Virus record (IMG/VR): IMGVR_UViG_3300047157_000197
Location: 1 to 64,000 of that record
Length of the DNA: 64,000 bases
Reading direction: 5' to 3' (one strand)
Positions within the stretch are counted from its first letter, which is position 1. Each line of letters begins with the position of its first letter. The notes under the pieces were generated by a model, which was not told the origin of the DNA, searched no databases, and saw nothing but the letters and a program-made list of their open reading frames with translations. Shown here piece after piece: positions 1 to 64,000 of this stretch. A program made the position numbers and the translations under genes.

Positions 1-114
1 GAATACAAGTATTTAATCCTTCAAGGTGGACGATATTATATTTGTGGTAAATGTAATGATGTAACTTATCCTACCGAAGATATAGATAAGGTAGTAGAAA
101 GAGGAAGAGATTAA
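1..114 (+). CDS. 3' end of a hypothetical protein (CxxC), truncated by window edge
   Basis: Frame 1 reads EYKYLILQGGRYYICGKCNDVTYPTEDIDKVVERGRD-stop. Confidence 0.6.
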   Translation, partial: EYKYLILQGGRYYICGKCNDVTYPTEDIDKVVERGRD

Positions 115-543
115 CTAACCCTATATACATAATACCCCTATATACAGGTATACCGAATCCCACTACCGCATACTCTATACTCCCATACTCCCATACCAAC
201 AGTACCCCCTAACTCCAGACTCAACCCCAAACCCTTTCCCCCATAATAACCAAAACGATAACACCCTCGAACTCCCGATACTCACCTAAAACTTTCCCCA
301 TAACTCTCTCTATTCCAATGTGTTAAATGGGGGTAAAAGGGTGAGGGGGCTGTGAAAGTACGAGGTTTTTAATCCTTTTTAAGAGGGTCTGAGATTGAAT
401 CCGTACCAAGATATTACACCCTACCCTAATTAACCACTATACCCTCTTATATGGAGTGTACAAGGGAGTTGGGGAGTGGTGCACATACTCACTATGGGGT
501 AAGCGTATGTGTTGTTGGAGGTTATTTTTTTCCGGAGTAACTA

Positions 544-702
544 TGACACATTGTCACACCCCCTACTTGGGACTCAATTGCATTATTCGTAATTCTACAC
601 TATGACACCTTGTCACCCGATTATGGATTATTTAAAATATTGGAATAAACCGCCCATTTCATTGTCATATTCGTAAATCCACCATACTATGACACATTGT
701 CA
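544..702. promoter_or_regulatory. Three TGAC-N5-GTCA palindromic operator-like sites
   Basis: 544-556, 603-615, 690-702; half site at 662-667. Confidence 0.6.
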
Positions 703-711
703 TGAGATTTA

Positions 712-743
712 TTTGTTTATTTAAAAAAATTGTCGTATCTTTA
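712..743 (+). promoter_or_regulatory. Bacteroidota-type promoter (weaker match)
   Basis: TTTGT-N19-TATCTTTA. Confidence 0.5.
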
Positions 744-842
744 GGGTGGTTGTGGGTGGGAGTGTACACATCAGTATAAAGGGGTCACCAGCGGCACTGG
801 AGTACTGGAGTGGAAAATAAATTAAAAATAAGTCCTAAATTG

Positions 843-874
843 TTTGGTAGTCTCAGTTATTTTTCGTATATTAG
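843..874 (+). promoter_or_regulatory. Bacteroidota-type promoter
   Basis: TTTGG-N19-TATATTAG, 9 nt before ATG 884. Confidence 0.7.
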
Positions 875-883
875 TCATGTAAT

Positions 884-1102
884 ATGAGAGATATGAGAGA
901 TATAAAGAAATTAGTTCCCTATATAGGGTTAGGTGTAGTGATTGCCATTATACTGTTGTTGGTACCGATGATTATTCGAGGTTTTTTCGCGATATTGTTA
1001 CTTTTGATGAAAAATCCACTTGAATTCCTTATTGGAACCACGATTTTGCTCCTGTGTATGTATATAGGGGAGAAGATAATAAATAAACCATTAAATAAAT
1101 AA
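884..1102 (+). CDS. Small membrane protein
   Basis: 72 aa with 2-3 hydrophobic segments. Confidence 0.6.
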   Translation: MRDMRDIKKLVPYIGLGVVIAIILLLVPMIIRGFFAILLLLMKNPLEFLIGTTILLLCMYIGEKIINKPLNK

Positions 1103-1105
1103 AAC

Positions 1106-1438
1106 ATGAGAAACATTACCAAAATCCTCGACAGAAGTCAGAGGTTATTCCTAGCTGGGAATATGAAAAAGAGTTATTCTATCGCTATTGATGGGATTAC
1201 CGAACTATCCCAAGTAAACAGAAGATTAAACGAAGAAACCCAAGGTTGGGATTTAAAGAAAGCGTACGATTACAAGGGTACTTACAAGATTCAAGGTAAA
1301 ACTCTTACCAATTGGATGGAGAAATTATGGACAATAGTTGAAAATACTGGAGTTGAACCGATTGTAGAGGAGTATGAAACTGATATGATTCAGTACAGTA
1401 TAGATAATACACAGACGTTAGTAAAGAATAGAAAATAA
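1106..1438 (+). CDS. Hypothetical protein
   Basis: 110 aa ORF, A-rich leader, adjacent to upstream gene. Confidence 0.65.
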   Translation: MRNITKILDRSQRLFLAGNMKKSYSIAIDGITELSQVNRRLNEETQGWDLKKAYDYKGTYKIQGKTLTNWMEKLWTIVENTGVEPIVEEYETDMIQYSIDNTQTLVKNRK

Positions 1439-1449
1439 TTCTAATTTTA

Positions 1450-1481
1450 TTAGGATATATCAAATAAATTTTGTATATTAG
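1450..1481 (+). promoter_or_regulatory. Bacteroidota-type promoter in front of the candidate ncRNA
   Basis: TTAGG-N19-TATATTAG. Confidence 0.7.
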
Positions 1482-1486
1482 CCCTG

Positions 1487-1850
1487 TAGTTGAGGTTGAT
1501 GATTGAGAATATAGGGTTTGATTCCCTCTCTAGTTAATCTCCAAAGACCTCCTCTTAATAGAATTAGAGGCCGTCAGTAGTGTTGGGAGATACACCTACT
1601 ATAAAAACTGAATCTCTTTTAAAGAAATGTGAGCTGTTGGTGGTATTTTCTCACTCTAAACAACGAACCACCACATATAACGATGATGAGTCACAGGCGA
1701 TGAAATGATACTACGCTCGGAATCGAATTTCATCCACAGATTAGGGGTTTTCTGTGGAGATTAATAGGAGCCAACTCAACTCTCTCCTATCCTAAGTGTT
1801 CAATCTGAACCACCCACTAAGTTATGGCTTCCTTCTTAGTGGGTTTTTTT
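1487..1850 (+). ncRNA. Candidate large structured ncRNA (~365 nt) of unrecognised family
   Basis: Own promoter and terminator, no ORF, several perfect 7-10 bp helices, a long-range helix and two possible pseudoknots. Confidence 0.7.
1812..1850 (+). terminator. Rho-independent terminator
   Basis: ACCCACTAAG/CTTAGTGGGT 10 bp stem followed by a T run. Confidence 0.85.
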
Positions 1851-1864
1851 ATTCCCTATACTCT

Positions 1865-1932
1865 GGAGCCGGGAACATGACATAATGTCAGATGCTGGCT
1901 CCTGTACCTATTGTTAATAACTTGTTAATAAC
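1865..1932. repeat. Nested palindrome containing TGAC-N5-GTCA, then tandem TTGTTAATAAC x2
   Basis: GGAGCCGG(1865-72)/CTGGCTCC(1895-1902); TGACATAATGTCA 1878-1890; 11-mers at 1911-1921 and 1922-1932. Confidence 0.65.
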
Positions 1933-1956
1933 TTTTTTAAAATAAACCTCTTTTTA

Positions 1957-1988
1957 TTAGGTTTTTACAAAAAATAGTCGTATATTAC
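1957..1988 (+). promoter_or_regulatory. Bacteroidota-type promoter
   Basis: TTAGG-N19-TATATTAC. Confidence 0.7.
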
Positions 1989-2024
1989 ATATGTAATAAG
2001 TAATAATCCTTAAAACTAAAAAAT

Positions 2025-2285
2025 ATGAATTTATTAAGATTAGAAAGCGTTGGTTCAGTCCTTGATTTGGTGGACAATATGGTATATCCAGAAATGGTAG
2101 ATGGTTCCCTTGATTTAGAAATGGGTGTTCATTTAGATGAATGTTCTGATGAGTGGGTACTTGGTTTATCTGTATATGATAGAACTCAGATGAGTATCAA
2201 CAATGCGGTGTGGTCTCAAACTTCAAACGTCCTGAGAAATCAGTTGAGGTTTGAAAACGAAATCGGTGGAATAGAAAATTTATAA
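2025..2285 (+). CDS. Hypothetical protein
   Basis: 86 aa acidic ORF downstream of a promoter. Confidence 0.6.
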   Translation: MNLLRLESVGSVLDLVDNMVYPEMVDGSLDLEMGVHLDECSDEWVLGLSVYDRTQMSINNAVWSQTSNVLRNQLRFENEIGGIENL

Positions 2286-2376
2286 AAAGAACTTCGGTAT
2301 ATGTAGTAATAATACTACTAGCTCACATATACCCTATATACAGTATAGTAGTATAACAAATTAAATAAAATATAAT

Positions 2377-2613
2377 ATGAGTAAATGGAAACACAGAAAC
2401 TGTATTATTGAATTAACCCCTAGCGAGTTAATCCCTACTATGGTTACTATTACCAAAACCCCTAAACTTAGAGGTGGGTTTTTAAACAAAAGGTATATTA
2501 CCTTAGAAAAGTGCTTTGAACAAATTGAATATTTTGAATCCCATAGGTTGATAAAATCTAAAGAGAAATATGTCAAAGGACAATTAGAAGATGTGGTTGT
2601 TATAGACGAATAG
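2377..2613 (+). CDS. Hypothetical protein
   Basis: 78 aa ORF. Confidence 0.55.
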   Translation: MSKWKHRNCIIELTPSELIPTMVTITKTPKLRGGFLNKRYITLEKCFEQIEYFESHRLIKSKEKYVKGQLEDVVVIDE

Positions 2614-2849
2614 CAAAACCCTTGTACTCCCCCCTACACACCGAGGTTTCTTGTAAATGGCTCGAAGGCGATTAAGGGTAAAGGGGCTCGAGTACGTTTT
2701 TTTATCGAGGTCAATTTTTTTCCCTATAAGAAAAAATAGGCTATCCAACCCCCAAGGGTTGCATGGTATGCAATAATACAATATAACGCAATGATGAGCA
2801 GAGTAGTAGGGTACTACACATACGAGGTTGAAAATTTAAGAATAAAATT

Positions 2850-3008
2850 ATGAGTAAAATAGGAGATACAATCCGATTCAGATTCGCTGGTTGTTGGGAA
2901 TCAGGAGTGGTTACTGAGGTAGTTAAGAAAGGAAACAAGATTTTATCGTATAGGGTTAAGGATAGTAAATATACTTACTCTGTTGATAGGGTTAATGTTA
3001 AAAAGTAA
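2850..3008 (+). CDS. Small beta-rich (SH3/KOW-like) protein, missing from ORF track
   Basis: 52 aa MSKIGDTIRFRFAGCWESGVVTEV...; A-rich leader. Confidence 0.5.
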   Translation: MSKIGDTIRFRFAGCWESGVVTEVVKKGNKILSYRVKDSKYTYSVDRVNVKK

Positions 3009-3130
3009 TTTTCTTTTCTCTTCTGTATGTATATAGTGAGTAGAGCTAGTATCATTATTAGTGTTACCGAAGATTAATCGAGGTTATAAATGTTAGATTA
3101 CAATATTTAAATAAAAAAGAAAATAACAAT

Positions 3131-3409
3131 ATGGGAAATCCAGCTAGAGAGTATTTAAGAAAAATGAAAGAAATACAAAGAAAAAATGGCGATGAGAAAT
3201 TAACTCAAGAAGAAATAGATATGCTGTTTAAATCACTTAAAGATAAAGAAGGTAAATCTTTATTTCCTTTATCAAAACGAGAAAGAGATATAGATAGAAA
3301 AAATGGTATAAAACGAAATCCAAAATTAGGGTGTTTAGTAGCAACACTTGGAACTCTCTTAGTTTGGGCAACTTTATACAAAATTATAATTAATACAATA
3401 ATACAATAA
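3131..3409 (+). CDS. Hypothetical protein with C-terminal TM helix
   Basis: 92 aa with hydrophobic C-terminus. Confidence 0.6.
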   Translation: MGNPAREYLRKMKEIQRKNGDEKLTQEEIDMLFKSLKDKEGKSLFPLSKRERDIDRKNGIKRNPKLGCLVATLGTLLVWATLYKIIINTIIQ

Positions 3410-3414
3410 AAGTT

Positions 3415-3669
3415 ATGACAATTAAAGATTACAGAAAGTTTATAAACTCCCTACCAGAGAAGTTTGATGATTTTGAACTTACTCATCGTGAGTACACTAC
3501 CGTAGAGGGAGATAGTATAAAAGCAAAAGAAGTTGAAGTTTACTCAGTACATATAGATGAGGATAACAAAGTAGGGTGTAATATGCATCAAAACTCATAT
3601 GAAGCTTTTATCAAGTTTACGACCTCTACTTTGAACCGAAAGGTAGAATCAGAAAAAGTTGAAGAATAA
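3415..3669 (+). CDS. Hypothetical protein
   Basis: 84 aa ORF in operon. Confidence 0.6.
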   Translation: MTIKDYRKFINSLPEKFDDFELTHREYTTVEGDSIKAKEVEVYSVHIDEDNKVGCNMHQNSYEAFIKFTTSTLNRKVESEKVEE

Positions 3670-3701
3670 TTAGGATATATCCAAAATAATTCGTATATTA
3701 T
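3670..3701 (+). promoter_or_regulatory. Bacteroidota-type promoter
   Basis: TTAGG-N19-TATATTAT. Confidence 0.7.
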
Positions 3702-3901
3702 GAATATGAAAAAAACAGATAATGAACAAGTAGGTTGTGGAATAATGACCTTAATATTTGTAGTACTGGCAATAACACTAATCGTAAAACTATTATAATG
3801 AATAAATTAATTTGGAGAATGTATAACGAGAATCGTATCTCATTAGAAGTAGCAGAAGAACTACTTGATTGTTATTACAATAGAACTAATAAAATATATT
3901 A

Positions 3902-4108
3902 ATGAAAGAAGAATATAGACACTTACTTACAGATAGACAGAAATTGTGGTTAGAATCTCAACATCATAGATTAGAGAACGAATGGCAATATCTTGCTTTA
4001 GAAGTTAGACACAGAGGAAAGTATTCTGATTTTGAAAGAGGACAACTTAATGAGTTGGCTAGATTAGTTAGAACTAAAAAGAACACAATAGATAATATAA
4101 TCATATAA
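3902..4108 (+). CDS. Small helical protein, paralog family member 1
   Basis: GKYSDFERGQLNELA motif. Confidence 0.6.
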   Translation: MKEEYRHLLTDRQKLWLESQHHRLENEWQYLALEVRHRGKYSDFERGQLNELARLVRTKKNTIDNIII

Positions 4109-4332
4109 TGTATAATAACGCAACATTCGTAGATAAGGCACAAATAAAGAATCTGAAGAAGATGGATGATTTCGTAAAGAATAATATGGATAGATTTCCA
4201 AACGATGTATCAGAGAAAATCAGAGAGTTAATTACCAAGATAATAGAAAAAGGACATTATTATGAAGCAGAGGCAGATGTTCTCAATATGGTAGGTAATG
4301 AATATAATCAATGGAAAAAAGAAAATAGATAA
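4108..4332 (+). CDS. Small helical protein, paralog family member 2
   Basis: GHYYEAEADVLNMVGNEYN motif; stop/start overlap. Confidence 0.65.
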   Translation: MYNNATFVDKAQIKNLKKMDDFVKNNMDRFPNDVSEKIRELITKIIEKGHYYEAEADVLNMVGNEYNQWKKENR

Positions 4333-4562
4333 TGAGATATACAGAACTAAACGATAAAAAGTTAAAATGGATAAATAAATTTTTTGATACTATATATGGA
4401 TATTATTGTGATGGTAACAATAGAGTTTACCAATGGGAACTTCAAAAAGAATTGAAGTTTTTAAACTATATTAAAGATTGTGGTGAATATACCTTAGAAG
4501 ATGCAGATAAATTAAACTCAATAAAAAACTTATATAATCATATAAAAAATGGACAAGTATAG
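4332..4562 (+). CDS. Small helical protein, paralog family member 3
   Basis: GEYTLEDADKLNSIKNLYN motif; stop/start overlap. Confidence 0.65.
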   Translation: MRYTELNDKKLKWINKFFDTIYGYYCDGNNRVYQWELQKELKFLNYIKDCGEYTLEDADKLNSIKNLYNHIKNGQV

Positions 4563-4770
4563 AAAAACTGATGGTAATAAATATTACCTAAAACAACTCA
4601 ATTCCGAATCAGGTGAATTAGAGTGGATAGAAATTAACTTAGAAAGTAGTACAGAACCAGTAGTAGAATTATCAAAAAATGAGATGATTCTGAATAAACC
4701 TACACATGAGTACTATTTTGAAAGAGAGTTTCCTGATTATGTAACCAAATCAGAGTATGAAGATAAATAA
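4549..4770 (+). CDS. Hypothetical protein
   Basis: 73 aa ORF in tightly packed operon. Confidence 0.55.
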   Translation: MDKYRKTDGNKYYLKQLNSESGELEWIEINLESSTEPVVELSKNEMILNKPTHEYYFEREFPDYVTKSEYEDK

Positions 4771-4784
4771 TCAACTAAAATATC

Positions 4785-4970
4785 ATGGAAAAGAAAGAAT
4801 TAACAACCAACGAATATCGAAATGAGATAGAATTTCAGATAACTAACGCAAGAATAAACGCAGAATCCCCATATAATGATGGTTGGACTCAAGAAGGTTA
4901 CCGAGAAAAGGTGATTTCTTTAGAAAAAAAACTAAAAACAATAGGAAAACAACTAAAACTTAAGTTTTAA
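4785..4970 (+). CDS. Hypothetical protein
   Basis: 61 aa ORF, coupled to next gene. Confidence 0.55.
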   Translation: MEKKELTTNEYRNEIEFQITNARINAESPYNDGWTQEGYREKVISLEKKLKTIGKQLKLKF

Positions 4971-5191
4971 TGCCTCCACAAAATAAGTTTACTGGAAATA
5001 AATTTGAAGATTACCACTATCAGTACCTAGAAAAGTTAATTAAATGGTATGCAACTGATAAAGTTGTACATAGGAACAATAAAATAAAGGTAGAGTGGTT
5101 ATCTGGTTTGATGAAAGAACAATTTTATGATGAACATCAAAGAAAATTTCTAAATAAGATGGTAAAATCTTATAATAATAGAAAAAAATGA
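4970..5191 (+). CDS. Small helical protein, paralog family member 4
   Basis: QFYDEHQRKFLNKMVKSYN motif. Confidence 0.6.
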   Translation: MPPQNKFTGNKFEDYHYQYLEKLIKWYATDKVVHRNNKIKVEWLSGLMKEQFYDEHQRKFLNKMVKSYNNRKK

Positions 5192-6072
5192 GTAAAAAAT
5201 ACTTAATTGCATGTGGAGATTCATTTACAGAAGGTCATGTTTTAGGTAAACCTGCAAGTTGGGCAACTTACGTTGGGCCAAAACTTGGGTTAGAAACCAT
5301 AAACATTGCATGTGGTGGTATGTCAAACGATTGGATTTGTAATACAACCCTTACTTGGTTGATGAAAAACAAAGAAAAAGCTAAAGATTCAGTAGTTATG
5401 ATAGGCTGGACAGAGTTTGGTAGGCAACATACTGTGTATCAACCGATTAATGAATATTGGCCAGGTAACACAAGATGGTCTACTACAATTTCTCCAGCAG
5501 ATTTTATACCTAATTTTGTTGATATTAACGATAATGATATTCCTCAAGCACTAAAAGAGCTAGAAATTAACAAAAAAGCACTGATTCCTTGGTTTGGTTC
5601 CTTTAGTGATTGTCTGTATAAGACGTATCGTTCTATACTTTTTGTTAAAGAATACTGTGAATCTAATAATATTCCTTATATATTCTTTGATATGGTAGAT
5701 AATCATAAGGCAATACTCACCCCATCTATTGAAGGAGATTCACCAGATGGTAAAAATTATAACATTTCAGTAAAAAATAGAGCTAAAAATGAGAAAAATG
5801 AGTGGACATACTTTGATTTAGGACCAGTAAGACACGACCAATATGATTTAATTAATGAAAATATGACCAATTATTTGTTTGATTCTCATTATCATTACAT
5901 TTCTGAGGAAAATTCTTTGTTAGGATTTATGGAAAATTACCCAAATAAAAGTAAAGGAGGCCAGGATGGTGATTATATGAAAGGAAATTCCGGTCATTTA
6001 AATATCGAGGGTTCTAAATGGTTCTCTGAATATGTAGTTAAATGGTATAAAAGTACCCCAAAATTAATATAA
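5188..6072 (+). CDS. SGNH/GDSL-like hydrolase or acyltransferase-fold protein
   Basis: N-terminal ACGDSFTEG, GGMSNDWI and C-terminal GHLNIEG motifs. Confidence 0.65.
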   Translation: MSKKYLIACGDSFTEGHVLGKPASWATYVGPKLGLETINIACGGMSNDWICNTTLTWLMKNKEKAKDSVVMIGWTEFGRQHTVYQPINEYWPGNTRWSTTISPADFIPNFVDINDNDIPQALKELEINKKALIPWFGSFSDCLYKTYRSILFVKEYCESNNIPYIFFDMVDNHKAILTPSIEGDSPDGKNYNISVKNRAKNEKNEWTYFDLGPVRHDQYDLINENMTNYLFDSHYHYISEENSLLGFMENYPNKSKGGQDGDYMKGNSGHLNIEGSKWFSEYVVKWYKSTPKLI

Positions 6073-6077
6073 TAATA

Positions 6078-6085
6078 TATTTATA
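6078..6085 (+). promoter_or_regulatory. Putative late promoter TATTTATA
   Basis: Recurrent motif, 17 nt before ATG 6103. Confidence 0.5.
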
Positions 6086-6102
6086 TTGGTAAAGGTTACA
6101 TC

Positions 6103-7338
6103 ATGGAAGAAGCAGATATAATAAAACAACGATTCAATACTCACGATAGGTCACAAATGAGCTATATGAGTTATGAATCAAAGAAATTTTACCTACAAAC
6201 CACAGCAAAAACGGCATCATCTTGGTCTAATTTAAGAATTGATGATACACCAATTAACCTTAGTTTTAAGATTAATACCCTAAAAGCATACACAGAAGCT
6301 TCTGAAATTGGTGCAGGTGAAGAATCGGATTATGGTAAACAACAAAAAAAGACTATAAAAGATTGGAATTCTCTTATGAATGGTAAATCTTGTAAAAAAG
6401 ATTTCGTTTTCTTTATAAGAAACCCACTAGAAAAGGTAGCTACTGGCTTTGTTCAAGATGTTTTACTAAAAGAAATAAATGAAGATAGTGTAAATTCACT
6501 TCTTTTTCAAAAATATTTATTAGATTTAGGATATTCTAAATATGAGGTTACTAAGTTTTGTAACTTTTATAACCCAAACTTTCACGCTCAAAATAAAAGA
6601 GGGGGTGTAAACTCAAAGAATTTTCAAAATTTTCCTGATGTAAGTAATTTTGGTACTGATAATATCTTTTTACCAATATTCTATCACATGATAGAATCAA
6701 TAGTAGACCATTGGTGTACTGATATACCTAGAGTTATTAATGAAGTCAATCAAGGTCACAAAATGAGTAATTTATTATTTATTTTAAAAATTTTAACATA
6801 TCCACCACATAATGTAGATATATCTAAGATTCATGTAATGGATATAAACAGACAGAATATTGGAGAATCACTAAACAGCAAGTATGGAATGAAAATAGAT
6901 ACAGCTAAAGCTCATTCTAGAGAACCATACTTTAAACATATGGTGTTTGCTGCTTTTAAAAAACACCTACCATTATTAAGTTCTTTTTTAAGTACGGAAC
7001 TTGCGATTTATTCTGAAATAATAAATAAGTTATATCCACTAGAAAACTATACTGAAGAAAAGAAACTACCATCTGGTGTTTTTAATACTGATGAGTATTT
7101 AGTTAATGATAATATACCACAAGATTTTAAACATAGAATTAATTGGACTCCATTAAATCAACATTTAATTTACGAACAATTTAAAGTTAAAAGTGTTAAT
7201 GTAGAAAGTGAGCTTTCCAAGGTTATGCATCTTATAAAATCTGATGGAAAGGGAAGTATAGAAACTGTTCTAAGGGAAAATGAGGATAACGATGCTAGTA
7301 GTAATAGTAGTCAGTTATTGGTTGATAATTTATTTTAA
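6103..7338 (+). CDS. Sulfotransferase-like protein
   Basis: TAKTASS resembles the 5'-PSB loop and FFIRNPLEKVATG the 3'-PB motif. Confidence 0.55.
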   Translation: MEEADIIKQRFNTHDRSQMSYMSYESKKFYLQTTAKTASSWSNLRIDDTPINLSFKINTLKAYTEASEIGAGEESDYGKQQKKTIKDWNSLMNGKSCKKDFVFFIRNPLEKVATGFVQDVLLKEINEDSVNSLLFQKYLLDLGYSKYEVTKFCNFYNPNFHAQNKRGGVNSKNFQNFPDVSNFGTDNIFLPIFYHMIESIVDHWCTDIPRVINEVNQGHKMSNLLFILKILTYPPHNVDISKIHVMDINRQNIGESLNSKYGMKIDTAKAHSREPYFKHMVFAAFKKHLPLLSSFLSTELAIYSEIINKLYPLENYTEEKKLPSGVFNTDEYLVNDNIPQDFKHRINWTPLNQHLIYEQFKVKSVNVESELSKVMHLIKSDGKGSIETVLRENEDNDASSNSSQLLVDNLF

Positions 7339-7428
7339 AGTTTTTTCAACCCCTAACCCCTTTATACAGCTATAACTACTAAGGAAAAATGAAAACGTAA
7401 AAAAAGTTTTAAAAACTTATTAACAATT

Positions 7429-8244
7429 ATGATATTAAATAAAAAATTACTGACCGAACGAGGATACCTAACCTTTAATTTAAAAGAGTTAGATGAAGAA
7501 CTTTATAATGAGTTTAAAAAAACATATACTAAAGAATTTTTAAATAAGAAAATAAAAATATTCAGATTTGATACCTCGATTGATATTAGTAATGGGGATG
7601 TGGTTCCAGATGAATTGTTTACAACACAATTTAAAGTTAAGTACGAGGGCGATACCTATATTAGAGAAGATGATTTTCCTATACGAGATATAAAAGGAAA
7701 GACACATGGCAAGATTGAAGAATTAAAAAAACTTCAAAACTATATAAATGAATTAGATACTCCACCAAATTTTGATAACGTAGGTCAAGAATGGTATTAT
7801 GGGCCATTACGAGTTATTGATAATTATGGAAATATAACCGAACCAGCCAAAACGTTACAAAAACTTTATATAGATGTTATTAAAAATTTATATAAAGATG
7901 ATATCGTAACTATTGAAGATTACCTACCACATACTACACGAAGACAAGACGGTAGTATAGTAGAAGGAACTGATGTTACAATGTATATTAAAAATAATTA
8001 TATCGCATCTCATGCAGATGGAATTGATGGTAATAGATTATGTGTATTATTAATGTATCTTAACGATGATTGGGAAAATGGATATGGTGGAGAAATTGTA
8101 GTGAACGAAGAAATAACAGTACCACCATTATTTGGAAATATTGTAATATTAGATTTCACAGAAAATAATATTGAACATGAAGTTTTAAAAGTACTAAACG
8201 AAAGTTTTGAAAGATATGCAATAATTAAGTTTTTTTACAAATAA
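7429..8244 (+). CDS. 2OG-Fe(II) oxygenase (prolyl-hydroxylase-like)
   Basis: HADG, LLMYLNDDWENGYGGE, distal HEV. Confidence 0.85.
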   Translation: MILNKKLLTERGYLTFNLKELDEELYNEFKKTYTKEFLNKKIKIFRFDTSIDISNGDVVPDELFTTQFKVKYEGDTYIREDDFPIRDIKGKTHGKIEELKKLQNYINELDTPPNFDNVGQEWYYGPLRVIDNYGNITEPAKTLQKLYIDVIKNLYKDDIVTIEDYLPHTTRRQDGSIVEGTDVTMYIKNNYIASHADGIDGNRLCVLLMYLNDDWENGYGGEIVVNEEITVPPLFGNIVILDFTENNIEHEVLKVLNESFERYAIIKFFYK

Positions 8245-8247
8245 CAA

Positions 8248-8508
8248 ATGAGTCAAATTAGAGAAATAATAGAAGGTTGGGCAAATGTAATCAAAGACCA
8301 GTTTGATGCAGTAGACCCAGTCACTAAACAAGTATCAAAAAGAAGATTAGAATTATGTAACGGTTGTCCATTAAGACAAGGTAATGTATGTTCTCCTCAC
8401 ATATGGGGATATGATATAATTTCAGGTGACAAGAAAGTTGGGTGTGGTTGTAATATAAGTGCTAAGACATTATCACCATCATCTAGATGTCCTTTAAACA
8501 AATGGTAA
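8248..8508 (+). CDS. Small Cys-rich, probably metal-binding protein
   Basis: RLELCNGCP...C...CGC...RCPLNKW. Confidence 0.7.
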   Translation: MSQIREIIEGWANVIKDQFDAVDPVTKQVSKRRLELCNGCPLRQGNVCSPHIWGYDIISGDKKVGCGCNISAKTLSPSSRCPLNKW

Positions 8509-8509
8509 A

Positions 8510-8911
8510 ATGAAATTAAAAATATTATTATTATTTGTTTGTTGTAATCTGTTCTCTCAGAAAATCATTATATCTGATGAGTTTACTTGGTACGATGGAA
8601 CTCTAAAAGGAGTAATAAATTATTCATCTATAATGGTTGGAGAGAAAATCTTTGTTGGAGTAGAAAGTGGAACATGGAAAAGTATTGATGGTATCTTGGC
8701 TGCAGAAACAAATATAAATGAGAACTTTTCTATATATTCAGGTATTAGGTTTAAGAAACAAATCAGAGGATACTTTATGAATGTCAACTATAATACAGAT
8801 AGATGTTTATGTAGAAAACAATGGCCTATAAAGTATTATATAGGATTAAAAAGCTTAGATTTAAAAAATGTTAGATTATCAATAGGGATAAGATACGGAT
8901 TAAAAATATGA
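8510..8911 (+). CDS. Secreted beta-rich protein, possible outer-membrane barrel
   Basis: Signal peptide ending LFS|Q; amphipathic strands; C-terminus LSIGIRYGLKI. Confidence 0.5.
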   Translation: MKLKILLLFVCCNLFSQKIIISDEFTWYDGTLKGVINYSSIMVGEKIFVGVESGTWKSIDGILAAETNINENFSIYSGIRFKKQIRGYFMNVNYNTDRCLCRKQWPIKYYIGLKSLDLKNVRLSIGIRYGLKI

Positions 8912-9067
8912 TTATTATGAATAGAGAAAATCGAATGGCTAAATCAGAAACAGCTAGAAACAAAAGAAAAAAAGTTAAAGAAACTTTGGAAACAATAGAA
9001 AAAAGAAGAAGAGCAGATGCTAAGAATCTTAAAAAGAAAATTAATAAACTAAAAAAAAGACATCACG

Positions 9068-9196
9068 ATGGGAAGTAAATTTTTCGGTAATAAACACGAC
9101 AACAAAACAAATAAGAATAAAAAATTAAATCCAAAATCTAACTCGAAAAGTAAGGGTAGTAATATGGGAGTAAGAAAAGTAGGTAGAGGAAGTTAA
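9068..9196 (+). CDS. Small basic peptide, missing from ORF track
   Basis: 42 aa MGSKFFGNKH...VRKVGRGS; stop directly before ATG 9198. Confidence 0.45.
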   Translation: MGSKFFGNKHDNKTNKNKKLNPKSNSKSKGSNMGVRKVGRGS

Positions 9197-9197
9197 G

Positions 9198-9905
9198 ATG
9201 AGTAAAACTTTATTAGTATTCTTTGGAGATTTCAGAACCTTTGATTTGGTAATACCACGTCTAAAAGATTTAGATAAAGTAGATATGATTATATCGACAT
9301 GGAGTACCACAACAAAAAATAATAATATCATTGATATTGATGAGGATGTAATAAGAAAGGTTATACCAAATATAAAACAAATTTTTATTTCAGATAGTAG
9401 TGTTGTAAAACATCACGCTAAGATTGGTAAAGACCACCCACATTGGATAAACACTCGTAGAATGATTTATCATTGGAAACTTGTAACAAACAATATTGAA
9501 AACCTCCACGAATACGATAACATAATATATCAACGATGTGATATAGTATCTAATTGGGAAAATATACTAACTAACGAAATAGAAAAAAATACTCTCTATT
9601 TAAATTATAATAATTCTCCATATGTAACTTCTAATATGTATCCAAACGCACATTGGTGTAATGACTATATCTTTTTCGGAGATGTTACAATTGTAAACAA
9701 ATTTATCAACTCTATAAACGAAGAAGATAAAGATGATGATGGCAACCAAATACCTTTAGATTCTCATAGAACAATATATCGAACTTTAGTTGACAATAAT
9801 ATTAACTACACTAACTACCCCTTACGAGGTTATCTATATAGAGAAGATACTATACCCACTTTCGATAGTGGAGAGTCTTTGGCACTTATTAGTGGTCCTG
9901 AATAA
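9198..9905 (+). CDS. Putative glycosyltransferase-like protein
   Basis: FFGDFRTF, IISTW, YDNIIYQRCD, NDYIFFG pattern seen in phage GT-like proteins. Confidence 0.45.
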   Translation: MSKTLLVFFGDFRTFDLVIPRLKDLDKVDMIISTWSTTTKNNNIIDIDEDVIRKVIPNIKQIFISDSSVVKHHAKIGKDHPHWINTRRMIYHWKLVTNNIENLHEYDNIIYQRCDIVSNWENILTNEIEKNTLYLNYNNSPYVTSNMYPNAHWCNDYIFFGDVTIVNKFINSINEEDKDDDGNQIPLDSHRTIYRTLVDNNINYTNYPLRGYLYREDTIPTFDSGESLALISGPE

Positions 9906-9918
9906 TTTAACTTAAATA

Positions 9919-9950
9919 TTTGGAATTATCATTTTTTTTTCGTATATTTA
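9919..9950 (+). promoter_or_regulatory. Bacteroidota-type promoter
   Basis: TTTGG-N19-TATATTTA. Confidence 0.7.
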
Positions 9951-9956
9951 CATATT

Positions 9957-10175
9957 ATGAATACAATACAACAAATTTGCTTATACTTAGCAATAGGATT
10001 TCTTTGGGCAGGTGTAATAGAGTACACAACTACAAAATGGAAAGTAGGTGGAGAATGGAGTAATGGAGAACGAATAGTTCAAGCTACTCTATGGCCAATA
10101 TTCTTTTTGAAATTCGTAGTTGCTTTTTGGATTTCATTTTTTGGTATGGATAACGATGACACTAATGATTATTAA
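9957..10175 (+). CDS. Small membrane protein
   Basis: Two hydrophobic segments. Confidence 0.6.
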   Translation: MNTIQQICLYLAIGFLWAGVIEYTTTKWKVGGEWSNGERIVQATLWPIFFLKFVVAFWISFFGMDNDDTNDY

Positions 10176-10181
10176 GACTCA

Positions 10182-10532
10182 ATGAAGAAATGTAACGTAT
10201 GTAACAAACAAAAACCTAACCTATGGTTTAAACGAAATAAGAAAACTTGTAGAGGGTGTGAGAGAACGTTCAGCAACTGGTTAATAAGATTACTCGTTAT
10301 AGAGAGAAGATTAACACCTCAAGAAAGATTAGGTAATAGATTAGGGTATATGGGAAGTGCGTTTATAATGATGTCTCCTTACTTACTACCGTATGATAAC
10401 ATGGGAGTGTACACTTATTTAATCGGTGCAATATTATCCCTACCTCAAGTTTGGTTAGCAAAACAATGGAACTTAGTAGTAATCAATTTAAATTTATTAA
10501 TTGGTTATGGATTGTATCTATATAACGTATGA
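10182..10532 (+). CDS. CxxC-CxxC domain fused to a 3-TM membrane module
   Basis: CNVC...CRGC followed by three hydrophobic helices. Confidence 0.55.
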   Translation: MKKCNVCNKQKPNLWFKRNKKTCRGCERTFSNWLIRLLVIERRLTPQERLGNRLGYMGSAFIMMSPYLLPYDNMGVYTYLIGAILSLPQVWLAKQWNLVVINLNLLIGYGLYLYNV

Positions 10533-10709
10533 TATTTATATACAAGAGATTTAAATCAAAAGATTACAACCTCGAATAACATTCATTCAAAGGTAATAAA
10601 AAATTTTTTCGGTAAATCTAATGTATCAAATACTAATAACACTATAACAATTAAGAACGGAAATCATTAATAACTAATAACTCAGTATAACAAAGGATAT
10701 AACACTACT

Positions 10710-11153
10710 ATGGCAGATAACTTTAATTGGGATGATTATTTACCTAACGATGATGAGGACGATAACAACGAAGATGATATGTTTGGAACTACACCCGAAC
10801 CATGGGTAGAAAGACAAATGGAAATTGAAAAAGCTTTGCTATTCTCAGAACTAAGAAGCGGAATACCTATACCCTTATCCCCTCAAGACTGGGATGAGAT
10901 GTGGGAACTAACTACCGAGGATATGAATACAATGACTCAAGTATGGATTAGACACTTTATGCGTGAATCCGATTCTAATAGAGGGAAGTGGAATATAATC
11001 AATACTTATCGCAATGAGTGGTTATCCCAACTTCTACACCATAACGAAGAACAAGAAGAGTATGAACTGTGTTCTCTTATTAACGAAATCTTACTTTGGT
11101 CTAACAATCAACGGACGTGGAAAAAGATATCGGATGCAATGATAGAAAAATAG
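10710..11153 (+). CDS. Acidic hypothetical protein
   Basis: 147 aa; C-terminal EEQEEYELC helix, possibly UVR-like. Confidence 0.6.
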   Translation: MADNFNWDDYLPNDDEDDNNEDDMFGTTPEPWVERQMEIEKALLFSELRSGIPIPLSPQDWDEMWELTTEDMNTMTQVWIRHFMRESDSNRGKWNIINTYRNEWLSQLLHHNEEQEEYELCSLINEILLWSNNQRTWKKISDAMIEK

Positions 11154-11164
11154 GGTATGCATAA

Positions 11165-11172
11165 TATTTATA
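11165..11172 (+). promoter_or_regulatory. Putative late promoter TATTTATA
   Basis: Upstream of radical SAM gene. Confidence 0.4.
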
Positions 11173-11246
11173 ATACTATCAATAAAAAAGAGGAAGAAAA
11201 TTTCCGACTAAAAAATTTTAAAAAATCGACACGATTTTAGTTTTAT

Positions 11247-13055
11247 ATGAATGAAGTTGAAAAAAGGATAAAACATCAAATAGATAACAATACTGGTCAA
11301 GTTGATTTAAAGATTGATTTGGTTAAGTATATGCAACAATCTGAACGTGCCAAACAATACGAGGAATCGGTGAAGGAAAAGGGTGAGGAATTCAAACACC
11401 AATTTCGATATGAGGTAATCGGTGAACAAGATGCACTTCTTTTTCAAGTTCCCAATATAAACGAATCGGGTTATTACGCGGGTGTGGTTGCCTTAAAATC
11501 ATATGTAGATAAGTTCCATTCGGATTTGAACGTTGAGATTATCGACCCCATTATAGATTACTTCTATTTAAACCCACCTAACAAAGAAGGTGATTTCTTT
11601 CAAATGTTTAATACCTACGCAAGACAAGGTGAGTGGGAAGAACTTTTAAAGTTTCAAGAGATACATGATATGTGCGAAGGATTCATTTTCAAATACATAG
11701 ATAAGTGTAATCCCGCCTTTATTGGTTTAAGTATCATTGATGGTAATATAGATGCATCTCTCGCAATTTCAAGTTTAATAAAAAAGAAATACCCTCATAT
11801 TAAAATACTAATGGGTGGAAATGGAATCGAGGTTTTAGATTTCGGTATGTTACCTAACTCAAAATATACTACAATAAATTATGATTTTGTAGATGTATTT
11901 TCAAGAGGTGATGGTGAAGCAACATTTGTTGAAATTCTTAAATGTGATATGAGTGATGATGCTCTTTCAAAGATTAAAGGTCTTGTTTGGAGAAAATCAA
12001 CAGGTGGGTATGTAGATACTCCAATGGAATTGACTCACAATCCAACGAGAGAAAACATAGATATGAATTCATTACCAATGCCTGATTATTCATCATTGGA
12101 ACAAAATTATTATTACCACTCTACATATCAATATTCAGTTCCTTTAGTTTTAAGTAGAGGTTGTCCATATCGTTGTACCTTTTGTTCAGTACCAGAATTT
12201 ATACCTGTATTTAGATATAGAACACACGAGAGTGTTTTAGAAGAAATGGAGTATTGGATAAACAAAGGAAGAAAGGGATTCTTCATGCACGATAGTATTA
12301 TCAATGGTAATCCAAAATGGTTAATGACCTTTTGTGAAATGATAATAGAAAGGTGGGGAGAATATCAAATTGATTTCGGTGGTAATATGAGATTACAAAA
12401 TGTAATGAGAAACTTAGATACAATGTGGTTATTTAGAAGAGCAGGATTATCCAAGATGATAACTGGCTTTGAATCTGCATCTGAACCTGTTTTGAAACAT
12501 ATGAAGAAATATACTTCTATGGAAGGTGTACGAGAAATCTTTGATAATGTAAGAGCAATAAACAAAGTACTACAAAAGGAAAGACCTCATGCACCAAAGA
12601 TGCAATTTGCAATGCAACTTATTATTGGGTACTTAAATGAAACACGAGTAGATTTTCAACGAACAGTAGATTTCGTAAAAGAATATAATGATTGTATGTC
12701 AGAGATACTTACTTGTTCTGCATTTCTACTTCATCAAACCCTACAAGATAAATGGGTAAAAGAAGGAGAACCTCTTATTCAACATAGAAACTCTGTTATA
12801 TTTGATACAATGTATAACACCACACAGAACAGATTAGATTGGTTAAATGAAATAGAGGTGGTTTTTAAAAATTACAACTTACCATATTCCATATACAATA
12901 GAGGAATCTTTTATGAACTTATAAAAGAAAACGAAAATGAACAAGTTCATTACACATGGATTGATGGAGAATTATTCTTTGGCCCAAACGGAGAAACTCC
13001 TCACATAAAACAAATCCAAGAAAAACTTGGTATAGTAAAAAAACAATTATTTTAA
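11247..13055 (+). CDS. B12-binding radical SAM protein (class B methyltransferase-like)
   Basis: SRGCPYRCTFC (CxxxCxxC), cobalamin-binding-like FIGLS...ILMGG and RGDGE segments. Confidence 0.88.
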   Translation: MNEVEKRIKHQIDNNTGQVDLKIDLVKYMQQSERAKQYEESVKEKGEEFKHQFRYEVIGEQDALLFQVPNINESGYYAGVVALKSYVDKFHSDLNVEIIDPIIDYFYLNPPNKEGDFFQMFNTYARQGEWEELLKFQEIHDMCEGFIFKYIDKCNPAFIGLSIIDGNIDASLAISSLIKKKYPHIKILMGGNGIEVLDFGMLPNSKYTTINYDFVDVFSRGDGEATFVEILKCDMSDDALSKIKGLVWRKSTGGYVDTPMELTHNPTRENIDMNSLPMPDYSSLEQNYYYHSTYQYSVPLVLSRGCPYRCTFCSVPEFIPVFRYRTHESVLEEMEYWINKGRKGFFMHDSIINGNPKWLMTFCEMIIERWGEYQIDFGGNMRLQNVMRNLDTMWLFRRAGLSKMITGFESASEPVLKHMKKYTSMEGVREIFDNVRAINKVLQKERPHAPKMQFAMQLIIGYLNETRVDFQRTVDFVKEYNDCMSEILTCSAFLLHQTLQDKWVKEGEPLIQHRNSVIFDTMYNTTQNRLDWLNEIEVVFKNYNLPYSIYNRGIFYELIKENENEQVHYTWIDGELFFGPNGETPHIKQIQEKLGIVKKQLF

Positions 13056-13421
13056 ATGGCAGAAAAATTCAATTGGTTATTTTTAGGTTACGCAGTAATA
13101 TTAATAACTCTAGGTCAGGTAGGAGCTTACCTACAACACAATTATCAATTTTTAGATAAAAGATTTCCACCAGAGTGGTGGGGGTGGTATGTTTGTGCAA
13201 TACCAATCACATGGTTCTTTTTAAAAGGAACCTATTATGGTGTAAACGCATTTGATGGAGATTTATGGCCGAATCGTTTTATAGGATTTGTTATAGGTAT
13301 TGTATCATATAGTATCTTAACTTCATATATGTTTAAACAAGATATTACTCCAAAAATATTTACACAAATAGTATTGTGTTTTGTAATACTAATGGTACAA
13401 TTCTTATGGAAAGGAAAATAA
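13056..13421 (+). CDS. 4-TM membrane protein (DMT/SMR-like size)
   Basis: Four hydrophobic helices. Confidence 0.6.
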   Translation: MAEKFNWLFLGYAVILITLGQVGAYLQHNYQFLDKRFPPEWWGWYVCAIPITWFFLKGTYYGVNAFDGDLWPNRFIGFVIGIVSYSILTSYMFKQDITPKIFTQIVLCFVILMVQFLWKGK

Positions 13422-14729
13422 GCTTAAATAATTTATTTAAAACAAAAATCAATAATAAGAGAATTCTATTATTAGAACCCGGTTGTGATTTACAGAACCT
13501 TGGTTTTTGTGGATTAAACTTTTTCCAAACAACCAAGACTTCAACATTAACAAATGTAACTAATATAGAAAGTTTCAAAAACACTCATTGGGATTATATT
13601 ATTTCTCATGTATTTCATATAAGAAATATGAGAAGAGCTGATGCTTCGTTATTTGAAAAATACAATATAACTTGTGATACACTTGTACTCGATGAGATAG
13701 GTGAAGGGTTTTCACTAGATGGTGATGCAAAACGAGTTTTTATTGATGTAGAATTTGATAAAAAAGTAAAAGCAAAGAAATGTAAATGGCTAGCCACCAT
13801 TTTATGATTATTCCGATATTCAACCACGATATCCAAATGTAGAATTTTTCTCTGAGAAATTCACAACTCCATTGTTATTCTGTGGAAAAACAAATCATAT
13901 GATACATGGTGGTTTGGGAGAAGTTAATGGTGAAGTTGTTAAAGTACATCAGTTACAATTGGGTAATCACATAGTAGCCGGTTTAAAATGGAAACCCGAA
14001 GAAAAAGAAAAACTCTTTATGTCATTAAATAATGATGTTAGACCACATCGTAGTTTACTAATACATTATTTAACAAACGAAAACCTAATAGAAAAGGGTT
14101 ATGTATCTTACCTCAACCCACCATCTGATTTACAGATGAAACTAACAGATGATGTATATATAGAAAAATTAAATATTAAAAGACACACACTTCCATGGGA
14201 AGGGGATACTAATAATATGAATAGATTTGGTATTCAAAATATAGTAGCAGAAAAAACATACATTGATATTGTTACTGAATCAAGTACTGGACATTGGCCA
14301 TTTAAAACTGAAAAATGTTTAAAACCATTTTACAATTTACAATTCCCTATGATTATTGGTCATGGTGGAATTATGAAAGAATTAAGAGAATTAGGATTTG
14401 ATTTATTTGATGATATAATTAATCACGAATATGATACACACAAACATCCAAAATACATAAAATCCTCAATCCAAGATATAGAATTAGATGGTTGGAATGA
14501 TAATTTAAGAATACCATTATTAGTTGAGGAATTAAAAAGATTATCAACTCTTAATATTAAAAAAATCTATGAAGATAATAAAGATAGATTAATAAAAAAC
14601 CAAGAACTTGTTTGGAAACTAACCATTGAAAATAACGATATGTTATACGCGTTAGGAGATTTTGTTTTTGATAACGCTATAGAATACTTTGATACTCCAG
14701 TTGAACACTTAAAAAAGATTTATTTATGA
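13406..14729 (+). pseudogene. Probably one ~440-codon gene (GT-like phage family) split by a +1 frameshift near 13800
   Basis: ORF 13406-13807 continues in the +1 frame (YDYSDIQPRYPNVEFFSEKFTTPLLFCGK...) into ORF 13872-14729, which has IVTES, KTEKCLKPF and LGFDLFDDIINHEYD. Confidence 0.55.
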
Positions 14730-14944
14730 AACAGATAGATTTACATGGATTAAGACATGATGCTGCAGTAGATAGAGCAGAAGATTTTGTATTAATGGAA
14801 TCACATAACTCTATGTTTGAATGTAGAATAATTGTAGGTAATTCCTCTACGATGACAAAGAGAGTTACTGATATGTTAGAGAGTCATCAATTTAAATATT
14901 ATATTCCAAGTTGGAATGTAGGAGAAATAATAGTTTCAAATTAA
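14726..14944 (+). CDS. Stand-alone Smr-domain-like protein
   Basis: IDLHGL start and RIIVGNS motif. Confidence 0.7.
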   Translation: MKQIDLHGLRHDAAVDRAEDFVLMESHNSMFECRIIVGNSSTMTKRVTDMLESHQFKYYIPSWNVGEIIVSN

Positions 14945-14976
14945 TTAGGATATTACAAATATTTTTCGTATATTTG
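14945..14976 (+). promoter_or_regulatory. Bacteroidota-type promoter
   Basis: TTAGG-N19-TATATTTG, exact TAnnTTTG match. Confidence 0.8.
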
Positions 14977-14993
14977 TAGTACAAATAAAGCAA

Positions 14994-15182
14994 ATGAGAA
15001 AATTAACATACAAAATAACAGAAGTATCTAATACTTATGGATTAGAGTTTATTACCGATAGAAGTGATAAATGGACTAAAGAACAATATACAAGAAATAG
15101 AAAACCATTAACAATGGAATTAATTAGTGATGAAACCACAAAAGAAAAAGAACCAATATCAAGAAAAATTAAGTTGGGATGA
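14994..15182 (+). CDS. Hypothetical protein
   Basis: 62 aa, first gene after promoter. Confidence 0.6.
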   Translation: MRKLTYKITEVSNTYGLEFITDRSDKWTKEQYTRNRKPLTMELISDETTKEKEPISRKIKLG

Positions 15183-15183
15183 T

Positions 15184-15303
15184 ATGTCATATGGTGAGGC
15201 TTCTCATCATATTGGTAAAAAGACAACTGAGAAGGTTCACAAATCTCAAAAACAATATTCAAGAAAACCCAAACACAAAAACAGATTTACAGATGATGAA
15301 TAA
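15184..15303 (+). CDS. 39 aa basic peptide with ArfA-like YxRKxKH motif, missing from ORF track
   Basis: MSYGEASHHIGKKTTEKVHKSQKQYSRKPKHKNRFTDDE; starts 1 nt after the upstream stop. Confidence 0.5.
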   Translation: MSYGEASHHIGKKTTEKVHKSQKQYSRKPKHKNRFTDDE

Positions 15304-15787
15304 AAGACAGCTATTAATTATTGGATTTATTCTTATGGCAATAATAGTGAGAGTATTACCACATCCACCTAATGTTACACCAATACTTGCAATCGCTTTA
15401 TTTGGTGGAACTACATTTAAAAACAAATGGCTTGGTGTGTTACTACCTCTGATAGCAATGGGAATATCTGATATGTATTTAGGTTTTTATAGTATCTCTT
15501 ATTGGGTATATGGTTCGTTCTTTCTTGTTAGTATGTTAGGAACATATTGGAAAAAGATAGGGGTTAAGAATGTACTTATATCATCTTTAATCTTTTTTAT
15601 AATTACCAACTTTGGAGTTTGGTTAGGTGGTTATCCAAAAACAATAGAAGGGTTTTTACTTTGTTATACAATGGCAATACCTTTCTTTATAAACTCTATA
15701 TTAGGAAATTTATTTTTCAGTTATCTATTAAAGTATTCATTTAGATATTCTGAAAAGAAACTTATGCTCGGTTCGTCTATCGGTTAG
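15293..15787 (+). CDS. DUF6580-like putative transporter (ECF S-component-like)
   Basis: RVLPHPPNVTPILAIALFGG motif, multiple TMs; start moved to ATG 15293. Confidence 0.7.
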   Translation: MMNKRQLLIIGFILMAIIVRVLPHPPNVTPILAIALFGGTTFKNKWLGVLLPLIAMGISDMYLGFYSISYWVYGSFFLVSMLGTYWKKIGVKNVLISSLIFFIITNFGVWLGGYPKTIEGFLLCYTMAIPFFINSILGNLFFSYLLKYSFRYSEKKLMLGSSIG

Positions 15788-15837
15788 GACCTCAGGTTTT
15801 CATCCTGGTAAGAGGGGTTCGATTCCCCTACCGAGTA
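15766..15837 (+). tRNA. trnE: tRNA-Glu(TTC), no encoded CCA
   Basis: Acceptor GCTCGGT/ACCGAGT, anticodon arm CAGG-TTTTCAT-CCTG, T-loop TTCGATT. Confidence 0.93.
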
Positions 15838-15884
15838 CAACTATTGTTCATTGAAATATTGTTTAATTAAATAAAAATAAAATT

Positions 15885-16244
15885 ATGGAAACACTTTATA
15901 TTGTAATAGGTGCATTCTCATCCATTTTTATATTCCTTTTGGGATATGCGGTGAGTGGTGTGTTTAATGGAAAAAAAAGAGTAGATGAACTTGAGAAGTT
16001 CATTGATGTAACAGATGATAGAGTTACAGAAGTAGATAGAGAAAGAAACTTTTGGAAAGAAGATACTTACGCAACTCTTGAACGCTTAAACGAAGAAGAT
16101 GATAATATAAAAAAATTATTAGATTCAAGATTAGATAGATTAGAAAGTAGAATTATAGGTATGATTCCACCTACCAACGAAGAGTTGATGAAGCGAATCG
16201 AGAAAATAGAAGAAGAATCTTACAGATTAAGAATGAATATGTAA
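15885..16244 (+). CDS. N-terminal TM plus coiled-coil protein
   Basis: Hydrophobic N-terminus, heptad-rich remainder. Confidence 0.6.
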   Translation: METLYIVIGAFSSIFIFLLGYAVSGVFNGKKRVDELEKFIDVTDDRVTEVDRERNFWKEDTYATLERLNEEDDNIKKLLDSRLDRLESRIIGMIPPTNEELMKRIEKIEEESYRLRMNM

Positions 16245-16267
16245 GATATTAAATTGAACAATAGTTA

Positions 16268-16353
<86 letters not shown>

Positions 16354-16357
16354 AAAA

Positions 16358-16431
16358 GGGGAATTAGCTCAGTTGGCTAGAGCACTACGCTTGCACCGTA
16401 GGGGTCATCGGTTCGAATCCGATATTCTCCA
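16358..16431 (+). tRNA. trnA: tRNA-Ala(TGC)
   Basis: GGGGAAT/ATTCTCC acceptor with G3-U70, CTACG-CTTGCAC-CGTAG anticodon arm. Confidence 0.93.
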
Positions 16432-16472
16432 CAATGGTGGTATCACCACTAATTAATAATAATAATAAAAAC

Positions 16473-16943
16473 ATGAGTAAATTAAAAGAAAAGTTTGGTA
16501 AATACTTTCAATTCAAAAATACCACAAATGGAACTGATTACTTTTTAAGAGGATTGGCACTAATATTATTCATCATTCCAATAGGAATATGTATAGGAAT
16601 AGGAATCGCATTACTTCCATCTAATCCAGCAATCGCAGGATTATTAGTTGGGTTAGGTGTATTGGGTGTTATACCAATGATATGGTTTTCACTAGCAACT
16701 ACTTACAAAAGAATCAATGCATTCTTTCCTGGTAAAGCTGGATGGTTAGTAGCAATAACAATTTTATATTCTTTTATCTTAGAAGCATTTAATCCTCAGA
16801 ATGTATTAAATACGTTGGATACACCAGCACCAACTTTACCTAATGGAGATTACATTACTTATTTAGTATTAGCAATACCTTCATTAGTGTGGAGTTTATA
16901 TTTACTATTTGGTAATTCAAAAGTTAAAAAACATATTGGATAA
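16473..16943 (+). CDS. DUF805-like membrane protein
   Basis: YFLRG...SLATTYKRINA pattern; start moved to ATG 16473. Confidence 0.6.
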   Translation: MSKLKEKFGKYFQFKNTTNGTDYFLRGLALILFIIPIGICIGIGIALLPSNPAIAGLLVGLGVLGVIPMIWFSLATTYKRINAFFPGKAGWLVAITILYSFILEAFNPQNVLNTLDTPAPTLPNGDYITYLVLAIPSLVWSLYLLFGNSKVKKHIG

Positions 16944-17320
16944 TGAATAAGGTATTCTTATTTATATTACTTCTAACTTCTTCCTTACTTAGTTCACAAA
17001 ACTTTGTTGGGGAGAATTTTAGGTTATCAACGGATAGTGGTAACGTAGTAATTACATTTGAGGACCAAAATTCTGATGGAACTTATATTGGTGGTGTACT
17101 AACTAAATCATTTGGAAAACTTACAATTACAAAAAAAGAATTCCAAACTAAGTTTATTCCTAATCTAAAAAAGATTAGTGGTAAAAAAGATTATGAGATA
17201 GTAGAAGGTTCATATCGATTAGATAAATACTCGTTTGATACAGAGAGTGTATTTATACAAGTAGGTAATAAGATAGGTTCTATTACAACAAAAGAAATTA
17301 AAAAGTTAAGAAAACTATAA
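16943..17320 (+). CDS. Secreted protein
   Basis: Signal peptide ending LLSS|Q. Confidence 0.6.
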   Translation: MNKVFLFILLLTSSLLSSQNFVGENFRLSTDSGNVVITFEDQNSDGTYIGGVLTKSFGKLTITKKEFQTKFIPNLKKISGKKDYEIVEGSYRLDKYSFDTESVFIQVGNKIGSITTKEIKKLRKL

Positions 17321-17326
17321 AACTAA

Positions 17327-17401
17327 GCCTTTGTAGCTCAGCTGGCTAGAGCATCTGCATTTGTAATCAGAATGTCGTGGGTTCGAGTCCCTCCAAAGGC
17401 T
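17327..17401 (+). tRNA. trnT: tRNA-Thr(TGT) with an extra nucleotide in the anticodon stem
   Basis: GCCTTTG/CAAAGGC acceptor; TCTG(C)A-TTTGTAA-TCAGA anticodon arm. Confidence 0.82.
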
Positions 17402-17424
17402 CAATAATAATTTAAACAAAGTAA

Positions 17425-17622
17425 ATGAAAGATAAGATAGTATTTCTTTTATCGGTAGGTATAATCGTTTTACTTGGAATGTTAATAATAGGAGATTTTA
17501 TTATTTCTTTAAAAGAAAACAGACCAGTAGATGAATCAATTATACATTTGATACAAATATCAATTACAGGTATAATAGGAATATTAGGAACTTATTTTGG
17601 AATGAAAAACAAAAACAAATAA
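17425..17622 (+). CDS. Two-TM small protein (holin-like size)
   Basis: Two hydrophobic helices, basic C-terminus. Confidence 0.55.
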   Translation: MKDKIVFLLSVGIIVLLGMLIIGDFIISLKENRPVDESIIHLIQISITGIIGILGTYFGMKNKNK

Positions 17623-17625
17623 ATT

Positions 17626-17862
17626 ATGGCAAATCCAATAGTATGTCTTGAAGCAATCAACAAAGTAAAATCCTCAGTTCAAGGGAATGACCCAAGAACT
17701 TGGATGAAAGCCTGTGCAATAGAAACCTTACTAAAAGGTAAAAGTGGTAAACATTTTAAAAATTGTTTAATAGGTAAAATGGAATCTACTGCTCATCATA
17801 TCGAAGACCCTGCTGGTTATGCAGATGAATTGTATAATAAGATTAAGGGAGCTTGTAGTTAA
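17626..17862 (+). CDS. Small helical protein with four Cys
   Basis: 78 aa; Cys near both termini. Confidence 0.6.
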   Translation: MANPIVCLEAINKVKSSVQGNDPRTWMKACAIETLLKGKSGKHFKNCLIGKMESTAHHIEDPAGYADELYNKIKGACS

Positions 17863-17868
17863 ATAAAA

Positions 17869-18075
17869 ATGGTATTTCCTTCATATAAAAGACCGATAGA
17901 ATATATTAATAAGAAACCTTTTCTTATTCATTCTATTATGCCTATTGATAGAGTTAGGAACGCTAACATGGTTAAAGAATGGTTAGGAGTTGATACTGTA
18001 TTTAAAGTACATTCAAAAGGAGTGTACTATTTTTGTGAAGAAATAAAAGAACCCGAATGGGAAAATATAGATTAA
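17869..18075 (+). CDS. Hypothetical protein
   Basis: 68 aa ORF in operon. Confidence 0.6.
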   Translation: MVFPSYKRPIEYINKKPFLIHSIMPIDRVRNANMVKEWLGVDTVFKVHSKGVYYFCEEIKEPEWENID

Positions 18076-18088
18076 ATACTTATATAAT

Positions 18089-18547
18089 ATGAGATGGGTA
18101 GAATACTTTAGAAACTTGGCACACCAAGTAAAACTTAAATCAAAAGATGAAAGCACACAGATAGGTGCAATTATCGTTGGTAAAGATAAAGAAATTGTAT
18201 CTACTGGATATAACTCATTCCCACGAGGATTGACAGATGATATTAAATCAAGACAAGAACGACCTGAAAAATATTATTGGTTTGAACATGCTGAAAGAAA
18301 TGCAATATACAATGCTGCAAGAATAGGAGTATCTACTAAAGGAACTACTATGTATCTTAGTTGTGGAATCCCATGTGTAGATTGTGCAAGAGGAATCATA
18401 AATGCTGGTATCACAAGAATCTTTTGTGAACGAGGTGTTACCACTAAAGGAAAACATTGGGAAGAAAATTACCACAGAAGCTTCGATATGTTAGAAGAAG
18501 CAGAAATAAATGTTCAATTTTATGACAATGAATATGGAGGGTTGTAA
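18089..18547 (+). CDS. dCMP deaminase family protein
   Basis: TGYN, HAERNAI and PCVDC zinc-deaminase motifs. Confidence 0.9.
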   Translation: MRWVEYFRNLAHQVKLKSKDESTQIGAIIVGKDKEIVSTGYNSFPRGLTDDIKSRQERPEKYYWFEHAERNAIYNAARIGVSTKGTTMYLSCGIPCVDCARGIINAGITRIFCERGVTTKGKHWEENYHRSFDMLEEAEINVQFYDNEYGGL

Positions 18548-18576
18548 TACTTATAATTATAAAGGAGGTATTCACT

Positions 18577-18738
18577 ATGTCAACATGCTCAAAGTACACA
18601 GAAGAACTATTACACAAATCCCATTCACTTGGTATAATCGATGATGTATATTCTTTATCTAAAGAAATTAGAGAACAAGATACACGAATAGATTTTGATT
18701 GTGCTATTGAAAAGGCATTCAATCATCTTACCAAGTAA
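18577..18738 (+). CDS. 53 aa hypothetical protein, missing from ORF track
   Basis: MSTCSKYTEELLHKSHSLGII...; strong SD AAAGGAGGT at 18561-18569, TACTTATA at 18548-18555. Confidence 0.6.
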   Translation: MSTCSKYTEELLHKSHSLGIIDDVYSLSKEIREQDTRIDFDCAIEKAFNHLTK

Positions 18739-18750
18739 TTTCTTTTAATA

Positions 18751-18758
18751 TATTTATA
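18751..18758 (+). promoter_or_regulatory. Putative late promoter TATTTATA
   Basis: 17 nt before ATG 18776. Confidence 0.5.
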
Positions 18759-18775
18759 TTAAAGAAAACCGCATA

Positions 18776-19741
18776 ATGGCTCGTACAGAAATAAATAGTG
18801 GAGATTCTAATAGCTCAACACAAACTACTATCTTAAATAACTTAAGACCAGAGCAGGGTATAACAGAACCAATACAACCAACTGATAGTAATTCCACAGA
18901 CACTTCTAATACAAACACCCCACCAACACCATCAACAGGTTTAGATATTACAAACATAACCGCAACCGAAGTTGTGGGAATGAGTAGTTTACCTTACGTT
19001 CAACAACCATATCCATTTGAGGTAGGAATAGACCCATCTTCAAAATACATAGTTTCTAATGATGCAATAAAATTTACAGGAAAATATGATGAAAATTTTA
19101 TAAAGTTCAAAACATATTCAATTGATGATATTCTTTCTTTAGATATAGCTGAATATCCAACTAGTTTTAATTTTATAGTAGAGTTTATAGATGATGCAAC
19201 ACGAGAGTTTTGGTCATCACCAGATTTAGTAGCTCAACTAAAAGCAGAAAAACAAGCAGGAAACCCATATACTAATAGAAGAACAGTGCCTATTATTCAA
19301 TTTGATTTTAAATTTATAAAAAACTATGGTATAGGTGAACAGTTTAAAATACCAGAAGATTATGCAGAAGTTGAAGTTCTCTCTACAATTACTTCAAAAG
19401 AAGATGTCTTGAAACATATAAACTGGTTAGTAAGTAGTGATACTTCTTTACGACCTGCTAGTGAAATGGGAAGTTGGGAATTACAACTTACAGAAACTTT
19501 AGGAATGGACCATTCCAAGGAATTGGATGCATTAAATTCAAAACTTATAAACGAAGAATCAAATATATCAGAAAATATAAGACCAGATGATTATGATGAT
19601 AGTGATACAGCCACAAATTCTTTTATAGAATTTTCTCCATTTGGTGTACCTGGTCAAAGAGCACATGAACGTAGAAGATATGAAGGTACATTATATAGAT
19701 GGAGTAAGATTAACAATACTTGGTTTATTATAACGGAATGA
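18776..19741 (+). CDS. Hypothetical protein, possibly virion-associated
   Basis: 321 aa with S/T/P/N-rich N-terminus; late motif upstream. Confidence 0.6.
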   Translation: MARTEINSGDSNSSTQTTILNNLRPEQGITEPIQPTDSNSTDTSNTNTPPTPSTGLDITNITATEVVGMSSLPYVQQPYPFEVGIDPSSKYIVSNDAIKFTGKYDENFIKFKTYSIDDILSLDIAEYPTSFNFIVEFIDDATREFWSSPDLVAQLKAEKQAGNPYTNRRTVPIIQFDFKFIKNYGIGEQFKIPEDYAEVEVLSTITSKEDVLKHINWLVSSDTSLRPASEMGSWELQLTETLGMDHSKELDALNSKLINEESNISENIRPDDYDDSDTATNSFIEFSPFGVPGQRAHERRRYEGTLYRWSKINNTWFIITE

Positions 19742-19742
19742 T

Positions 19743-20090
19743 ATGGTTAATAACAACTTATTAGCAACAACGTCTTGGAGAAATTATTTACTTCCAAGAA
19801 ATCAACGCGTTACAAACTTTTTAAAATCGCGTGGGTCTGATGTATTTTGGCAAATATGTCAAAACATACATGAAGCATATAGAGATAAGAAAAGTGAATT
19901 AATGATGTTGATACATCCAAACTTATCACACGCAATATTAATACCAGAAAAAGATTATATTGAAGTAATTAATCTTGCACTAAAACATTTTACAGAAGAT
20001 GAGAATTATGAAAAGTGTATTAAAATTAATACTATAAAAATAGATATAACAACAAAAACAAAAGTTATTTCAGATATATCTTTATTATAA
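19743..20090 (+). CDS. Hypothetical protein
   Basis: 115 aa; ENYEKC helix. Confidence 0.6.
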   Translation: MVNNNLLATTSWRNYLLPRNQRVTNFLKSRGSDVFWQICQNIHEAYRDKKSELMMLIHPNLSHAILIPEKDYIEVINLALKHFTEDENYEKCIKINTIKIDITTKTKVISDISLL

Positions 20091-20098
20091 TACAAAAC

Positions 20099-20644
20099 AT
20101 GGTTTTACAAAAAATATTATTTTCTAAAGAGGAATGTAATAAAATATTATCTTTTTCTAAAAGTTTTAAACAATCAACTGTTACCACTACATCTACATCT
20201 AATTCCCCCCACAAATTCACAATCTCTTATAACAAAGAACATAGAGATTCACTAACATCTAATGTTGATTGTCTTGAAATTGGAAAAATTATATTACCTA
20301 AAATCTCTTTATTGGATGATACTATAATATCAACACCTACAATAAACATGAATATAGTAAAGTATGAAGAAGGTCATTACTTTAAAAAACACCAAGATAG
20401 AAGTAGTGATAATTATTTTGAAAGAAAAAAAACATTAGTAGTACAACTATCCGAAGAAGATACATATAAAGGTGGTTCTTTACGAGTTTGGGAAAATGAA
20501 AAAAATCCATATATAACTGCTTCAAAGAAAATAGGAAACACAATTATATTTGATTCTGGTCATTATCATGAAGTTACTACATTGGAAGTAGGAACTCGAT
20601 ATGCATTGATATGTTGGTTAGAACCTAATAATTTAAAAAAGTAG
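20099..20644 (+). CDS. 2OG-Fe(II) oxygenase
   Basis: HQD, LVVQLSEEDTYKGG, HEV, RYALICW. Confidence 0.88.
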   Translation: MVLQKILFSKEECNKILSFSKSFKQSTVTTTSTSNSPHKFTISYNKEHRDSLTSNVDCLEIGKIILPKISLLDDTIISTPTINMNIVKYEEGHYFKKHQDRSSDNYFERKKTLVVQLSEEDTYKGGSLRVWENEKNPYITASKKIGNTIIFDSGHYHEVTTLEVGTRYALICWLEPNNLKK

Positions 20645-20684
20645 TTTTCTTTTGTTTAATAAACACCAAAAGTTATTTTAATTA

Positions 20685-20692
20685 TATTTATA
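20685..20692 (+). promoter_or_regulatory. Putative late promoter TATTTATA
   Basis: Upstream of the Hint protein. Confidence 0.5.
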
Positions 20693-20726
20693 TACAAACG
20701 ATAAACATTACAAAAGGAAATAAATA

Positions 20727-23021
20727 ATGAAAGGAACTTTATTCTCAGCGGATTTTATAGAAGATTCAAGCTCAAACCTTAGATTATTAGAATTAAATAC
20801 CGATACTGGTTTTATATCAAATACATTAGATACACGATTTGATTTTACAGCTTTCAACACAGTACTATCAACAAATAATATAACAGAGCTAGTTATTGTT
20901 TATAAAGATTTTCAAAAAAACTTTGTAACAACACTTGAATCATATATACAATCCAACGCAACATTTATAACAACAGTTACAAAACAAGTTGAGGATTCTG
21001 ATAGTATATATCCTACGGCAGTTACTGATGCTGCTGATAAGTTTATACTTAGGTTAGCATATGATGAAAACGCATTGTTTGATTCAACGTATTGTAAAGA
21101 AAGAGCAAATGTACAAAAATTATTTTATGATAATTCTGCAACAGGTTCTATACCTGAGTTTTATTATAGTGGTAGTGATTATGTTGTAAATACACTTACT
21201 AGTGATTTAAACGCACATTCAATTTTACCTGATTTAGTTGTTAAAGATAAAACAGAAACATTTAGTCCTTTAAGGTTTTTAAAACTTGGTAACGCAACAT
21301 CAGCTTCTGCAGATAGAATTAGTGATTACGTTAACAATTACATAGGAGATTCTCAAACAGTTGAAAAATTCCATTACAACAATGCAGATATTACAGCGGA
21401 TAATAAATTATCAGCTATAAGAATATTTGGGATTGTATATGGTTCAGATATTAATCATGTAGTTATTGGTCAATATAAAGTACCATCGTTTTTTGAAATA
21501 CCAACGGCCGATTCTTTATCTTATATAGAATCTAATAAATTAATAAATGAATACCAACCTAAACATTATTTTGAACTTACTTCAAATTATGTTAGACTTA
21601 CAACAGAAGATGCAATTCATAAAGATGAAGTAGTAATCACATCTACTGATGGTGAACTACAAGTAGAAAATGTAGTAACTGGTTCTCTGCTTAAATCAAT
21701 GTTTATTGCTGGGTCACCAGATACTGATGATTTAGATGTTTATAAACATTGGGTTGCAACTGGTTCTATACTTCCAAGCGGTTCGTTTGTAACACAATCA
21801 ATTGTTACTTCAGTTGAGGAAAGTTCGCTTGATAATTATGGTATGACTGGAGAAATTATATTAGCAAATGATGAAAAAATATATACATCTATAACAAAAA
21901 ATTTATTAGCATATAATACAAGTTCTAATGATTATAGATTCTTACAACAGTACGAACTAATACCATCAGAACATTTCTTAGTAGATAAAGATGATAATAA
22001 AATTAATATAGTAGCTAACAATGTTGCAGTATTAGATGATGCATCAATTGAAAATTATTATAGAATTGATGTTGAAACAACCGATTCATATTTTGTAAGT
22101 GCATCTGCAAATTCATTTATTGTTCACAATGCTCCATGTTTTATAGCAGGAACTAAAGTTCATATAGAAGAAAAAGGAATAACAAACATTGAAGATGTTG
22201 AAGTTGGAGATAAAGTTATTTCATACAACCACGATACAGACACATCAGAATATAAAGAAGTATTAAAGGTTAGAAAACAAGAAGATAAAAATGTTGTAAA
22301 ATATGTATTTGAAAATGGTACAGAATTAACAGGTACACCAGACCACCCATTGTTTGTAAATGGCAAAGGATACTCTTCATATTATCCAAAAGAAACACTT
22401 GAAGATAGTGGATTGGACGTAGAACAGATATTACTTGGTGATGAAGTTTTACATATAGATGGATATGGTGTAGTTATATCTGATATTATAGAGATAGAAG
22501 AAACACATACAGTTTATAATCTAGAAGAAGTAGAAGATAATCATAACTTTTTTGTAAACCAATTTTTGGCACACAATAGAGAAAGTTTACCTTGTTGTTT
22601 TATCGCAGGTACACAAATATCTTTATCTAATAACGATAGTAAAAATATAGAAGATATTATAATAGGTGATGAAGTAATAGGTTGGAAAGATGGTGAGTTT
22701 ACAAATGGTCTTGTAACTGAGTTAAAACCAACAATACTAGGTAACCGTTCTTTATATAATATCAACGATTTTGAATTAACATTTACAAGTGAACATCCAT
22801 TTTTAACAAAAGATGGTTGGAAATCAATTGCACCAGATAGTGGAACTGGTTATGGAATTTTAGAAGTAAATGATATTATCAATAAAGATGGTAAATGGAT
22901 TCAAATAAAAGAAATCAAAGAAGTTCAAGGAGATGCTGAATACAACACTCCAGTTTATAACTTTACAGTAAAGGATATTCGCAGTTATATTGCTGATGGT
23001 ATCGTAGTACATAACAAATAA
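20727..23021 (+). CDS. Protein with three tandem Hint (intein-like) domains, the first degenerate
   Basis: ...IVHN-AP-CFIAGTKV...TPDH...LAHN-RESLPC-CFIAGTQI...TSEH...VVHN-K. Confidence 0.85.
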   Translation: MKGTLFSADFIEDSSSNLRLLELNTDTGFISNTLDTRFDFTAFNTVLSTNNITELVIVYKDFQKNFVTTLESYIQSNATFITTVTKQVEDSDSIYPTAVTDAADKFILRLAYDENALFDSTYCKERANVQKLFYDNSATGSIPEFYYSGSDYVVNTLTSDLNAHSILPDLVVKDKTETFSPLRFLKLGNATSASADRISDYVNNYIGDSQTVEKFHYNNADITADNKLSAIRIFGIVYGSDINHVVIGQYKVPSFFEIPTADSLSYIESNKLINEYQPKHYFELTSNYVRLTTEDAIHKDEVVITSTDGELQVENVVTGSLLKSMFIAGSPDTDDLDVYKHWVATGSILPSGSFVTQSIVTSVEESSLDNYGMTGEIILANDEKIYTSITKNLLAYNTSSNDYRFLQQYELIPSEHFLVDKDDNKINIVANNVAVLDDASIENYYRIDVETTDSYFVSASANSFIVHNAPCFIAGTKVHIEEKGITNIEDVEVGDKVISYNHDTDTSEYKEVLKVRKQEDKNVVKYVFENGTELTGTPDHPLFVNGKGYSSYYPKETLEDSGLDVEQILLGDEVLHIDGYGVVISDIIEIEETHTVYNLEEVEDNHNFFVNQFLAHNRESLPCCFIAGTQISLSNNDSKNIEDIIIGDEVIGWKDGEFTNGLVTELKPTILGNRSLYNINDFELTFTSEHPFLTKDGWKSIAPDSGTGYGILEVNDIINKDGKWIQIKEIKEVQGDAEYNTPVYNFTVKDIRSYIADGIVVHNK

Positions 23022-23036
23022 TAAATAAAAAGAAAA

Positions 23037-23186
23037 ATGGCAAATACACCTCTATCAACTTATAAGACAATACCAGTTGCTGATTTATATACACGACCTT
23101 CGAGTGCATTAACTAGTGATGAATCAACTAAAAGTGATACTATATTAAGTAATTTTTTTACTTACTTTAAAGCGAAACACTCATAA
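23037..23186 (+). CDS. 49 aa hypothetical protein, missing from ORF track
   Basis: MANTPLSTYKTIPVADLYTRPSS...FFTYFKAKHS; A-rich leader. Confidence 0.5.
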   Translation: MANTPLSTYKTIPVADLYTRPSSALTSDESTKSDTILSNFFTYFKAKHS

Positions 23187-23205
23187 TAGAACCAAAATTC
23201 TGTTT

Positions 23206-23934
23206 ATGGATATTTTGAAATATTGGAATAAAATTACATTTGATATAACATCTTTCAAATGGTTTTTATCCGAGAGAAAAAATAAAAGTTTTAAAACAAG
23301 TGGTTCTGATAGTACCACTAACAATCTTTATACTTACAACGACTTAGGATTTAGAGGTGATTCACTTCCTCTTGTTGGTAAAAAGTTAATGGCAGTTGGT
23401 TGTTCTCACACAGAAGGAATTGGTGTAAACGATAATCAAACCTGGCCTCACTACTTATCTAAACTCTTAAACTATTCACACATCAACTTTGGATTTACTG
23501 GTAGGAGTAATGATTATATAGCTAGATGTATCTTAACCTTTACCGAAGAAATAAAACCTGATTTAGTTTGTATAATGTATTCTTATCCAGAAAGACGAGA
23601 ATATTACACAAAAGAAAACGGAGTTGAACCATTTCACCCAAACCCTTGGGGATGGTTTTCAGAATCAAAAAATACAAATTATTTTAAATCTAAATTACAA
23701 CTATCGAATGATAATGAGGATTTTATAAATTGGTATAAAAATCATTTACTAATTACAAACTTTTTACAGAACAAGAACATTCCTTATATTTGGAATGGAA
23801 TATTTATTAACAATGAGTATGATGATGGTTTTAGATTTGATGGTGATTATAATATACCATATAACAACCACGCAACTCCAAACGAAAATAAAGATTACGC
23901 AAATAAATTATTTAATTTTATAAAGAAAAAATAA
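23206..23934 (+). CDS. SGNH/GDSL-like protein
   Basis: AVGCSHTEG, GRSNDYIAR, C-terminal NHATP. Confidence 0.65.
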   Translation: MDILKYWNKITFDITSFKWFLSERKNKSFKTSGSDSTTNNLYTYNDLGFRGDSLPLVGKKLMAVGCSHTEGIGVNDNQTWPHYLSKLLNYSHINFGFTGRSNDYIARCILTFTEEIKPDLVCIMYSYPERREYYTKENGVEPFHPNPWGWFSESKNTNYFKSKLQLSNDNEDFINWYKNHLLITNFLQNKNIPYIWNGIFINNEYDDGFRFDGDYNIPYNNHATPNENKDYANKLFNFIKKK

Positions 23935-24599
23935 TGGGTACAGAAAACAAAAGTAAAACTCCACCAAAGGGAAAAGTTAGATTTTCAATTACATTATCAG
24001 AAGAACAAAAGATGGCTAAGACAAATATCTTATATCATCCTTATAACTTTGTTCTTGGAAAAGCAGGTAGTGGTAAAACGTTACTTGCAGTACAAATCGG
24101 ATTAGATATGTTTTTTCAAAGAAAGATAAATCAAATCATTATAACAAGACCAACAGTATCTAATGAAGATAATGGATATCTACCAGGTTCACTTGATGAA
24201 AAGATGGAACCTTGGTTAGTACCAATTCGTTCCAATATGAGAAAGGTTTATAACAAACCAGCCATTTTAGAAAAAATGGAATCTGATGAGAAGATTGAAT
24301 TGGTATCTTTATCTCACTTTAGAGGAAGAACATTTGATAACGCAATAGTTATAGTAGATGAGTTCCAAAACTTGACTAAACAACAACTTAGTATGGTGTT
24401 GGGTAGATTGGGTAAGGGTTCTACTATGATACTTTGTGGAGACCCACAACAAATTGATTTAAAGTTTGCTAATGATTCTGCTATACACGAAGTACCAAAG
24501 GTTAAAGAATCTAAATATGTTTATTCAGTTAGTCTATTAGATAACCACAGACATGAATCATTAGATGAGATACTAAGATTGTTACAAAATTACGCATAA
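23934..24599 (+). CDS. phoH: PhoH-family ATPase
   Basis: GKAGSGKT, ITRP, GYLPGSLDEKM, RGRTF, IVDEFQN, GDPQQID. Confidence 0.92.
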   Translation: MGTENKSKTPPKGKVRFSITLSEEQKMAKTNILYHPYNFVLGKAGSGKTLLAVQIGLDMFFQRKINQIIITRPTVSNEDNGYLPGSLDEKMEPWLVPIRSNMRKVYNKPAILEKMESDEKIELVSLSHFRGRTFDNAIVIVDEFQNLTKQQLSMVLGRLGKGSTMILCGDPQQIDLKFANDSAIHEVPKVKESKYVYSVSLLDNHRHESLDEILRLLQNYA

Positions 24600-24615
24600 T
24601 TGTTAAGGTAAAACT

Positions 24616-24632
24616 TTAACATAATTTTAACA
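24616..24632 (+). promoter_or_regulatory. TTAACA-N5-TTAACA direct repeat (OmpR/PhoP-type box-like)
   Basis: 11 bp period, directly upstream of a -33 element. Confidence 0.45.
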
Positions 24633-24639
24633 TTTAATA

Positions 24640-24671
24640 TTAGGTTTTGTAGTTTATTTTCACTATATTTA
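24640..24671 (+). promoter_or_regulatory. Bacteroidota-type promoter
   Basis: TTAGG-N19-TATATTTA. Confidence 0.7.
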
Positions 24672-24708
24672 CTATGTAAATAATTAATAACACTTAAAAC
24701 TTAAATAA

Positions 24709-24987
24709 ATGAATTACTTAGTACATCCTCAACATATCGTATCAAGAGCCCTTGGTATCGATTCTTTCACAAAAATGATTAATGACGAACAAGTTCAATT
24801 CTCTGAATTGGTTGATACCTCAGTTGAAATAGCTGAAGAATGGACTAATGATTGGGATGAAGACCAAGGATTTGGTTCTTCAGATGGAACTTACCTTCTA
24901 AAAGATTTTATTGATACTATTATATCATCTTACACTAAGGGATATAAAACAGTATTTAATCCTTCATTATCAATCGTAAAACTTTAA
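24709..24987 (+). CDS. Hypothetical protein
   Basis: 92 aa after promoter. Confidence 0.6.
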   Translation: MNYLVHPQHIVSRALGIDSFTKMINDEQVQFSELVDTSVEIAEEWTNDWDEDQGFGSSDGTYLLKDFIDTIISSYTKGYKTVFNPSLSIVKL

Positions 24988-24990
24988 GAC

Positions 24991-25245
24991 ATGAGAATAG
25001 GATATAAAAAATTTAAAGAAATTAAAAAATGGTATGGTTCATCTGATTTTGAAATCGGATATGATTCTTACTTTACTCAAGGTAAAGGAATAACACTTAG
25101 ATTTGGGTATTGGCAAAAAGTAGATTTTGAAGGATTACAAGAAATACTACCACATTATTGTAAGGTAACCGAAAACATTGTTGATGAAGATGATGATTGT
25201 GGAACTTTATATAATTATAATATTACTGATGATAGAATTTATTAA
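24991..25245 (+). CDS. Hypothetical protein
   Basis: 84 aa ORF. Confidence 0.6.
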   Translation: MRIGYKKFKEIKKWYGSSDFEIGYDSYFTQGKGITLRFGYWQKVDFEGLQEILPHYCKVTENIVDEDDDCGTLYNYNITDDRIY

Positions 25246-25296
25246 AAATAATGTTATTTAGAATCAATATAAACTGATAAAATAAATCACTTTTTA

Positions 25297-25328
25297 CTTG
25301 ACTCGTATTGCTTTTTTTCGTATATTAG
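25297..25328 (+). promoter_or_regulatory. Bacteroidota-type promoter
   Basis: CTTGA-N19-TATATTAG. Confidence 0.65.
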
Positions 25329-25383
25329 TCTTGTAGTTGAGTTGGGGATTTAACCCCATTAATAAACCTTTAAAATATAAAAT

Positions 25384-25683
25384 ATGATAAAAGAAATGAA
25401 TTTAGGATTAGTAAAAATGAATGAGAGTAAGACTGAACTTTATGGAGTTCAATATTACAAATCTAAGTGGGAAAGAAACTTAGGTGATACTTTAACTATC
25501 GATGGTGAAAAGTGGTTAGTTGGTATTATCGGTGATACTAAGAATGGTGTAATTTCTGCTCTTAATGATATTGTTAAAAAACACAATTCTATAACCAATA
25601 AGAAAAAATACCAACAGAGAAAAGAAGAAAAGTTCATTATGAATAATATTCTTAATAATGTAATGAAAGAATTAAACCTTTAA
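25384..25683 (+). CDS. Hypothetical protein
   Basis: 99 aa ORF. Confidence 0.6.
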   Translation: MIKEMNLGLVKMNESKTELYGVQYYKSKWERNLGDTLTIDGEKWLVGIIGDTKNGVISALNDIVKKHNSITNKKKYQQRKEEKFIMNNILNNVMKELNL

Positions 25684-25695
25684 AATAATTAAAAT

Positions 25696-25887
25696 ATGAT
25701 AAAAGTAAACGATAAAATAAAATTTGAAAACAAGTATGGAACAATACAAGAAGGAATTGTTACCGATACTAACTACCAATGTGAATTTGATGCAGACCTT
25801 AATGGGTGTGTTAGAATAGACGTAGATTATGGCAATAAAATCATTGGTTCAATAAGTACATTAATAGATAAATCACAAATAATATAA
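25696..25887 (+). CDS. Small SH3/KOW-like protein
   Basis: IKVNDKIKF...EGIVTD pattern. Confidence 0.5.
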   Translation: MIKVNDKIKFENKYGTIQEGIVTDTNYQCEFDADLNGCVRIDVDYGNKIIGSISTLIDKSQII

Positions 25888-25904
25888 ATTTTAAAACGTA
25901 AAAT

Positions 25905-26087
25905 ATGAGTAAATTAAATGAAAGATATCCGAATGGGTACATGGGTAAAATTGAGTATTGGACTAGTAAGTTGAATGCTGAGGTTATGAATACGAAAGTT
26001 CCTAACTTAGAGGAGATAGATAGGATTCACAGAAAGTTGGATTACTTTATCCAAAGACAATGGGATTCCGTAGTAACAGTAAAATAA
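25905..26087 (+). CDS. Hypothetical protein
   Basis: 60 aa ORF. Confidence 0.55.
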   Translation: MSKLNERYPNGYMGKIEYWTSKLNAEVMNTKVPNLEEIDRIHRKLDYFIQRQWDSVVTVK

Positions 26088-26303
26088 GATTTAGTACTAA
26101 CCAGTAAAATTAATTAAAATGATAAAAGCAATTAAAAGTAAATTATTAACTTACCTATTCAAAGATTGGGTAATGAATGAAACAGATTTAGAAACACTAC
26201 AAGTATCTAAACAATTTATCTCAAAAAGAGAACAAGCAATTACAGGTCATGTACCGATATTGGGATTCAGGTCTCACTCAACCGAGAAGATACAATAAAA
26301 ATT

Positions 26304-26918
26304 TTGAAAGTATTAATATTAGGTATATCAAGAAGTGGAACCACTTCATTACTAAAGGGATTTAAACACCAAAAGTATATAACAGTTGGGGAACCTTTTA
26401 ATAATGCTATTAATTTAAATAGAGATTATCCACCCGTAGAACTTATTGATAATGATAATATTTGTGTAAAAACCCTTTGCAATCAAATACCTAATAATCT
26501 CGATATATCATTTTATGCTTTTATTAAAAAATTTATTAAAGAGTTTGATAAAATTATTTTACTCGATAGAAAAAATAGCATAGAACATGAAGAAAGTTTT
26601 ATGCATATGTATTGGAGATTATCCATTAATCAACTTGCTCATACAAAATGGAGTAGTGGTGTAGTACCAAATGATTTTAAAGAGAATTTTTATAAAGACG
26701 GTGGAATGAATCGTTTATATTTACAAAAAGAACAATTAAAAAAAATATCAAGCTACATTAATACTCCAATAACATGGTATGAAGAATTATATGGCGAAGA
26801 TAGAATACAATCACTAAAGGTTATAACCAAATGGGATTTAGACTTAGATTCAAACCTTTTAAACAATTATCTCAATCCAAAACATAAACTTAAACAAGTT
26901 AATAAAACCATAATATAA
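26304..26918 (+). CDS. Sulfotransferase-family protein
   Basis: GISRSGTT, GEPFN, LLDRKN, WYEELY; TTG start. Confidence 0.7.
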   Translation: MKVLILGISRSGTTSLLKGFKHQKYITVGEPFNNAINLNRDYPPVELIDNDNICVKTLCNQIPNNLDISFYAFIKKFIKEFDKIILLDRKNSIEHEESFMHMYWRLSINQLAHTKWSSGVVPNDFKENFYKDGGMNRLYLQKEQLKKISSYINTPITWYEELYGEDRIQSLKVITKWDLDLDSNLLNNYLNPKHKLKQVNKTII

Positions 26919-26923
26919 ATAAA

Positions 26924-28129
26924 ATGAAAGTAAAAAATTTAATATTCTATATTACTATTTTTATAGGATTAACCTCATGTGAAAAAGATTTTATTGATGA
27001 TGAGCTTTGTTGTGTACCACCACCTGTGGAAACAATGAAACTTGAATCATATTATAACCAAAAAAGTGGAATAGTATTTAGATGGGGACATTATACATCT
27101 AACTCAACCTCATCAGATATGGGTGAAGTTGGTGGTCATTTTGCTGGTGGACAAGCATACCATGATGTTAATAATGATGGATTTCAAGATATACTTGTTA
27201 CATACCATAGTGAAACAAACGAGTCATCTACTAATTGGTATTTAAATCAAGGAGATGATATACAATTTACAAAAACTTATTTAATAAACGAATCAACAAC
27301 AGGCTTATCTTCATACAAAATTCTTAAAACAGATGTTAATAATGATAATAGAGCAGATTTTATTTTATTAGGTGTAGATGAAACTGTACCAGGAAATTAT
27401 GGTGGAAACTTTACAGTTTTAAAACAAACAACCGAAGGAACCTTTGATGTTATTTCAATTGATGATGGAAATGGATTATGGTTTCACACCGGAGCTGCAG
27501 GAGATTTAAACAACGATGGTTTTGTTGATGTGGTTGGTGCAACGTATATTTGGTTAGGAGATGGAAATGGAAACTTTACTAATACAAATATTAGTGTTCA
27601 TGATTTTGGAGTTGAACCAGCATTAAGTTATGAGATACTTGATATAAACAACGATGGGTTTAATGATATAGTAGTAGGAACACAAGAACCAGGACCTGAT
27701 ATGTATGGAAGTACTTCGAGTATATTATTAGGTAAATCTATTTTTGGAGAGTATAATGTTATACCATTACCGAGTACCGAGACAACACATACAATGGATT
27801 TAGAATTTTTAGATTATGATAATGATGGTGATTTGGATATTTTAGAATTAAGGGGTGTTTCATCTGGTCATGATGAATACTCAACTTATACTTTTATACA
27901 TCTATATACAAATAACAATTTAACATTTACTTTGGATAACGATGTTTTTAGTGAAGCTATAGATGGTGGATATTTACTTGGAAGTGATGATAAAAATGGT
28001 TGGTCAAGAATAAAAATTGATGATATTGATAATGATGGAGTAGATGATATAGTACAAGATAACCACAATGATAGTAATTATAACGGATTAAAAAAAATTA
28101 ACGGAAATTGGAAAAAATATCAATTTTAA
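26924..28129 (+). CDS. Lipoprotein with FG-GAP/VCBS repeats (beta-propeller)
   Basis: Lipobox LTSC; repeats DVNNDGFQD, DVNNDNRAD, DLNNDGFVD, DINNDGFND, DYDNDGDLD, DIDNDGVDD. Confidence 0.82.
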   Translation: MKVKNLIFYITIFIGLTSCEKDFIDDELCCVPPPVETMKLESYYNQKSGIVFRWGHYTSNSTSSDMGEVGGHFAGGQAYHDVNNDGFQDILVTYHSETNESSTNWYLNQGDDIQFTKTYLINESTTGLSSYKILKTDVNNDNRADFILLGVDETVPGNYGGNFTVLKQTTEGTFDVISIDDGNGLWFHTGAAGDLNNDGFVDVVGATYIWLGDGNGNFTNTNISVHDFGVEPALSYEILDINNDGFNDIVVGTQEPGPDMYGSTSSILLGKSIFGEYNVIPLPSTETTHTMDLEFLDYDNDGDLDILELRGVSSGHDEYSTYTFIHLYTNNNLTFTLDNDVFSEAIDGGYLLGSDDKNGWSRIKIDDIDNDGVDDIVQDNHNDSNYNGLKKINGNWKKYQF

Positions 28130-28161
28130 TTAGGATATTACAAATATTTTTCGTATATTTA
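28130..28161 (+). promoter_or_regulatory. Bacteroidota-type promoter
   Basis: TTAGG-N19-TATATTTA. Confidence 0.75.
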
Positions 28162-28169
28162 CATAGTAA

Positions 28170-28688
28170 ATGAGTGATAATATTAACCCTAACAAAGAAA
28201 AAGATTTGAAAAAAAAGATAGTTTACATTGACATGGATGGCGTATTAGTTGATTTCGGAAAAGCAATCGAAGATTGGTTTACTAACCACCCACATTTAAA
28301 AGGAAGATACGAAACGTTTCCTGACCACATCCAAGGATTATTCAGAATTGCACCACCAATGAAAGATGCTATTGAGGCTGTAAAGAAACTACACGAAAGT
28401 GGTAAGTATGAATTATTCATTGCTACTTCTGCTCCTTGGGGTAACCCACAAAGTAATACCGATAAAAGATTTTGGATAGAGGATTACTTCGGTGATATAT
28501 TTCACAAAAGAATGTTCATCACTCACAGAAAAGATTTGTTAGTTGGTGATTATCTTATTGATGATAGAATCAAGAATGGTGCTGGTGAGTTTGGTGGAGA
28601 GTTATTGAGATTCGGAGTAGATTGGGAAAACGATAACAAACCAAATGAATATCCAACTTGGGATAGTATATTAGAAAAATTATTATAA
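28170..28688 (+). CDS. 5'(3')-deoxyribonucleotidase (HAD, NT5C-like)
   Basis: YIDMDGVLVD, ATSAPW, RKDLLVGDYLIDD. Confidence 0.88.
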   Translation: MSDNINPNKEKDLKKKIVYIDMDGVLVDFGKAIEDWFTNHPHLKGRYETFPDHIQGLFRIAPPMKDAIEAVKKLHESGKYELFIATSAPWGNPQSNTDKRFWIEDYFGDIFHKRMFITHRKDLLVGDYLIDDRIKNGAGEFGGELLRFGVDWENDNKPNEYPTWDSILEKLL

Positions 28689-29161
28689 TGAATAGAAAAG
28701 AACAAACAGAAAAATTCGCATTAGATGGAATTAAATTAATAGTTCTTATCATAGCGGTACTAGCAGTATTTGCATCTTTCATGAGTTGTACAGTTGAAGA
28801 TGATATGTTGATGTTGGAACAACCAAAATTAGAACTTGACGGTAGATTACCAATGGATTCAAATGGATATTATCATTTAGAACTAAATCAAAATACTAAT
28901 CAAACAATACACACAATAAGTGGTACTGTTGATGACTATTATTCTAATGAACCATTAAAGGTAAGTTGGGATAGTAATCTTACTTGGATATACCAAGGAG
29001 ATGATGTGAGTACATCTAATCAATCATCTTATGTAGTTAATGGTAAAGTTCACAATGTGATAGCACCAATCAATACAATGGTAGGAGATACTCTTATACT
29101 AACAGGTACTATTAGAGAATATTTAGTTACCGATACAATTAAAATAGTTCTTAATGAGTGA
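28688..29161 (+). CDS. Putative lipoprotein with beta-sandwich domain
   Basis: Hydrophobic stretch ending FMSC, then acidic TVEDD. Confidence 0.55.
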   Translation: MNRKEQTEKFALDGIKLIVLIIAVLAVFASFMSCTVEDDMLMLEQPKLELDGRLPMDSNGYYHLELNQNTNQTIHTISGTVDDYYSNEPLKVSWDSNLTWIYQGDDVSTSNQSSYVVNGKVHNVIAPINTMVGDTLILTGTIREYLVTDTIKIVLNE

Positions 29162-29486
29162 AGTAGTTGAATGGCCATTAAACCCAATTACCGAAGAAAC
29201 TTTTGTAAATCAAAATTGGGAAAGATACGATGAAATTGAAATAACAAAAAGTGGTAAAAAAGATAAATATTATTATTTTATGTTACCTTTACCAAAAGAT
29301 AATCCCGATGATAAAGCATTATGTTTGATATCAACTACAAATGATGAATATGAAGATTTTGATTTTTTAAAAAAAGGTGAATACTTAGTTGAAGTTGAGG
29401 GAACTGCATCTTTAGGTATTTGTAGATATGAAGAAGAATTAGCAATATTATATAAAGCATTAACAAAACAAAATATAGAAGATTAA
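29154..29486 (+). CDS. Hypothetical protein
   Basis: 110 aa ORF. Confidence 0.6.
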   Translation: MSEVVEWPLNPITEETFVNQNWERYDEIEITKSGKKDKYYYFMLPLPKDNPDDKALCLISTTNDEYEDFDFLKKGEYLVEVEGTASLGICRYEEELAILYKALTKQNIED

Positions 29487-29496
29487 ATTATAAAAC

Positions 29497-30159
29497 ATGA
29501 GAAATTATACAGCAGAACAATTACAAGGTAACTATGATAAATTCATAGGTGCATTAAAAAAAGTATTTAAAGGTGAGAGATTAGAAAAACTCTTACTTAT
29601 GTATTCCGAAACGGAATTAGGACAAGAACTGGCATTGGCACCCGCAAGTGGTAAACTACATTTCCATTCAGCTTATGTTGGTGGTTATATAGACCATGTT
29701 ATGAATGTTGCAAGAAACGCATATAAATTAAGAAAAGTTTACGAAGAAGGTGGAGTTAAGGTAGATTTTACAGATGAAGAATTATTATTCGCTGCATTCC
29801 ATCACGATTTAGGTAAACTTGGTACTAGAGAAAACGGCCCTTTATATAAAGCAGAAACATCTGATTGGCATAGAAAGAATCAAAACTCAATGTTCAAACA
29901 TAATGGTGAATTACATTTTATGGATGTAACCCATAGAGCACTTTGGTTACTTAATCAATATGATATCAAATATAACGAAAAAGAAATGTTAGGAATTATG
30001 TTGGCCGATGGATTATATAATGATGCAACTAAACCATACTTCATTTCTTACAGAGAAGAATTTAGATTAAAAACAGATTTACCATATGTTTTACATTGGG
30101 CAGACCACATGAGTTGTAGACAAGAAAATAAAGAGTGGGAAGATTCAAAACCATTTTAA
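29497..30159 (+). CDS. HD-domain phosphohydrolase
   Basis: HSAYVGGYIDHV, FHHDLGK, HWADH. Confidence 0.85.
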   Translation: MRNYTAEQLQGNYDKFIGALKKVFKGERLEKLLLMYSETELGQELALAPASGKLHFHSAYVGGYIDHVMNVARNAYKLRKVYEEGGVKVDFTDEELLFAAFHHDLGKLGTRENGPLYKAETSDWHRKNQNSMFKHNGELHFMDVTHRALWLLNQYDIKYNEKEMLGIMLADGLYNDATKPYFISYREEFRLKTDLPYVLHWADHMSCRQENKEWEDSKPF

Positions 30160-30160
30160 C

Positions 30161-30205
30161 TGACAAATAGTCATGTTATATGTTTACAAAACTGACAAAA
30201 TGTCA
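30161..30205. promoter_or_regulatory. Two TGAC-N5-GTCA sites upstream of Hsp20
   Basis: 30161-30173 and 30193-30205; partial TGAC at 30216. Confidence 0.65.
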
Positions 30206-30283
30206 TCTTATATGTTGACAAAAACGATTGGTATGAATTTGGTACAATAGATAGTAAATGTATAATTAAAAAAAAGGAATATT

Positions 30284-30655
30284 ATGTTTTACACAATTAA
30301 TGAAAATTTCGTAGATAACTTCTTTAAGGACATCTACACAACAAAACCAACTGATAGATTGAATTCACAATTTGAAGCAACAATATTAGAAGATGGTAAA
30401 CAACAAGTTACAATTAACACTATTGGACATAATCCAAAAGATATTACAGTAGATGTTACAGATGAAGAAATCACAGTCAAATCTACAAAAGGAGAAGATA
30501 CTTCTTCGTTTGTTAAGAATATTGATTTAGTATTAACAGTTGGTGCTGATTACGATGGTACAAAAACAACTGCTAAATTTGATAATGGGTTACTTACTCT
30601 CCTCATTGATAAGAAAATTAATAAAAAGGCAAAGTCTTTAAAGATTTCTTATTAA
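30284..30655 (+). CDS. Small heat-shock protein (Hsp20/alpha-crystallin)
   Basis: GHNPKDITV..., TAKFDNGLLTL. Confidence 0.8.
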   Translation: MFYTINENFVDNFFKDIYTTKPTDRLNSQFEATILEDGKQQVTINTIGHNPKDITVDVTDEEITVKSTKGEDTSSFVKNIDLVLTVGADYDGTKTTAKFDNGLLTLLIDKKINKKAKSLKISY

Positions 30656-30676
30656 AACCAATTAATCAAAAATAAG

Positions 30677-30703
30677 AAAAGGGGATTGGTTTCCCCTTTT
30701 TTT
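30677..30703 (+). terminator. Rho-independent terminator, possibly bidirectional
   Basis: AAAAGGGGA/TCCCCTTTT stem with T run. Confidence 0.8.
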
Positions 30704-30712
30704 ATATCTTAA

Positions 30713-30720
30713 TATTTATA
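30713..30720 (+). promoter_or_regulatory. Putative late promoter TATTTATA
   Basis: Directly after a terminator, before ATG 30743. Confidence 0.5.
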
Positions 30721-30742
30721 CATATACAATAAACTATATCAA

Positions 30743-30922
30743 ATGAAAGATATTTACAAACAAAAAGTTTCAAACGCATTAGATTCGTGTGTAAGCAAAT
30801 CTAAAGTAGTTAGAGAAATGGTAACAGGTGAAAGACCCGCTGACCCTAAAACAGCTAGTTCTTATTTACAACAAATCGAGAAATCACTCGAAGAAATCAA
30901 GGAATTTATTGAAAGGGGGTAA
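30743..30922 (+). CDS. 59 aa hypothetical protein, missing from ORF track
   Basis: MKDIYKQKVSNALDSCVSKSKVVREM...IERG. Confidence 0.55.
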   Translation: MKDIYKQKVSNALDSCVSKSKVVREMVTGERPADPKTASSYLQQIEKSLEEIKEFIERG

Positions 30923-30928
30923 CACCTT

Positions 30929-32200
30929 ATGAAGTTTAGAACTTTACTATTAGGAATATCAGCATTGTTCGTGGCATTTAATGCTGCGTTCTTTTCGGTA
31001 AGTGGTTTATCGAAACTATTTGCTGGTGCTTCACTCTCTGTAATTGTTATGGCTAGTTCATTAGAACTTGCTAAACTTATTACTGCTGGTTACCTATACA
31101 ATTATTGGGATAAGATAAACAAATCATTTAGATTGTATTTAAGTGGTGCAGTTATTATTTTAATCCTTATAACATCATTAGGTATCTATGGATTCTTAAC
31201 TTCTGCATTTCAAGATACATTCAATCAATTCAGTATAAAAGAAAAACAATTAGCATTCCTACAACAAAAAGAAAAGTTTTGGGGTGATGATGTAATAAGA
31301 TATGATGAAGAACTTAAAAGAATTAGCGGTAACATTAGTACTCTTTCTAATGCGAAATCTCAATCAATCCAAGTACGAGACACCTCGGTGGTTGGGGGCG
31401 TTAGAACAACCATCTCTACTTCCGAACTTAGGATTTCTCAAAAACGTATCGAAGTTGAAGAACAAAATCGTAAAGGTGTTCAAGCGAAAAGAGAAGTAGC
31501 AGCAGATTCATTACAATCAATTCAATTAAAAATATTAGATGTTGAATCATCAGAAGGTGTATCATCTGAATTAGGACCACTTGAATATCTTAGTGGATTA
31601 TTAGATAGACCTATGGATGTTATTATTAATTGGTTTATCTTAATTATTATCTTTGTATTTGACCCACTTGCAGTTGCACTTGTAATTGCATTTAACAACG
31701 CAGTAATGGTTGATAGGGGAATTGTTAAAAAAGAAAAAGTAATTCGTAAGAGAGAGTTATATGATGAGATACCAGAAGATGAGGATGATAGTTCTATTGA
31801 TAAAGAAATGGCTATGGCTCATTTAACAAACCAAATGGGAGATGATGATAGTGATATTGACAATCTAACAGAATCTGATAAAGATTCTAAAATAGAAAGC
31901 TTAGAAGAAACATTAGATACTGTATTAGATGACGTTACTTTTGAAAAAGCAGATTTAAACAAAGATGGTATTGTAACCCAAGAAGAAGAAAGAGAATTTT
32001 ACGAAACAACAGGTTGGAAAAACTCACATAATGGTAATCCTTATTTTACTCACCCTTGGTTTGATTGGCAGAAAAAAGAAAGATGGATTAACGATAGAGA
32101 TGCTATCAATTATTGGTTAAATGTAAAGGGAGGTAACAGAACCGCACTATCTCAATTTAAAAAAGAATACCCAACAGATTTTACTAAAAAAACTTATTAA
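30929..32200 (+). CDS. Multi-TM coiled-coil membrane protein with an EF-hand loop
   Basis: 3 N-terminal TMs, coiled coil, TM DPLAVAL, DLNKDGIVTQEE. Confidence 0.7.
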   Translation: MKFRTLLLGISALFVAFNAAFFSVSGLSKLFAGASLSVIVMASSLELAKLITAGYLYNYWDKINKSFRLYLSGAVIILILITSLGIYGFLTSAFQDTFNQFSIKEKQLAFLQQKEKFWGDDVIRYDEELKRISGNISTLSNAKSQSIQVRDTSVVGGVRTTISTSELRISQKRIEVEEQNRKGVQAKREVAADSLQSIQLKILDVESSEGVSSELGPLEYLSGLLDRPMDVIINWFILIIIFVFDPLAVALVIAFNNAVMVDRGIVKKEKVIRKRELYDEIPEDEDDSSIDKEMAMAHLTNQMGDDDSDIDNLTESDKDSKIESLEETLDTVLDDVTFEKADLNKDGIVTQEEEREFYETTGWKNSHNGNPYFTHPWFDWQKKERWINDRDAINYWLNVKGGNRTALSQFKKEYPTDFTKKTY

Positions 32201-32204
32201 AAAA

Positions 32205-32236
32205 TTTGGATAATTCAAATAATTTTCGTATATTTA
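32205..32236 (+). promoter_or_regulatory. Bacteroidota-type promoter
   Basis: TTTGG-N19-TATATTTA. Confidence 0.75.
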
Positions 32237-32266
32237 CTTTGTAAATAAAACGTAAAACTATATAAT

Positions 32267-33214
32267 ATGAATTTAGGTTATGCCTGTATCAACATGACTC
32301 TTGGTAAAAACAAACCAAAAGTTACTACTAATCGTTCAATGATTAAACGTACCTTCTTAGAGAAAGGTATAGATTATGCTGGTGAATTATCTTTACAAAA
32401 TGCTAGAGATTTATTCACTATACTAGAATGGAACAACAAAAACAACATCAAATGTTTCAGATTATCCTCGGATATATTTCCTTGGGCTTCTGAATATGGT
32501 ATTGAAAATTCTCCATACTACAAACGTATAGAAACTGTATTACAAGCATGTGGTAAATATGCTATTGATAATGGTATTCGTATCACATCACACCCTGGTC
32601 CTTTCAATGTATTAGTTTCACCAAGACCTCATGTTGTAGAAAATACTATTACTGATTTATCATTACATGGTAAAGTATTTGATATGATGGGATTGAGTAG
32701 AACTCCATACAACAAACTAAACATTCATTGTAATGGTGTGTATGGTGATAAGATTTCTGCTATGGATAGATTCTGTAAGAACTTCGAGAGATTACCAGAA
32801 TCAGTACAAACAAGATTAACAGTAGAGAATGATGATAAGGCATCTATGTACTCAGTAAAAGATTTGATGTACATACATGAACGTATTGGTATCCCTATTG
32901 TATTTGATTATCATCACCACAAATTCAATACAGGTGATTTATCAGAACAAGAAGCATTAGAACTTGCATTATCTACTTGGCCTAAAGGTATCAAACCAAT
33001 GGTTCATTATTCAGAATCAAAAAGATTACACGAAGGTAATGATAAGATTAAAGTACAGGCTCATTCAGATTACATTAATGAATTACCAAACTCATATGGT
33101 AACGATATAGATGTTATGGTTGAGGCTAAGGCAAAAGAACTATCTATACTTCCATATATTAATTCAAATAGATGTGAGTATAGTGGATTATTAAGTACAT
33201 CAAGTTATGAATAA
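32267..33214 (+). CDS. uvsE: UV DNA damage endonuclease
   Basis: LGYACIN, FRLSSD, HPGPF, LTVENDD, FDYHHH, VHYSES, MVEAKAKE. Confidence 0.92.
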   Translation: MNLGYACINMTLGKNKPKVTTNRSMIKRTFLEKGIDYAGELSLQNARDLFTILEWNNKNNIKCFRLSSDIFPWASEYGIENSPYYKRIETVLQACGKYAIDNGIRITSHPGPFNVLVSPRPHVVENTITDLSLHGKVFDMMGLSRTPYNKLNIHCNGVYGDKISAMDRFCKNFERLPESVQTRLTVENDDKASMYSVKDLMYIHERIGIPIVFDYHHHKFNTGDLSEQEALELALSTWPKGIKPMVHYSESKRLHEGNDKIKVQAHSDYINELPNSYGNDIDVMVEAKAKELSILPYINSNRCEYSGLLSTSSYE

Positions 33215-33518
33215 AATAAAACAACACTTACAAAGATACATTGGGTGGTACTTTTTAGTAGCATCACTTGGATTGATTATAGGAGAAGAATACTTTACAG
33301 GTTTTCTTATAGGATTAATAACTCTTTTAAAAATACCACCATTTGATTGGATAGGTAGAGCTATGGATTGGGCTGCTGGTATCGGAGTTTATTGGGGATT
33401 GAAACTGAGAAGTTGGAAAGAGAAACAAAATAAACCAATTCAAGTAATAGTAACAATAGTTGCTATAATTCTAATATTATTAATATGGTGGTTTATGCCT
33501 GAATGTGAATTATGTTAA
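33207..33518 (+). CDS. Membrane protein
   Basis: Several hydrophobic segments. Confidence 0.6.
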   Translation: MNKIKQHLQRYIGWYFLVASLGLIIGEEYFTGFLIGLITLLKIPPFDWIGRAMDWAAGIGVYWGLKLRSWKEKQNKPIQVIVTIVAIILILLIWWFMPECELC

Positions 33519-33660
33519 AAATAAAATATGAAAAAAGAAAAGAAAGTTAGACAGTACAGAAGTAATCAAGGTAGAAGTCCAAAACAACAAAGTCAAAATG
33601 AAAAGGGAATGTTCATTAGTTGTATGGGTTTATTGATTATAGTAACTGGATTAATCTTAT

Positions 33661-33888
33661 ATGGATTATTCAATGGGTAATATAAACTCAATTCCACAAG
33701 TAGTTGTGGTACACAAAAAACCTCGTAAGAATGGTAAAGTATTTTTAGAGGTATTTGAAAACACGCGTGTTGATGATATTATCAATGCTAGAAAATTAAA
33801 ACCACTTATACCAAAAGAAAACGAAATACTCGATATAGGAGTAGGAATTTCATTTGTTGAAAGGTATAAGAAAAAACACAAATTATGA
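33661..33888 (+). CDS. Hypothetical protein
   Basis: ~75 aa; start may be ATG 33667. Confidence 0.55.
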   Translation: MDYSMGNINSIPQVVVVHKKPRKNGKVFLEVFENTRVDDIINARKLKPLIPKENEILDIGVGISFVERYKKKHKL

Positions 33889-34124
33889 AAAAATTAAAAC
33901 TTATTATGGGAATTATAATTCCCTTCGGATTAGCAGGAATTCCATTTGGAGCTGCATTAGAACTTGTTAAACAAGGAGAAGAACCAACTGCAATAATTGT
34001 AGGATTGTTAACACCAACAATATTAGCAGCATTTATCTTAGTCAAACAAATAAAAAATGATTATGATAGAAAAGAAGCTATTCAAAGAAGAAGAGCAAAT
34101 AATTACAGAAGAAAAAAGAAATAA
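33885..34124 (+). CDS. Small membrane protein
   Basis: Two TMs, basic tail. Confidence 0.55.
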   Translation: MKKLKLIMGIIIPFGLAGIPFGAALELVKQGEEPTAIIVGLLTPTILAAFILVKQIKNDYDRKEAIQRRRANNYRRKKK

Positions 34125-34127
34125 GGT

Positions 34128-34712
34128 TTGAGTACAAAAAAGCATTTAGTAGTAATCGGTCATCCTGACAATAAATCATTTTGTTACAATGGTATATTTA
34201 AAACTATTGTAAGACAACTGAAAAGACACAACGAAACTTTTGAGGTTATTGATGTGTATGATGATAAACTACATCGTGATAGAACAGAATTAATTAAGGA
34301 TTATAAAAGATTAGTTACATGGTCAACTCACATTTATTTTGTATCACCAGTATGGTGGTTTAGAATGACACCTAAGATGGAAACATTCTTTGATGAAGTT
34401 CTTACACCAGGATTTGCATATAAGTTTGTACCTTTATTTGGTAAGTATGCTTACCCAAAACCATTTCTTAGTGATAAGAAAGTTAGAACTTATATTACAC
34501 ATGGTGCACCGATGTTACCTGTTATTACTTTATATCTTAATTCAGTTAAGTTAAGATTGGTAATGGGAGTATATACATTTGTATTTGGGTGGAAACCATC
34601 GAGGTGGTTTAAAACAAAACAATTTTGGTCTGTTCCATTTGTAGATGCAAAGAAACGAGCAAAATACTTACGAGTAGTAAAAGAAGATATTAGAAAAGAT
34701 TTAGGTCTGTGA
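34128..34712 (+). CDS. Flavodoxin-fold NAD(P)H oxidoreductase (MdaB/KefF-like)
   Basis: VIGHPDNKSFC, SPVWWFRMTPKMETFFDEV, PGFAY. Confidence 0.82.
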   Translation: MSTKKHLVVIGHPDNKSFCYNGIFKTIVRQLKRHNETFEVIDVYDDKLHRDRTELIKDYKRLVTWSTHIYFVSPVWWFRMTPKMETFFDEVLTPGFAYKFVPLFGKYAYPKPFLSDKKVRTYITHGAPMLPVITLYLNSVKLRLVMGVYTFVFGWKPSRWFKTKQFWSVPFVDAKKRAKYLRVVKEDIRKDLGL

Positions 34713-36091
34713 AATTAAGAGAGAATCAAATAGAACCAGTAGCAATTGGAGTTGAGTTTTTACGAACTCCAAAAATGAAACCATCGATTATCGTAGCACC
34801 AACTGCTTTCGGTAAATCGATTGTTATTGCTGCAATTGCCAAAGAACTTGGTGAGAAGATTTTGGTTCTACAACCATCAAAAGAATTATTAGAACAAAAC
34901 TATGATAAGTTTGTTACTCTTGGTGGAACTGCATCAATCTATTCAGCATCGGCTGGTAGTAAAGAAATGGGTCGTGTAACATACGCAACAATTGGTTCGA
35001 TAATCAATATTGCACACGAGTTCAAAAGTATGGGGGTCAGTAAAATCATCATAGATGAGTGTGATAGATATCCAAGAAACAAATCAGGACAGTTAAGGAG
35101 ATTTGTGGATGGTATGAAAGCAACTCATGTCCTTGGTCTTACTGCAACCCCCTTGAAATTGCAAACGAATATGGGAGATACTGGTCCGTATTCTAAATTA
35201 GTAATGTTAACGAATCGTTCTAAACATGGTGTATTTTTTAAGTACATACTTCATGTTTCACAGATTCAAGATATTGTTAAGTTAAACTATTGGAGTAAGT
35301 TAGAATATCAATCATATGATTTCGATACAGGTGCCTTAGTTTATAATTCGAGTGGTGCTGAATATACACAAGATTCTATTGCTCGTTCTTATGAGAATCA
35401 AAACATTGGTGATAAGATTGTAAAGAAGATTGCTGAAGTACAAGATAGGAAATCTATATTAGTTGCAGTACCAACGATAGAACAAGCAACTAATCTTGCA
35501 AAAAGAATTCCACAAGCAGCAGTTGTACATGGTGGAACTCCAAAAGATGAACGTAAAAGAATCATAGAAGAATTCAGAAATCAACAGATACGAGTTATTG
35601 TACAAGTTAATGTACTAACAGTTGGATTTGATTATCCTGAATTGGATTGTTTGATTACAGGTAGACCAACCGCATCTATATCTTGGTGGTATCAGTTTGT
35701 TGGTAGAGGAACTCGTATTCACGATGATAAAGAAGATTGTTTAGTTGTAGATTTTGTAGGTTCAGTAGAAAGATTTGGTAAAGTAGAGGAACTATATTAT
35801 AAAGATACTGGTGGTGAAGAATGGGAATTGTTTGGAGAAGGTAAAAAACAAATCACAGGTATTCCAATACACGAAATCGGAATTCACTTAGAGGGTGGAG
35901 TAAATCTTGCAGAAAAGAAAAACGAAGATGGTGATATAGAAAAAGTTTATATGACCTTTGGAAAGTATAAAGGTAAACCCGTTGCATCAGTTCCACCTTA
36001 TTATAGAAAGTGGATGATAGATAATATTACATGGGGGCCATGGAATATTAAAATAAAAGAAGAAATAGAAAGATTAGCAAATATAAAATAA
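34709..36091 (+). CDS. SF2 DEAD/DEAH helicase (RadD/YejH-like) with C-terminal DUF3820-like domain
   Basis: APTAFGKS, IIDECD, GLTATP, VLTVGFDYP, QFVGRGTR; MTFGKYKG tail. Confidence 0.9.
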   Translation: MKLRENQIEPVAIGVEFLRTPKMKPSIIVAPTAFGKSIVIAAIAKELGEKILVLQPSKELLEQNYDKFVTLGGTASIYSASAGSKEMGRVTYATIGSIINIAHEFKSMGVSKIIIDECDRYPRNKSGQLRRFVDGMKATHVLGLTATPLKLQTNMGDTGPYSKLVMLTNRSKHGVFFKYILHVSQIQDIVKLNYWSKLEYQSYDFDTGALVYNSSGAEYTQDSIARSYENQNIGDKIVKKIAEVQDRKSILVAVPTIEQATNLAKRIPQAAVVHGGTPKDERKRIIEEFRNQQIRVIVQVNVLTVGFDYPELDCLITGRPTASISWWYQFVGRGTRIHDDKEDCLVVDFVGSVERFGKVEELYYKDTGGEEWELFGEGKKQITGIPIHEIGIHLEGGVNLAEKKNEDGDIEKVYMTFGKYKGKPVASVPPYYRKWMIDNITWGPWNIKIKEEIERLANIK

Positions 36092-36669
36092 TGTATAAAA
36101 AACTTTTATATAATGATGATTGTATTTTAGATACCATTTCAAAAAAGGTAATTTTTGATTTTAATAAAGAATGGGATAATTACGAAAAATGGAAACTAAA
36201 AAATCCAAACATTGAGCATGGTATTACAAAAGAAAGAGATGGTAGGTTAAAATGGAATCAAGGAGTACCTATTAAAAAAGAAAATGAAGAGTTTTACTAC
36301 CAATTAAACGGTAAACTATTTAAGAAAAAAATATACAATGAAACTGAACTAATTCAGCAGTTAGAATATTTTACAGAAGATGATTTAAATTTTGATGCGG
36401 AAGTAGTATATAAAGAAACTAATTATTCTAACGGAGTATTGACAGAAGAAATACGATATTATTATTATCCTAGATATGTTCAAACTCATATAATTTTTTA
36501 TCCACCAAATGATACATATTCTTTATCATATTATAAAAAAGAACTAGATATAGCTGGAAAATTGATTAGTGAAATAGAATGTAAAGTTATAAATGAAATA
36601 AAATATTTTAAAGAAACCATATTTGATGCAATCGGTAATATAAAAAATACAAAAGAGTGGGAAGAGTAA
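36091..36669 (+). CDS. Hypothetical protein
   Basis: 192 aa, Tyr-rich. Confidence 0.6.
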   Translation: MYKKLLYNDDCILDTISKKVIFDFNKEWDNYEKWKLKNPNIEHGITKERDGRLKWNQGVPIKKENEEFYYQLNGKLFKKKIYNETELIQQLEYFTEDDLNFDAEVVYKETNYSNGVLTEEIRYYYYPRYVQTHIIFYPPNDTYSLSYYKKELDIAGKLISEIECKVINEIKYFKETIFDAIGNIKNTKEWEE

Positions 36670-37154
36670 AAAAATTATTTATTGATAAAATTATAAAAGA
36701 TAAAAAAATTACTTTTAGTAAAAACAAAAACTTTTATCTTCATGTCTATGTAAATGTAGAAAATGGAGTAGGTACGTTTAATATAAATAATAATTTTATA
36801 AAACACACTGCAAAAAAACTTACAGAATATATAAATGACTCAAAATATAAAAATGTAGTTTTAATATGTAGAAGTGAAAAAGAACAATTTTCAGAAGCAT
36901 TTCCTAAATTAAATGATTTAATGTATTTAAAAGATAATACTAAAAAGAATTTAAAAATATTTTATCAAGACCCATGGCCATCTCATGTTCCAAATTTTAT
37001 TGAAGATGAAAAAACTTTATATATAAGATTTGGGTTTGATGAAGGAAGTGAATTTGATAAATTATGTGTTAATGACCCAACCTTTAAAACAACACAAGTA
37101 GATGGAGATTATTGGTTTTTGTTAAACAACATAAATAATAAATTATTATATTAA
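36657..37154 (+). CDS. Hypothetical protein
   Basis: 165 aa ORF. Confidence 0.6.
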   Translation: MGRVKKLFIDKIIKDKKITFSKNKNFYLHVYVNVENGVGTFNINNNFIKHTAKKLTEYINDSKYKNVVLICRSEKEQFSEAFPKLNDLMYLKDNTKKNLKIFYQDPWPSHVPNFIEDEKTLYIRFGFDEGSEFDKLCVNDPTFKTTQVDGDYWFLLNNINNKLLY

Positions 37155-37155
37155 T

Positions 37156-38061
37156 ATGAATTCACTAGATTTAAGATACCAAAATATATTACAAGATATA
37201 TTATTAGAAGGAAAAGAAAAAGGAGATAGAACTGGCACAGGTACTATATCTGTATTTGGTAAACAAATTAGACATGATATGAGTGATGGATTTCCTTTAC
37301 TAACCACAAAGAAGATGGCAGTTAAAACTATGATGACTGAATTAAAGTGGTTTCTAAAAGGAGATACTAATATCAAATACTTAGTTGAGAACAACTGTCA
37401 TATTTGGGACGGTGATGCTTATAAAGTATATGAACGAACTTATCTTCATGATTTAGATGAACCTCTACCACAAAAAGAGTTTATAAATAAAATAAAAACC
37501 GATGATGAGTTTGCAAGAGTATGGGGTGAGTTAGGACCAATCTATGGTAAACAATGGAGAGAATGGTCACCAGTTGCAGGTGAGATAAACAAAGGTGGTA
37601 AAGACCAAATCAAAGAATTAATTAAAAATATAAAAGAGAACCCTGATAGTAGAAGATTGATGGTATCAGCTTGGAACGTAAGTGAGTTACCTCTAGTAGT
37701 TCTTCCTCCTTGTCATTATGGATTCCAATGTTATGTAAACGATGGTAAGTTATCTCTAATGTGGAATCAACGTTCAGTAGATACATTCTTAGGGTTACCA
37801 TTTAATATTGCATCCTATGGTACTCTATTACTCTTATTATGTGAAGAAACAAATTTAGAACCAGGTGAACTGATTGGGAACTTAGGTGATACTCATTTAT
37901 ATAAAAATCATATTGAACAAGCAGAAGAACAGAGATTACGAAGTTCTTTTACATTACCAACAATAAAATTATCTAACGTAGATATTTTAAATGGAGAATG
38001 GGATTATGAAATAGAAGGATATAAATATCACCCAACAATTAAAGCACCATTAAGTAATTAA
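37156..38061 (+). CDS. thyA: Thymidylate synthase
   Basis: DRTGTGT, FPLLTTKK, LPPCH, QRSVDTFLGLPFN, GDTHLYKNH. Confidence 0.96.
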   Translation: MNSLDLRYQNILQDILLEGKEKGDRTGTGTISVFGKQIRHDMSDGFPLLTTKKMAVKTMMTELKWFLKGDTNIKYLVENNCHIWDGDAYKVYERTYLHDLDEPLPQKEFINKIKTDDEFARVWGELGPIYGKQWREWSPVAGEINKGGKDQIKELIKNIKENPDSRRLMVSAWNVSELPLVVLPPCHYGFQCYVNDGKLSLMWNQRSVDTFLGLPFNIASYGTLLLLLCEETNLEPGELIGNLGDTHLYKNHIEQAEEQRLRSSFTLPTIKLSNVDILNGEWDYEIEGYKYHPTIKAPLSN

Positions 38062-38168
38062 TATGACAAAACAAGAAATAGTAAAAAAAATCGTGGAATT
38101 AAAACTTATTAAACCACAAACACAAAAAATTAAATTACAAATTCAAAAGTTACAACAAAAACTAAACA

Positions 38169-39134
38169 ATGATTAGAACAGCAGAATGTGTATCACCGAT
38201 GCACCCAGACAAGATGTGTGATAGAATATCAGACACATTATTAGATTTACATTTAGAACAAGACCCAAACTCACGAGTAGCAATTGAAACTTGTGGTGGT
38301 ATGGGAGAAGTTTATATCACAGGAGAAGTTACTTCAAATGCAGTAGTAACGAGAAATGATATTGTAAAGGTAGTTCATAGTGTAACTACCGATGATACGA
38401 TTGAAGTTATCATTAACATCAACTCACAATCACCAGAGATTGCAAATGGAGTAGATACTGGTGGAGCAGGTGACCAAGGAATTATGATTGGTTATGCTTG
38501 TAGAGATAATAAAGAATTTTTACCACAAGAATATTTCTTATCAAGAGAACTAAACAAGTATGTATTTAGTAAATATCCGTATGATGGTAAAACTCAAGTT
38601 ACTATGAATGGTAACTCACTTAGAGTTGTATGTTCATTTCAGAAAGCACCAACAAAAGAATTACAACAATTGGTATATGAATATTTTGAAGATTATCCAG
38701 AATATCAAATTGAAGCATTACATTGTAATCCTGCTGGAGAGTGGAACATTGGTGGATTTACTGCTGATGCTGGATTAACTGGTAGAAAACTTGCAGTAGA
38801 TAATTATGGACCGAGAGTTCCACTTGGTGGTGGAGCATTTAGTGGTAAGGATTCTACTAAGGTTGATAGAAGTGCAGCTTATATGGGAAGAAGAATAGCA
38901 GTAGATATATTAGAACAAAGACCAGAGGTACAAGAAGTAATGGTTCAACTTGCTTATGCAATTGGATATGACCAACCTCTACAAGCAACTGCTATCGTTG
39001 ATGGAGAACACGAATTTATCAAGGGATATGATTTATCCCCTAAAGGAATAATTGATTTCTTAGAACTAAGAAAACCAATATTTGGAGAAACCGCAGGGTT
39101 TGGACACATGGGTGCAGGATTTAAATGGAAATAA
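38169..39134 (+). CDS. metK: S-adenosylmethionine synthetase
   Basis: HPDKMCD, GAGDQG, DGKTQV, DAGLTGRK, GGGAFSGKD...KVDRS. Confidence 0.95.
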   Translation: MIRTAECVSPMHPDKMCDRISDTLLDLHLEQDPNSRVAIETCGGMGEVYITGEVTSNAVVTRNDIVKVVHSVTTDDTIEVIININSQSPEIANGVDTGGAGDQGIMIGYACRDNKEFLPQEYFLSRELNKYVFSKYPYDGKTQVTMNGNSLRVVCSFQKAPTKELQQLVYEYFEDYPEYQIEALHCNPAGEWNIGGFTADAGLTGRKLAVDNYGPRVPLGGGAFSGKDSTKVDRSAAYMGRRIAVDILEQRPEVQEVMVQLAYAIGYDQPLQATAIVDGEHEFIKGYDLSPKGIIDFLELRKPIFGETAGFGHMGAGFKWK

Positions 39135-39135
39135 A

Positions 39136-39167
39136 TTAGGAATTATAAAATAATTTTCGTATATTTG
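39136..39167 (+). promoter_or_regulatory. Bacteroidota-type promoter
   Basis: TTAGG-N19-TATATTTG. Confidence 0.8.
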
Positions 39168-39185
39168 TATAACAAATAGATTACA

Positions 39186-39659
39186 ATGAGTAAAAAATAT
39201 AAAGTAATATTAATTAGTGGTGGATTTGACCCTGTACATAAAGGTCATATCGAATGTATCCAAAATGCTAAGAAGTTAGCAGATGAAGTTTGGATAGGAC
39301 TTAACAACGATAGTTGGTTAAGAAGAAAAAAAGGTAAATCTTTTATGAAAGAAGGAGAACGAAAGTTTATAATGGAATCACTAAGAGATGTAGATTATGT
39401 TTATGTAATGAATCCACTTATACATGGAGATGATACAGCAATTGATTTTATTGACCATGCAAGAAAAAAGTTTGTAAATCAAAATGGTGATTTACCAAAA
39501 GGTGTAATGGCATTTGGTAATGGTGGAGATAGAACAGAAACAACTACACCAGAGAATGATGTATGTAATTCATACGGAATAGAATCAGTATGGGGATTGG
39601 GTAAGAAGATTCAATCATCATCTTGGTTATTAGAAAAATATTTAAATATAGCAGAATAA
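39186..39659 (+). CDS. Cytidylyltransferase-family nucleotidyltransferase (TagD/RfaE-like)
   Basis: SGGFDPVHKGH (HxGH), GLNND, FGNGGDR, QSSS. Confidence 0.85.
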   Translation: MSKKYKVILISGGFDPVHKGHIECIQNAKKLADEVWIGLNNDSWLRRKKGKSFMKEGERKFIMESLRDVDYVYVMNPLIHGDDTAIDFIDHARKKFVNQNGDLPKGVMAFGNGGDRTETTTPENDVCNSYGIESVWGLGKKIQSSSWLLEKYLNIAE

Positions 39660-39660
39660 A

Positions 39661-39900
39661 ATGAACATAGAACAATTAGTAAACGATTACCCCAATGATA
39701 TGGAGCTTGGAAAAAAAGTAAGAGAACTATATCGCGAGGGAAGAAAATTCCAAGATAAACTTTCTGAAAAAATGAAAGATGCAAAAATATTTGAATCACC
39801 TGATGGTGGTAGAACAATCTACGTTAGAGGTTGGGGAGAACCAACATCAAATAGAAAATTATCAACAACCCAATTAAATATATTTGATGAAACTAATTAA
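39661..39900 (+). CDS. Hypothetical protein
   Basis: YPNDMELG and IFESPDGGRTIYVR segments. Confidence 0.6.
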   Translation: MNIEQLVNDYPNDMELGKKVRELYREGRKFQDKLSEKMKDAKIFESPDGGRTIYVRGWGEPTSNRKLSTTQLNIFDETN

Positions 39901-40507
39901 AGACCCAAATAAATTAAAATCAGTAATTACCCCATCTACTTTTACTAAAGAAGAAATTGATAAAGTATCAAAAGTTTTATCAACAGAACTTGAAAAACAT
40001 GGCGGATTAGGATTATCTGCAAACCAAATAGGTTTAACAGATAGAGTATGTATAGTAAATGTAAAAGAACCATTGATATTGGTTAATCCAAGAGTTACAG
40101 AAGCTTCAAAAGAAACAGTTGTATATCTTGAGCAATGTTTATCATTAGATAAAACAATGAAAAAACCTGTGCAAACATTAAGACATAAATCATTTACAGT
40201 AGAATGTGATAATTTAGGAACAGTTATATTTTCATCTGATAAAAAAGAAGGAGAAACTTGGAAAGATTCAGAAGAATTTTATTCTGATGAAGGATTATTA
40301 GAATGTGTATGTGCTCAACACGAAATAGACCATCTTAATGGAATTCTTATAACAGATTCTTCAAGAAGATATACTACAACAGTACGAAGAGAAAAAAAGT
40401 ATGGTAGAAACGAAAGAGTAATGGTAAAATTACCAGATGGTTCTACTGAATTTATGAAATACAAAAAGGCAGAACCACTACTTTTAGTTGGTTGTGAAAT
40501 CTTATAA
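39884..40507 (+). CDS. def: Peptide deformylase with C-terminal extension
   Basis: GLSANQIG, EQCLS, QHEIDHLNG. Confidence 0.92.
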   Translation: MMKLIKDPNKLKSVITPSTFTKEEIDKVSKVLSTELEKHGGLGLSANQIGLTDRVCIVNVKEPLILVNPRVTEASKETVVYLEQCLSLDKTMKKPVQTLRHKSFTVECDNLGTVIFSSDKKEGETWKDSEEFYSDEGLLECVCAQHEIDHLNGILITDSSRRYTTTVRREKKYGRNERVMVKLPDGSTEFMKYKKAEPLLLVGCEIL

Positions 40508-40519
40508 TTTAATTTAAAA

Positions 40520-40789
40520 ATGGGTAAACTTATATTTACATATACAGACAAAGACTTTATAGAACTCAATAGAGAAGCAAGTAGAATTGAATTAGATGTG
40601 CCAGATGATATGGATATTAACGAATATAAAGTTGTTTGTATTCGATTGGCTACAGCAATGGGTTATAGTAGTACCACTATAAAAAAATCATTTGGTGATT
40701 TAGTTTATGGGGGAGAAGATAAAAACGAACTAAAGGAATTACTAAATGAACTCAACATCAAAGACAACAATAAAAAAACTAAAAAGTAA
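40520..40789 (+). CDS. Hypothetical protein
   Basis: 89 aa ORF. Confidence 0.6.
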   Translation: MGKLIFTYTDKDFIELNREASRIELDVPDDMDINEYKVVCIRLATAMGYSSTTIKKSFGDLVYGGEDKNELKELLNELNIKDNNKKTKK

Positions 40790-41051
40790 ATTACTTACTC
40801 AAAGTTTAGTGACTCAGAGTTTAATGGATTTACTAATAGAAAAAAAGATTTTTACTAGAGAAGAAATATTAGATAAAATTGATTTTAATATGGAACTATG
40901 GGAAGAAGTAGTTGCAGAAAATAAAGAAAGAATTACTGATGCTGATGTCGATGCATTAAATGAAATATTAGAAACAGATATATTAGAAGAATCTGAACTT
41001 GGAGAAGATGTTTTTAGTGGGTTATATTACGGACCAATGGGAGAGTGTTAA
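40746..41051 (+). CDS. Acidic hypothetical protein
   Basis: 101 aa; ends LYYGPMGEC. Confidence 0.55.
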   Translation: MNSTSKTTIKKLKSKLLTQSLVTQSLMDLLIEKKIFTREEILDKIDFNMELWEEVVAENKERITDADVDALNEILETDILEESELGEDVFSGLYYGPMGEC

Positions 41052-41067
41052 AAAAACTCTTTAAAAA

Positions 41068-41099
41068 TTAGGATATATCGAATTTTTTTCGTATATTTA
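41068..41099 (+). promoter_or_regulatory. Bacteroidota-type promoter
   Basis: TTAGG-N19-TATATTTA. Confidence 0.75.
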
Positions 41100-41124
41100 C
41101 ATAGTAAATCAAGGAGAAGTATCT

Positions 41125-41709
41125 ATGAAAAAACAAATATTAACAGTAATCATATCAATGATTGCAACAATTAGTTTAGTTGGATTCACAAAACATTATA
41201 TAAAACCTAAAATAAAAATAGTTACTGAATTGGAAAGTAAACCAATTCAACCTATTGAAATAAAACTAGAACCTGTATCTATTGAAATTAATGAAACTGA
41301 AATGTTTCTAAATGCAGTAGGAATGAGGGAATCATCAAACAGATATACAGTTGTAAACAAATGGGGTTACATGGGAAAATATCAGTTTGGTAAAAGAACT
41401 TTAAAGAATCTTGGATATGATGTATCGAGAAAAGAATTCTTAAATTCACCACACTTACAAGAAATGGCAATGTTAGATTTACTTTTACACAATAAAAAGA
41501 TTTTACAATCTTACATTGATATACATGAGGGTGAAGTAATCCATGGAACAGAAATAACTGAAAGTGGAATTTTAGCAGCTGCACATCTTGCAGGACCTGG
41601 TAATGTAAAAAGATACTTTAAAAAAGGAAAACAATTTAAAGATGGTAATGGTACAAAACTTACTTCGTATCTAACCAACTTTAGTGGATATGCATTAAAT
41701 TTAAAATAA
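41125..41709 (+). CDS. Lysozyme/lytic-transglycosylase-fold protein with N-terminal anchor
   Basis: AVGMRESS (catalytic Glu), MGKYQF, LAAAHLAGPG. Confidence 0.72.
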   Translation: MKKQILTVIISMIATISLVGFTKHYIKPKIKIVTELESKPIQPIEIKLEPVSIEINETEMFLNAVGMRESSNRYTVVNKWGYMGKYQFGKRTLKNLGYDVSRKEFLNSPHLQEMAMLDLLLHNKKILQSYIDIHEGEVIHGTEITESGILAAAHLAGPGNVKRYFKKGKQFKDGNGTKLTSYLTNFSGYALNLK

Positions 41710-41710
41710 C

Positions 41711-41986
41711 ATGATAGAACTACTTACTACCTATAATATTGTTATAGGAGTTTCTGTAATACTCAATATTATTTTGTTAATAGGTGTTAGAAACTTATTA
41801 AAACAAAATGAACAACTTGAAGATAGATTAATTAATACAATCAACTCTACAAGAAATAAAGTATCAGATGCTCTTGATAATATGAGAAAAATAGATAAAC
41901 GAGAGGCTTTTGAAAAAGATGATGAAGTTGGAATAACTTTTGATGAAATCAAAAAAATAGTAAATACCCTCAATAACGAAATATAA
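41711..41986 (+). CDS. TM plus coiled-coil protein
   Basis: N-terminal TM, heptad repeats. Confidence 0.6.
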   Translation: MIELLTTYNIVIGVSVILNIILLIGVRNLLKQNEQLEDRLINTINSTRNKVSDALDNMRKIDKREAFEKDDEVGITFDEIKKIVNTLNNEI

Positions 41987-41987
41987 T

Positions 41988-42761
41988 ATGCCAAAACCTA
42001 GAAGAAAAAAATCCAAGATATATTTTGGAACACCTGCACAAGAAGCAATAATAGAATATAATAACTGTGATGATTCGACTGTAAGGTCTAAAATTTATGA
42101 GGAACGAATCAAATATCCATTTGAAAAACTTGCAGAAAATGTTATGAATACATTCAAGTTTACTTATTTCGATGTACCGAAAATAGATGTACAAACAGAA
42201 GTTGTATCTATTATGGTACAAAAGATGCATATGTTTCAAGAAGGTAAGGGTAGAGCATTTTCTTATTTCACCATTATTGCAAAGAATCATTTAATTTTAA
42301 AAAATAATGGTAACTTTAAAAGGTGGAAACAAAACAATCTCCTTTCTCAAATGCCACTAACATGGAACCCTGAAAATGATTTTGTTAAAGAACAACGAGA
42401 TAGTGAGTTCAATGAATTTAAAAACATAATGTTAAAATATTGGGATGAAAACTTAAACTTTGTTTTTACTAAAAAAAGAGATTTACAAATTGCAGATTCT
42501 ATACTTGAATTATTTAGAAGAAGTGAGCATATAGAAAATTTTAATAAAAAACATTTATATTTACTTATCAGAGAAATGACAGATTGTAAAACTCATTATA
42601 TTACTAAGGTTGTAAATGTAATGAAAAAACATCAAAAGAAATTATTAAATGATTTTTTAGAACATGGTGAAATTATCAACAAACCAAAACCTAGATTTTG
42701 GGAAGATGAAGAAGATAAAAAGAATGATACGAATCCATATATAGATAATGAATATTTGTAA
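41988..42761 (+). CDS. Phage sigma-factor-like protein (T4 gp55-like)
   Basis: EKLAENV...GKGRAFSYFTIIAKN resembles the gp55-family region-2 motif AFxYFT. Confidence 0.55.
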   Translation: MPKPRRKKSKIYFGTPAQEAIIEYNNCDDSTVRSKIYEERIKYPFEKLAENVMNTFKFTYFDVPKIDVQTEVVSIMVQKMHMFQEGKGRAFSYFTIIAKNHLILKNNGNFKRWKQNNLLSQMPLTWNPENDFVKEQRDSEFNEFKNIMLKYWDENLNFVFTKKRDLQIADSILELFRRSEHIENFNKKHLYLLIREMTDCKTHYITKVVNVMKKHQKKLLNDFLEHGEIINKPKPRFWEDEEDKKNDTNPYIDNEYL

Positions 42762-42763
42762 AA

Positions 42764-44482
42764 ATGAGTAACGGTTATATTTTAGGAATAAGTTGTGGTT
42801 ATCATGATAGTGCAGCTGCATTAATTAAAGATGGGAATGTTTTGGGTGCATGTGAAGAAGAAAGATTCACTGGTATCAAACATGATTCTAGATTTCCAAT
42901 TAATACTATAAAGTGGTTAATGAAAACATACAAAGTAACACCAGATACTTTAAACGCTATCTGTTTTTACGAAAACCCACAAAATAAATTAGATAGAATA
43001 AAAGTAAGTACCGAAAAAAAACCTAAAAAATGGTATGAGTTTTTAAATAAAAAAAATAGTATTTTAATTAAAAATCAAGAGGCTTATAAAATTCTTCAAG
43101 AACAATTAAAAACTCTTTGTGGTAAAAATACAAAAATACATTATACTGACCACCACCAATCACATTTAGCATATTCATATTACACTTCAAACTTTAACGA
43201 ATCTGCAATCCTTTCAGTTGATGGTGTAGGTGAGTGGGAAACAACTGTTTTAGGAATAGGAACTGAAAATAAAATAAAAAAATTAAATAGTGTAAATTTT
43301 CCTCATTCCCTTGGAATGTTATATTCAACATTTACTGCCTTTCTTGGGTTTAAACCAAACGAGGGTGAGTATAAAGTAATGGGTTTAGCACCATATGGTA
43401 AACCTGAAAAGTATAATAAATTATTTAAGGAATTATATACAGAAAAAGAAGATGGTACTTTTGAATTAAAAATGGAGTACTTTACATACGAGTATTCTAA
43501 TACACATATGTTTAATGAAAAGTTAGGAAAATTATTTGAATTTCCAAACAGATTACCAGAAGAGCCATTAGAACAACATCACAAGGATTTAGCAGCATCA
43601 TTACAATACAATTACGAAAAACTATTTTTTAGATTATTGAATGAATTACATGATAAAACAAAATCTGACAACTTATGTTTGAGTGGTGGGTGTGCTTATA
43701 ATGGAACTGCAAATGGTAAGATATTAAAAAGAACAAACTTTAAAAATCTATACATCCCACCTGCTCCATCAGATGCTGGTTCTGCTATTGGATGTGGACT
43801 TGATTATTACTATAAATCAAAAGATAATGTAAGAATAAAAAATTCAAACCCATATCTTGGTCCAATGTATTCAAAAGATGAAATTTTTGAAGCAACAGAA
43901 AAATATAAAGATAAAATTTGGGTAGAAACAAAACTTTATGAACAAATTATTGATATTGTTGCTGAAGAAATTAAAGATGGTAGTGTTATAGGATGGTTTC
44001 AAGGTAGGATGGAGTTTGGTGCACGTGCATTAGGTAATCGTTCTATCTTAGCAAATCCAAGAGACCCTCAAATGAAATCTCGTTTAAATAAGATGATTAA
44101 AAAAAGAGAAGGGTTTAGACCTTTTGCTCCAATTGTAAAAGAATCTTCTTCAACCAGTTATTTTAATTACGAAGATACTGTACCTTATATGAATCAGGTA
44201 GTAAAGGTAAAAAGCCATCATGCAAAAAACTTACCAGCAATAACACATATTGATAATTCAGCTAGAATACAAACTCTAAATAAAAATCAACATAGACATA
44301 TGTTTTCTTTGTTAGAAAAATTAGAAACAATAAATGATTACCCTATTGTTATAAACACTTCATTTAATTTAAAAGACCAAACAATGGTTCTTACACCCGA
44401 GGATGCAATTAAAACTTTCTTAAATTGTGAAATGGATATTCTTATACTTCATAACCTTATAATTAAAAAAAAGATACTTTAG
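42764..44482 (+). CDS. Carbamoyltransferase (NodU/CmcH/TobZ family)
   Basis: GYHDSAA, EEERF, HHQSH, VDGVGE, GEYKVMGLAPYG, SDAG, GARALGNRS, RPFAP, NTSFN. Confidence 0.95.
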   Translation: MSNGYILGISCGYHDSAAALIKDGNVLGACEEERFTGIKHDSRFPINTIKWLMKTYKVTPDTLNAICFYENPQNKLDRIKVSTEKKPKKWYEFLNKKNSILIKNQEAYKILQEQLKTLCGKNTKIHYTDHHQSHLAYSYYTSNFNESAILSVDGVGEWETTVLGIGTENKIKKLNSVNFPHSLGMLYSTFTAFLGFKPNEGEYKVMGLAPYGKPEKYNKLFKELYTEKEDGTFELKMEYFTYEYSNTHMFNEKLGKLFEFPNRLPEEPLEQHHKDLAASLQYNYEKLFFRLLNELHDKTKSDNLCLSGGCAYNGTANGKILKRTNFKNLYIPPAPSDAGSAIGCGLDYYYKSKDNVRIKNSNPYLGPMYSKDEIFEATEKYKDKIWVETKLYEQIIDIVAEEIKDGSVIGWFQGRMEFGARALGNRSILANPRDPQMKSRLNKMIKKREGFRPFAPIVKESSSTSYFNYEDTVPYMNQVVKVKSHHAKNLPAITHIDNSARIQTLNKNQHRHMFSLLEKLETINDYPIVINTSFNLKDQTMVLTPEDAIKTFLNCEMDILILHNLIIKKKIL

Positions 44483-44543
44483 TTAATTTTTTCTCTACTT
44501 ATCTTAAAGAACCCTTGTCGTATAATAAAGAGGCTAGGAATAG

Positions 44544-44573
44544 AAACCCAACGAATTTCGGTTGGGTTTTTTT
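44544..44573 (+). terminator. Rho-independent terminator
   Basis: AAACCCAAC/GTTGGGTTT stem with T run. Confidence 0.8.
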
Positions 44574-44734
44574 GTACATAAATATATAAACCCCAAATAC
44601 ACTTCGTTAATTAGGTATAGAATATATATTCTAATTTTTTTGTTTATATATACCATAGTTATTTAGTGGATATCCCTTAGTTTTGTAAGATGGAACAGTT
44701 ATTCACATTTAATTAAAACAAAAGGAAAAACAAT

Positions 44735-44965
44735 ATGGAATTTTTGAAAAAAATAGGCTCTTGGGCTGATGAATTGACAAAGATTGGTATTAGCATAATC
44801 GCCTTAGGAGTAGTATTTGAAGTATTATTCAAAGGTGCAGACATCCCTTTCTGGCCAGAAGTATCAGTAGTTGATAACATTATGGCTATTTTAGGAAGTT
44901 TGAGTGCTGAAGGTCTGTTAGGACTTGTAGGTGCTTTTGTACTTTATCACATTATTAAGAAGTAA
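44735..44965 (+). CDS. Small membrane protein (holin-like size)
   Basis: 76 aa with two hydrophobic helices. Confidence 0.6.
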   Translation: MEFLKKIGSWADELTKIGISIIALGVVFEVLFKGADIPFWPEVSVVDNIMAILGSLSAEGLLGLVGAFVLYHIIKK

Positions 44966-45000
44966 GGATTAGAAGTAATTCTAACAACGCGTTTATGATT

Positions 45001-45028
45001 AAACCTCACACTAAAAGTGAGGTTTTTT
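45001..45028 (+). terminator. Rho-independent terminator
   Basis: AAACCTCAC/GTGAGGTTT stem with T run. Confidence 0.8.
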
Positions 45029-45037
45029 CGTTTACTA

Positions 45038-45045
45038 TATTTATA
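45038..45045 (+). promoter_or_regulatory. Putative late promoter TATTTATA opening the structural module
   Basis: Directly after a terminator, before ATG 45067. Confidence 0.55.
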
Positions 45046-45066
45046 TACAACTAATATGGTATAATC

Positions 45067-45480
45067 ATGAGTACAGATTTTGAATTATTTCCTGGTAAGA
45101 ACCTTAGTGGATTGTTTAAAGATATCTATGAGAATCAACAAAACAAGAAACAAAGAATTTCTGAGCTAATTGCTGAAATGAAAACAGTAATTAGACATGC
45201 AGGGGATATGGCAGTAATTGGGCCAATCATAAAAGATTTAGTTGATACATCAGTTAAGAATGATGATTCACTAATCAAGATGGCAGCAATTGCACAAAGA
45301 ATTATTGGAGCATCACAAAAAGCAGAAGGGGATAGTGGATTTCTTTCTGATGATGAAAAAGAACAATTACTAAAACAATTGGATGAAACTATTTCACAAG
45401 TAGCAGATGAACAAGATATAAAAGTTGATGAACTTACTAATGAAGTAGAAGAATTAAAACAAAAGGTAAGTAATGCGTAG
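45067..45480 (+). CDS. Helical hypothetical protein
   Basis: 137 aa coiled-coil-rich. Confidence 0.65.
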   Translation: MSTDFELFPGKNLSGLFKDIYENQQNKKQRISELIAEMKTVIRHAGDMAVIGPIIKDLVDTSVKNDDSLIKMAAIAQRIIGASQKAEGDSGFLSDDEKEQLLKQLDETISQVADEQDIKVDELTNEVEELKQKVSNA

Positions 45481-46780
45481 AGGAGCAGTTGCAGCATCGG
45501 CAAAAAGTAATTTAAGTGGCAGAGCTCCAAATGAATCTGCATCGTCTACTGGTTTAGTGATGGATGTAGTTTACAATGAAACGCACCCAAAGATAGTAGA
45601 ACTTCAAAAAGAACTTCAAAAAGAAGGAGTTGACCCACGCACCGTAAATTTTTTATATTACGCAAAAATTAGAAAAGAAAGTGATACCACATCATCACCA
45701 ACAAGTGGTCAATGGGTTCCACCACATAGTTATAATGATTTAGATTTACCAGTAAAAAATGAACGAGTTCAATTAATAAAAATACAAGGTAGAGAATGTT
45801 ATAAACGTATTGCATCATTTAATTTAAATTTACCAAACTTTGACCCAAATGCAATATTGGTAAACAATCCAGTCACTCACAAAGATGATTCTGACCAATC
45901 AACAAAATATAAAGAAGTATCTTCCACAGGTACCCCAACCTCTGATAAAGCAAGTTCAGAAGAACAACGACCAAAAAATGAGTTCATAAAACCAGAACAA
46001 ATAAATCCACTAAAAGCATTTGAGGGTGATAAATTAATACAATCAAGATTTGGTCAATCAATACGATTTAGTGGTTACTACAATGAGACAGAAGAGTTTT
46101 CACCAACTATAATAATTAGAAATAGACAGGCAACTCCAGCGGATTTAAATGAAAAAACCCCAACACTAGAAGATTTTAAAGAAGATGGTTCTATAATTGC
46201 ATTATCAAGTAATGAACAGAAATTACCTTATTCAAAAGATTTTCTAAATGCACAAGTAAGTGCTTTTGGTGGAGGATATACCGAGGGTGGTGAGTTCGAA
46301 GAAAATACATATCCTGCAGAACTTGTGGGTGGTAACATTTTAATTAAAAGTTCAAGAATAACACTTGCATCACAAGAGGGAGAAATGATATTTTTATCTA
46401 AAGGAAATTATGGATTTATTTCTGATGGCTTATTTACTATTGATAATTTTAATCCTAATGCTGAAGAATCTGATAAGGGTTTAGGTGGTGCACTTTTAAA
46501 TTTTGGTGGAGATGTGATTGTAAAGAGTAATGGAGATGATATAAAATTATTAGGAGATGAGGGTGGTTTGATTTATCTTAATACACTAAATCAAGAAGAA
46601 CCAATCGTTAAAGGAAATACATTAAAGGATTTATTAACAGAATTAATTGATTTAATTAATAATCAAATTTTTTCTACTCCAGCAGGTCCAACCGCATTAG
46701 GACCAAATAATAGAACAGATTTTCAAAATTTAAGTGATAGGTTAGAAACATTCTTATCTGAAAAAAACTATACAGAATAA
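45473..46780 (+). CDS. Baseplate hub/spike-like protein (gp5/gpV-like)
   Basis: GDKLIQSRFGQSIRF, beta-repeat region, EPIVKGNTL...TPAGPT; upstream of gp25-like gene. Confidence 0.5.
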   Translation: MRRGAVAASAKSNLSGRAPNESASSTGLVMDVVYNETHPKIVELQKELQKEGVDPRTVNFLYYAKIRKESDTTSSPTSGQWVPPHSYNDLDLPVKNERVQLIKIQGRECYKRIASFNLNLPNFDPNAILVNNPVTHKDDSDQSTKYKEVSSTGTPTSDKASSEEQRPKNEFIKPEQINPLKAFEGDKLIQSRFGQSIRFSGYYNETEEFSPTIIIRNRQATPADLNEKTPTLEDFKEDGSIIALSSNEQKLPYSKDFLNAQVSAFGGGYTEGGEFEENTYPAELVGGNILIKSSRITLASQEGEMIFLSKGNYGFISDGLFTIDNFNPNAEESDKGLGGALLNFGGDVIVKSNGDDIKLLGDEGGLIYLNTLNQEEPIVKGNTLKDLLTELIDLINNQIFSTPAGPTALGPNNRTDFQNLSDRLETFLSEKNYTE

Positions 46781-46783
46781 CCA

Positions 46784-48205
46784 ATGTCGTTCCAAGTATT
46801 CAAAACAAATATGAGTTTATGGATGCAAACACCAGATAAACTAGCTACTGGTAATGCAGAATCATATCAAGATTTCGCGGATAAATTAACCGCAGAATAT
46901 GATATTGCCGTAAAAAGTGGTTACCAAACAATTAATTTGGTTAGGGTAAGTAAAGGTAATACCGAATTAATGAAATCATTAATAACTATTGCGTGTTTAA
47001 CTGCATTAAATAAACAAGAGGGTAAACATAACTTTATAGATGAAATTGGAAAAGCCGTATTAGGTTATTGGACAGGGTGTCAACTAACATCAGGTATACC
47101 ACCACTACTTCCTGCATTTGGAGCAATAAGAAATATATCAACAATATACGCGTTTTGTAGTTCACCTGGTACTTGGACACCAACTGGTTTAAACGAACCA
47201 ACTGATGATAGTGATATATTTTTAGATAATCTTATAAGTGCTATGTTAATACATTTAACAAGTTTAAATTTTATTTATTTTACATTATCAATATATCCAG
47301 GTCCTGTAACACCACCTGCACCTGGTTTTTTATTTTCACAAGGTTATACAATTTCACCTTCAACCAAATCACCTGTGAATTTAATACAAATAGTTGAGGA
47401 AATAATAAACACACAAGTTACCGATACATCAGATACCTTAACTGAAAAAGAAATTACATTATATAAACAAGAAAAGGAAAGTGCACAAACTATTATTAAT
47501 GATGATGCACAACCAGAACAAGCAAAACAAGTTGCAGAAGAATTTACTAAAAGAGTAACACAATTAATATCAACAAAAGCACATGATTCTACTCCTGTTT
47601 TTTATTCCGAAGAAGAACTTAAACAAATTGATGCACTACAACCAGATGAGTTTAAATGTGAAAGTGGAAGAAGGGTTGTAGAAATTGCAAGAGGTGATAT
47701 TGGAATATGTGAATATAAAAACAGAAACTATGGTGGGTTTGGGCCAGGAGAACAAAGAAATGCCTCTGGTAGAATTGATGAAATGGTAAACACGACTGGA
47801 TTGGATAATGAAGGAAATGTACAAAGAACAGGTAAAGGATATTTTTGGTGTGCAGGAGCAACAAGTCAATGGTGGAAAGATGCGGGATTATCATTACCTA
47901 CTTATAATTCAACAGGTGGTCCTGCCTTATGTAATCGTTGGTTAGAGTGGGGTAGAGAAAACGGTTATTTTTCTTCAATACCAAAAGAGGGTGCTGCTAT
48001 TTTATATAGAGGTGGACGAAAGCCAGGAGCTGTTCACATTGGTATTGTAGAAAGTATTATTCCAGGTATTGGTGTTGGAACCATAGAAGGAAACACAAGT
48101 GGTGGTGCAGCTTTTGCTGATAATGGGGGTGGATGTTATCGAAAAGTAGCCAAATGGAGTAAAGGAAATATTATAGGTTTTGTAAATCCACCCGATTGCG
48201 TATAA
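46784..48205 (+). CDS. Structural protein with C-terminal CHAP amidase domain
   Basis: FWCAGATS (Cys), HIGIV (His), TIEGNTS. Confidence 0.75.
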   Translation: MSFQVFKTNMSLWMQTPDKLATGNAESYQDFADKLTAEYDIAVKSGYQTINLVRVSKGNTELMKSLITIACLTALNKQEGKHNFIDEIGKAVLGYWTGCQLTSGIPPLLPAFGAIRNISTIYAFCSSPGTWTPTGLNEPTDDSDIFLDNLISAMLIHLTSLNFIYFTLSIYPGPVTPPAPGFLFSQGYTISPSTKSPVNLIQIVEEIINTQVTDTSDTLTEKEITLYKQEKESAQTIINDDAQPEQAKQVAEEFTKRVTQLISTKAHDSTPVFYSEEELKQIDALQPDEFKCESGRRVVEIARGDIGICEYKNRNYGGFGPGEQRNASGRIDEMVNTTGLDNEGNVQRTGKGYFWCAGATSQWWKDAGLSLPTYNSTGGPALCNRWLEWGRENGYFSSIPKEGAAILYRGGRKPGAVHIGIVESIIPGIGVGTIEGNTSGGAAFADNGGGCYRKVAKWSKGNIIGFVNPPDCV

Positions 48206-48225
48206 CCATAAAATTAATACTAATA

Positions 48226-48233
48226 TATTTATA
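48226..48233 (+). promoter_or_regulatory. Putative late promoter TATTTATA
   Basis: 21 nt before ATG 48255. Confidence 0.5.
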
Positions 48234-48254
48234 TTCAGACAAACACAATTTAAA

Positions 48255-48845
48255 ATGAACAACAAACAATTAATAAAAGTAATAAAGACTCTTGTTGAGG
48301 TAGAAACTGCCAAACAACAAGAACGTTTTTTATCGAAAACTTTTCCAAAGATATTGGCAGAGGAAGTAAATAAAAGATTAGCAGAGATGAAGGGAGGTGT
48401 AGTCAGCGTTCCCTCTCCGCAAGTAGTTGTAGAGAATGTGATAGACCCATTTGAACAAGCAGAACTTGCACTTGAGGAACAAAGACAAGCACCAACAAAA
48501 AAACTTTCAAACAATCCAATATTGAATGAGGTTTTAAATAATACAAAACCCTTTTCAAAAGCACAGAGAAGTTCAACACCAGGTGGAGGTAAATCAGTAT
48601 TAGATAATCTACCACAACAACAACCAATTCAAGAGAGTATGGATAAAACTGTTGAGTTTACTTCTCAAGGAGCTGGAGCTGGAGTTGGAGGATTGAGAAC
48701 TCAGATGGCTCATAAAATGGGATATGGTGAGGTTACAACAAGACAAAATAAAACAGGTCTTGGAGTACAAACAGGATTACCTGGTCTTGATAAAATATTA
48801 AATAGAGATAATTCTGAACTTGTAAAAAAGTTTAAAACTAGATAG
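48255..48845 (+). CDS. Hypothetical late protein
   Basis: 196 aa; LNEVLNNT and LNRDNSELVKK motifs. Confidence 0.65.
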   Translation: MNNKQLIKVIKTLVEVETAKQQERFLSKTFPKILAEEVNKRLAEMKGGVVSVPSPQVVVENVIDPFEQAELALEEQRQAPTKKLSNNPILNEVLNNTKPFSKAQRSSTPGGGKSVLDNLPQQQPIQESMDKTVEFTSQGAGAGVGGLRTQMAHKMGYGEVTTRQNKTGLGVQTGLPGLDKILNRDNSELVKKFKTR

Positions 48846-48855
48846 GGAGTAAACA

Positions 48856-49287
48856 ATGGCTTATATTCTTGATAAAAAAGTAGTAACCGATACTGAGGAG
48901 TTTTCAAATCAGGCATATGGTATCACCTTACCAGTACAACGAGGTAATACTGGTTATTTTTCTCAAGCGTTTAGTTCATTCGAGCAGGCAAAAAGTAATT
49001 TAAGAAATTTACTTTTAACAAGAAAGGGAGAAAGAATATTTCAACCAAATTTTGGTTCTGGTATTCATGAGTTATTATTTGAACAATCAACTAATGACCT
49101 TGAATCAAGATTACAAGAAAATATAACAGATAGTGTAAACTTTTGGTTACCATATATAAACATAGATACCATAGATGTAAATATGACTGATGAAATGAAA
49201 GATAGATATACTGCAGAAATGAAAGTACAATTTACAGTTGGTAATGTATATGAACCACAAGAAATAACATTTTTAGTTGAGGGATAA
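48856..49287 (+). CDS. Baseplate wedge subunit, T4 gp25-like
   Basis: SNLRNLLLTRKGERIFQPNFGS...FWLPYI. Confidence 0.85.
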   Translation: MAYILDKKVVTDTEEFSNQAYGITLPVQRGNTGYFSQAFSSFEQAKSNLRNLLLTRKGERIFQPNFGSGIHELLFEQSTNDLESRLQENITDSVNFWLPYINIDTIDVNMTDEMKDRYTAEMKVQFTVGNVYEPQEITFLVEG

Positions 49288-49293
49288 TAAAAC

Positions 49294-51318
49294 ATGGCAT
49301 TAAATAGTATAAATAGAAATCCAAATAGTGGTAGAGATATTAAGTATCTTAATAAAGATTTTTCTCAATTTAGACAAAATCTAATTGAGTACGCAAAAAC
49401 TTATTTCCCAACAACCTATTCAGATTTTAATGAAGCATCACCTGGAATGATGTTTATAGAAATGGCATCATATCTTGGAGATGTACTTTCATATTATACA
49501 GATGATACTTTAAAAGAATCGTTAATAACAACAGCAGAAGATAGAGAGAACATAATTGCACTGGCCGAGTACTTGGGTTATAAACCAAAAGTAACCTCTC
49601 CAGCGATTGTTAAATTGAGTGTATATCAAACAGTTCCAGTCATTGGTGCAGGTACAACCGAAGTTAGACCCGATGATAGATATTATTTAAGAATACCAGA
49701 AGGAATGACAGTAACTGCCACAACTCAAGGACAACAATTTAGAAGTACTGAAATGGTAGATTTTGCATCTGAGGATGATAGAGAAGTTTCAATTTATAGA
49801 ACGGATGATGATGGAGAACCAACTCTTTATTTAATTAAAAAATATGTAAATGCAATATCAGGTCAATTGGTAAGTGTAACTCATAATTTTGGTTCATCTC
49901 CTTCTCAATTTTCTAAAATACCTTTAGTTGAAAATAATATAATAGATATTGTAGATGTAAGAGATTCCAATGGAAATAAATGGTATCATGTTCCTTACCT
50001 AGCACAAGAAATGGTTTTTTCTGACTACGCAACAAGTGATACAACAGATAAAGAGTTAGCACAATTTAAAGAATCGGTACCAAGTATTTTAAAAACTTTA
50101 AAAACAACGAGAAGATTTACAACAAAAGTAAATGCAGATAATACAACAACTCTTGTATTTGGTGCAGGAAACTCAACTTCATCAGATGAGCAATTAATTC
50201 CAAACTTTAAAAATGTTGGTTTAGGATTAAAATCTTCAATTGATAATTTAGGTGCATCTTTTGACCCATCAAATTTTTTAAAAACAACATCATACGGACA
50301 GGCACCAACTGGTGAATTTACAATTGATTATATTATAGGTGGTGGAGTTGGTTCTAATGTTGGTGTTGGAGAATTGGTACAACTAGATAGAATAACTTTT
50401 CAAGATGATAGAGAAACCTTTACAACAGATGCAGAAAGACGTTTACTACAACAATGTAAAAATTCAGTAGCATGTGATAACGAGGAAGCTGGTACAGGTG
50501 GTAAGGGTGCAGATACATCCGATGAAATTAAACAAAACGCATTAGCTAATTTTGGTTCACAAAATAGAGCAGTAACAAGAAAAGATTACCAAGTAAGAGC
50601 ACTTTCATTACCTGCAAAGTATGGTGGAATTGCTAAAGCATATTGTGCACCAGATGGTGAACTTGATAACAACTCACCTTCTTCTATTCTTACAGATAAA
50701 AATTCTTTAGAAGAATTTGTAGGATTGGTAGAACAATTAAAAGATTCAGATTCATCTCAGCAAGAAATTAAAAATAGAGTTGTAAAATATCTTGGTAGTA
50801 AAAAGAAAAACATAACTGAAAAAAATAACCCATTTGCAATTAACTTATATGTTTTAGGATATAATTCAGATAAAAATCTTTCAACATTAAATCAAGCTAT
50901 TAAAGAAAATTTAAAAACATATATAAGTGAATATAGAATGTTAACAGATGGTATTAATATTTTAAATGGATTTATTATTAACATTGGTGTTGAATTTGAA
51001 ATAAAAGTTTACAATGGGTATAATAAAAGACAAGTACTTACAAGAACTCAGATAGAAATACAAAATTATTTCAATATTGATAAATGGGCATTTAATATGC
51101 CAATTAATATTTCTGAGGTAGAGTTATTAATAGCAGGTGTAGAGGGAGTTCAATCTGTACCAAAGTGTGAAATCGTTAACAAATGTTTAGGAAACTATTC
51201 ACAAAATTCATATAACATAATAGATGCAACTAAAGGTAAGATAGTTTATCCATCTTTAGACCCATCGATATTTGAAGTTAAGTTTCCAAATAAAGATATA
51301 AGAGGGAGAGTAGTATAA
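49294..51318 (+). CDS. Baseplate wedge subunit, T4 gp6-like
   Basis: DFSQFRQNL, SDFNEASPGMMFIE, YLGYKP, QNRAVTRKDY. Confidence 0.85.
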   Translation: MALNSINRNPNSGRDIKYLNKDFSQFRQNLIEYAKTYFPTTYSDFNEASPGMMFIEMASYLGDVLSYYTDDTLKESLITTAEDRENIIALAEYLGYKPKVTSPAIVKLSVYQTVPVIGAGTTEVRPDDRYYLRIPEGMTVTATTQGQQFRSTEMVDFASEDDREVSIYRTDDDGEPTLYLIKKYVNAISGQLVSVTHNFGSSPSQFSKIPLVENNIIDIVDVRDSNGNKWYHVPYLAQEMVFSDYATSDTTDKELAQFKESVPSILKTLKTTRRFTTKVNADNTTTLVFGAGNSTSSDEQLIPNFKNVGLGLKSSIDNLGASFDPSNFLKTTSYGQAPTGEFTIDYIIGGGVGSNVGVGELVQLDRITFQDDRETFTTDAERRLLQQCKNSVACDNEEAGTGGKGADTSDEIKQNALANFGSQNRAVTRKDYQVRALSLPAKYGGIAKAYCAPDGELDNNSPSSILTDKNSLEEFVGLVEQLKDSDSSQQEIKNRVVKYLGSKKKNITEKNNPFAINLYVLGYNSDKNLSTLNQAIKENLKTYISEYRMLTDGINILNGFIINIGVEFEIKVYNGYNKRQVLTRTQIEIQNYFNIDKWAFNMPINISEVELLIAGVEGVQSVPKCEIVNKCLGNYSQNSYNIIDATKGKIVYPSLDPSIFEVKFPNKDIRGRVV

Positions 51319-52376
51319 TGTATTATTTTGTAACAGCATCCAAAGATTCAACAATTTATCTTCAACAACCAGGTCAAAATACTGGTAGAGATGAGATATT
51401 AGAAATATCTAAAATTTATTATGGTAATCTTAAAGATATTGCTCGTTCTTTAATTAAATTTGATACAGCACCACTATCTGAATCTATTGCAAGTGGAGAA
51501 ATAACAATGAGTTCTGCAGAAATGCTTTTAACACATTGTGTAGGAACTGAAATACCAAATGAATATACAATTTATGCATATCCTATATCGCAATCATGGG
51601 ATATGGGTATTGGAACACGATTTGATAAGATTTCAACCGATGGAGTATCTTGGAATAGTAGAAAAACATCTACTTCTTGGATAATTGGTTCGGCATCATT
51701 AGAAAGTTCAGGTTCATATAATGGTAAAGGTGGGGTATGGTACACTGGTTCTTCCGCAAGTCAATTATTTAATTACGAATCAACTGATATTTCAATGGAT
51801 GTATCTCAATCAATATCATCATGGGTTGAGGGAGATTTACCAAACGAAGGATTTATATTAAAACATGATTCTGCTAAAGAAAACGATACGATTGATTATG
51901 GACAATTAAAATTCTTTTCAAAAGAAACAAATACTATATATCAACCGAAATTAAGAATTGGATGGGATGATTCTAGTTTTATAACTGGTTCACTAACAGA
52001 ACTTACATCTGATGATATTCATGTTACTTTTAAAAGATTAAAAACTAGATATAAAGTTGGAAGCAAACCAGAAATTAGAGTTTTCGGTAGAGAAAAATAC
52101 CCACTTAAAACTTATGCAAATGAATATGCTTATACAGATGTTTATTATTTACCAACTTCAAGTTATTATCAAGTTAAAGATATAGTTACGGATGACGTAG
52201 TTGTGCCTTTTGGAGATTATACAAAATTATCTTGTGATTCAAATGGAAATTATTTTAAACTTAATTTAACAAATTGGGAATATAATAGAGATTATTATTT
52301 AGAAATTAAAATAGATAGAGATGGTGTAGTTGAATACTTTGTAGATAAAGATTTAACTTTTACTGTGGAAAAATAA
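51318..52376 (+). CDS. Structural protein (DNRLRE-like beta domain plus Ig-like tail)
   Basis: KDSTIY...NTG.DEILEI...RSLIKFD...FFSKET..QPKLRI. Confidence 0.55.
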   Translation: MYYFVTASKDSTIYLQQPGQNTGRDEILEISKIYYGNLKDIARSLIKFDTAPLSESIASGEITMSSAEMLLTHCVGTEIPNEYTIYAYPISQSWDMGIGTRFDKISTDGVSWNSRKTSTSWIIGSASLESSGSYNGKGGVWYTGSSASQLFNYESTDISMDVSQSISSWVEGDLPNEGFILKHDSAKENDTIDYGQLKFFSKETNTIYQPKLRIGWDDSSFITGSLTELTSDDIHVTFKRLKTRYKVGSKPEIRVFGREKYPLKTYANEYAYTDVYYLPTSSYYQVKDIVTDDVVVPFGDYTKLSCDSNGNYFKLNLTNWEYNRDYYLEIKIDRDGVVEYFVDKDLTFTVEK

Positions 52377-52377
52377 G

Positions 52378-53568
52378 ATGGCATTAACTGATAAATTTAG
52401 AATCAACGAACTTGCACAAAAAGGTTCCAAGGTAGAGAGAAGAACTACTTCTGGTAAAATTCTTGTGCAAAAACTAGATGGAAAAGAAATCAGGCCTAAG
52501 AATATAGAAGAACAAAAACCATTTGGTGATGTAGTAATTAAAGCAAAAAATCAAAACCCAAAGTTTAAATCAGAACTTAATGAGGTTGATATTACACCAA
52601 ATATAGAACAAACTTCTTTTAGTGGTGAATCTACTGGTTATGTAGAGAAACCAAAATATAATGAAGAAGAATTAAAAAAGGCAGTAGATGTTAAGGTTGA
52701 TGAGTTAATTAAAAAAAAGAAACCCAAAAGAGGACCATATATACTTAAATCAAAATATGATGATTTACGAAAAAAATATGAAGATGCTCTGGCACAAATA
52801 GCTGATTTAAGAAAACAACTTAATACTGCACTTGCAGAAATTGAAAGATTAAATGGAGTTGTTGAACAATTAAAAGTAGAAGTTGATTCTGCAAAATTAC
52901 AACAAGCAGCAGCAGAAAACCAATTACAAGCAGCAAACAATAGATACATTACACTATTAAGTGATTTCCAACAAGCAATTATTAAAGGTACTAAGGAAGC
53001 AATAGAGAGAGTATCATTAGAAGCACAAGTACGAGGATTACAGGCACAAAAAGAAACTTTAATTAGAATAGAAGAACAAGAAGAAGCAGCACAAGAGGAA
53101 ACAGCAATAAGAGCAAACCTAAGTGGACCTGATAATTCATATGACCAAAAAGGAGATACTGGTTGGAAAGTACCCGAACCACATCAAGACCCGAGTTTAT
53201 TTGAAACTAGACAAATTCATTTTAGAAGTAACAGAGGAGGTTCAGGTTGGAGTGGTTTAGATTCACTTGAATTATATAACTTTAGTGAAGAAGCAGAAAC
53301 TACATGGTCTATTTCAGTAGTAGCAGGACAAGGTGGTCATGGAACACCATGGTTAGGTTTTTCAAAAAGTAATGGTACAATACCACCAAGAAGTGGTGAA
53401 ACACCTGGTAAGGTTGAAATAGATGCGGTGAAAGTTAGAGCAGTGAATTCCCCTAAAGGTAGAAGAAAAGAATTTACAGATGATATTACACTAACTATTG
53501 GTCAAGATACTTATAACTTAAAAGGTATATTTTATAGAAAACTTAGAAAAGGCGGCGACGGAAACTAA
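52378..53568 (+). CDS. Structural protein with long coiled coil
   Basis: Long Ala/Gln/Glu heptad run, then beta-rich C-terminus. Confidence 0.6.
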   Translation: MALTDKFRINELAQKGSKVERRTTSGKILVQKLDGKEIRPKNIEEQKPFGDVVIKAKNQNPKFKSELNEVDITPNIEQTSFSGESTGYVEKPKYNEEELKKAVDVKVDELIKKKKPKRGPYILKSKYDDLRKKYEDALAQIADLRKQLNTALAEIERLNGVVEQLKVEVDSAKLQQAAAENQLQAANNRYITLLSDFQQAIIKGTKEAIERVSLEAQVRGLQAQKETLIRIEEQEEAAQEETAIRANLSGPDNSYDQKGDTGWKVPEPHQDPSLFETRQIHFRSNRGGSGWSGLDSLELYNFSEEAETTWSISVVAGQGGHGTPWLGFSKSNGTIPPRSGETPGKVEIDAVKVRAVNSPKGRRKEFTDDITLTIGQDTYNLKGIFYRKLRKGGDGN

Positions 53569-55292
53569 TGGCAATAAAAGATTTTAAAGACATAGAGGGA
53601 AGAAAGGGTTATCTTGTAGAACAAGAAGATAGAAAAATATTTCAAAAAGAAATATCAAAGGCTAACTTTGGTCTTGGGTGTGCCGATATGATTGAGTTTA
53701 TACTTTATGATGTGAGTGATAATAAGTTACCACAAGGTGATACTGGTAATCTTGTAAGATATATTCATTTAGATGATGCAAATATTTCTAAATATTTTTT
53801 AATATCGGATAACATTCTTACTAAAAAAATAGGAGATGTGCCGGAATTTGTGGTAGATTTAGAAGCTCTAATAAAAGAGGCTGGATATAATAATGGTATT
53901 TTTAAAACACAAGTTACTCTTTTAAATCGTAGATTAGGAGAAGAACTTCTTGATTCTAATAAATTATGGATACATGAAATTGCACCATCAAGGACTGAAA
54001 TTAGAGTTTTACCAATTAGAGCAAAAGAAGAAAATAAAGATTTAGAAAAAAGATATAGTGTTTTTACAGAAGGTGATACTTTTAGAGATGATGTAATTTA
54101 TCATATTGAAAAATTTATAGAAAGTTTTGATATAGAAAAAATCATAACAAAATTTTTACTTTCAAAAGGAACTGAGAGTGATGGTAAAAACTATATCAAT
54201 AAAATAAAACAAGAATTTAAAATTCAAAATTTTGATATCTTTATGTACCAAATTGAAACAAAATTAATCGAATCAATGAAGTATTACGCAAACAGAAGAG
54301 TTTGGAATATAAATGATATTAATTATGGTAAACCAACCGAAGAACAAGATTGTATAGAATTATCAGTTAAAAAATTAAAACAAGATACAATTACTGCTCT
54401 AATTAATTCAATTGATTTTAATTTACCAAAAAGAACTATTCAAGATAATAGTGTACTTACTAAGGAAGAACAAATAACTTTAGATAAGGTAAAACAAATA
54501 TTAAAAAGTTCAACATCAGATAATATTTATGATACAACCGTACCTCCAAATGAGGTCAAAGGTTGTACAGACCCAAAAGCACTTAATTTTAATGAGGCAG
54601 CAACAGTTAATGATGGTACTTGTGAGTATAGAGATACAATAGTTATAAAAGGGTGTACTAATCCAAAAGCTACAAACTATAACCCTAAGGCAAATGAAGA
54701 TGATGGTAGTTGTACATTTGAAAGCAATACAGAAACAAAAATATGGTATATTTGGTCTGATATTGCATCATTCGAATATAGAGATGAGTTTGATGTGTTA
54801 CAAACAATAAATGGAGGAGAATATGATTCATTTAAAGTAGCACAAAAAAAGAATTCATTTAAGATAGTAACTGGTGATGTTAGAGATTATGCAAAAACAA
54901 GACCACAAACTACATTAAAAAAGTATAGTATAAAAAACACAGACGGAATCGATGAATACGGTGAAGACATATATGGAAGCCAATTAAACTCAGCGTTTAG
55001 TGCACAATATATGGATGCAAATGGAGAACCTCGTGATACTAATCTGATTTACCAAGGAGAAAGTATTACTATCTGTGCAGAAAAAGATAGTATAACATAT
55101 CCTCCTAATTTAAAAGTTACATTATTAGGAGAGTGTGATACACAAATTAGTCCAGGCGGTGGAAGTACTAGTGGTGGAAGTGGAAATAACTCAGGTCCTC
55201 TTGGTGGAGGGAGTGGTAGAGATATACCAGTTCCAGGTGATGGCGATGTAGTAGTAGATTACAATGATTTAAACATAAAAAATTACAGATAA
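53568..55292 (+). CDS. Baseplate/tail-associated protein with two Cys repeats
   Basis: EIAPSRTEIR motif; GCTDPKALNF...NDGTC and GCTNPKATNY...DDGSC. Confidence 0.6.
   Translation: MAIKDFKDIEGRKGYLVEQEDRKIFQKEISKANFGLGCADMIEFILYDVSDNKLPQGDTGNLVRYIHLDDANISKYFLISDNILTKKIGDVPEFVVDLEALIKEAGYNNGIFKTQVTLLNRRLGEELLDSNKLWIHEIAPSRTEIRVLPIRAKEENKDLEKRYSVFTEGDTFRDDVIYHIEKFIESFDIEKIITKFLLSKGTESDGKNYINKIKQEFKIQNFDIFMYQIETKLIESMKYYANRRVWNINDINYGKPTEEQDCIELSVKKLKQDTITALINSIDFNLPKRTIQDNSVLTKEEQITLDKVKQILKSSTSDNIYDTTVPPNEVKGCTDPKALNFNEAATVNDGTCEYRDTIVIKGCTNPKATNYNPKANEDDGSCTFESNTETKIWYIWSDIASFEYRDEFDVLQTINGGEYDSFKVAQKKNSFKIVTGDVRDYAKTRPQTTLKKYSIKNTDGIDEYGEDIYGSQLNSAFSAQYMDANGEPRDTNLIYQGESITICAEKDSITYPPNLKVTLLGECDTQISPGGGSTSGGSGNNSGPLGGGSGRDIPVPGDGDVVVDYNDLNIKNYR
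54561..54719 (+). repeat. Two tandem GCT[DN]P-x-A-x-N[FY]...DG[ST]C protein repeats
   Basis: Seen directly in the translation. Confidence 0.75.
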
Positions 55293-55309
55293 AAACTAGG
55301 GTAAAATAA

Positions 55310-58300
55310 ATGCCACATAATAATAGAGAACATATAAAACCAACCCAACGAGGGAAACGAAAAGGCCAAATCATTACTGATGGAGAGAAAGTTAATGGTC
55401 AAGTTGTGTATGGTACTTGGGAATGGAATGGAAGTCGATGGATTGATATTACAACCGATTCGGATGTATTTAGTAGAGATGAAGATGTAGATAAATCATC
55501 TGATAATCCAAGTAGTTCTAAAAATGGAGTTGATATATTTGATTCAAAGCTAACAGATGGTGATTCAAATACAAAAGGTAGTGATTTAGATACAGAAGAT
55601 AGTGATTTAAAGCCAGATGGTGAAAACCCACTTTCACTAGCTCCGAGTATAGAAATAACTGTTAAGGCAACCAAACCTTCAGCAATATTTATTGATGGAG
55701 AAGACACGCTATTACAAACATCTCATACATTTAATTATACGGCAAAAGAATTATTAACTCCAAAAATATTTACAGTTAAAGCAAGTGAAAGTTTTATATC
55801 AACGGATGTATATAAAGTTTCTGCAGTTCAAAAAGAATTTGGAAAAGGAGTTGAAGACTTAGACCTAGAGAATAAAAAAGGTTTGGTTAAATTTTCTTAC
55901 TATGAGTTTATAATATTAAAAAACAATAAAATATTTACAGAATTTACTCTAGACTATGATACCTTATTAGAAAATAGAGCAGCAACATTAGATTTTTCTA
56001 TTGATACTGATGGTACAGTAATCACACCAGAGCCAGAAAAAACATTAGTAGTAATTACATCAAATGTATCATCAAATGATATAATAAGATATCAAACAGC
56101 TCCTGATAATCAAACTGATTTTTTACTTGCTGAAGATGAAATTGAATTAGAGGTTACTTCAAATGTAAAAGATTTAGATAAATTTATTCAATTTTATGGT
56201 GTAGGAATTGATGATACAACTCATACAGTTGAATATACTATTAATACTCCAAATAATAGAGGAGGACAGACCGTAACTAATATTGATAGTGGAAAAGTAT
56301 TATTACAAGCAGGAACAACAAATATAACAGTTGATGCGATAAAAATACCACGAACTGATACACCAGGAATTCCACTTTTAAATATTTCTTCTAATCAATT
56401 AGTATATAACATAAATGGTGAAGAATTATTACAAATTCCATATAGAACTACTAATGCGGATTTAGTAGAATATTCAATAGGAAGTATTAAAAGACAAATT
56501 GGAAGTAGTGGTAGTATCACTCTAGATACAAAAGATTTTACAAACGGAGTTGGTACTTATACATTATATGCTCAAGCAAGAAGTTCTAATGGTGGTAGTG
56601 ATGTTAAAAAAATTATTATTGTTGTAGAAAGTAGAGAATATATACCTGGACCAGATATAACTCATATTAATTATCCACAAAATATTAAAGGAGCAGATTT
56701 TAAACAATTTAATGTCCCATTTAATGTTAGTTGGCAATCAATCAATACCGATTATATTAGAATCTATTCAGGAAAGTATGATGTTGAAGCTGAAAATAAC
56801 TATTACTTAGGTCAGTTTTCAGAATCAGGAGTTGCAACCTTTACTGTTGAAGATGTTTTAAGAAATGCAAGAAGAGAATTTTCTGAAGATGATAATATAT
56901 TACAATTTAAATTATTATTAGTTCCATTTAATTCTCAAGGTGATAAATTAACTGCTGGTAAAATAGAAGAAATAAATATTACATTTGATAAAGGTGATTT
57001 AGATTTAAGAAGAGGCGATGTAATTGGTGATATTAGAAAAGCATTTGAATATTGTTTTGATTATTCTGATTTTGATGAACCCACTTCACCATTCTTAACT
57101 CATTATTTACATTTAGGAGATGGAGATAATAAATTAATATCAACATATGGTATTGATGATGAAACGTTCTCAGAATATGAATTTGTAAATGATACAAATC
57201 AGAGAAAAAAGATTAAAGAAAATAAATCTATTGTTTTAAAATTATACGAACCTTTAGAAAATAAAATAGATGTAAACGATAAAATTTGGATTTCAAAAAT
57301 ACAATCAATACCTTTAATTGACCAAATAACACTATTAGATGATGTAACTTCTGATTGTATTCCATTAACACCAAATTTAAGTTTAGAATTAAATGATGAT
57401 ATTGGTTATCAAATTTATGATGATTTAGTAGCAAGTGGTTCAACATCATCAGAAGCAATAATACAAGAATTTGTTTCAGGTAGTGGATTCTCACTTGATA
57501 CACTTGAGTTAGAATATACATCGGGTAGTACTTACCAATGGGAAAATTTTGTAAAATACTCATCAGCAAAAGAAAGAGTTGCAAACTTTTATTATAAAAT
57601 AAAATTATTAGAATCACATAGAAGTAAACATGAATTACTTTCAAATGCTACTGGTTCTGCAGGTTCAGTTGCGAGTAAAAACGAACAAAAAAGAATACTT
57701 GGAAAAATATCTGAAATTAAACAAAACTTTGATGCATTTGAAAAACATCTTTATACTGTAAATGGTTCATTACAATACCCAAAAAATGGTAGTGTTGTTG
57801 GTGATATTAAACTTACCGATACTGGTAGTATAGTAAACCCATCTGATACCGCTGCAGTTAATTGGTATAATTCAATTTATACAGATGCAGCTTTATATGA
57901 TAGAAATAGCACAGAAAGATTAGTTAATAATTTACCAAGTCATATTCAAGAAGATGATAAAGGACAAGAATTTATTTTATTCTTTGATATGATTGGTCAA
58001 CATTTTGATATTTTATATCATTATATTAAACGATTATCTAAATCTAAAAAAACAGAAAACAAATTTGAAAATGGTATTATAAATGACTTAATGTATGAAA
58101 TGTTAAGTTCACTTGGTTGGGATGCCGATTTAGGATTATCATCAGAAACACTTTGGGAATATGCATTTGGTGAACATTCGGATGGTACAGAAATATCATC
58201 AATGTCAGGTAAAAGTAGACAAGAAGAAACTTGGAGAAGAATATTAAATAATTTACCATACCTATACAAACACAAAGGAACTAAAAGAGCTATTCACGCT

Positions 58301-60499
58301 GCATTATCTATTTATGGAATTCCAAATTCTATGTTAACTATAATGGAGTTTGGTGGACCAAAAGATACTACTACATCAAAATTAGTTAAATATACATATG
58401 ATGATAGCACATCTGCATTAAATATTAATGGTTCTAAAAAATTAACACTTCCTTGGAAAGTTTATAATGGCTCATATCCAAGTGCAGTTGAAATGAGAGT
58501 AGAAACTAATACTAAACAAAATCAAACTATACTTTCAAGTAGTGGTTGGAGTTTAGATTTAAATTATACATCAGGTTCAAATGCTAATTTACAATTAAAC
58601 GTATTATCTGGTTCAACTAATTATTCTGCATCAACAGAAGATTTTCCTTACTTTAACCAAGATTATACACAACTAGTTGTAAATAGAATAACTGGTTCAA
58701 CTACAACATTTGAAGTTCATGCAAAAGAAGGATTCCAAGAAAGAATTAGAAACGCAGTAAGTGCATCAGTAACAGTTGGAAATTCAAATGATTGGAATAG
58801 TGGAAGTGAATTGATTGTAGGTGGAGATAGTTCAGATTTTACTGGTTCAATAGATGAAATTAGATTATGGACAACTCCATTATCAGAATCACGAATTGAA
58901 AACCATGCATTAAATGGTGATGCAATTGATGGTAATCATATATCTTCTTCAACTGAAGATTTATTATTAAGAATTGATTTTGAACATCCAAGAAACTTAA
59001 ATTCAACTAGTGATAATTGGAGAAACACAATTGTTTCGGCATCTATGGTTTCAGATGGATTAACTTCGGTATCGGGTTCAATAGAAAATATTTCTCCTAA
59101 TACAAGTTATGCAAACTTTATAACTGCATCTAATTTTCCATCGGCATCATATCCACATGGGTTTACATTTTACAATAGAAAAAATACTTCAAATGTACCA
59201 AGTGTTGGAATAGCAGTTGGAGATAAAGTTAGATTTGAAGAACAATCATTAACATCAAATTTATCTTATAGAAGTAGAGCAACAAAAAAATCATACGATA
59301 CTTCACCATTAGATTCAGATAAATTAGGATTATTTTTCTCACCAGCAAAAGAATTAAATCTTGATATTGTAAAAACAATAGGTGATTTTAATATAGATGA
59401 TTTGATTGGAGACCCAAGTGATTACTACCAAGATAGTTATTCATCATTAGATTCTTTTAGAAAGTATTATTTTAATCGATATAACGTAGATTTCCACGAG
59501 TATATCCAATTAGTAAGGTATATTGATAAATCATTATTTAGTCTCTTAGAATCCCTTGTTCCTGCAAGAGCTAAGGTTACTACTGGTTTATTAATTGAAC
59601 CACATATGTTGGAGAGAAGTAAAATTAAAAGAGTTAAACCAACTGCAGAAAATAATAAAATTGAAGCTTCTATTAATATTCAAGATAATGTAGTTATAGA
59701 ATCATCAAAAGACAATTATTTAGTTGAACTTAATTTAATAGAACAATCAACAATATCTGGTTCTACAAATTTCTATGATGTTGAAATACAAGAAGTAATA
59801 AATAGTAATCTTGTAGGAACAAAAGATAATTATGAAAGTATAATATCTGCATCTAATACTATAACTCCAAGTGGAACCATTACACGAAATTCTGGTTCTG
59901 ATATGGGAGGATTTGATATTTCGGTCAATGCTAGGTTTACTCAAGCAATTCAAGGTGAATACGATTCAACTGCATATCAACAAATAGGAATGGAACCTGA
60001 TTCATTAACAGTTGGTGGTTTTGGATTATATGGTAGTGGTTCAAATGCAATTATTACAAAATTAGATAAAAACAATAACTTTGTTAGAGAACGAAATAAA
60101 GTATTTTTATTAAAAGAGGCATATACGATTAATATTCCGAAGAATATAAGTTCGCTTGATTCTTCACTAGGAACAGAAATAGAATCAGTAACCGAATATA
60201 GACATAAATTAACTATTTTACCATTTACTGGTTCTGATGGAAACGAATCAATAGACCCAATTGTAACTGGTAGTATTGTAGAAGTAACACCTTTAAATGG
60301 TGCATTCCCAACACATTACAAAAATACAGGAGATTTAACAAGTGGTATGGAAAATTCATTTTTTAATGGTTCAAAACAAACAAGTGCAACTACTTTAGAT
60401 GGTAGTTCACCAGTTCAATCATTTACTACTAATCCAAATACTCTTAGAGTTAATGAGAGTGGTAGAGGTTCAGGTGAACCAATATTAGAAGTAGAATAA
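55310..60499 (+). CDS. Large baseplate wedge-like protein (1729 aa) with LamG-like domain
   Basis: DMIGQHFD, NNLPYLYKHKGTKRAI...EFGG (phage-tail-P2/gp7-like), FTGSIDEIRLW. Confidence 0.65.
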   Translation: MPHNNREHIKPTQRGKRKGQIITDGEKVNGQVVYGTWEWNGSRWIDITTDSDVFSRDEDVDKSSDNPSSSKNGVDIFDSKLTDGDSNTKGSDLDTEDSDLKPDGENPLSLAPSIEITVKATKPSAIFIDGEDTLLQTSHTFNYTAKELLTPKIFTVKASESFISTDVYKVSAVQKEFGKGVEDLDLENKKGLVKFSYYEFIILKNNKIFTEFTLDYDTLLENRAATLDFSIDTDGTVITPEPEKTLVVITSNVSSNDIIRYQTAPDNQTDFLLAEDEIELEVTSNVKDLDKFIQFYGVGIDDTTHTVEYTINTPNNRGGQTVTNIDSGKVLLQAGTTNITVDAIKIPRTDTPGIPLLNISSNQLVYNINGEELLQIPYRTTNADLVEYSIGSIKRQIGSSGSITLDTKDFTNGVGTYTLYAQARSSNGGSDVKKIIIVVESREYIPGPDITHINYPQNIKGADFKQFNVPFNVSWQSINTDYIRIYSGKYDVEAENNYYLGQFSESGVATFTVEDVLRNARREFSEDDNILQFKLLLVPFNSQGDKLTAGKIEEINITFDKGDLDLRRGDVIGDIRKAFEYCFDYSDFDEPTSPFLTHYLHLGDGDNKLISTYGIDDETFSEYEFVNDTNQRKKIKENKSIVLKLYEPLENKIDVNDKIWISKIQSIPLIDQITLLDDVTSDCIPLTPNLSLELNDDIGYQIYDDLVASGSTSSEAIIQEFVSGSGFSLDTLELEYTSGSTYQWENFVKYSSAKERVANFYYKIKLLESHRSKHELLSNATGSAGSVASKNEQKRILGKISEIKQNFDAFEKHLYTVNGSLQYPKNGSVVGDIKLTDTGSIVNPSDTAAVNWYNSIYTDAALYDRNSTERLVNNLPSHIQEDDKGQEFILFFDMIGQHFDILYHYIKRLSKSKKTENKFENGIINDLMYEMLSSLGWDADLGLSSETLWEYAFGEHSDGTEISSMSGKSRQEETWRRILNNLPYLYKHKGTKRAIHAALSIYGIPNSMLTIMEFGGPKDTTTSKLVKYTYDDSTSALNINGSKKLTLPWKVYNGSYPSAVEMRVETNTKQNQTILSSSGWSLDLNYTSGSNANLQLNVLSGSTNYSASTEDFPYFNQDYTQLVVNRITGSTTTFEVHAKEGFQERIRNAVSASVTVGNSNDWNSGSELIVGGDSSDFTGSIDEIRLWTTPLSESRIENHALNGDAIDGNHISSSTEDLLLRIDFEHPRNLNSTSDNWRNTIVSASMVSDGLTSVSGSIENISPNTSYANFITASNFPSASYPHGFTFYNRKNTSNVPSVGIAVGDKVRFEEQSLTSNLSYRSRATKKSYDTSPLDSDKLGLFFSPAKELNLDIVKTIGDFNIDDLIGDPSDYYQDSYSSLDSFRKYYFNRYNVDFHEYIQLVRYIDKSLFSLLESLVPARAKVTTGLLIEPHMLERSKIKRVKPTAENNKIEASINIQDNVVIESSKDNYLVELNLIEQSTISGSTNFYDVEIQEVINSNLVGTKDNYESIISASNTITPSGTITRNSGSDMGGFDISVNARFTQAIQGEYDSTAYQQIGMEPDSLTVGGFGLYGSGSNAIITKLDKNNNFVRERNKVFLLKEAYTINIPKNISSLDSSLGTEIESVTEYRHKLTILPFTGSDGNESIDPIVTGSIVEVTPLNGAFPTHYKNTGDLTSGMENSFFNGSKQTSATTLDGSSPVQSFTTNPNTLRVNESGRGSGEPILEVE

Positions 60500-60542
60500 T
60501 ATTTATATTAAAAGAAAAAATTACTAAAATCAAAAATCATTA

Positions 60543-60550
60543 TATTTATA
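60543..60550 (+). promoter_or_regulatory. Putative late promoter TATTTATA
   Basis: Before ATG 60578; second copy at 60500-60507. Confidence 0.5.
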
Positions 60551-60577
60551 TATTGAAACATAATAGGAAAAAACACT

Positions 60578-61204
60578 ATGGCATATTTAGATAATACAGA
60601 AATTACAGTAGATGCAATTCTTACCAAAAAGGGTAGAGAAAAACTTGCATCTGGAGAAGGTCTTAATATCACCAAGTTCGCATTGGGTGATGATGAGATT
60701 GACTACACATTATATGAACCGGCACATCCAAAGGGTAGTGCATATTATGATGCTGCAATTAAAGCAATTCCAATTACAGAGGCATCACCAGATGAAACAC
60801 AAACTTTAAGATATAAGTTAGTTACTCTTCCAAAGGGTACTACAAAAATTCCAAAAGTAGAATTTGGTATTCCATCTATTTCTGTAAATCAAAATAGTGG
60901 TCAAGTATCCCTTACACCAACAACTTCACCAAGTGGTAATAAGCAAGGTGGATATACAATAGTGTTATCTAATAAAAACGCAGGTAGTATTGTTGGAAGT
61001 GGATTATCAGGAGGAGCTAGTTCAGTTCCTACTTTCTTAGGAGACGAAATAACTGCAACTGCAGCAATAGAAACAGGAGCAAAATTTACATTTATACCTA
61101 ATCCAAACGTAACTGCTACAATTGCAACAACAATTACAGTATATGGTAACGAAACAGGTGGTTCACAAACTATTCCTGTAACAGTAACATATGTATCAAG
61201 ATAA
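60578..61204 (+). CDS. Virion structural protein (tail/baseplate)
   Basis: VDAILTKKGREKLA...ITKFALGDDEIDY motif. Confidence 0.65.
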   Translation: MAYLDNTEITVDAILTKKGREKLASGEGLNITKFALGDDEIDYTLYEPAHPKGSAYYDAAIKAIPITEASPDETQTLRYKLVTLPKGTTKIPKVEFGIPSISVNQNSGQVSLTPTTSPSGNKQGGYTIVLSNKNAGSIVGSGLSGGASSVPTFLGDEITATAAIETGAKFTFIPNPNVTATIATTITVYGNETGGSQTIPVTVTYVSR

Positions 61205-61224
61205 AATAACAAGGAAAAAATAAA

Positions 61225-62451
61225 ATGGCACAAATACAAGGACAAGCGGGAGTAAATTTAACACAAGAGTTGGCTAACTATTTACAAGCCAGTAGTGGTA
61301 ATTTAACCTCAGAACAATTAATAAAAATAACCAACCAATATTTAAGTGGAGGTGATAAGTTAGGTGCAACTGGTGGTTCAATCTCAAATGGTATCTATAA
61401 AAGATTCGGAGAGTTTGACCAAGTAAATGGAAAAGTACAAGTTGTAACTACTGGTCTTTGGAGTGGAGATACTGGAAGTTTATCTTCTTTCTTTACATCT
61501 TCAACACAAGAAGTAGCAGCAAGTTCAAACTATTATTTAAATGCTTATGACTCATCAGCCATTTCAGATGTACAATTCGCAGTTGCTTATGGACATAAAT
61601 TTGGTAGTGGTTCTATATCACTTGCAAATGATGATTCTTCAACATTGGCAACTAAAGCAACTTATTCACAATATAAATCAATTCTTTTAGAACAAGGAGA
61701 TGATAAATTTGAAGTACCAAACAGTTCAGGTTCACTTCATAGTATAGATGATATTTATGTTATTAATTTATCAAGAGCAAGATATAAAGAAAAAATGGAT
61801 GCAGGAAACTGGTCATTAAGTTTAAGTGGTTCTAATGGAATCTCTACATTAATTGATGATAGTGGAAAGAAATTCTCAGATACAGTTGGAAAAGCGGGTA
61901 GAGTATTTGATGTAGTAAGTGGTTCACTTAATCTAGGTTCAGAAAATGAAGCAACAATAGTAGCAAAATATTCAAGTGGTTCACAAGCACAAGGACAAGG
62001 GTTTGGTAAATTTTATCCAGACCAAGGAATTATAATTCTTAATCCATCTGCAGTTGAATCATCAATTGGTTCATCAATAGATAAAGATTCTAGTGATGGT
62101 GGTGTATTAGGATATGGAATTTCTGCAGAAGCAAAAAATCATTTCTTATTATACAATGCAATTAAAGGTGGTGGAGATTTTGAAGCAAGAAGAACAGAAA
62201 ACGTTTCTACTTCACATTACTTTATAAGAGCAACAAATAGAGAATTTAACTTTTCTAATAATCCATCATTTGTAACTGGTTCAGATAATTCATTTGTTGA
62301 ATCATCTTTTGAAAAAGACCCAAAAACATTTATTACAACTATTGGATTATATAGTGATTCTAATGAAATGTTAGCAGTGGCTAAAACATCTCAACCAATT
62401 GCTAAATCGTTTGATAAAGAAGTATTAATCAAAGTAAAACTTGATTTTTAA
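61225..62451 (+). CDS. Virion structural protein
   Basis: FNFSNNPSF...ITTIGLY...LAVAKTSQPI C-terminal motif. Confidence 0.65.
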   Translation: MAQIQGQAGVNLTQELANYLQASSGNLTSEQLIKITNQYLSGGDKLGATGGSISNGIYKRFGEFDQVNGKVQVVTTGLWSGDTGSLSSFFTSSTQEVAASSNYYLNAYDSSAISDVQFAVAYGHKFGSGSISLANDDSSTLATKATYSQYKSILLEQGDDKFEVPNSSGSLHSIDDIYVINLSRARYKEKMDAGNWSLSLSGSNGISTLIDDSGKKFSDTVGKAGRVFDVVSGSLNLGSENEATIVAKYSSGSQAQGQGFGKFYPDQGIIILNPSAVESSIGSSIDKDSSDGGVLGYGISAEAKNHFLLYNAIKGGGDFEARRTENVSTSHYFIRATNREFNFSNNPSFVTGSDNSFVESSFEKDPKTFITTIGLYSDSNEMLAVAKTSQPIAKSFDKEVLIKVKLDF

Positions 62452-62526
62452 TAAATAACACAGAACGTTTGAGGTTGCAAACTTGAATGTTCACGAAAAA
62501 ATTTAAAGAATGATATCATTTTTTAT

Positions 62527-62551
62527 ACCCCACCACAAAGTGGGGTTTTTT
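62527..62551 (+). terminator. Rho-independent terminator
   Basis: ACCCCAC/GTGGGGT stem with T run. Confidence 0.75.
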
Positions 62552-62560
62552 GTTTCCATA

Positions 62561-62568
62561 TATTTATA
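62561..62568 (+). promoter_or_regulatory. Putative late promoter TATTTATA
   Basis: Directly after a terminator, before ATG 62587. Confidence 0.55.
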
Positions 62569-62586
62569 TAGAGGAGTAACAATATT

Positions 62587-63726
62587 ATGTTAAAAACAAT
62601 TCCAAAATCAAATATAAACCAAAGAACTTTTAAAGTTCACAAAAAGTTTGTACAAACTGAGGCTACTAACCCAATATATGTTGGGGAGTTAGCAAGTGAT
62701 GGTGCGTTTGAATCTTCTTCTGCAGCCACTACAAATGGAATATCTAATCATTCTTTATATGCATCAATAAAACATAAGTATTATAGAAATGATGGTAATA
62801 TTTTTAATACATTTGGTAAATACAATAATTTAGGTTTAATTTCATTTGAAAGACAACTTGAAAATAAAATAAGAGTTATCTCAATTCCACAATCTAAGAG
62901 AGGTTTGGGAATCAAACCAGGTAGTATTGAATTATTAGATACTAATACGGATATAATATATAGAGATACTGCAGATGGTACGATTTCATCAGATACACCA
63001 CAATATACTATAACTGATTTAGATTTTGGTACGGGAGACATAACAATATTAGATTCCGATAACGAAACCTTTACAGGTACTATTACCTCATTGGATTTAG
63101 AATCGGGTATATCAACAATGACATTTGATGGAGATACTAATATAGTAGATATTGTTTTAATAGATTTAGAAAATGGTATTTTAAAAACAGCAGCACCTTT
63201 AGAGTTTGAGGGATTAGAAATTGATGAACCAAGATTCGGTAATATATTTTACTCAGATGGTTTAATCGTTTTAGGAGATTCTACAAACATTGTTTCATAC
63301 AATTTAGAATATCGTTCAACAGAAACTATAACAGAACAAGAAGTTTTAATTACGGCTAAAGCAGGTGAATTCAATTATTCACAAAACCCATCGGCGGTAG
63401 AAGTTCAAGTTAGTGGTTCTTATGATTTTGTAACAACTGCAATACCAAATGTTTCTCCTGCAAGAACAAGAAAAATAACAGAATACAATGATATTAAACG
63501 AAGAGAATTTTATTCTGGTTCGATTAATCACTCAATAAGTGGTAGTTGGAATGACTATCATGAATCATCATCGATTGATAAAATAGGTTCATATTTATCA
63601 ACATACATAAGTACAATAGGATTATATGATACAGATGGTGATATGATTGCAGTAGCAAAATTACCAAAACCAATAAAAAATCTACCTAATTATGATGTAA
63701 ACTTTATAGTTAGATTTGACGTATAA
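62587..63726 (+). CDS. Virion structural protein, paralogous C-terminus to 61225-62451
   Basis: FNYSQNPS...YISTIGLY...IAVAKLPKPI. Confidence 0.65.
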   Translation: MLKTIPKSNINQRTFKVHKKFVQTEATNPIYVGELASDGAFESSSAATTNGISNHSLYASIKHKYYRNDGNIFNTFGKYNNLGLISFERQLENKIRVISIPQSKRGLGIKPGSIELLDTNTDIIYRDTADGTISSDTPQYTITDLDFGTGDITILDSDNETFTGTITSLDLESGISTMTFDGDTNIVDIVLIDLENGILKTAAPLEFEGLEIDEPRFGNIFYSDGLIVLGDSTNIVSYNLEYRSTETITEQEVLITAKAGEFNYSQNPSAVEVQVSGSYDFVTTAIPNVSPARTRKITEYNDIKRREFYSGSINHSISGSWNDYHESSSIDKIGSYLSTYISTIGLYDTDGDMIAVAKLPKPIKNLPNYDVNFIVRFDV

Positions 63727-63739
63727 TTAAAAAAAGTTA

Positions 63740-63747
63740 TATTTATA
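63740..63747 (+). promoter_or_regulatory. Putative late promoter TATTTATA
   Basis: Before ATG 63767. Confidence 0.5.
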
Positions 63748-63766
63748 TAAAATAGGAGAAAACATT

Positions 63767-63982
63767 ATGGCATATCAAATTTTAAACATTGATAAAACAG
63801 TACAAGAGGATAATTTAGAATTATCAGAAGAGCAATTACAAGCATACCGCGATTCTGCAGAATTAAATTATTACATTTACGACAGTTATGAAGGAGAGAG
63901 TGACATCTTTTCCGTACTTTTAGAAGAAAAAGGTGAAGAAGGTTGTGCAGATATACGAATCATTAAATTAATAGAAGAATAA
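63767..63982 (+). CDS. Acidic hypothetical protein
   Basis: 71 aa ORF with GGAG upstream. Confidence 0.6.
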   Translation: MAYQILNIDKTVQEDNLELSEEQLQAYRDSAELNYYIYDSYEGESDIFSVLLEEKGEEGCADIRIIKLIEE

Positions 63983-64000
63983 AATTATGGCAGCAATATA

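Follow-up and report, generated by a model that had tools for sequence, protein, structure and literature searches.

A phage protein that joins an ATP-grasp-like domain to chained Hint modules, a candidate self-processing polyprotein with a small partner

What Hint and bacterial intein-like (BIL) domains do is usually explained by the products that they free or ligate. We analyzed a window of 64,000 nucleotides from the virus record IMGVR_UViG_3300047157_000197 of IMG/VR (positions 1 to 64,000), which comes from an uncultured aquatic jumbo phage, and one of its genes raises the question of what such domains do when they are chained with hardly anything between or behind them. The open reading frame (ORF; 20727..23021, + strand, ATG start) was present as first described and encodes 764 amino acids plus a stop codon. 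Its product consists, in order, of an ATP-grasp-like N domain, a degenerate Hint1, the linker AP, Hint2, the linker RESLPC, Hint3 and a single Lys. With strictly conserved chained Hints, one-residue spacers in the family and a single Lys as the last “extein”, the usual explanations do not apply: no host protein is spliced by the modules here, no toxin is set free and no ubiquitin-like domain is dispensed.

The gene and its genomic setting

We searched for relatives of the gene at several levels. Megablast with 8 kb around the gene gave zero matches in 50,697 phage records, and tblastn of the protein against the same records matched four Ruminococcus or gut phage records, in the Hint parts only and at ~31-33% identity. 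Because the tblastn matches were limited in this way, we conclude that the protein has no cultured relative. PHROGs returned families of unknown function only, all matching the Hint part, and left the ORFs of the neighbourhood and of the structural module mostly without assignment. NCBIfam returned only intein N- and C-terminal models, plus PmurB far below threshold. The family comprised 894 homologs (E<=1e-3), which form 323 clusters at 50% identity; nearly all come from phage contigs, and no member has a name. Its lineage was found in marine and other aquatic metagenomes, with genome sizes that reach 225-326 kb, and the only contig from a scan of a genome collection, 2.8 kb long and placed in the bin of a Cyanobium MAG, is insufficient for host assignment. 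A literature search on ATP-grasp plus Hint, tandem Hints in phages and marine myovirus Hint retrieved no description of this family.

An earlier reading of the sequence alone had assigned the gene a late-type promoter. Upstream of the ORF, we read a Shine-Dalgarno-like AAGGA 8 nt 5' of the ATG (20714..20718, + strand) and a promoter-like motif, ATATTTATAT, 34 nt upstream of the ATG (20684..20693, + strand). This motif is repeated in the window, with 11 copies against 2.5 expected and 10 of the 11 on the + strand. Most + strand copies stand 20-45 nt upstream of an ORF start; the starts so preceded are 6103, 18776, 20727, 45067, 48255, 60578, 62587 and ~63780, and there is no ORF start close to the copy at 10532. 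The T4 late promoter, TATAAATA, was tried as the basis of the label and rejected, as its 19 copies against 20.7 expected are at chance level. A real repeated motif therefore stands, but it is not the T4 late box.

The same reading had counted seven [ST][GA]S motifs in the protein and proposed a link to virion components. The count was correct and the motif is enriched (7 against 1.05 expected; none of 2000 shuffles reached 7), with all seven motifs within the N domain and Hint1. Both the shared promoter motif and this enrichment are real, but neither establishes that the protein belongs to the virion. The proposed link is unsupported: the gene sits among auxiliary genes, including a 2OG-Fe(II) oxygenase and PhoH, ~22 kb upstream of the first structural-module ORF that carries the shared motif (45067), and none of our results puts its product in the particle.

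The N domain and the three Hint modules

We modelled the N domain (aa 1-295; 20727..21611, + strand), which had been called faintly ATP-grasp-like, with AF2 and obtained a pLDDT of 89. Foldseek of this model against the PDB returned E. coli YjfC (7uk6, E 9e-7) and YgiC (7uka, 1e-6), as well as eukaryotic glutathione synthetases (E 6e-6 to 1e-4), with probability 1.00 but a TM of only 0.35-0.43, and ESM Atlas neighbours were annotated as ATP-grasp_3, TTL, YheCD and GSP_synth. The domain opens straight into predicted Mg-site strands (D9 ... E22-x-N24). D9, E22 and N24 are invariant in 53 sequences, are placed on a beta-hairpin in the model and, in the best local hhalign match to E. coli YgiC, fall on D102, E114 and N116, in an alignment that is not significant by itself. 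The domain had no Pfam match, including to the GSP_synth, GSH_synth_ATP and ATP-grasp models; its profile retrieved nothing relevant among PDB sequences, and Foldseek against BFVD viral models gave nothing below 1e-3. On balance, the model and its structural matches (E 1e-6 to 1e-4) support an ATP-grasp-like domain of the glutathionylspermidine/glutathione-synthetase type, with the topology of GspS and the eukaryotic glutathione synthetases.

YgiC and YjfC are described, in a passage of PMC12568646 that cites Pederick et al. 2023, as peptide-spermidine ligases of the GspS family that activate a peptide C-terminal carboxylate, and the N domain may have a ligase activity. The phage domain resembles these enzymes and eukaryotic glutathione synthetase in predicted fold and in the early D...E-x-N Mg-site motif; it differs in having no Pfam GSP_synth match, in the absence of the first ~100 residues of YgiC and in its fusion to Hints. 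Homologs of 916-968 aa were considered as carriers of a fourth Hint, and this was rejected: their extra length is a ~160-aa insertion inside the N domain, which has no similarity to Hints and no Pfam match.

Hint1 (aa 296-468; 21612..22130, + strand) starts at about A296 (nt 21612), close to the first-read ~21600. It had no Pfam match and, by BLASTP, no significant similarity to Hint2 or Hint3, but the family Hint1 profile aligned with Hint3 over the whole domain in hhalign (90% probability, E 1.8e-7). The AF2 model (pLDDT 89) gave BIL2, the Clostridium thermocellum BIL, DnaB/DnaE inteins and Hedgehog as top Foldseek matches, at E 5e-8 to 1e-5 and a TM by target of 0.7-0.8. Position 1 is Ala296 (Gly in most homologs) and the block-B position is Lys391-Asn392 (Lys-His in 82 of 109 homologs), instead of the Cys/Ser and T-x-x-H of canonical inteins. 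Block F (D-V-E-x-x-D) and the terminal V-H-N are conserved in the 109 homologs, with E450, D453, H467 and N468 in 109/109, D448 in 100, and V449 and V466 in 105. The prediction thus confirms a Hint-fold module that has lost its N-terminal nucleophile and keeps the terminal His-Asn (H467-N468). The sequence-only reading had described Hint1 in the same way, without Cys1 or a block-B His, and had staked itself on its adopting a Hint fold.

Hint2 (aa 471-617; 22137..22577, + strand) and Hint3 (aa 624-763; 22596..23015, + strand) are complete mini-Hints that share 30% identity (E 1e-13). Against Hint-clan Pfam models they matched AXH (4.9e-18), Intein_splicing (5.4e-14), Hint (8.8e-11), PT-HINT (1.4e-8) and Vint, and both were above the cut-offs of NCBIfam intein_Nterm and intein_Cterm. 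In the PDB they matched solved BIL domains, namely Tetrahymena BIL2 (6tmm/6y75, E 1e-7), which is the best sequence match of Hint3, and the C. thermocellum BIL (2lwy, E 5e-5). At ~148 and 140 aa they are of mini-Hint size and hold no endonuclease insert, as had been claimed. Both have the Cys at position 1 and the block-B T-x-x-H of canonical inteins. In an alignment of 109 homologs sharing ~45-60% identity overall, C471, T537, H540 and H616 of Hint2 and C624, T687, H690, H762 and N763 of Hint3 were invariant, and N617 was present in 108 of 109. These matches, together with the Hint1 model, establish the tandem of three Hint modules with linkers AP and RESLPC and a terminal Lys that the sequence had suggested.

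This conservation bears on a reading in which the Hints are non-catalytic binding or scaffold domains, like AXH in ataxin-1/HBP1, and the protein stays intact. AXH is the strongest Pfam match of Hint2, and part of the catalytic set is clearly lost in Hint1. However, AXH belongs to the same structural clan as Hint, so that the match reflects fold and not loss of chemistry, and an invariant Cys1, T-x-x-H and His-Asn in Hint2 and Hint3, with His-Asn kept in Hint1 as well, would be unexpected for binding domains. We regard this reading as very improbable.

Junction residues and the processing of the chain

As had been noted from the sequence, the residues after the three terminal Asn are Ala469, Arg618 and Lys764, none of them Cys, Ser or Thr. 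Across the family, the corresponding +1 residues are A/S (or Cys1 of Hint2 where the linker is absent), R/K, and K. The +1 Cys/Ser/Thr of class 1 inteins is thus lacking, which speaks against canonical class-1 splicing and makes BIL-type chemistry the proper standard of comparison. Halves of a host protein are not available for joining into a functional product either, as the C-exteins are 1-6 residues long and nothing folded lies downstream.

A-type BIL domains were reportedly described by Amitai and colleagues in 2003 and by Dassa and colleagues in 2004. Judged by the matches to the solved BIL domains 2lwy and 6tmm, Hint2 and Hint3 resemble them in mini-Hint size, Cys1, T-x-x-H and terminal His-Asn, in having no C/S/T at +1 and no endonuclease, and in their place in the variable part of a non-conserved, non-housekeeping protein; for the C. 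thermocellum BIL, the sequence match is joined by a structural one. Unlike A-type BILs, two or three modules stand head to tail here, with 1-6-residue spacers and one Lys after the last, and their fusion partner, in a phage, is an ATP-grasp-like domain, with a degenerate, Asn-keeping Hint in front. Hedgehog/Hog Hints share the Hint fold (1at0 and 6tyy were among the Foldseek matches of Hint1), and some relatives of the phage protein likewise end in a Hint without terminal Asn plus a short extension; in contrast, all modules here end in His-Asn, and there is no sterol or adduct recognition region.

The linkers themselves are short. Between Hint1 and Hint2 (Ala-Pro, aa 469-470; 22131..22136, + strand), the 138 homologs compared have AP in 89, no linker in 29, A in 10 and SP in 7, and Pro occupies position -1 of Hint2 in 91 of 109 aligned sequences. 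The linker between Hint2 and Hint3 (RESLPC, aa 618-623; 22578..22595, + strand) begins with R or K in every listed form of 138 close homologs (R in 91 and K in 18 of the 109-sequence alignment). Its length is 2-17 aa in these homologs and 1-2 aa in other clades, and its usual last residue is C or T. The terminal Lys764 (23016..23018, + strand) is the sole residue past the last Asn, and a single K follows the last His-Asn in 137 of 138 homologs, 109 of 109 aligned sequences and most viral loci.

Based on these features, we think it probable that the gene encodes a self-processing BIL-type polyprotein, which sheds its Hint chain from a ligase-like core and works with a small partner. Cys471 and Cys624 would convert the preceding bonds (Pro470-Cys471 and Cys623-Cys624) into thioesters, and Asn468, Asn617 and Asn763 would each cyclise, cutting the bond to the next residue (Ala, Arg and Lys, respectively). 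Because the exteins are only 2, 6 and 1 residues long and provide no +1 nucleophile, the expected result is self-excision of the Hint chain from the ligase-Hint1 core; the outcome would not be the joining of two functional protein halves. A-type BIL domains are known to cleave, and can also splice, without a +1 nucleophile (review, PMC7765530). A short Pro-rich tail with Lys at its end, like those of Hint-less relatives, would remain after plain cleavage and after BIL-type ligation alike, and the Hint chain would be a C-terminal appendage that cleaves itself and can be removed from an enzyme acting together with a small partner protein. The earlier proposal of an auto-processing polyprotein thus survives as the best-supported reading, from residue conservation and homology, but free Hints and tiny peptides as its useful products are not supported.

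Our data show the domain folds, the conservation of residues, the variation in copy number, the orthology by position and the linkage to the partner gene from which this reading starts; cleavage itself, its order and the ligase activity we infer. Several points count against it. Pro at -1 is unfavourable for the N-S acyl shift, so the Pro470-Cys471 junction may be slow or regulated. One Hint would suffice for cleavage, yet two or three are kept, and the last residue is always Lys, for which self-processing gives no reason. In the 764-aa protein, Asn replaces the usual block-B His of Hint1, and the ATP-grasp assignment of the N domain draws on a predicted structure with moderate TM.

The conserved Lys has a place in another reading, in which the protein is a covalent conjugation device. 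Here, the thioesters at Cys471 and Cys624, or the C-terminal succinimides, would be resolved not by water but by an amine of another protein, for example a Lys side chain in the 49-aa partner or in a host or virion protein, and the ligase-Hint1 core or a Hint module would be attached by an (iso)peptide bond without E1/E2/E3 enzymes. This view joins the crosslinking idea of the sequence-only reading to the precedent of the Tetrahymena BUBL locus. Among solved domains, Tetrahymena BIL2, whose thioester is resolved by a Lys amine to give a Lys isopeptide (PMC8616854), is closest to Hint3 in sequence and to Hint1 in structure. Its source, the BUBL polyubiquitin locus, also resembles the phage gene in having repeated BIL modules per polyprotein, no +1 nucleophile and a Lys relevant to thioester resolution. 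However, ubiquitin-like cargo domains flank each BIL in BUBL, whereas the phage Hints have no cargo between or behind them, and the only folded N-extein is the ligase-Hint1 core. The invariant Lys after the last Asn, the Lys or Arg after Hint2, the conserved Lys residues of the partner protein (Y-K and K-H) and the Hedgehog-like terminal modules of some relatives, a type that transfers the N-extein to a nucleophile, also fit conjugation. Against it, the +1 residue of Hint2 is Arg in 91 of 109 sequences; Arg is not usable as a nucleophile, so its conservation looks like a charge requirement. No target was identified, the gene lies outside the structural module, and Hint-less relatives keep the partner gene, so that the role of the partner is independent of Hint thioesters. 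We therefore consider conjugation unlikely.

Family variation and the partner gene

The number of Hint copies in homologs, which the sequence-only reading had proposed to count, is variable. N-Hint1 is the constant core, followed in relatives by 0, 1, 2 or 3 complete Hints (1-3 in viral loci), and four-Hint forms of ~910 aa were found in other clades. Spacers between Hints are as short as one residue (R, RA, KA and KF), suggesting that they carry no function of their own. In a tree of modules across loci, the modules clustered by position (m1, m2 and m3), indicating old modules passed on vertically rather than selfish copies of recent origin. In some relatives the last module is a Hedgehog-like Hint that lacks the terminal Asn and precedes a short extension; its chemistry must be limited to forming and resolving an N-terminal thioester. 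In Hint-less relatives, short Pro/Lys-rich tails follow the Hint1 His-Asn (PAPPPKL, KVKIEPPK or K), and distant forms keep this His-Asn before only short Lys-rich or Cys-rich tails. Conservation of the Hint1 His-Asn in these distant forms fits C-terminal cleavage as the putative ancestral activity of the N-Hint1 core.

These tails bear on a further reading, in which Hint2 and Hint3 are domesticated or residual BIL-like mini-inteins which sit in the C-terminal tail of an N-Hint1 protein, splice themselves out and have no function of their own, restoring a short AP-RESLPC-K tail by the nucleophile-independent BIL route. The Hint-less tails resemble this predicted spliced tail, every splicing-type residue is present save the +1 nucleophile, and A-type BILs can dispense with the latter. 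However, if the modules were neutral passengers, their loss or decay should be more frequent. The modules have no homing endonuclease, are positionally orthologous and kept over deep divergence, and their catalytic residues never decay in 109 sequences; moreover, spacers can be a single residue, and the Hedgehog-like terminal modules cannot splice. This reading seems to us quite unlikely.

The self-processing reading includes a small partner. An ORF of 49 aa (MANTPLSTYK...FFTYFKAKHS; 23037..23186, + strand) begins 15 nt past the stop codon, and a 43-53-aa ORF lies downstream in all 79 complete IMG/VR loci, starting 0-100 nt away and mostly under 30. It also adjoins Hint-less N-Hint1 forms (two checked). 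Its 53 distinct sequences share a mean identity of 34%, with conserved Y-K near the N-terminus, F, and K-H near the C-terminus; the usual end is K-H-[LSTM], and 46 of the 53 end in H-[LSTM]. The 49-aa protein gave no lead in Pfam, NCBIfam, PADLOC or ESM Atlas, and a homolog search with it returned near-identical sequences only. The 764-aa gene and the 49-aa ORF are best read as a two-gene cassette of large aquatic myophages, on which none of the PADLOC defence models matched. A 2OG-Fe(II) oxygenase paralog lies within 6 kb in 68 of the 79 loci, but not at a fixed position, and we rejected it as a third member of the cassette and treat it as a feature of the neighbourhood. Three points that alter the picture had escaped the sequence-only reading, namely the 49-aa partner gene directly downstream, the constant N-Hint1 core with its 0-3 further Hints and the near-invariance of the terminal Lys.

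A small downstream gene is also found with the PT-HINT of polymorphic toxins, which share with the phage protein a constant N-terminal part, a Hint and a variable C-terminal part; distant relatives of the phage protein with Cys-rich tails after Hint1 add to this likeness. However, only a Lys follows Hint3 where a toxin domain would stand, and there is no co-varying immunity gene: the small gene is conserved whatever the C-terminal part, which is unlike a cognate immunity gene.

Together, the fusion to an ATP-grasp-like domain and the micro-protein that always accompanies it suggest that phages have a post-translational chemistry not recognised so far. More speculatively, the cassette could be a phage system for protein tagging or priming, in which the ATP-grasp-like domain activates the conserved K-H-x-COOH end of the ~47-aa partner or the protein's own Lys tail and the Hints control or complete the transfer. 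The chained Hints may then provide thioester/succinimide chemistry, or a multi-step self-cleaving timer, for covalent transfer to a target. If true, this would be an E1/E2/E3-independent conjugation pathway in bacteriophages, but we hold it to be a long shot. The chained-Hint arrangement is widespread in phage metagenomes. Its conserved and perhaps working mini-Hints, whose -1 residue is Pro or Cys and whose +1 residue is Lys or Arg, are of possible interest for protein engineering.

Finally, the small protein varies in the loci whose main protein has a Hedgehog-like end. In this very small sample, K-H-x is missing from the small protein at 2 of 4 such loci, compared with ~7 of 53 distinct sequences elsewhere, and the K-H-L C-terminus may have moved from the small to the main protein in these forms.

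Domain composition of the Hint protein

The open reading frame (ORF) at 20727-23021 (+ strand) encodes a 764-aa protein in which Hint2 spans aa 471-617 and Hint3 aa 624-763, both of them clear-cut Hint (Hedgehog/intein-fold) modules. Both matched several Pfam Hint-clan models (5e-18 to 1e-8), passed the cut-offs of NCBIfam's models for intein N- and C-termini, and matched solved bacterial intein-like (BIL) domains, namely Tetrahymena BIL2 (6tmm/6y75, E 1e-7) and the C. thermocellum BIL (2lwy, 5e-5); the two modules share 30% identity. The coordinates, the linkers AP (after Hint1) and RESLPC (after Hint2), the final Lys and the residue following each terminal Asn had been read from the sequence exactly.

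For Hint1 (aa 296-468), a Pfam search was empty and BLASTP against Hint2 and Hint3 gave no significant similarity. In hhalign, the family profile of the Hint1 region aligned over its whole length with the Hint3 profile (probability 90%, E 1.8e-7) and with the Hint2 profile (55%, E 1.7e-5), compared with 0.05% for a negative control pairing the N domain with Hint2. In Foldseek, an AF2 model covering aa 289-471 (pLDDT 89) was closest to BIL2, the C. thermocellum BIL, DnaB/DnaE inteins and Hedgehog (E 5e-8 to 4e-5; TM by target 0.7-0.8). Together, the profile alignments and structural matches indicate that Hint1 has the Hint fold, on which the sequence-only reading depended.

That reading had also noted a faint ATP-grasp likeness in the N domain (aa 1-295), which structural comparison bore out. 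The AF2 model (aa 1-300, pLDDT 89) matched E. coli YjfC and YgiC and eukaryotic glutathione synthetases in Foldseek (probability 1.00, E 9e-7 to 1e-4, TM 0.35-0.43), and its ESM Atlas neighbours bear ATP-grasp_3, TTL, YheCD and GSP_synth; sequence-level membership in curated families was not found. The protein starts directly with a predicted beta-hairpin carrying D9 ... E22-x-N24, invariant in 53 sequences, which we take to be the Mg/ATP-site motif of ATP-grasp enzymes. In the top-scoring local profile alignment with E. coli YgiC, which is not significant alone, D9/E22/N24 fall on D102/E114/N116. In the GspS/eukaryotic GSS branch, this motif precedes the nucleotide-binding part. Both the predicted fold and the metal-site motif of the N domain are those of GspS/GSS-type ATP-grasp ligases.

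Some members of the window's own clade are longer (916-968 aa). They are not four-Hint proteins, a possibility that we rejected; in P0019, P0030, P0043, P0100 and 25 others, the extra length is a ~160-aa insertion within the ATP-grasp-like domain, at about aa 276-465. Its sequence (LEDFE...G..C.KV...GWET) looks like a beta-sandwich or carbohydrate-binding module, with no Pfam match and no likeness to Hints.

Family distribution and the micro-protein partner

A full-length search retrieved 894 proteins, nearly all from marine or other aquatic metagenomes and none of them named, and an exhaustive N-domain profile search gave 323 clusters at 50% identity. The N domain lies at the extreme N-terminus in all complete proteins among those listed. 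A scan of 185,579 species genomes yielded one family match, locus L091 (CAYNGR010000277.1, 2.8 kb), binned with a Cyanobium MAG. This match is a short contig of high coverage and probably phage DNA, and it points weakly to picocyanobacteria as hosts of some family members. Given this single match and the relatives in IMG/VR, of which the best 80 of 117 loci were kept, the family is essentially phage-borne.

Architectures were assigned with HMMs for the four parts. N-Hint1 was constant. What came after it was a short Lys/Pro-rich tail only, a Cys-rich tail of 40-90 aa, or one to three complete Hints. Counting Hint copies in homologs, as the sequence-only reading had proposed, gave one complete Hint after N-Hint1 in 23 loci, two in 47 and three in nine among the 79 complete viral loci drawn from the best 80 of 117. 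In P0262, P0264, P0265, P0268, P0271, P0275, P0282-P0285 and locus L084, the Cys-rich tail directly follows the His-Asn of Hint1, which suggests that Hint1 of these forms releases a disulfide-rich peptide. Tails of the distant N-Hint1 homologs of the P0262 type often have Lys as the last residue.

A 49-aa ORF (23037-23186, + strand) begins 15 nt past the stop codon of the main gene. An ORF of 43-53 aa follows the main gene by 0-100 nt (mostly <30 nt) in all 79 complete viral loci, whose N domains mostly share 39-52% identity with that of the window, and it also adjoins one Cys-rich-tail form (L084) and one short-tail form, both without Hint2 and Hint3. With the partner kept in all these loci and in both of these forms, the unit is a cassette of two genes: N-Hint1 and the micro-protein are its constant members, and Hint2 and Hint3 form an accessory extension, clade-specific but long-conserved. 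The 53 distinct partner sequences (mean identity 34%) keep a Y-K close to the N-terminus, a Phe, and a K-H just ahead of the final residue; 46 of them end in H-[LSTM]. Database searches with the partner gave no lead.

Junctions, catalytic residues and candidate autoprocessing

Among 109 aligned sequences, C471, T537, H540 and H616 of Hint2 were invariant and N617 was present in 108, while C624, T687, H690, H762 and N763 of Hint3, together with K764, were invariant. Hint1 has Gly or Ala at position 1, Lys-His in block B in 82 of 109 (Lys-Asn in the window), D-V-E-x-x-D in block F and an invariant terminal His-Asn. The invariance of the catalytic sets argues that Hint chemistry is in use, and it makes a non-catalytic role as AXH-like binding modules very improbable.

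The junctions were compared in 138 close homologs. The Hint1-Hint2 linker was AP in 89, absent in 29, A in 10 and SP in 7, showing a preference for Pro before Hint2; Pro at -1 is unfavourable in inteins. The Hint2-Hint3 linker was 2-17 aa long, with Arg or Lys first in every listed form (the internal +1 residue after Hint2) and Cys or Thr usually last. The tail past the last Asn was a single Lys in 137 of the 138. In other clades, spacers consist of one or two residues (R, RA, KA, KF).

In a tree of 91 modules, first, second and third modules grouped by position across loci, and the modules are old duplicates, inherited vertically, not recent copies. Some relatives end in a Hint of another, Hedgehog-like type, which has no terminal Asn and carries a ~25-aa extension.

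This type was seen in L020, L025, L028, L034, L045, L047, L068 and L082 and in P0148, P0155, P0157, P0162, P0175 and P0216, where the terminal His-Asn is missing and the motif SGLGDN..LN..(F/Y)KRQ is present. Six representatives end in (K/N/T)-H-L, as the partner protein does, and the partner lacked its usual K-H-x end in two of four such loci checked.

In the proposed mechanism, Cys471 would turn the Pro470-Cys471 bond into a thioester, Cys624 would do so at Cys623-Cys624, and Asn617 and Asn763 would cyclise. Because Hint1 has no nucleophile, its sole possible cut would be after Asn468. Since a +1 nucleophile is lacking and no folded part follows the Hints, the Hint chain would be removed from the ligase-Hint1 core by BIL-type self-excision or cleavage. 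A-type BILs undergo cleavage, and are capable of ligation, without a +1 nucleophile (PMC7765530). We consider autoprocessing of this general kind rather probable, in keeping with the autoprocessing part of the sequence-only reading.

If ligation occurred, the product tail would be AP-RESLPC-K, akin to the natural tails of Hint-less relatives. This resemblance would also be expected if Hint2 and Hint3 were passenger mini-inteins merely splicing out, but their positional orthology, the lack of any decay, the one-residue spacers and the Hedgehog-like terminal modules make that quite improbable. In another reading, an amine of a second protein would take over the thioester or succinimide in a covalent transfer. 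This has a precedent in BIL2 (PMC8616854) and would fit the conserved lysines; it is weakened by the Arg at +1 and by the finding that Hint-less forms also have the partner gene, and we regard it as unlikely.

Compared with known systems, the modules are members of the Hint superfamily, and Hint2 and Hint3 agree with the description of A-type BIL domains. Unlike canonical inteins, they lack a +1 nucleophile and do not join a split host protein; the absent nucleophile agrees with the earlier expectation of no canonical splicing. The architecture is not that of PT-HINT toxins. In the literature, we found no account of an ATP-grasp-Hint fusion, of extein-less head-to-tail Hint chains, or of this phage family. 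The class of chemistry is already known. What is new, and easy to test, is the architecture together with the invariant C-extein of one residue, the varying number of modules and the micro-protein partner, which is obligatory.

Promoter-like motif, virion question and gene neighbourhood

A promoter-like motif, ATATTTATAT (often TATATTTATATA), precedes the ORF at 20727-23021 and several ORFs of the structural module. The window holds 11 copies against 2.5 expected, ten of them on the + strand (6077, 10532, 18750, 20684, 45037, 48225, 60499, 60542, 62560 and 63739). Most + strand copies lie 20-45 nt upstream of ORF starts, several of which are in the baseplate/tail region; no ORF begins close to the copy at 10532. 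The motif is probably a phage promoter class. The late-type promoter proposed earlier corresponds to this repeated motif, which is not the T4 late box.

The [ST][GA]S triplets occur seven times in N and Hint1 (20727-22130) against 1.05 expected, and not in Hint2 or Hint3. They are dense (8-17 per 1000 aa) in four tail/baseplate-region ORFs (51318-52376, 55310-60499, 61225-62451 and 62587-63726) and rare in most other ORFs of the window, and several copies are conserved in homologs. The enrichment shared with virion-type genes is therefore real, but neither it nor ATATTTATAT places the protein in the particle. The gene lies among auxiliary genes, ~22 kb upstream of the first motif-bearing ORF of the structural module, and the suggested virion link is unsupported.

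The window covers the opening 64 kb of a 275,970-bp IMG/VR viral contig (L004), is AT-rich (G+C ~30%), and carries nearly all ORFs on the + strand. Its genes include tRNAs, PhoH, a 2OG-Fe(II) oxygenase, a carbamoyltransferase and a baseplate wedge protein, whose closest full-length relatives (36-42% identity) belong to Microcystis phage Mel-JY01, Flavobacterium 'immuto' phages and a 484-kb uncultured phage. From these features, the source is a large uncultured aquatic myophage; nucleotide comparison with 50,697 phage records gave no match.

PF13640-type 2OG-Fe(II) oxygenase paralogs (20099-20644 in the window) lie <6 kb from the cassette in 68 of 79 related loci and abut it directly in 27, with varying placement, which may reflect mere abundance of such genes in this phage group. 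A tRNA-like gene found by ARAGORN (17327-17402; anticodon undetermined, two-base (tg)) adjoins tRNA-Glu, tRNA-Ser and tRNA-Ala genes (15766-16432). A 473-aa ORF immediately before the baseplate genes (46784-48205) has a weak C-terminal CHAP/endolysin-like match, and a 401-aa ORF (26924-28129) carries FG-GAP repeats (1.6e-22). Downstream of the cassette, a 242-aa ORF (23206-23934) shows a sub-threshold DUF6071 match and a GCSHTEG motif.

Follow-up and report, generated by a model that had tools for sequence, protein, structure and literature searches.

Some viruses carry their own glycosyltransferases (GTs) and nucleotide-sugar enzymes and use them to decorate their virions, as in the capsid glycans of chloroviruses and the fibrils of mimivirus (reviewed in PMC4691112 and PMC7019647). 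In mycobacteriophages, glycosylation of the capsid and tail tube has reportedly been demonstrated, and their GTs are taken as a sign of capsid glycosylation (PMC11256854). In bacteria, the autotransporter heptosyltransferases TibC/AAH, which are cytoplasmic GT-B-type enzymes, hyperglycosylate serines in short loops between the strands of the folded β-helix adhesins TibA/AIDA-I (PMC4358343). The serine-rich-repeat adhesins of Gram-positive bacteria are glycosylated by GtfA/GtfB, a GT4 pair, together with extending transferases, and their acceptors are serines separated by small residues (SAS/SGS-like) in long low-complexity tracts. The general O-glycosylation sequon of Bacteroidota is D-[ST]-[ALIVMT]. 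Finally, a purely structural precedent is the two-residue β-hairpin loop of the type II' class, in which Gly is followed by Ser, Thr, Asn, or Asp and no demand is put on the residue before it.

In this study, we analyzed a 64,000-nucleotide stretch (referred to as the window; positions 1 to 64,000 of IMG/VR record IMGVR_UViG_3300047157_000197) of a 276-kb aquatic phage genome. Its outer tail proteins and those of its relatives contain about five times as many Ser/Thr-Gly-Ser tripeptides as expected, and the genome encodes four GTs together with sugar-activating enzymes. In contrast to the viral systems above, the candidate targets are proteins of the tail periphery rather than the capsid, and the candidate acceptor is a short defined tripeptide at hairpin turns, which to our knowledge has not been described for any phage. 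The TibC/AAH system resembles the present case, by analogy only, in the kind of target and in the many sites per protein, whereas the enzyme family (heptosyltransferase against GT4/GT2) and the target (a bacterial adhesin) differ. The GtfA/GtfB system likewise offers only an analogy, with two adjacent GT4-type proteins plus a GT2-type enzyme; the sites found here are dispersed single turns. As in the Bacteroidota sequon, a hydroxyl residue is followed by an aliphatic residue, and one relative of this phage, immuto, infects a Flavobacterium; however, the residue before the invariant Ser is Gly by definition and not Asp, DGS is at expectation (11 versus 9.2), and the trait is also present in a Microcystis phage and hence does not depend on a Bacteroidota host system.

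The tripeptide excess and its specificity

A first-pass annotation of the window had reported that [ST][GA]S tripeptides are strongly enriched in virion proteins, and this observation was confirmed. The translated ORFs contain 6 such tripeptides in the protein at positions 51318 to 52376 (352 aa), 23 in that at 55310 to 60499 (1729 aa), of which 22 lie at residue 709 or later, 7 in that at 61225 to 62451 (408 aa), 3 in that at 62587 to 63726 (379 aa), and 7 in the Hint protein at 20727 to 23021 (764 aa). ThyA, MetK, and the carbamoyltransferase have none, and the radical SAM enzyme has 1. The only discrepancy is the helicase (34709 to 36091), which has 3 (all TAS/SAS) and not the 0 to 1 given in the annotation. 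The pooled count of 46 in the five proteins compares with 8.6 in whole-protein shuffles, 10.0 in shuffles of 50-residue blocks, and 10.4 in shuffles of 20-residue blocks, and the largest value in any shuffle was 23; taken singly, the 379-aa protein is not significant (3 versus 0.8). In a post hoc check of all 8000 tripeptides in these five proteins, SGS (22 versus 3.2, p = 6e-12) and TGS (13 versus 2.2) rank first and second in over-representation, and SAS is fifth (9 versus 2.0). When split by the middle residue, [ST]GS is found 35 times against 5.4 (p = 2e-17) and [ST]AS 11 times against 3.35 (p = 7e-4).

The codons vary, as the annotation had stated, and GGTTC is frame-specific (396 in frame against 24 and 32 out of frame), so the signal is in the protein and not in the DNA. 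The flanks of different window sites share on average 1.2 of 16 residues, so the motif is not a repeat within the window, although outside the window 34 of the 201 sites of the genome belong to a longer fibre repeat of the form hydrophobic-hydrophobic-SGS-[SAEQ]-Q.

Genome-wide, the excess is confined to about 11 outer tail proteins (149 [ST]GS versus 32.7), i.e., outer baseplate proteins, fibres, and the outer part of the sheath, whereas the rest of the proteome is exactly at expectation (52 versus 52) and the major capsid protein has 0 sites. All 5 sheath sites lie outside the conserved sheath core, and fibres with Peptidase_S74 chaperone domains are among the most enriched proteins. In the 11 enriched proteins, SGS is found 109 times against 18.9 and TGS 40 times against 13.8, whereas SGT (16 versus 13.8), SGN (9 versus 8.9), SGD (7 versus 9.2), TGT, NGS, DGS, AGS, and GGS are all at expectation. 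[ST]xS is raised only when x is G (4.6-fold) or A (2.0-fold) and is lowered when x is N, K, R, or T.

Enriched and depleted proteins of the window

The baseplate module is anchored by a gp6-like baseplate wedge subunit (49294 to 51318, +; PHROG 10646/219), which has 0 sites. The adjacent 352-aa protein (51318 to 52376, +) gave weak CBM96/disaggregatase β-sandwich hits and contains 3 [ST]GS and 3 [ST]AS against 0.8 expected, and its 53 IMG/VR orthologues hold 163 sites versus 21. The 1729-aa large baseplate protein (55310 to 60499, +) occupies the position of the large baseplate protein in immuto and Mel-JY01 and contains 17 [ST]GS and 6 [ST]AS, with a LamG_3-like domain at residues 1062 to 1196. 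Seven of its sites are conserved in at least 72% of 115 homologues while the others turn over, and 76 IMG/VR orthologues hold 826 sites versus 181. The 408-aa baseplate-module protein (61225 to 62451, +) belongs to a very abundant aquatic family and has 7 [ST]GS against 1.3 expected. In 120 homologues, G and the second S are invariant at four sites, while the first position is sometimes Q, K, or V; sites 128 (GSGS) and 232 (VVSGS) are kept even at 33 to 38% identity, including in LR756508. Its paralogue-like neighbour of 379 aa (62587 to 63726, +) shares the C-terminal domain of the 408-aa protein and has 3 SGS against 0.5 expected, and its 73 orthologues hold 324 versus 37.

On the other hand, two neighbouring families are depleted. 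The 574-aa protein (53568 to 55292, +) has 0 sites, and 74 homologues hold 3 against 33 expected; the Thr/Gly/Ala-rich 208-aa protein (60578 to 61204, +), which has a weak Rib/Ig hit, also has 0 sites, and 79 homologues hold 0 against 26.5 expected. Away from this module, the Hint/intein-like domain protein (20727 to 23021, +) has 5 [ST]GS and 2 SAS against about 1 expected, although it is not known to be a virion protein.

Position of the sites in predicted structures

The sites have hydrophobic residues enriched at positions -2, -1, and +3. The LamG-like domain of the 1729-aa protein is the one domain that was modelled with confidence (AF2, pLDDT 85 to 90), and in this model sites 1088, 1100, and 1128 are two-residue G-S hairpin loops lying exactly between consecutive antiparallel strands, sites 1164 and 1178 come directly before a strand, and the SAS sites lie inside strands. 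Site 1178 matches the C-terminal consensus strand of Pfam LamG_3. Sites 168 and 201 of the 408-aa protein sit likewise between strands in a moderately confident part of that model, whereas the models of other regions are too poor for such an assignment. The β-turn that the annotation had offered as an alternative is also true as a description, at least in this domain.

Phyletic distribution, candidate enzymes, and interpretation

The excess recurs in IMG/VR relatives, in which 79 of 80 diverse loci show a 2.6- to 8.8-fold excess, and in Flavobacterium phage immuto and Microcystis phage Mel-JY01, both of which are in culture. Orthologues of the 1729-aa protein in four lineages hold 17, 15, 5, and 11 sites, mostly in different alignment columns at 27 to 32% identity, and unrelated fibre proteins are enriched too; the tripeptide itself thus appears to be favoured. 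The excess is absent from T4, whose tail proteins hold 7 versus 11.4, and from the relative LR756508, whose genome holds 121 versus 86 with no protein reaching p < 5e-3. The LR756508 orthologue of the 1729-aa protein has 2 sites, with NGD, SPS, or NQD at the aligned turns.

The interpretation given in the annotation, i.e., acceptor sites for O-glycosylation or another modification by enzymes of the window, forming a virion coat, was only partly supported. The enrichment survives composition control, is dispersed, and is not a DNA repeat. However, the window encodes a 2OG-Fe oxygenase, a B12-radical SAM enzyme, UvdE, a helicase, ThyA, MetK, a carbamoyltransferase, PhoH, and a CHAP protein, but no GT, and a coat is not supported because of the restriction to the outer tail proteins. 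The GTs lie 140 kb away in a glycan island at 204.7 to 215.8 kb of the same genome, which contains GT4 (460 aa), GT4 (423 aa), GT2 (207 aa), a further GT (Glyco_trans_1_2), an epimerase/dehydratase, a UDP-sugar dehydrogenase, a HAD-nucleotidyltransferase fusion, and a DegT aminotransferase. The closest solved relative of GT4-460 is the chlorovirus glycosyltransferase B736L (3oy2; E = 1e-11). In immuto, published LC-MS of the DNA found dA, dC, dT, and fdPreQ1 only (PMC10516641), which excludes bulk DNA glycosylation as the role of the island in that phage but does not exclude host-envelope or small-molecule substrates.

Six enriched lineages have both GT4-423 and GT2-207, namely, this genome, immuto, Mel-JY01, a further lineage designated G001, and the complete genomes designated G006 and G007, whereas LR756508 keeps orthologues of the 408- and 1729-aa proteins and of GT4-460 but lacks this adjacent pair. 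Of 40 genes shared by this genome, G001, immuto, and Mel-JY01, 36 are also in LR756508, and the four that are missing are PhoH, a 137-aa ORF in the baseplate module (45067 to 45480, +; no family hit), GT4-423, and GT2-207. This contrast rests on a single clearly negative lineage; incomplete contigs are uninformative and RM378 is ambiguous (10 versus 4.6, with weak trio-like ORFs), and because the sequences are related it represents at most one or two evolutionary events. A four-protein ML tree places LR756508 inside the enriched group, which would make it a joint loss, but with weak support (bootstrap 54 to 74).

We tentatively propose that the third-position serine of these turns is the acceptor for a phage-encoded cytoplasmic O-glycosylation system acting on folded or folding tail proteins, with the GT4-423/GT2-207 pair as the best candidates. 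In this view, [ST]-G-S, with [ST]-A-S as a weaker form, sits where one β-strand ends and the next begins on the exposed β-rich parts of the tail. The enrichment, its specificity, its protein class, its turn position in one domain, its spread through the clade, and its co-distribution with the GT pair in the genomes compared are what our analysis shows; that any sugar is attached, which residue is the acceptor, and which enzyme acts are inferred, as is the exposure of the sites. The co-distribution is circumstantial support, and no chemical evidence of glycosylated virion proteins exists for any member of this clade, nor did we find a paper on these phages that reports it. The occasional Q, K, or V at the first position in homologues of the 408-aa protein and the enrichment of the Hint protein, which is not known to be in the virion, also count against this proposal. 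In its broadest form, which we regard as possible but somewhat less likely than not, a very large clade of aquatic T4-like phages, including the cultured Flavobacterium and Microcystis phages and hundreds of marine metagenome contigs, would decorate its baseplate, fibres, and outer sheath with sugars by a GT4/GT4/GT2 system that reads a three-residue sequon on β-hairpin turns. This would be the first defined O-glycosylation sequon for a bacteriophage, in one of the most abundant groups of aquatic large phages. It would bear on how these tails evade host proteases, grazers, or receptor mimicry and on the role of the widespread GT islands in large phage genomes, and the motif would mark exposed tail proteins that have no family hits. 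If the motif is only structural, it is still a sharply lineage-restricted turn rule that separates closely related baseplates.

This structural reading, in which [ST]-G-S is the preferred tight strand connector of the clade, with a hydroxyl residue ending the first strand, and has spread in β-sandwich and fibre domains by descent, domain duplication, and module exchange among fibres, is the main alternative and only somewhat less likely than glycosylation. The invariant Gly, the hydrophobic flanks, and the hairpin position are exactly what a structural turn would show, the match of site 1178 to LamG_3 and the fibre repeat also favour it, and the two sites of the 408-aa protein conserved in LR756508 without the GT pair must at least have another role. 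However, the other accepted turn formers after Gly (T, N, and D) and before it (N, D, and G) are not enriched at all, and Ala, which fits the positive-phi loop position poorly, is the second-best middle residue. Moreover, T4 tail proteins show no excess, the orthologues in LR756508 do without the motif, most window sites share no flanks, and the neighbouring 208-aa and 574-aa families are depleted.

It is less likely, although the tripeptide specificity and lineage restriction call for a reader of the sequence but do not say which, that the motif is selected for another modification of serine (phosphate, acyl, or carbamoyl by the carbamoyltransferase of the window), for recognition by an assembly chaperone, or as a ligand- or ion-binding turn in host-surface contact. 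The 137-aa ORF, which has the same phyletic pattern as the GT pair, and the enrichment of the Peptidase_S74 fibres favour this view, but no kinase or acyltransferase with the matching distribution was found among the 40 core genes. The NodU/CmcH-type carbamoyltransferase (42764 to 44482, +), which has 0 sites, is the only window enzyme that could plausibly decorate a glycan, but no evidence links it to the motif, and enzymes of this type act on sugars and antibiotics and are not known to act on protein serines. An artefact of composition, of a DNA-level word, of codon bias, or of the post hoc choice of pattern was tested and rejected. The proteins are rich in Ser, Thr, and Gly, but the 20-residue block shuffles leave a 4.4-fold excess, which is replicated in independent genomes, and the overuse of the GGT-TCW codon pair is explained by GATC avoidance.

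Genome context and enrichment of the tripeptide

The window is the first 64 kb of a single virus contig, which comprises 275,970 bp with a GC content of 30.5%; its ends are classed as linear in IMG/VR, it is estimated to be 100% complete by CheckV, and 263 of its 268 ORFs lie on the + strand. It represents a T4-like myovirus with a gp23-type capsid protein, a sheath, and gp6- and gp25-like baseplate wedges. The region of the finding is the baseplate module, and its gene order matches those of Flavobacterium phage immuto and Microcystis phage Mel-JY01, i.e., a wedge, a protein of approximately 350 aa, a very large protein, two related proteins of approximately 350-400 aa, and then fibres.

The enrichment of [ST]-[GA]-S described in the first-pass annotation is real, and its counts were reproduced exactly: 6, 23, 7 and 3 sites in the 352-, 1729-, 408- and 379-aa baseplate-module proteins, respectively, and 7 in the Hint protein (20727-23021). 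The one exception is the helicase (34709-36091), which has three A-type sites (TAS, SAS and TAS; 0.38 expected) rather than the 0-1 stated previously. Pooled, the five proteins hold 46 sites, against 8.6 expected from whole-protein shuffles and 10.4 from shuffles within 20-residue blocks, which rejects an artefact of composition. Since the pattern had been chosen after inspection of the sequences, all 8000 tripeptides were ranked; SGS and TGS came first and second, GSI third, and SAS fifth, so that post-hoc selection of the pattern is also rejected. The excess of the GS dipeptide (59 observed, 28 expected) is entirely due to [ST]GS. The signal resides in the protein and not in the DNA, because GGTTC is found 396 times in frame and only 24 and 32 times in the other two frames. 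The missing GGA-TCN codon pair results from an almost total avoidance of GATC, which occurs 6 times in the genome and not at all in the window, against approximately 1020 expected in the genome; GCGC occurs once against 22 expected, and this is strong restriction-site avoidance. The sites in the window share no flanks, and a sequence repeat is thus rejected for the window.

In the 11 enriched proteins of the genome, SGS is observed 109 times (18.9 expected) and TGS 40 times (13.8 expected), whereas SGT, TGT, SGN, SGD, NGS, DGS, AGS and GGS are all at expectation. Among [ST]-x-S tripeptides, only those with Gly (4.6-fold) and Ala (2.0-fold) in the middle are raised, and those with Asn, Lys, Arg and Thr are lowered; the definition [ST]-[GA]-S is therefore the right one, with Gly the main form. 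Hydrophobic residues, mainly Val, Ile, Phe and Tyr, are enriched at positions -2, -1 and +3. The AF2 models were poor overall (mean pLDDT of 51.5 and 53.5), and only the LamG-like domain of the large protein and part of the 408-aa protein were usable. In the model of residues 690-1729 of the large protein, the LamG-like domain alone is confident (pLDDT 85-90), and there the sites at 1088, 1100 and 1128 are predicted to be the two loop residues between consecutive strands. The sites at 1164 and 1178 come directly before a strand, and 1178 matches the LamG_3 consensus strand, while the two SAS sites lie inside strands. The usable part of the 408-aa model agrees with this arrangement.

Distribution within the genome and the clade

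Genome-wide, 201 [ST]GS were observed against 85 expected. Eleven proteins hold 149 against 32.7, and all the others together hold 52 against 52. The eleven are the four window baseplate proteins; the Hint protein; giant fibre-like proteins outside the window of 1720 aa (with a Peptidase_S74 end), 2220 aa (with cadherin/Ig domains), 1794 aa, 572 aa and 215 aa; and the sheath. The Hint protein is a 764-aa protein with Hint/intein-like domains, for which the best Pfam hits cover residues 460-660, and it holds 5 [ST]GS against 0.56 expected, although its presence in the virion is not established. The sheath gene lies at 148809-151160 of the genome (9310-11661 of its locus L003), and the protein has 5 [ST]GS against 1.26 expected, all of which are in residues 101-433, outside the conserved sheath core; the sheaths of immuto (7 against 1.3) and Mel-JY01 (4 against 0.95) are enriched as well. 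The capsid protein, portal and terminase have none. In the fibres, 34 sites belong to a longer repeat, and the rest are dispersed.

The 408-aa protein (61225-62451) has more than 5000 metagenomic relatives at E <= 0.001 among the candidates scored, and the 120 best listed are 71-100% identical and come from aquatic metagenomes, including Tara. In this family, five of the seven sites are conserved, the Gly and the second Ser are invariant at four, and two sites persist at 33-38% identity. In the family of the 1729-aa protein, seven of 23 sites are conserved and the rest turn over, yet the homologues keep a median of 11 sites against 2.4 expected. Across 79 close IMG/VR relatives, the families of the 352-, 1729-, 408- and 379-aa proteins hold 163, 826, 421 and 324 sites against 21, 181, 79 and 37 expected, respectively. 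The neighbouring 574-aa (53568-55292) and 208-aa (60578-61204) proteins of the baseplate module lack the motif, and their families, across 74-79 homologues, hold 3 against 33 and 0 against 26.5, which may reflect avoidance, although these counts are not corrected for relatedness.

Pfam and PHROG searches left the 352-, 408-, 379- and 1729-aa proteins almost unnamed; the 408-aa protein has neither a Pfam nor a PHROG family. Profile searches of solved structures found nothing for the 408-aa family or for the C-terminal 1040 residues of the 1729-aa protein, and neither a megablast search with the region nor a tblastn search with the fibre repeat region found anything among cultured phages.

The motif is not a general property of phage tails, since the virion proteins of T4 hold 7 [ST]GS against 11.4 expected. 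Overlapping pieces of public bacteriophage records were joined only to scan ORFs. The whole genome of immuto holds 117 against 47.6, with the excess carried by the top 12 proteins and the rest at 34 against 32.5, and that of Mel-JY01 holds 134 against 55.7, with the rest at 28 against 25.8. G001, a 171-kb IMG/VR contig, holds 103 against 47 in the same protein classes. Of 80 diverse IMG/VR loci (GC 29-42%), 79 show a 2.6- to 8.8-fold excess. LR756508 (484 kb) is the exception; it holds 121 against 86, and no protein stands out. It has orthologues of the 408- and 1729-aa proteins, but at turns where the other lineages share SGS, it has NGD, SPS or NQD.

Glycosyltransferase genes and interpretation of the motif

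The window encodes no glycosyltransferase. A glycan island lies at 204692-215799 of the genome (6692-17799 of its locus L015) and comprises two GT4, one GT2 and one Glyco_trans_1_2 transferase, an epimerase/dehydratase, a UDP-sugar dehydrogenase, a HAD-nucleotidyltransferase fusion and a DegT aminotransferase, next to a PD-(D/E)XK nuclease. Its core, i.e., the nuclease, the 460-aa GT4 (GT4-460), the 423-aa GT4 (GT4-423) and the 207-aa GT2 (GT2-207), is conserved in order and at 37-52% identity in immuto, Mel-JY01 and G001. Among 50,697 phage records, GT4-460 hits exactly the seven records that the 408-aa protein hits, whereas GT4-423 hits only immuto and Mel-JY01. The closest solved relative of GT4-460 is chlorovirus B736L. 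Published LC-MS of immuto DNA reports canonical dA, dC and dT, with fdPreQ1 replacing dG, which makes bulk DNA glycosylation unlikely as the role of the island in that phage; papers on phage DNA glycosyltransferases gave nothing specific to this clade, and a literature search on Mel-JY01 found nothing.

LR756508 keeps the nuclease and GT4-460 but lacks GT4-423, GT2-207 and the aminotransferase. In a phyletic profile, 40 genes are shared by this genome, G001, immuto and Mel-JY01, of which 36 are also in LR756508; the four missing are PhoH, a 137-aa ORF (45067-45480) with no family hit, GT4-423 and GT2-207. Two further complete genomes, G006 and G007, have both the GT4-423/GT2-207 pair and the enrichment. 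A search for further lineages without the pair found none, since the long IMG/VR contigs that lack it also lack the universal GT4-460, so that their island is simply unassembled, and RM378 is ambiguous. A concatenated gp17/18/20/23 tree rooted on T4 nests LR756508 within the enriched group, but with bootstrap values of only 54-74.

The first-pass annotation proposed that the tripeptides are acceptor sites for O-glycosylation or another modification by enzymes of the window, forming a virion coat, with a recurring beta-turn as the alternative, and this interpretation is only partly supported. The motif is a beta-turn, and that part of the alternative holds as a description. What needs explaining is why this one tripeptide, and not the other usual turn sequences, is favoured five-fold, only in tail proteins inferred to be exposed, at shifting positions, and in lineages that carry a particular glycosyltransferase pair but not in a relative that lacks it. 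A sequence-reading enzyme explains these features better than fold constraints do, and precedents exist for viral self-glycosylation and for hyperglycosylation of loop serines on beta-rich adhesins (PMC4358343). The TibC paper uses neither "sequon" nor "consensus". On the other hand, there is no chemistry, the phyletic comparison amounts to effectively one contrast, two sites are conserved without the enzymes, and the structural coverage is limited. The enrichment, its sequence specificity, its distribution among proteins and lineages, and its co-occurrence with the glycosyltransferase pair are observed, whereas a role of the serines as sugar acceptors is inferred. We tentatively place the glycosylation-acceptor reading first, somewhat short of an even chance; a purely structural habit remains possible and is somewhat less likely, selection for another function is unlikely, and an artefact is very improbable.

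The window also carries auxiliary genes at 7429-8244, 11247-13055, 23934-24599, 26924-28129 and 42764-44482, namely, a 2OG-Fe(II) oxygenase, a B12-binding radical SAM enzyme, PhoH, an FG-GAP repeat protein and a carbamoyltransferase.
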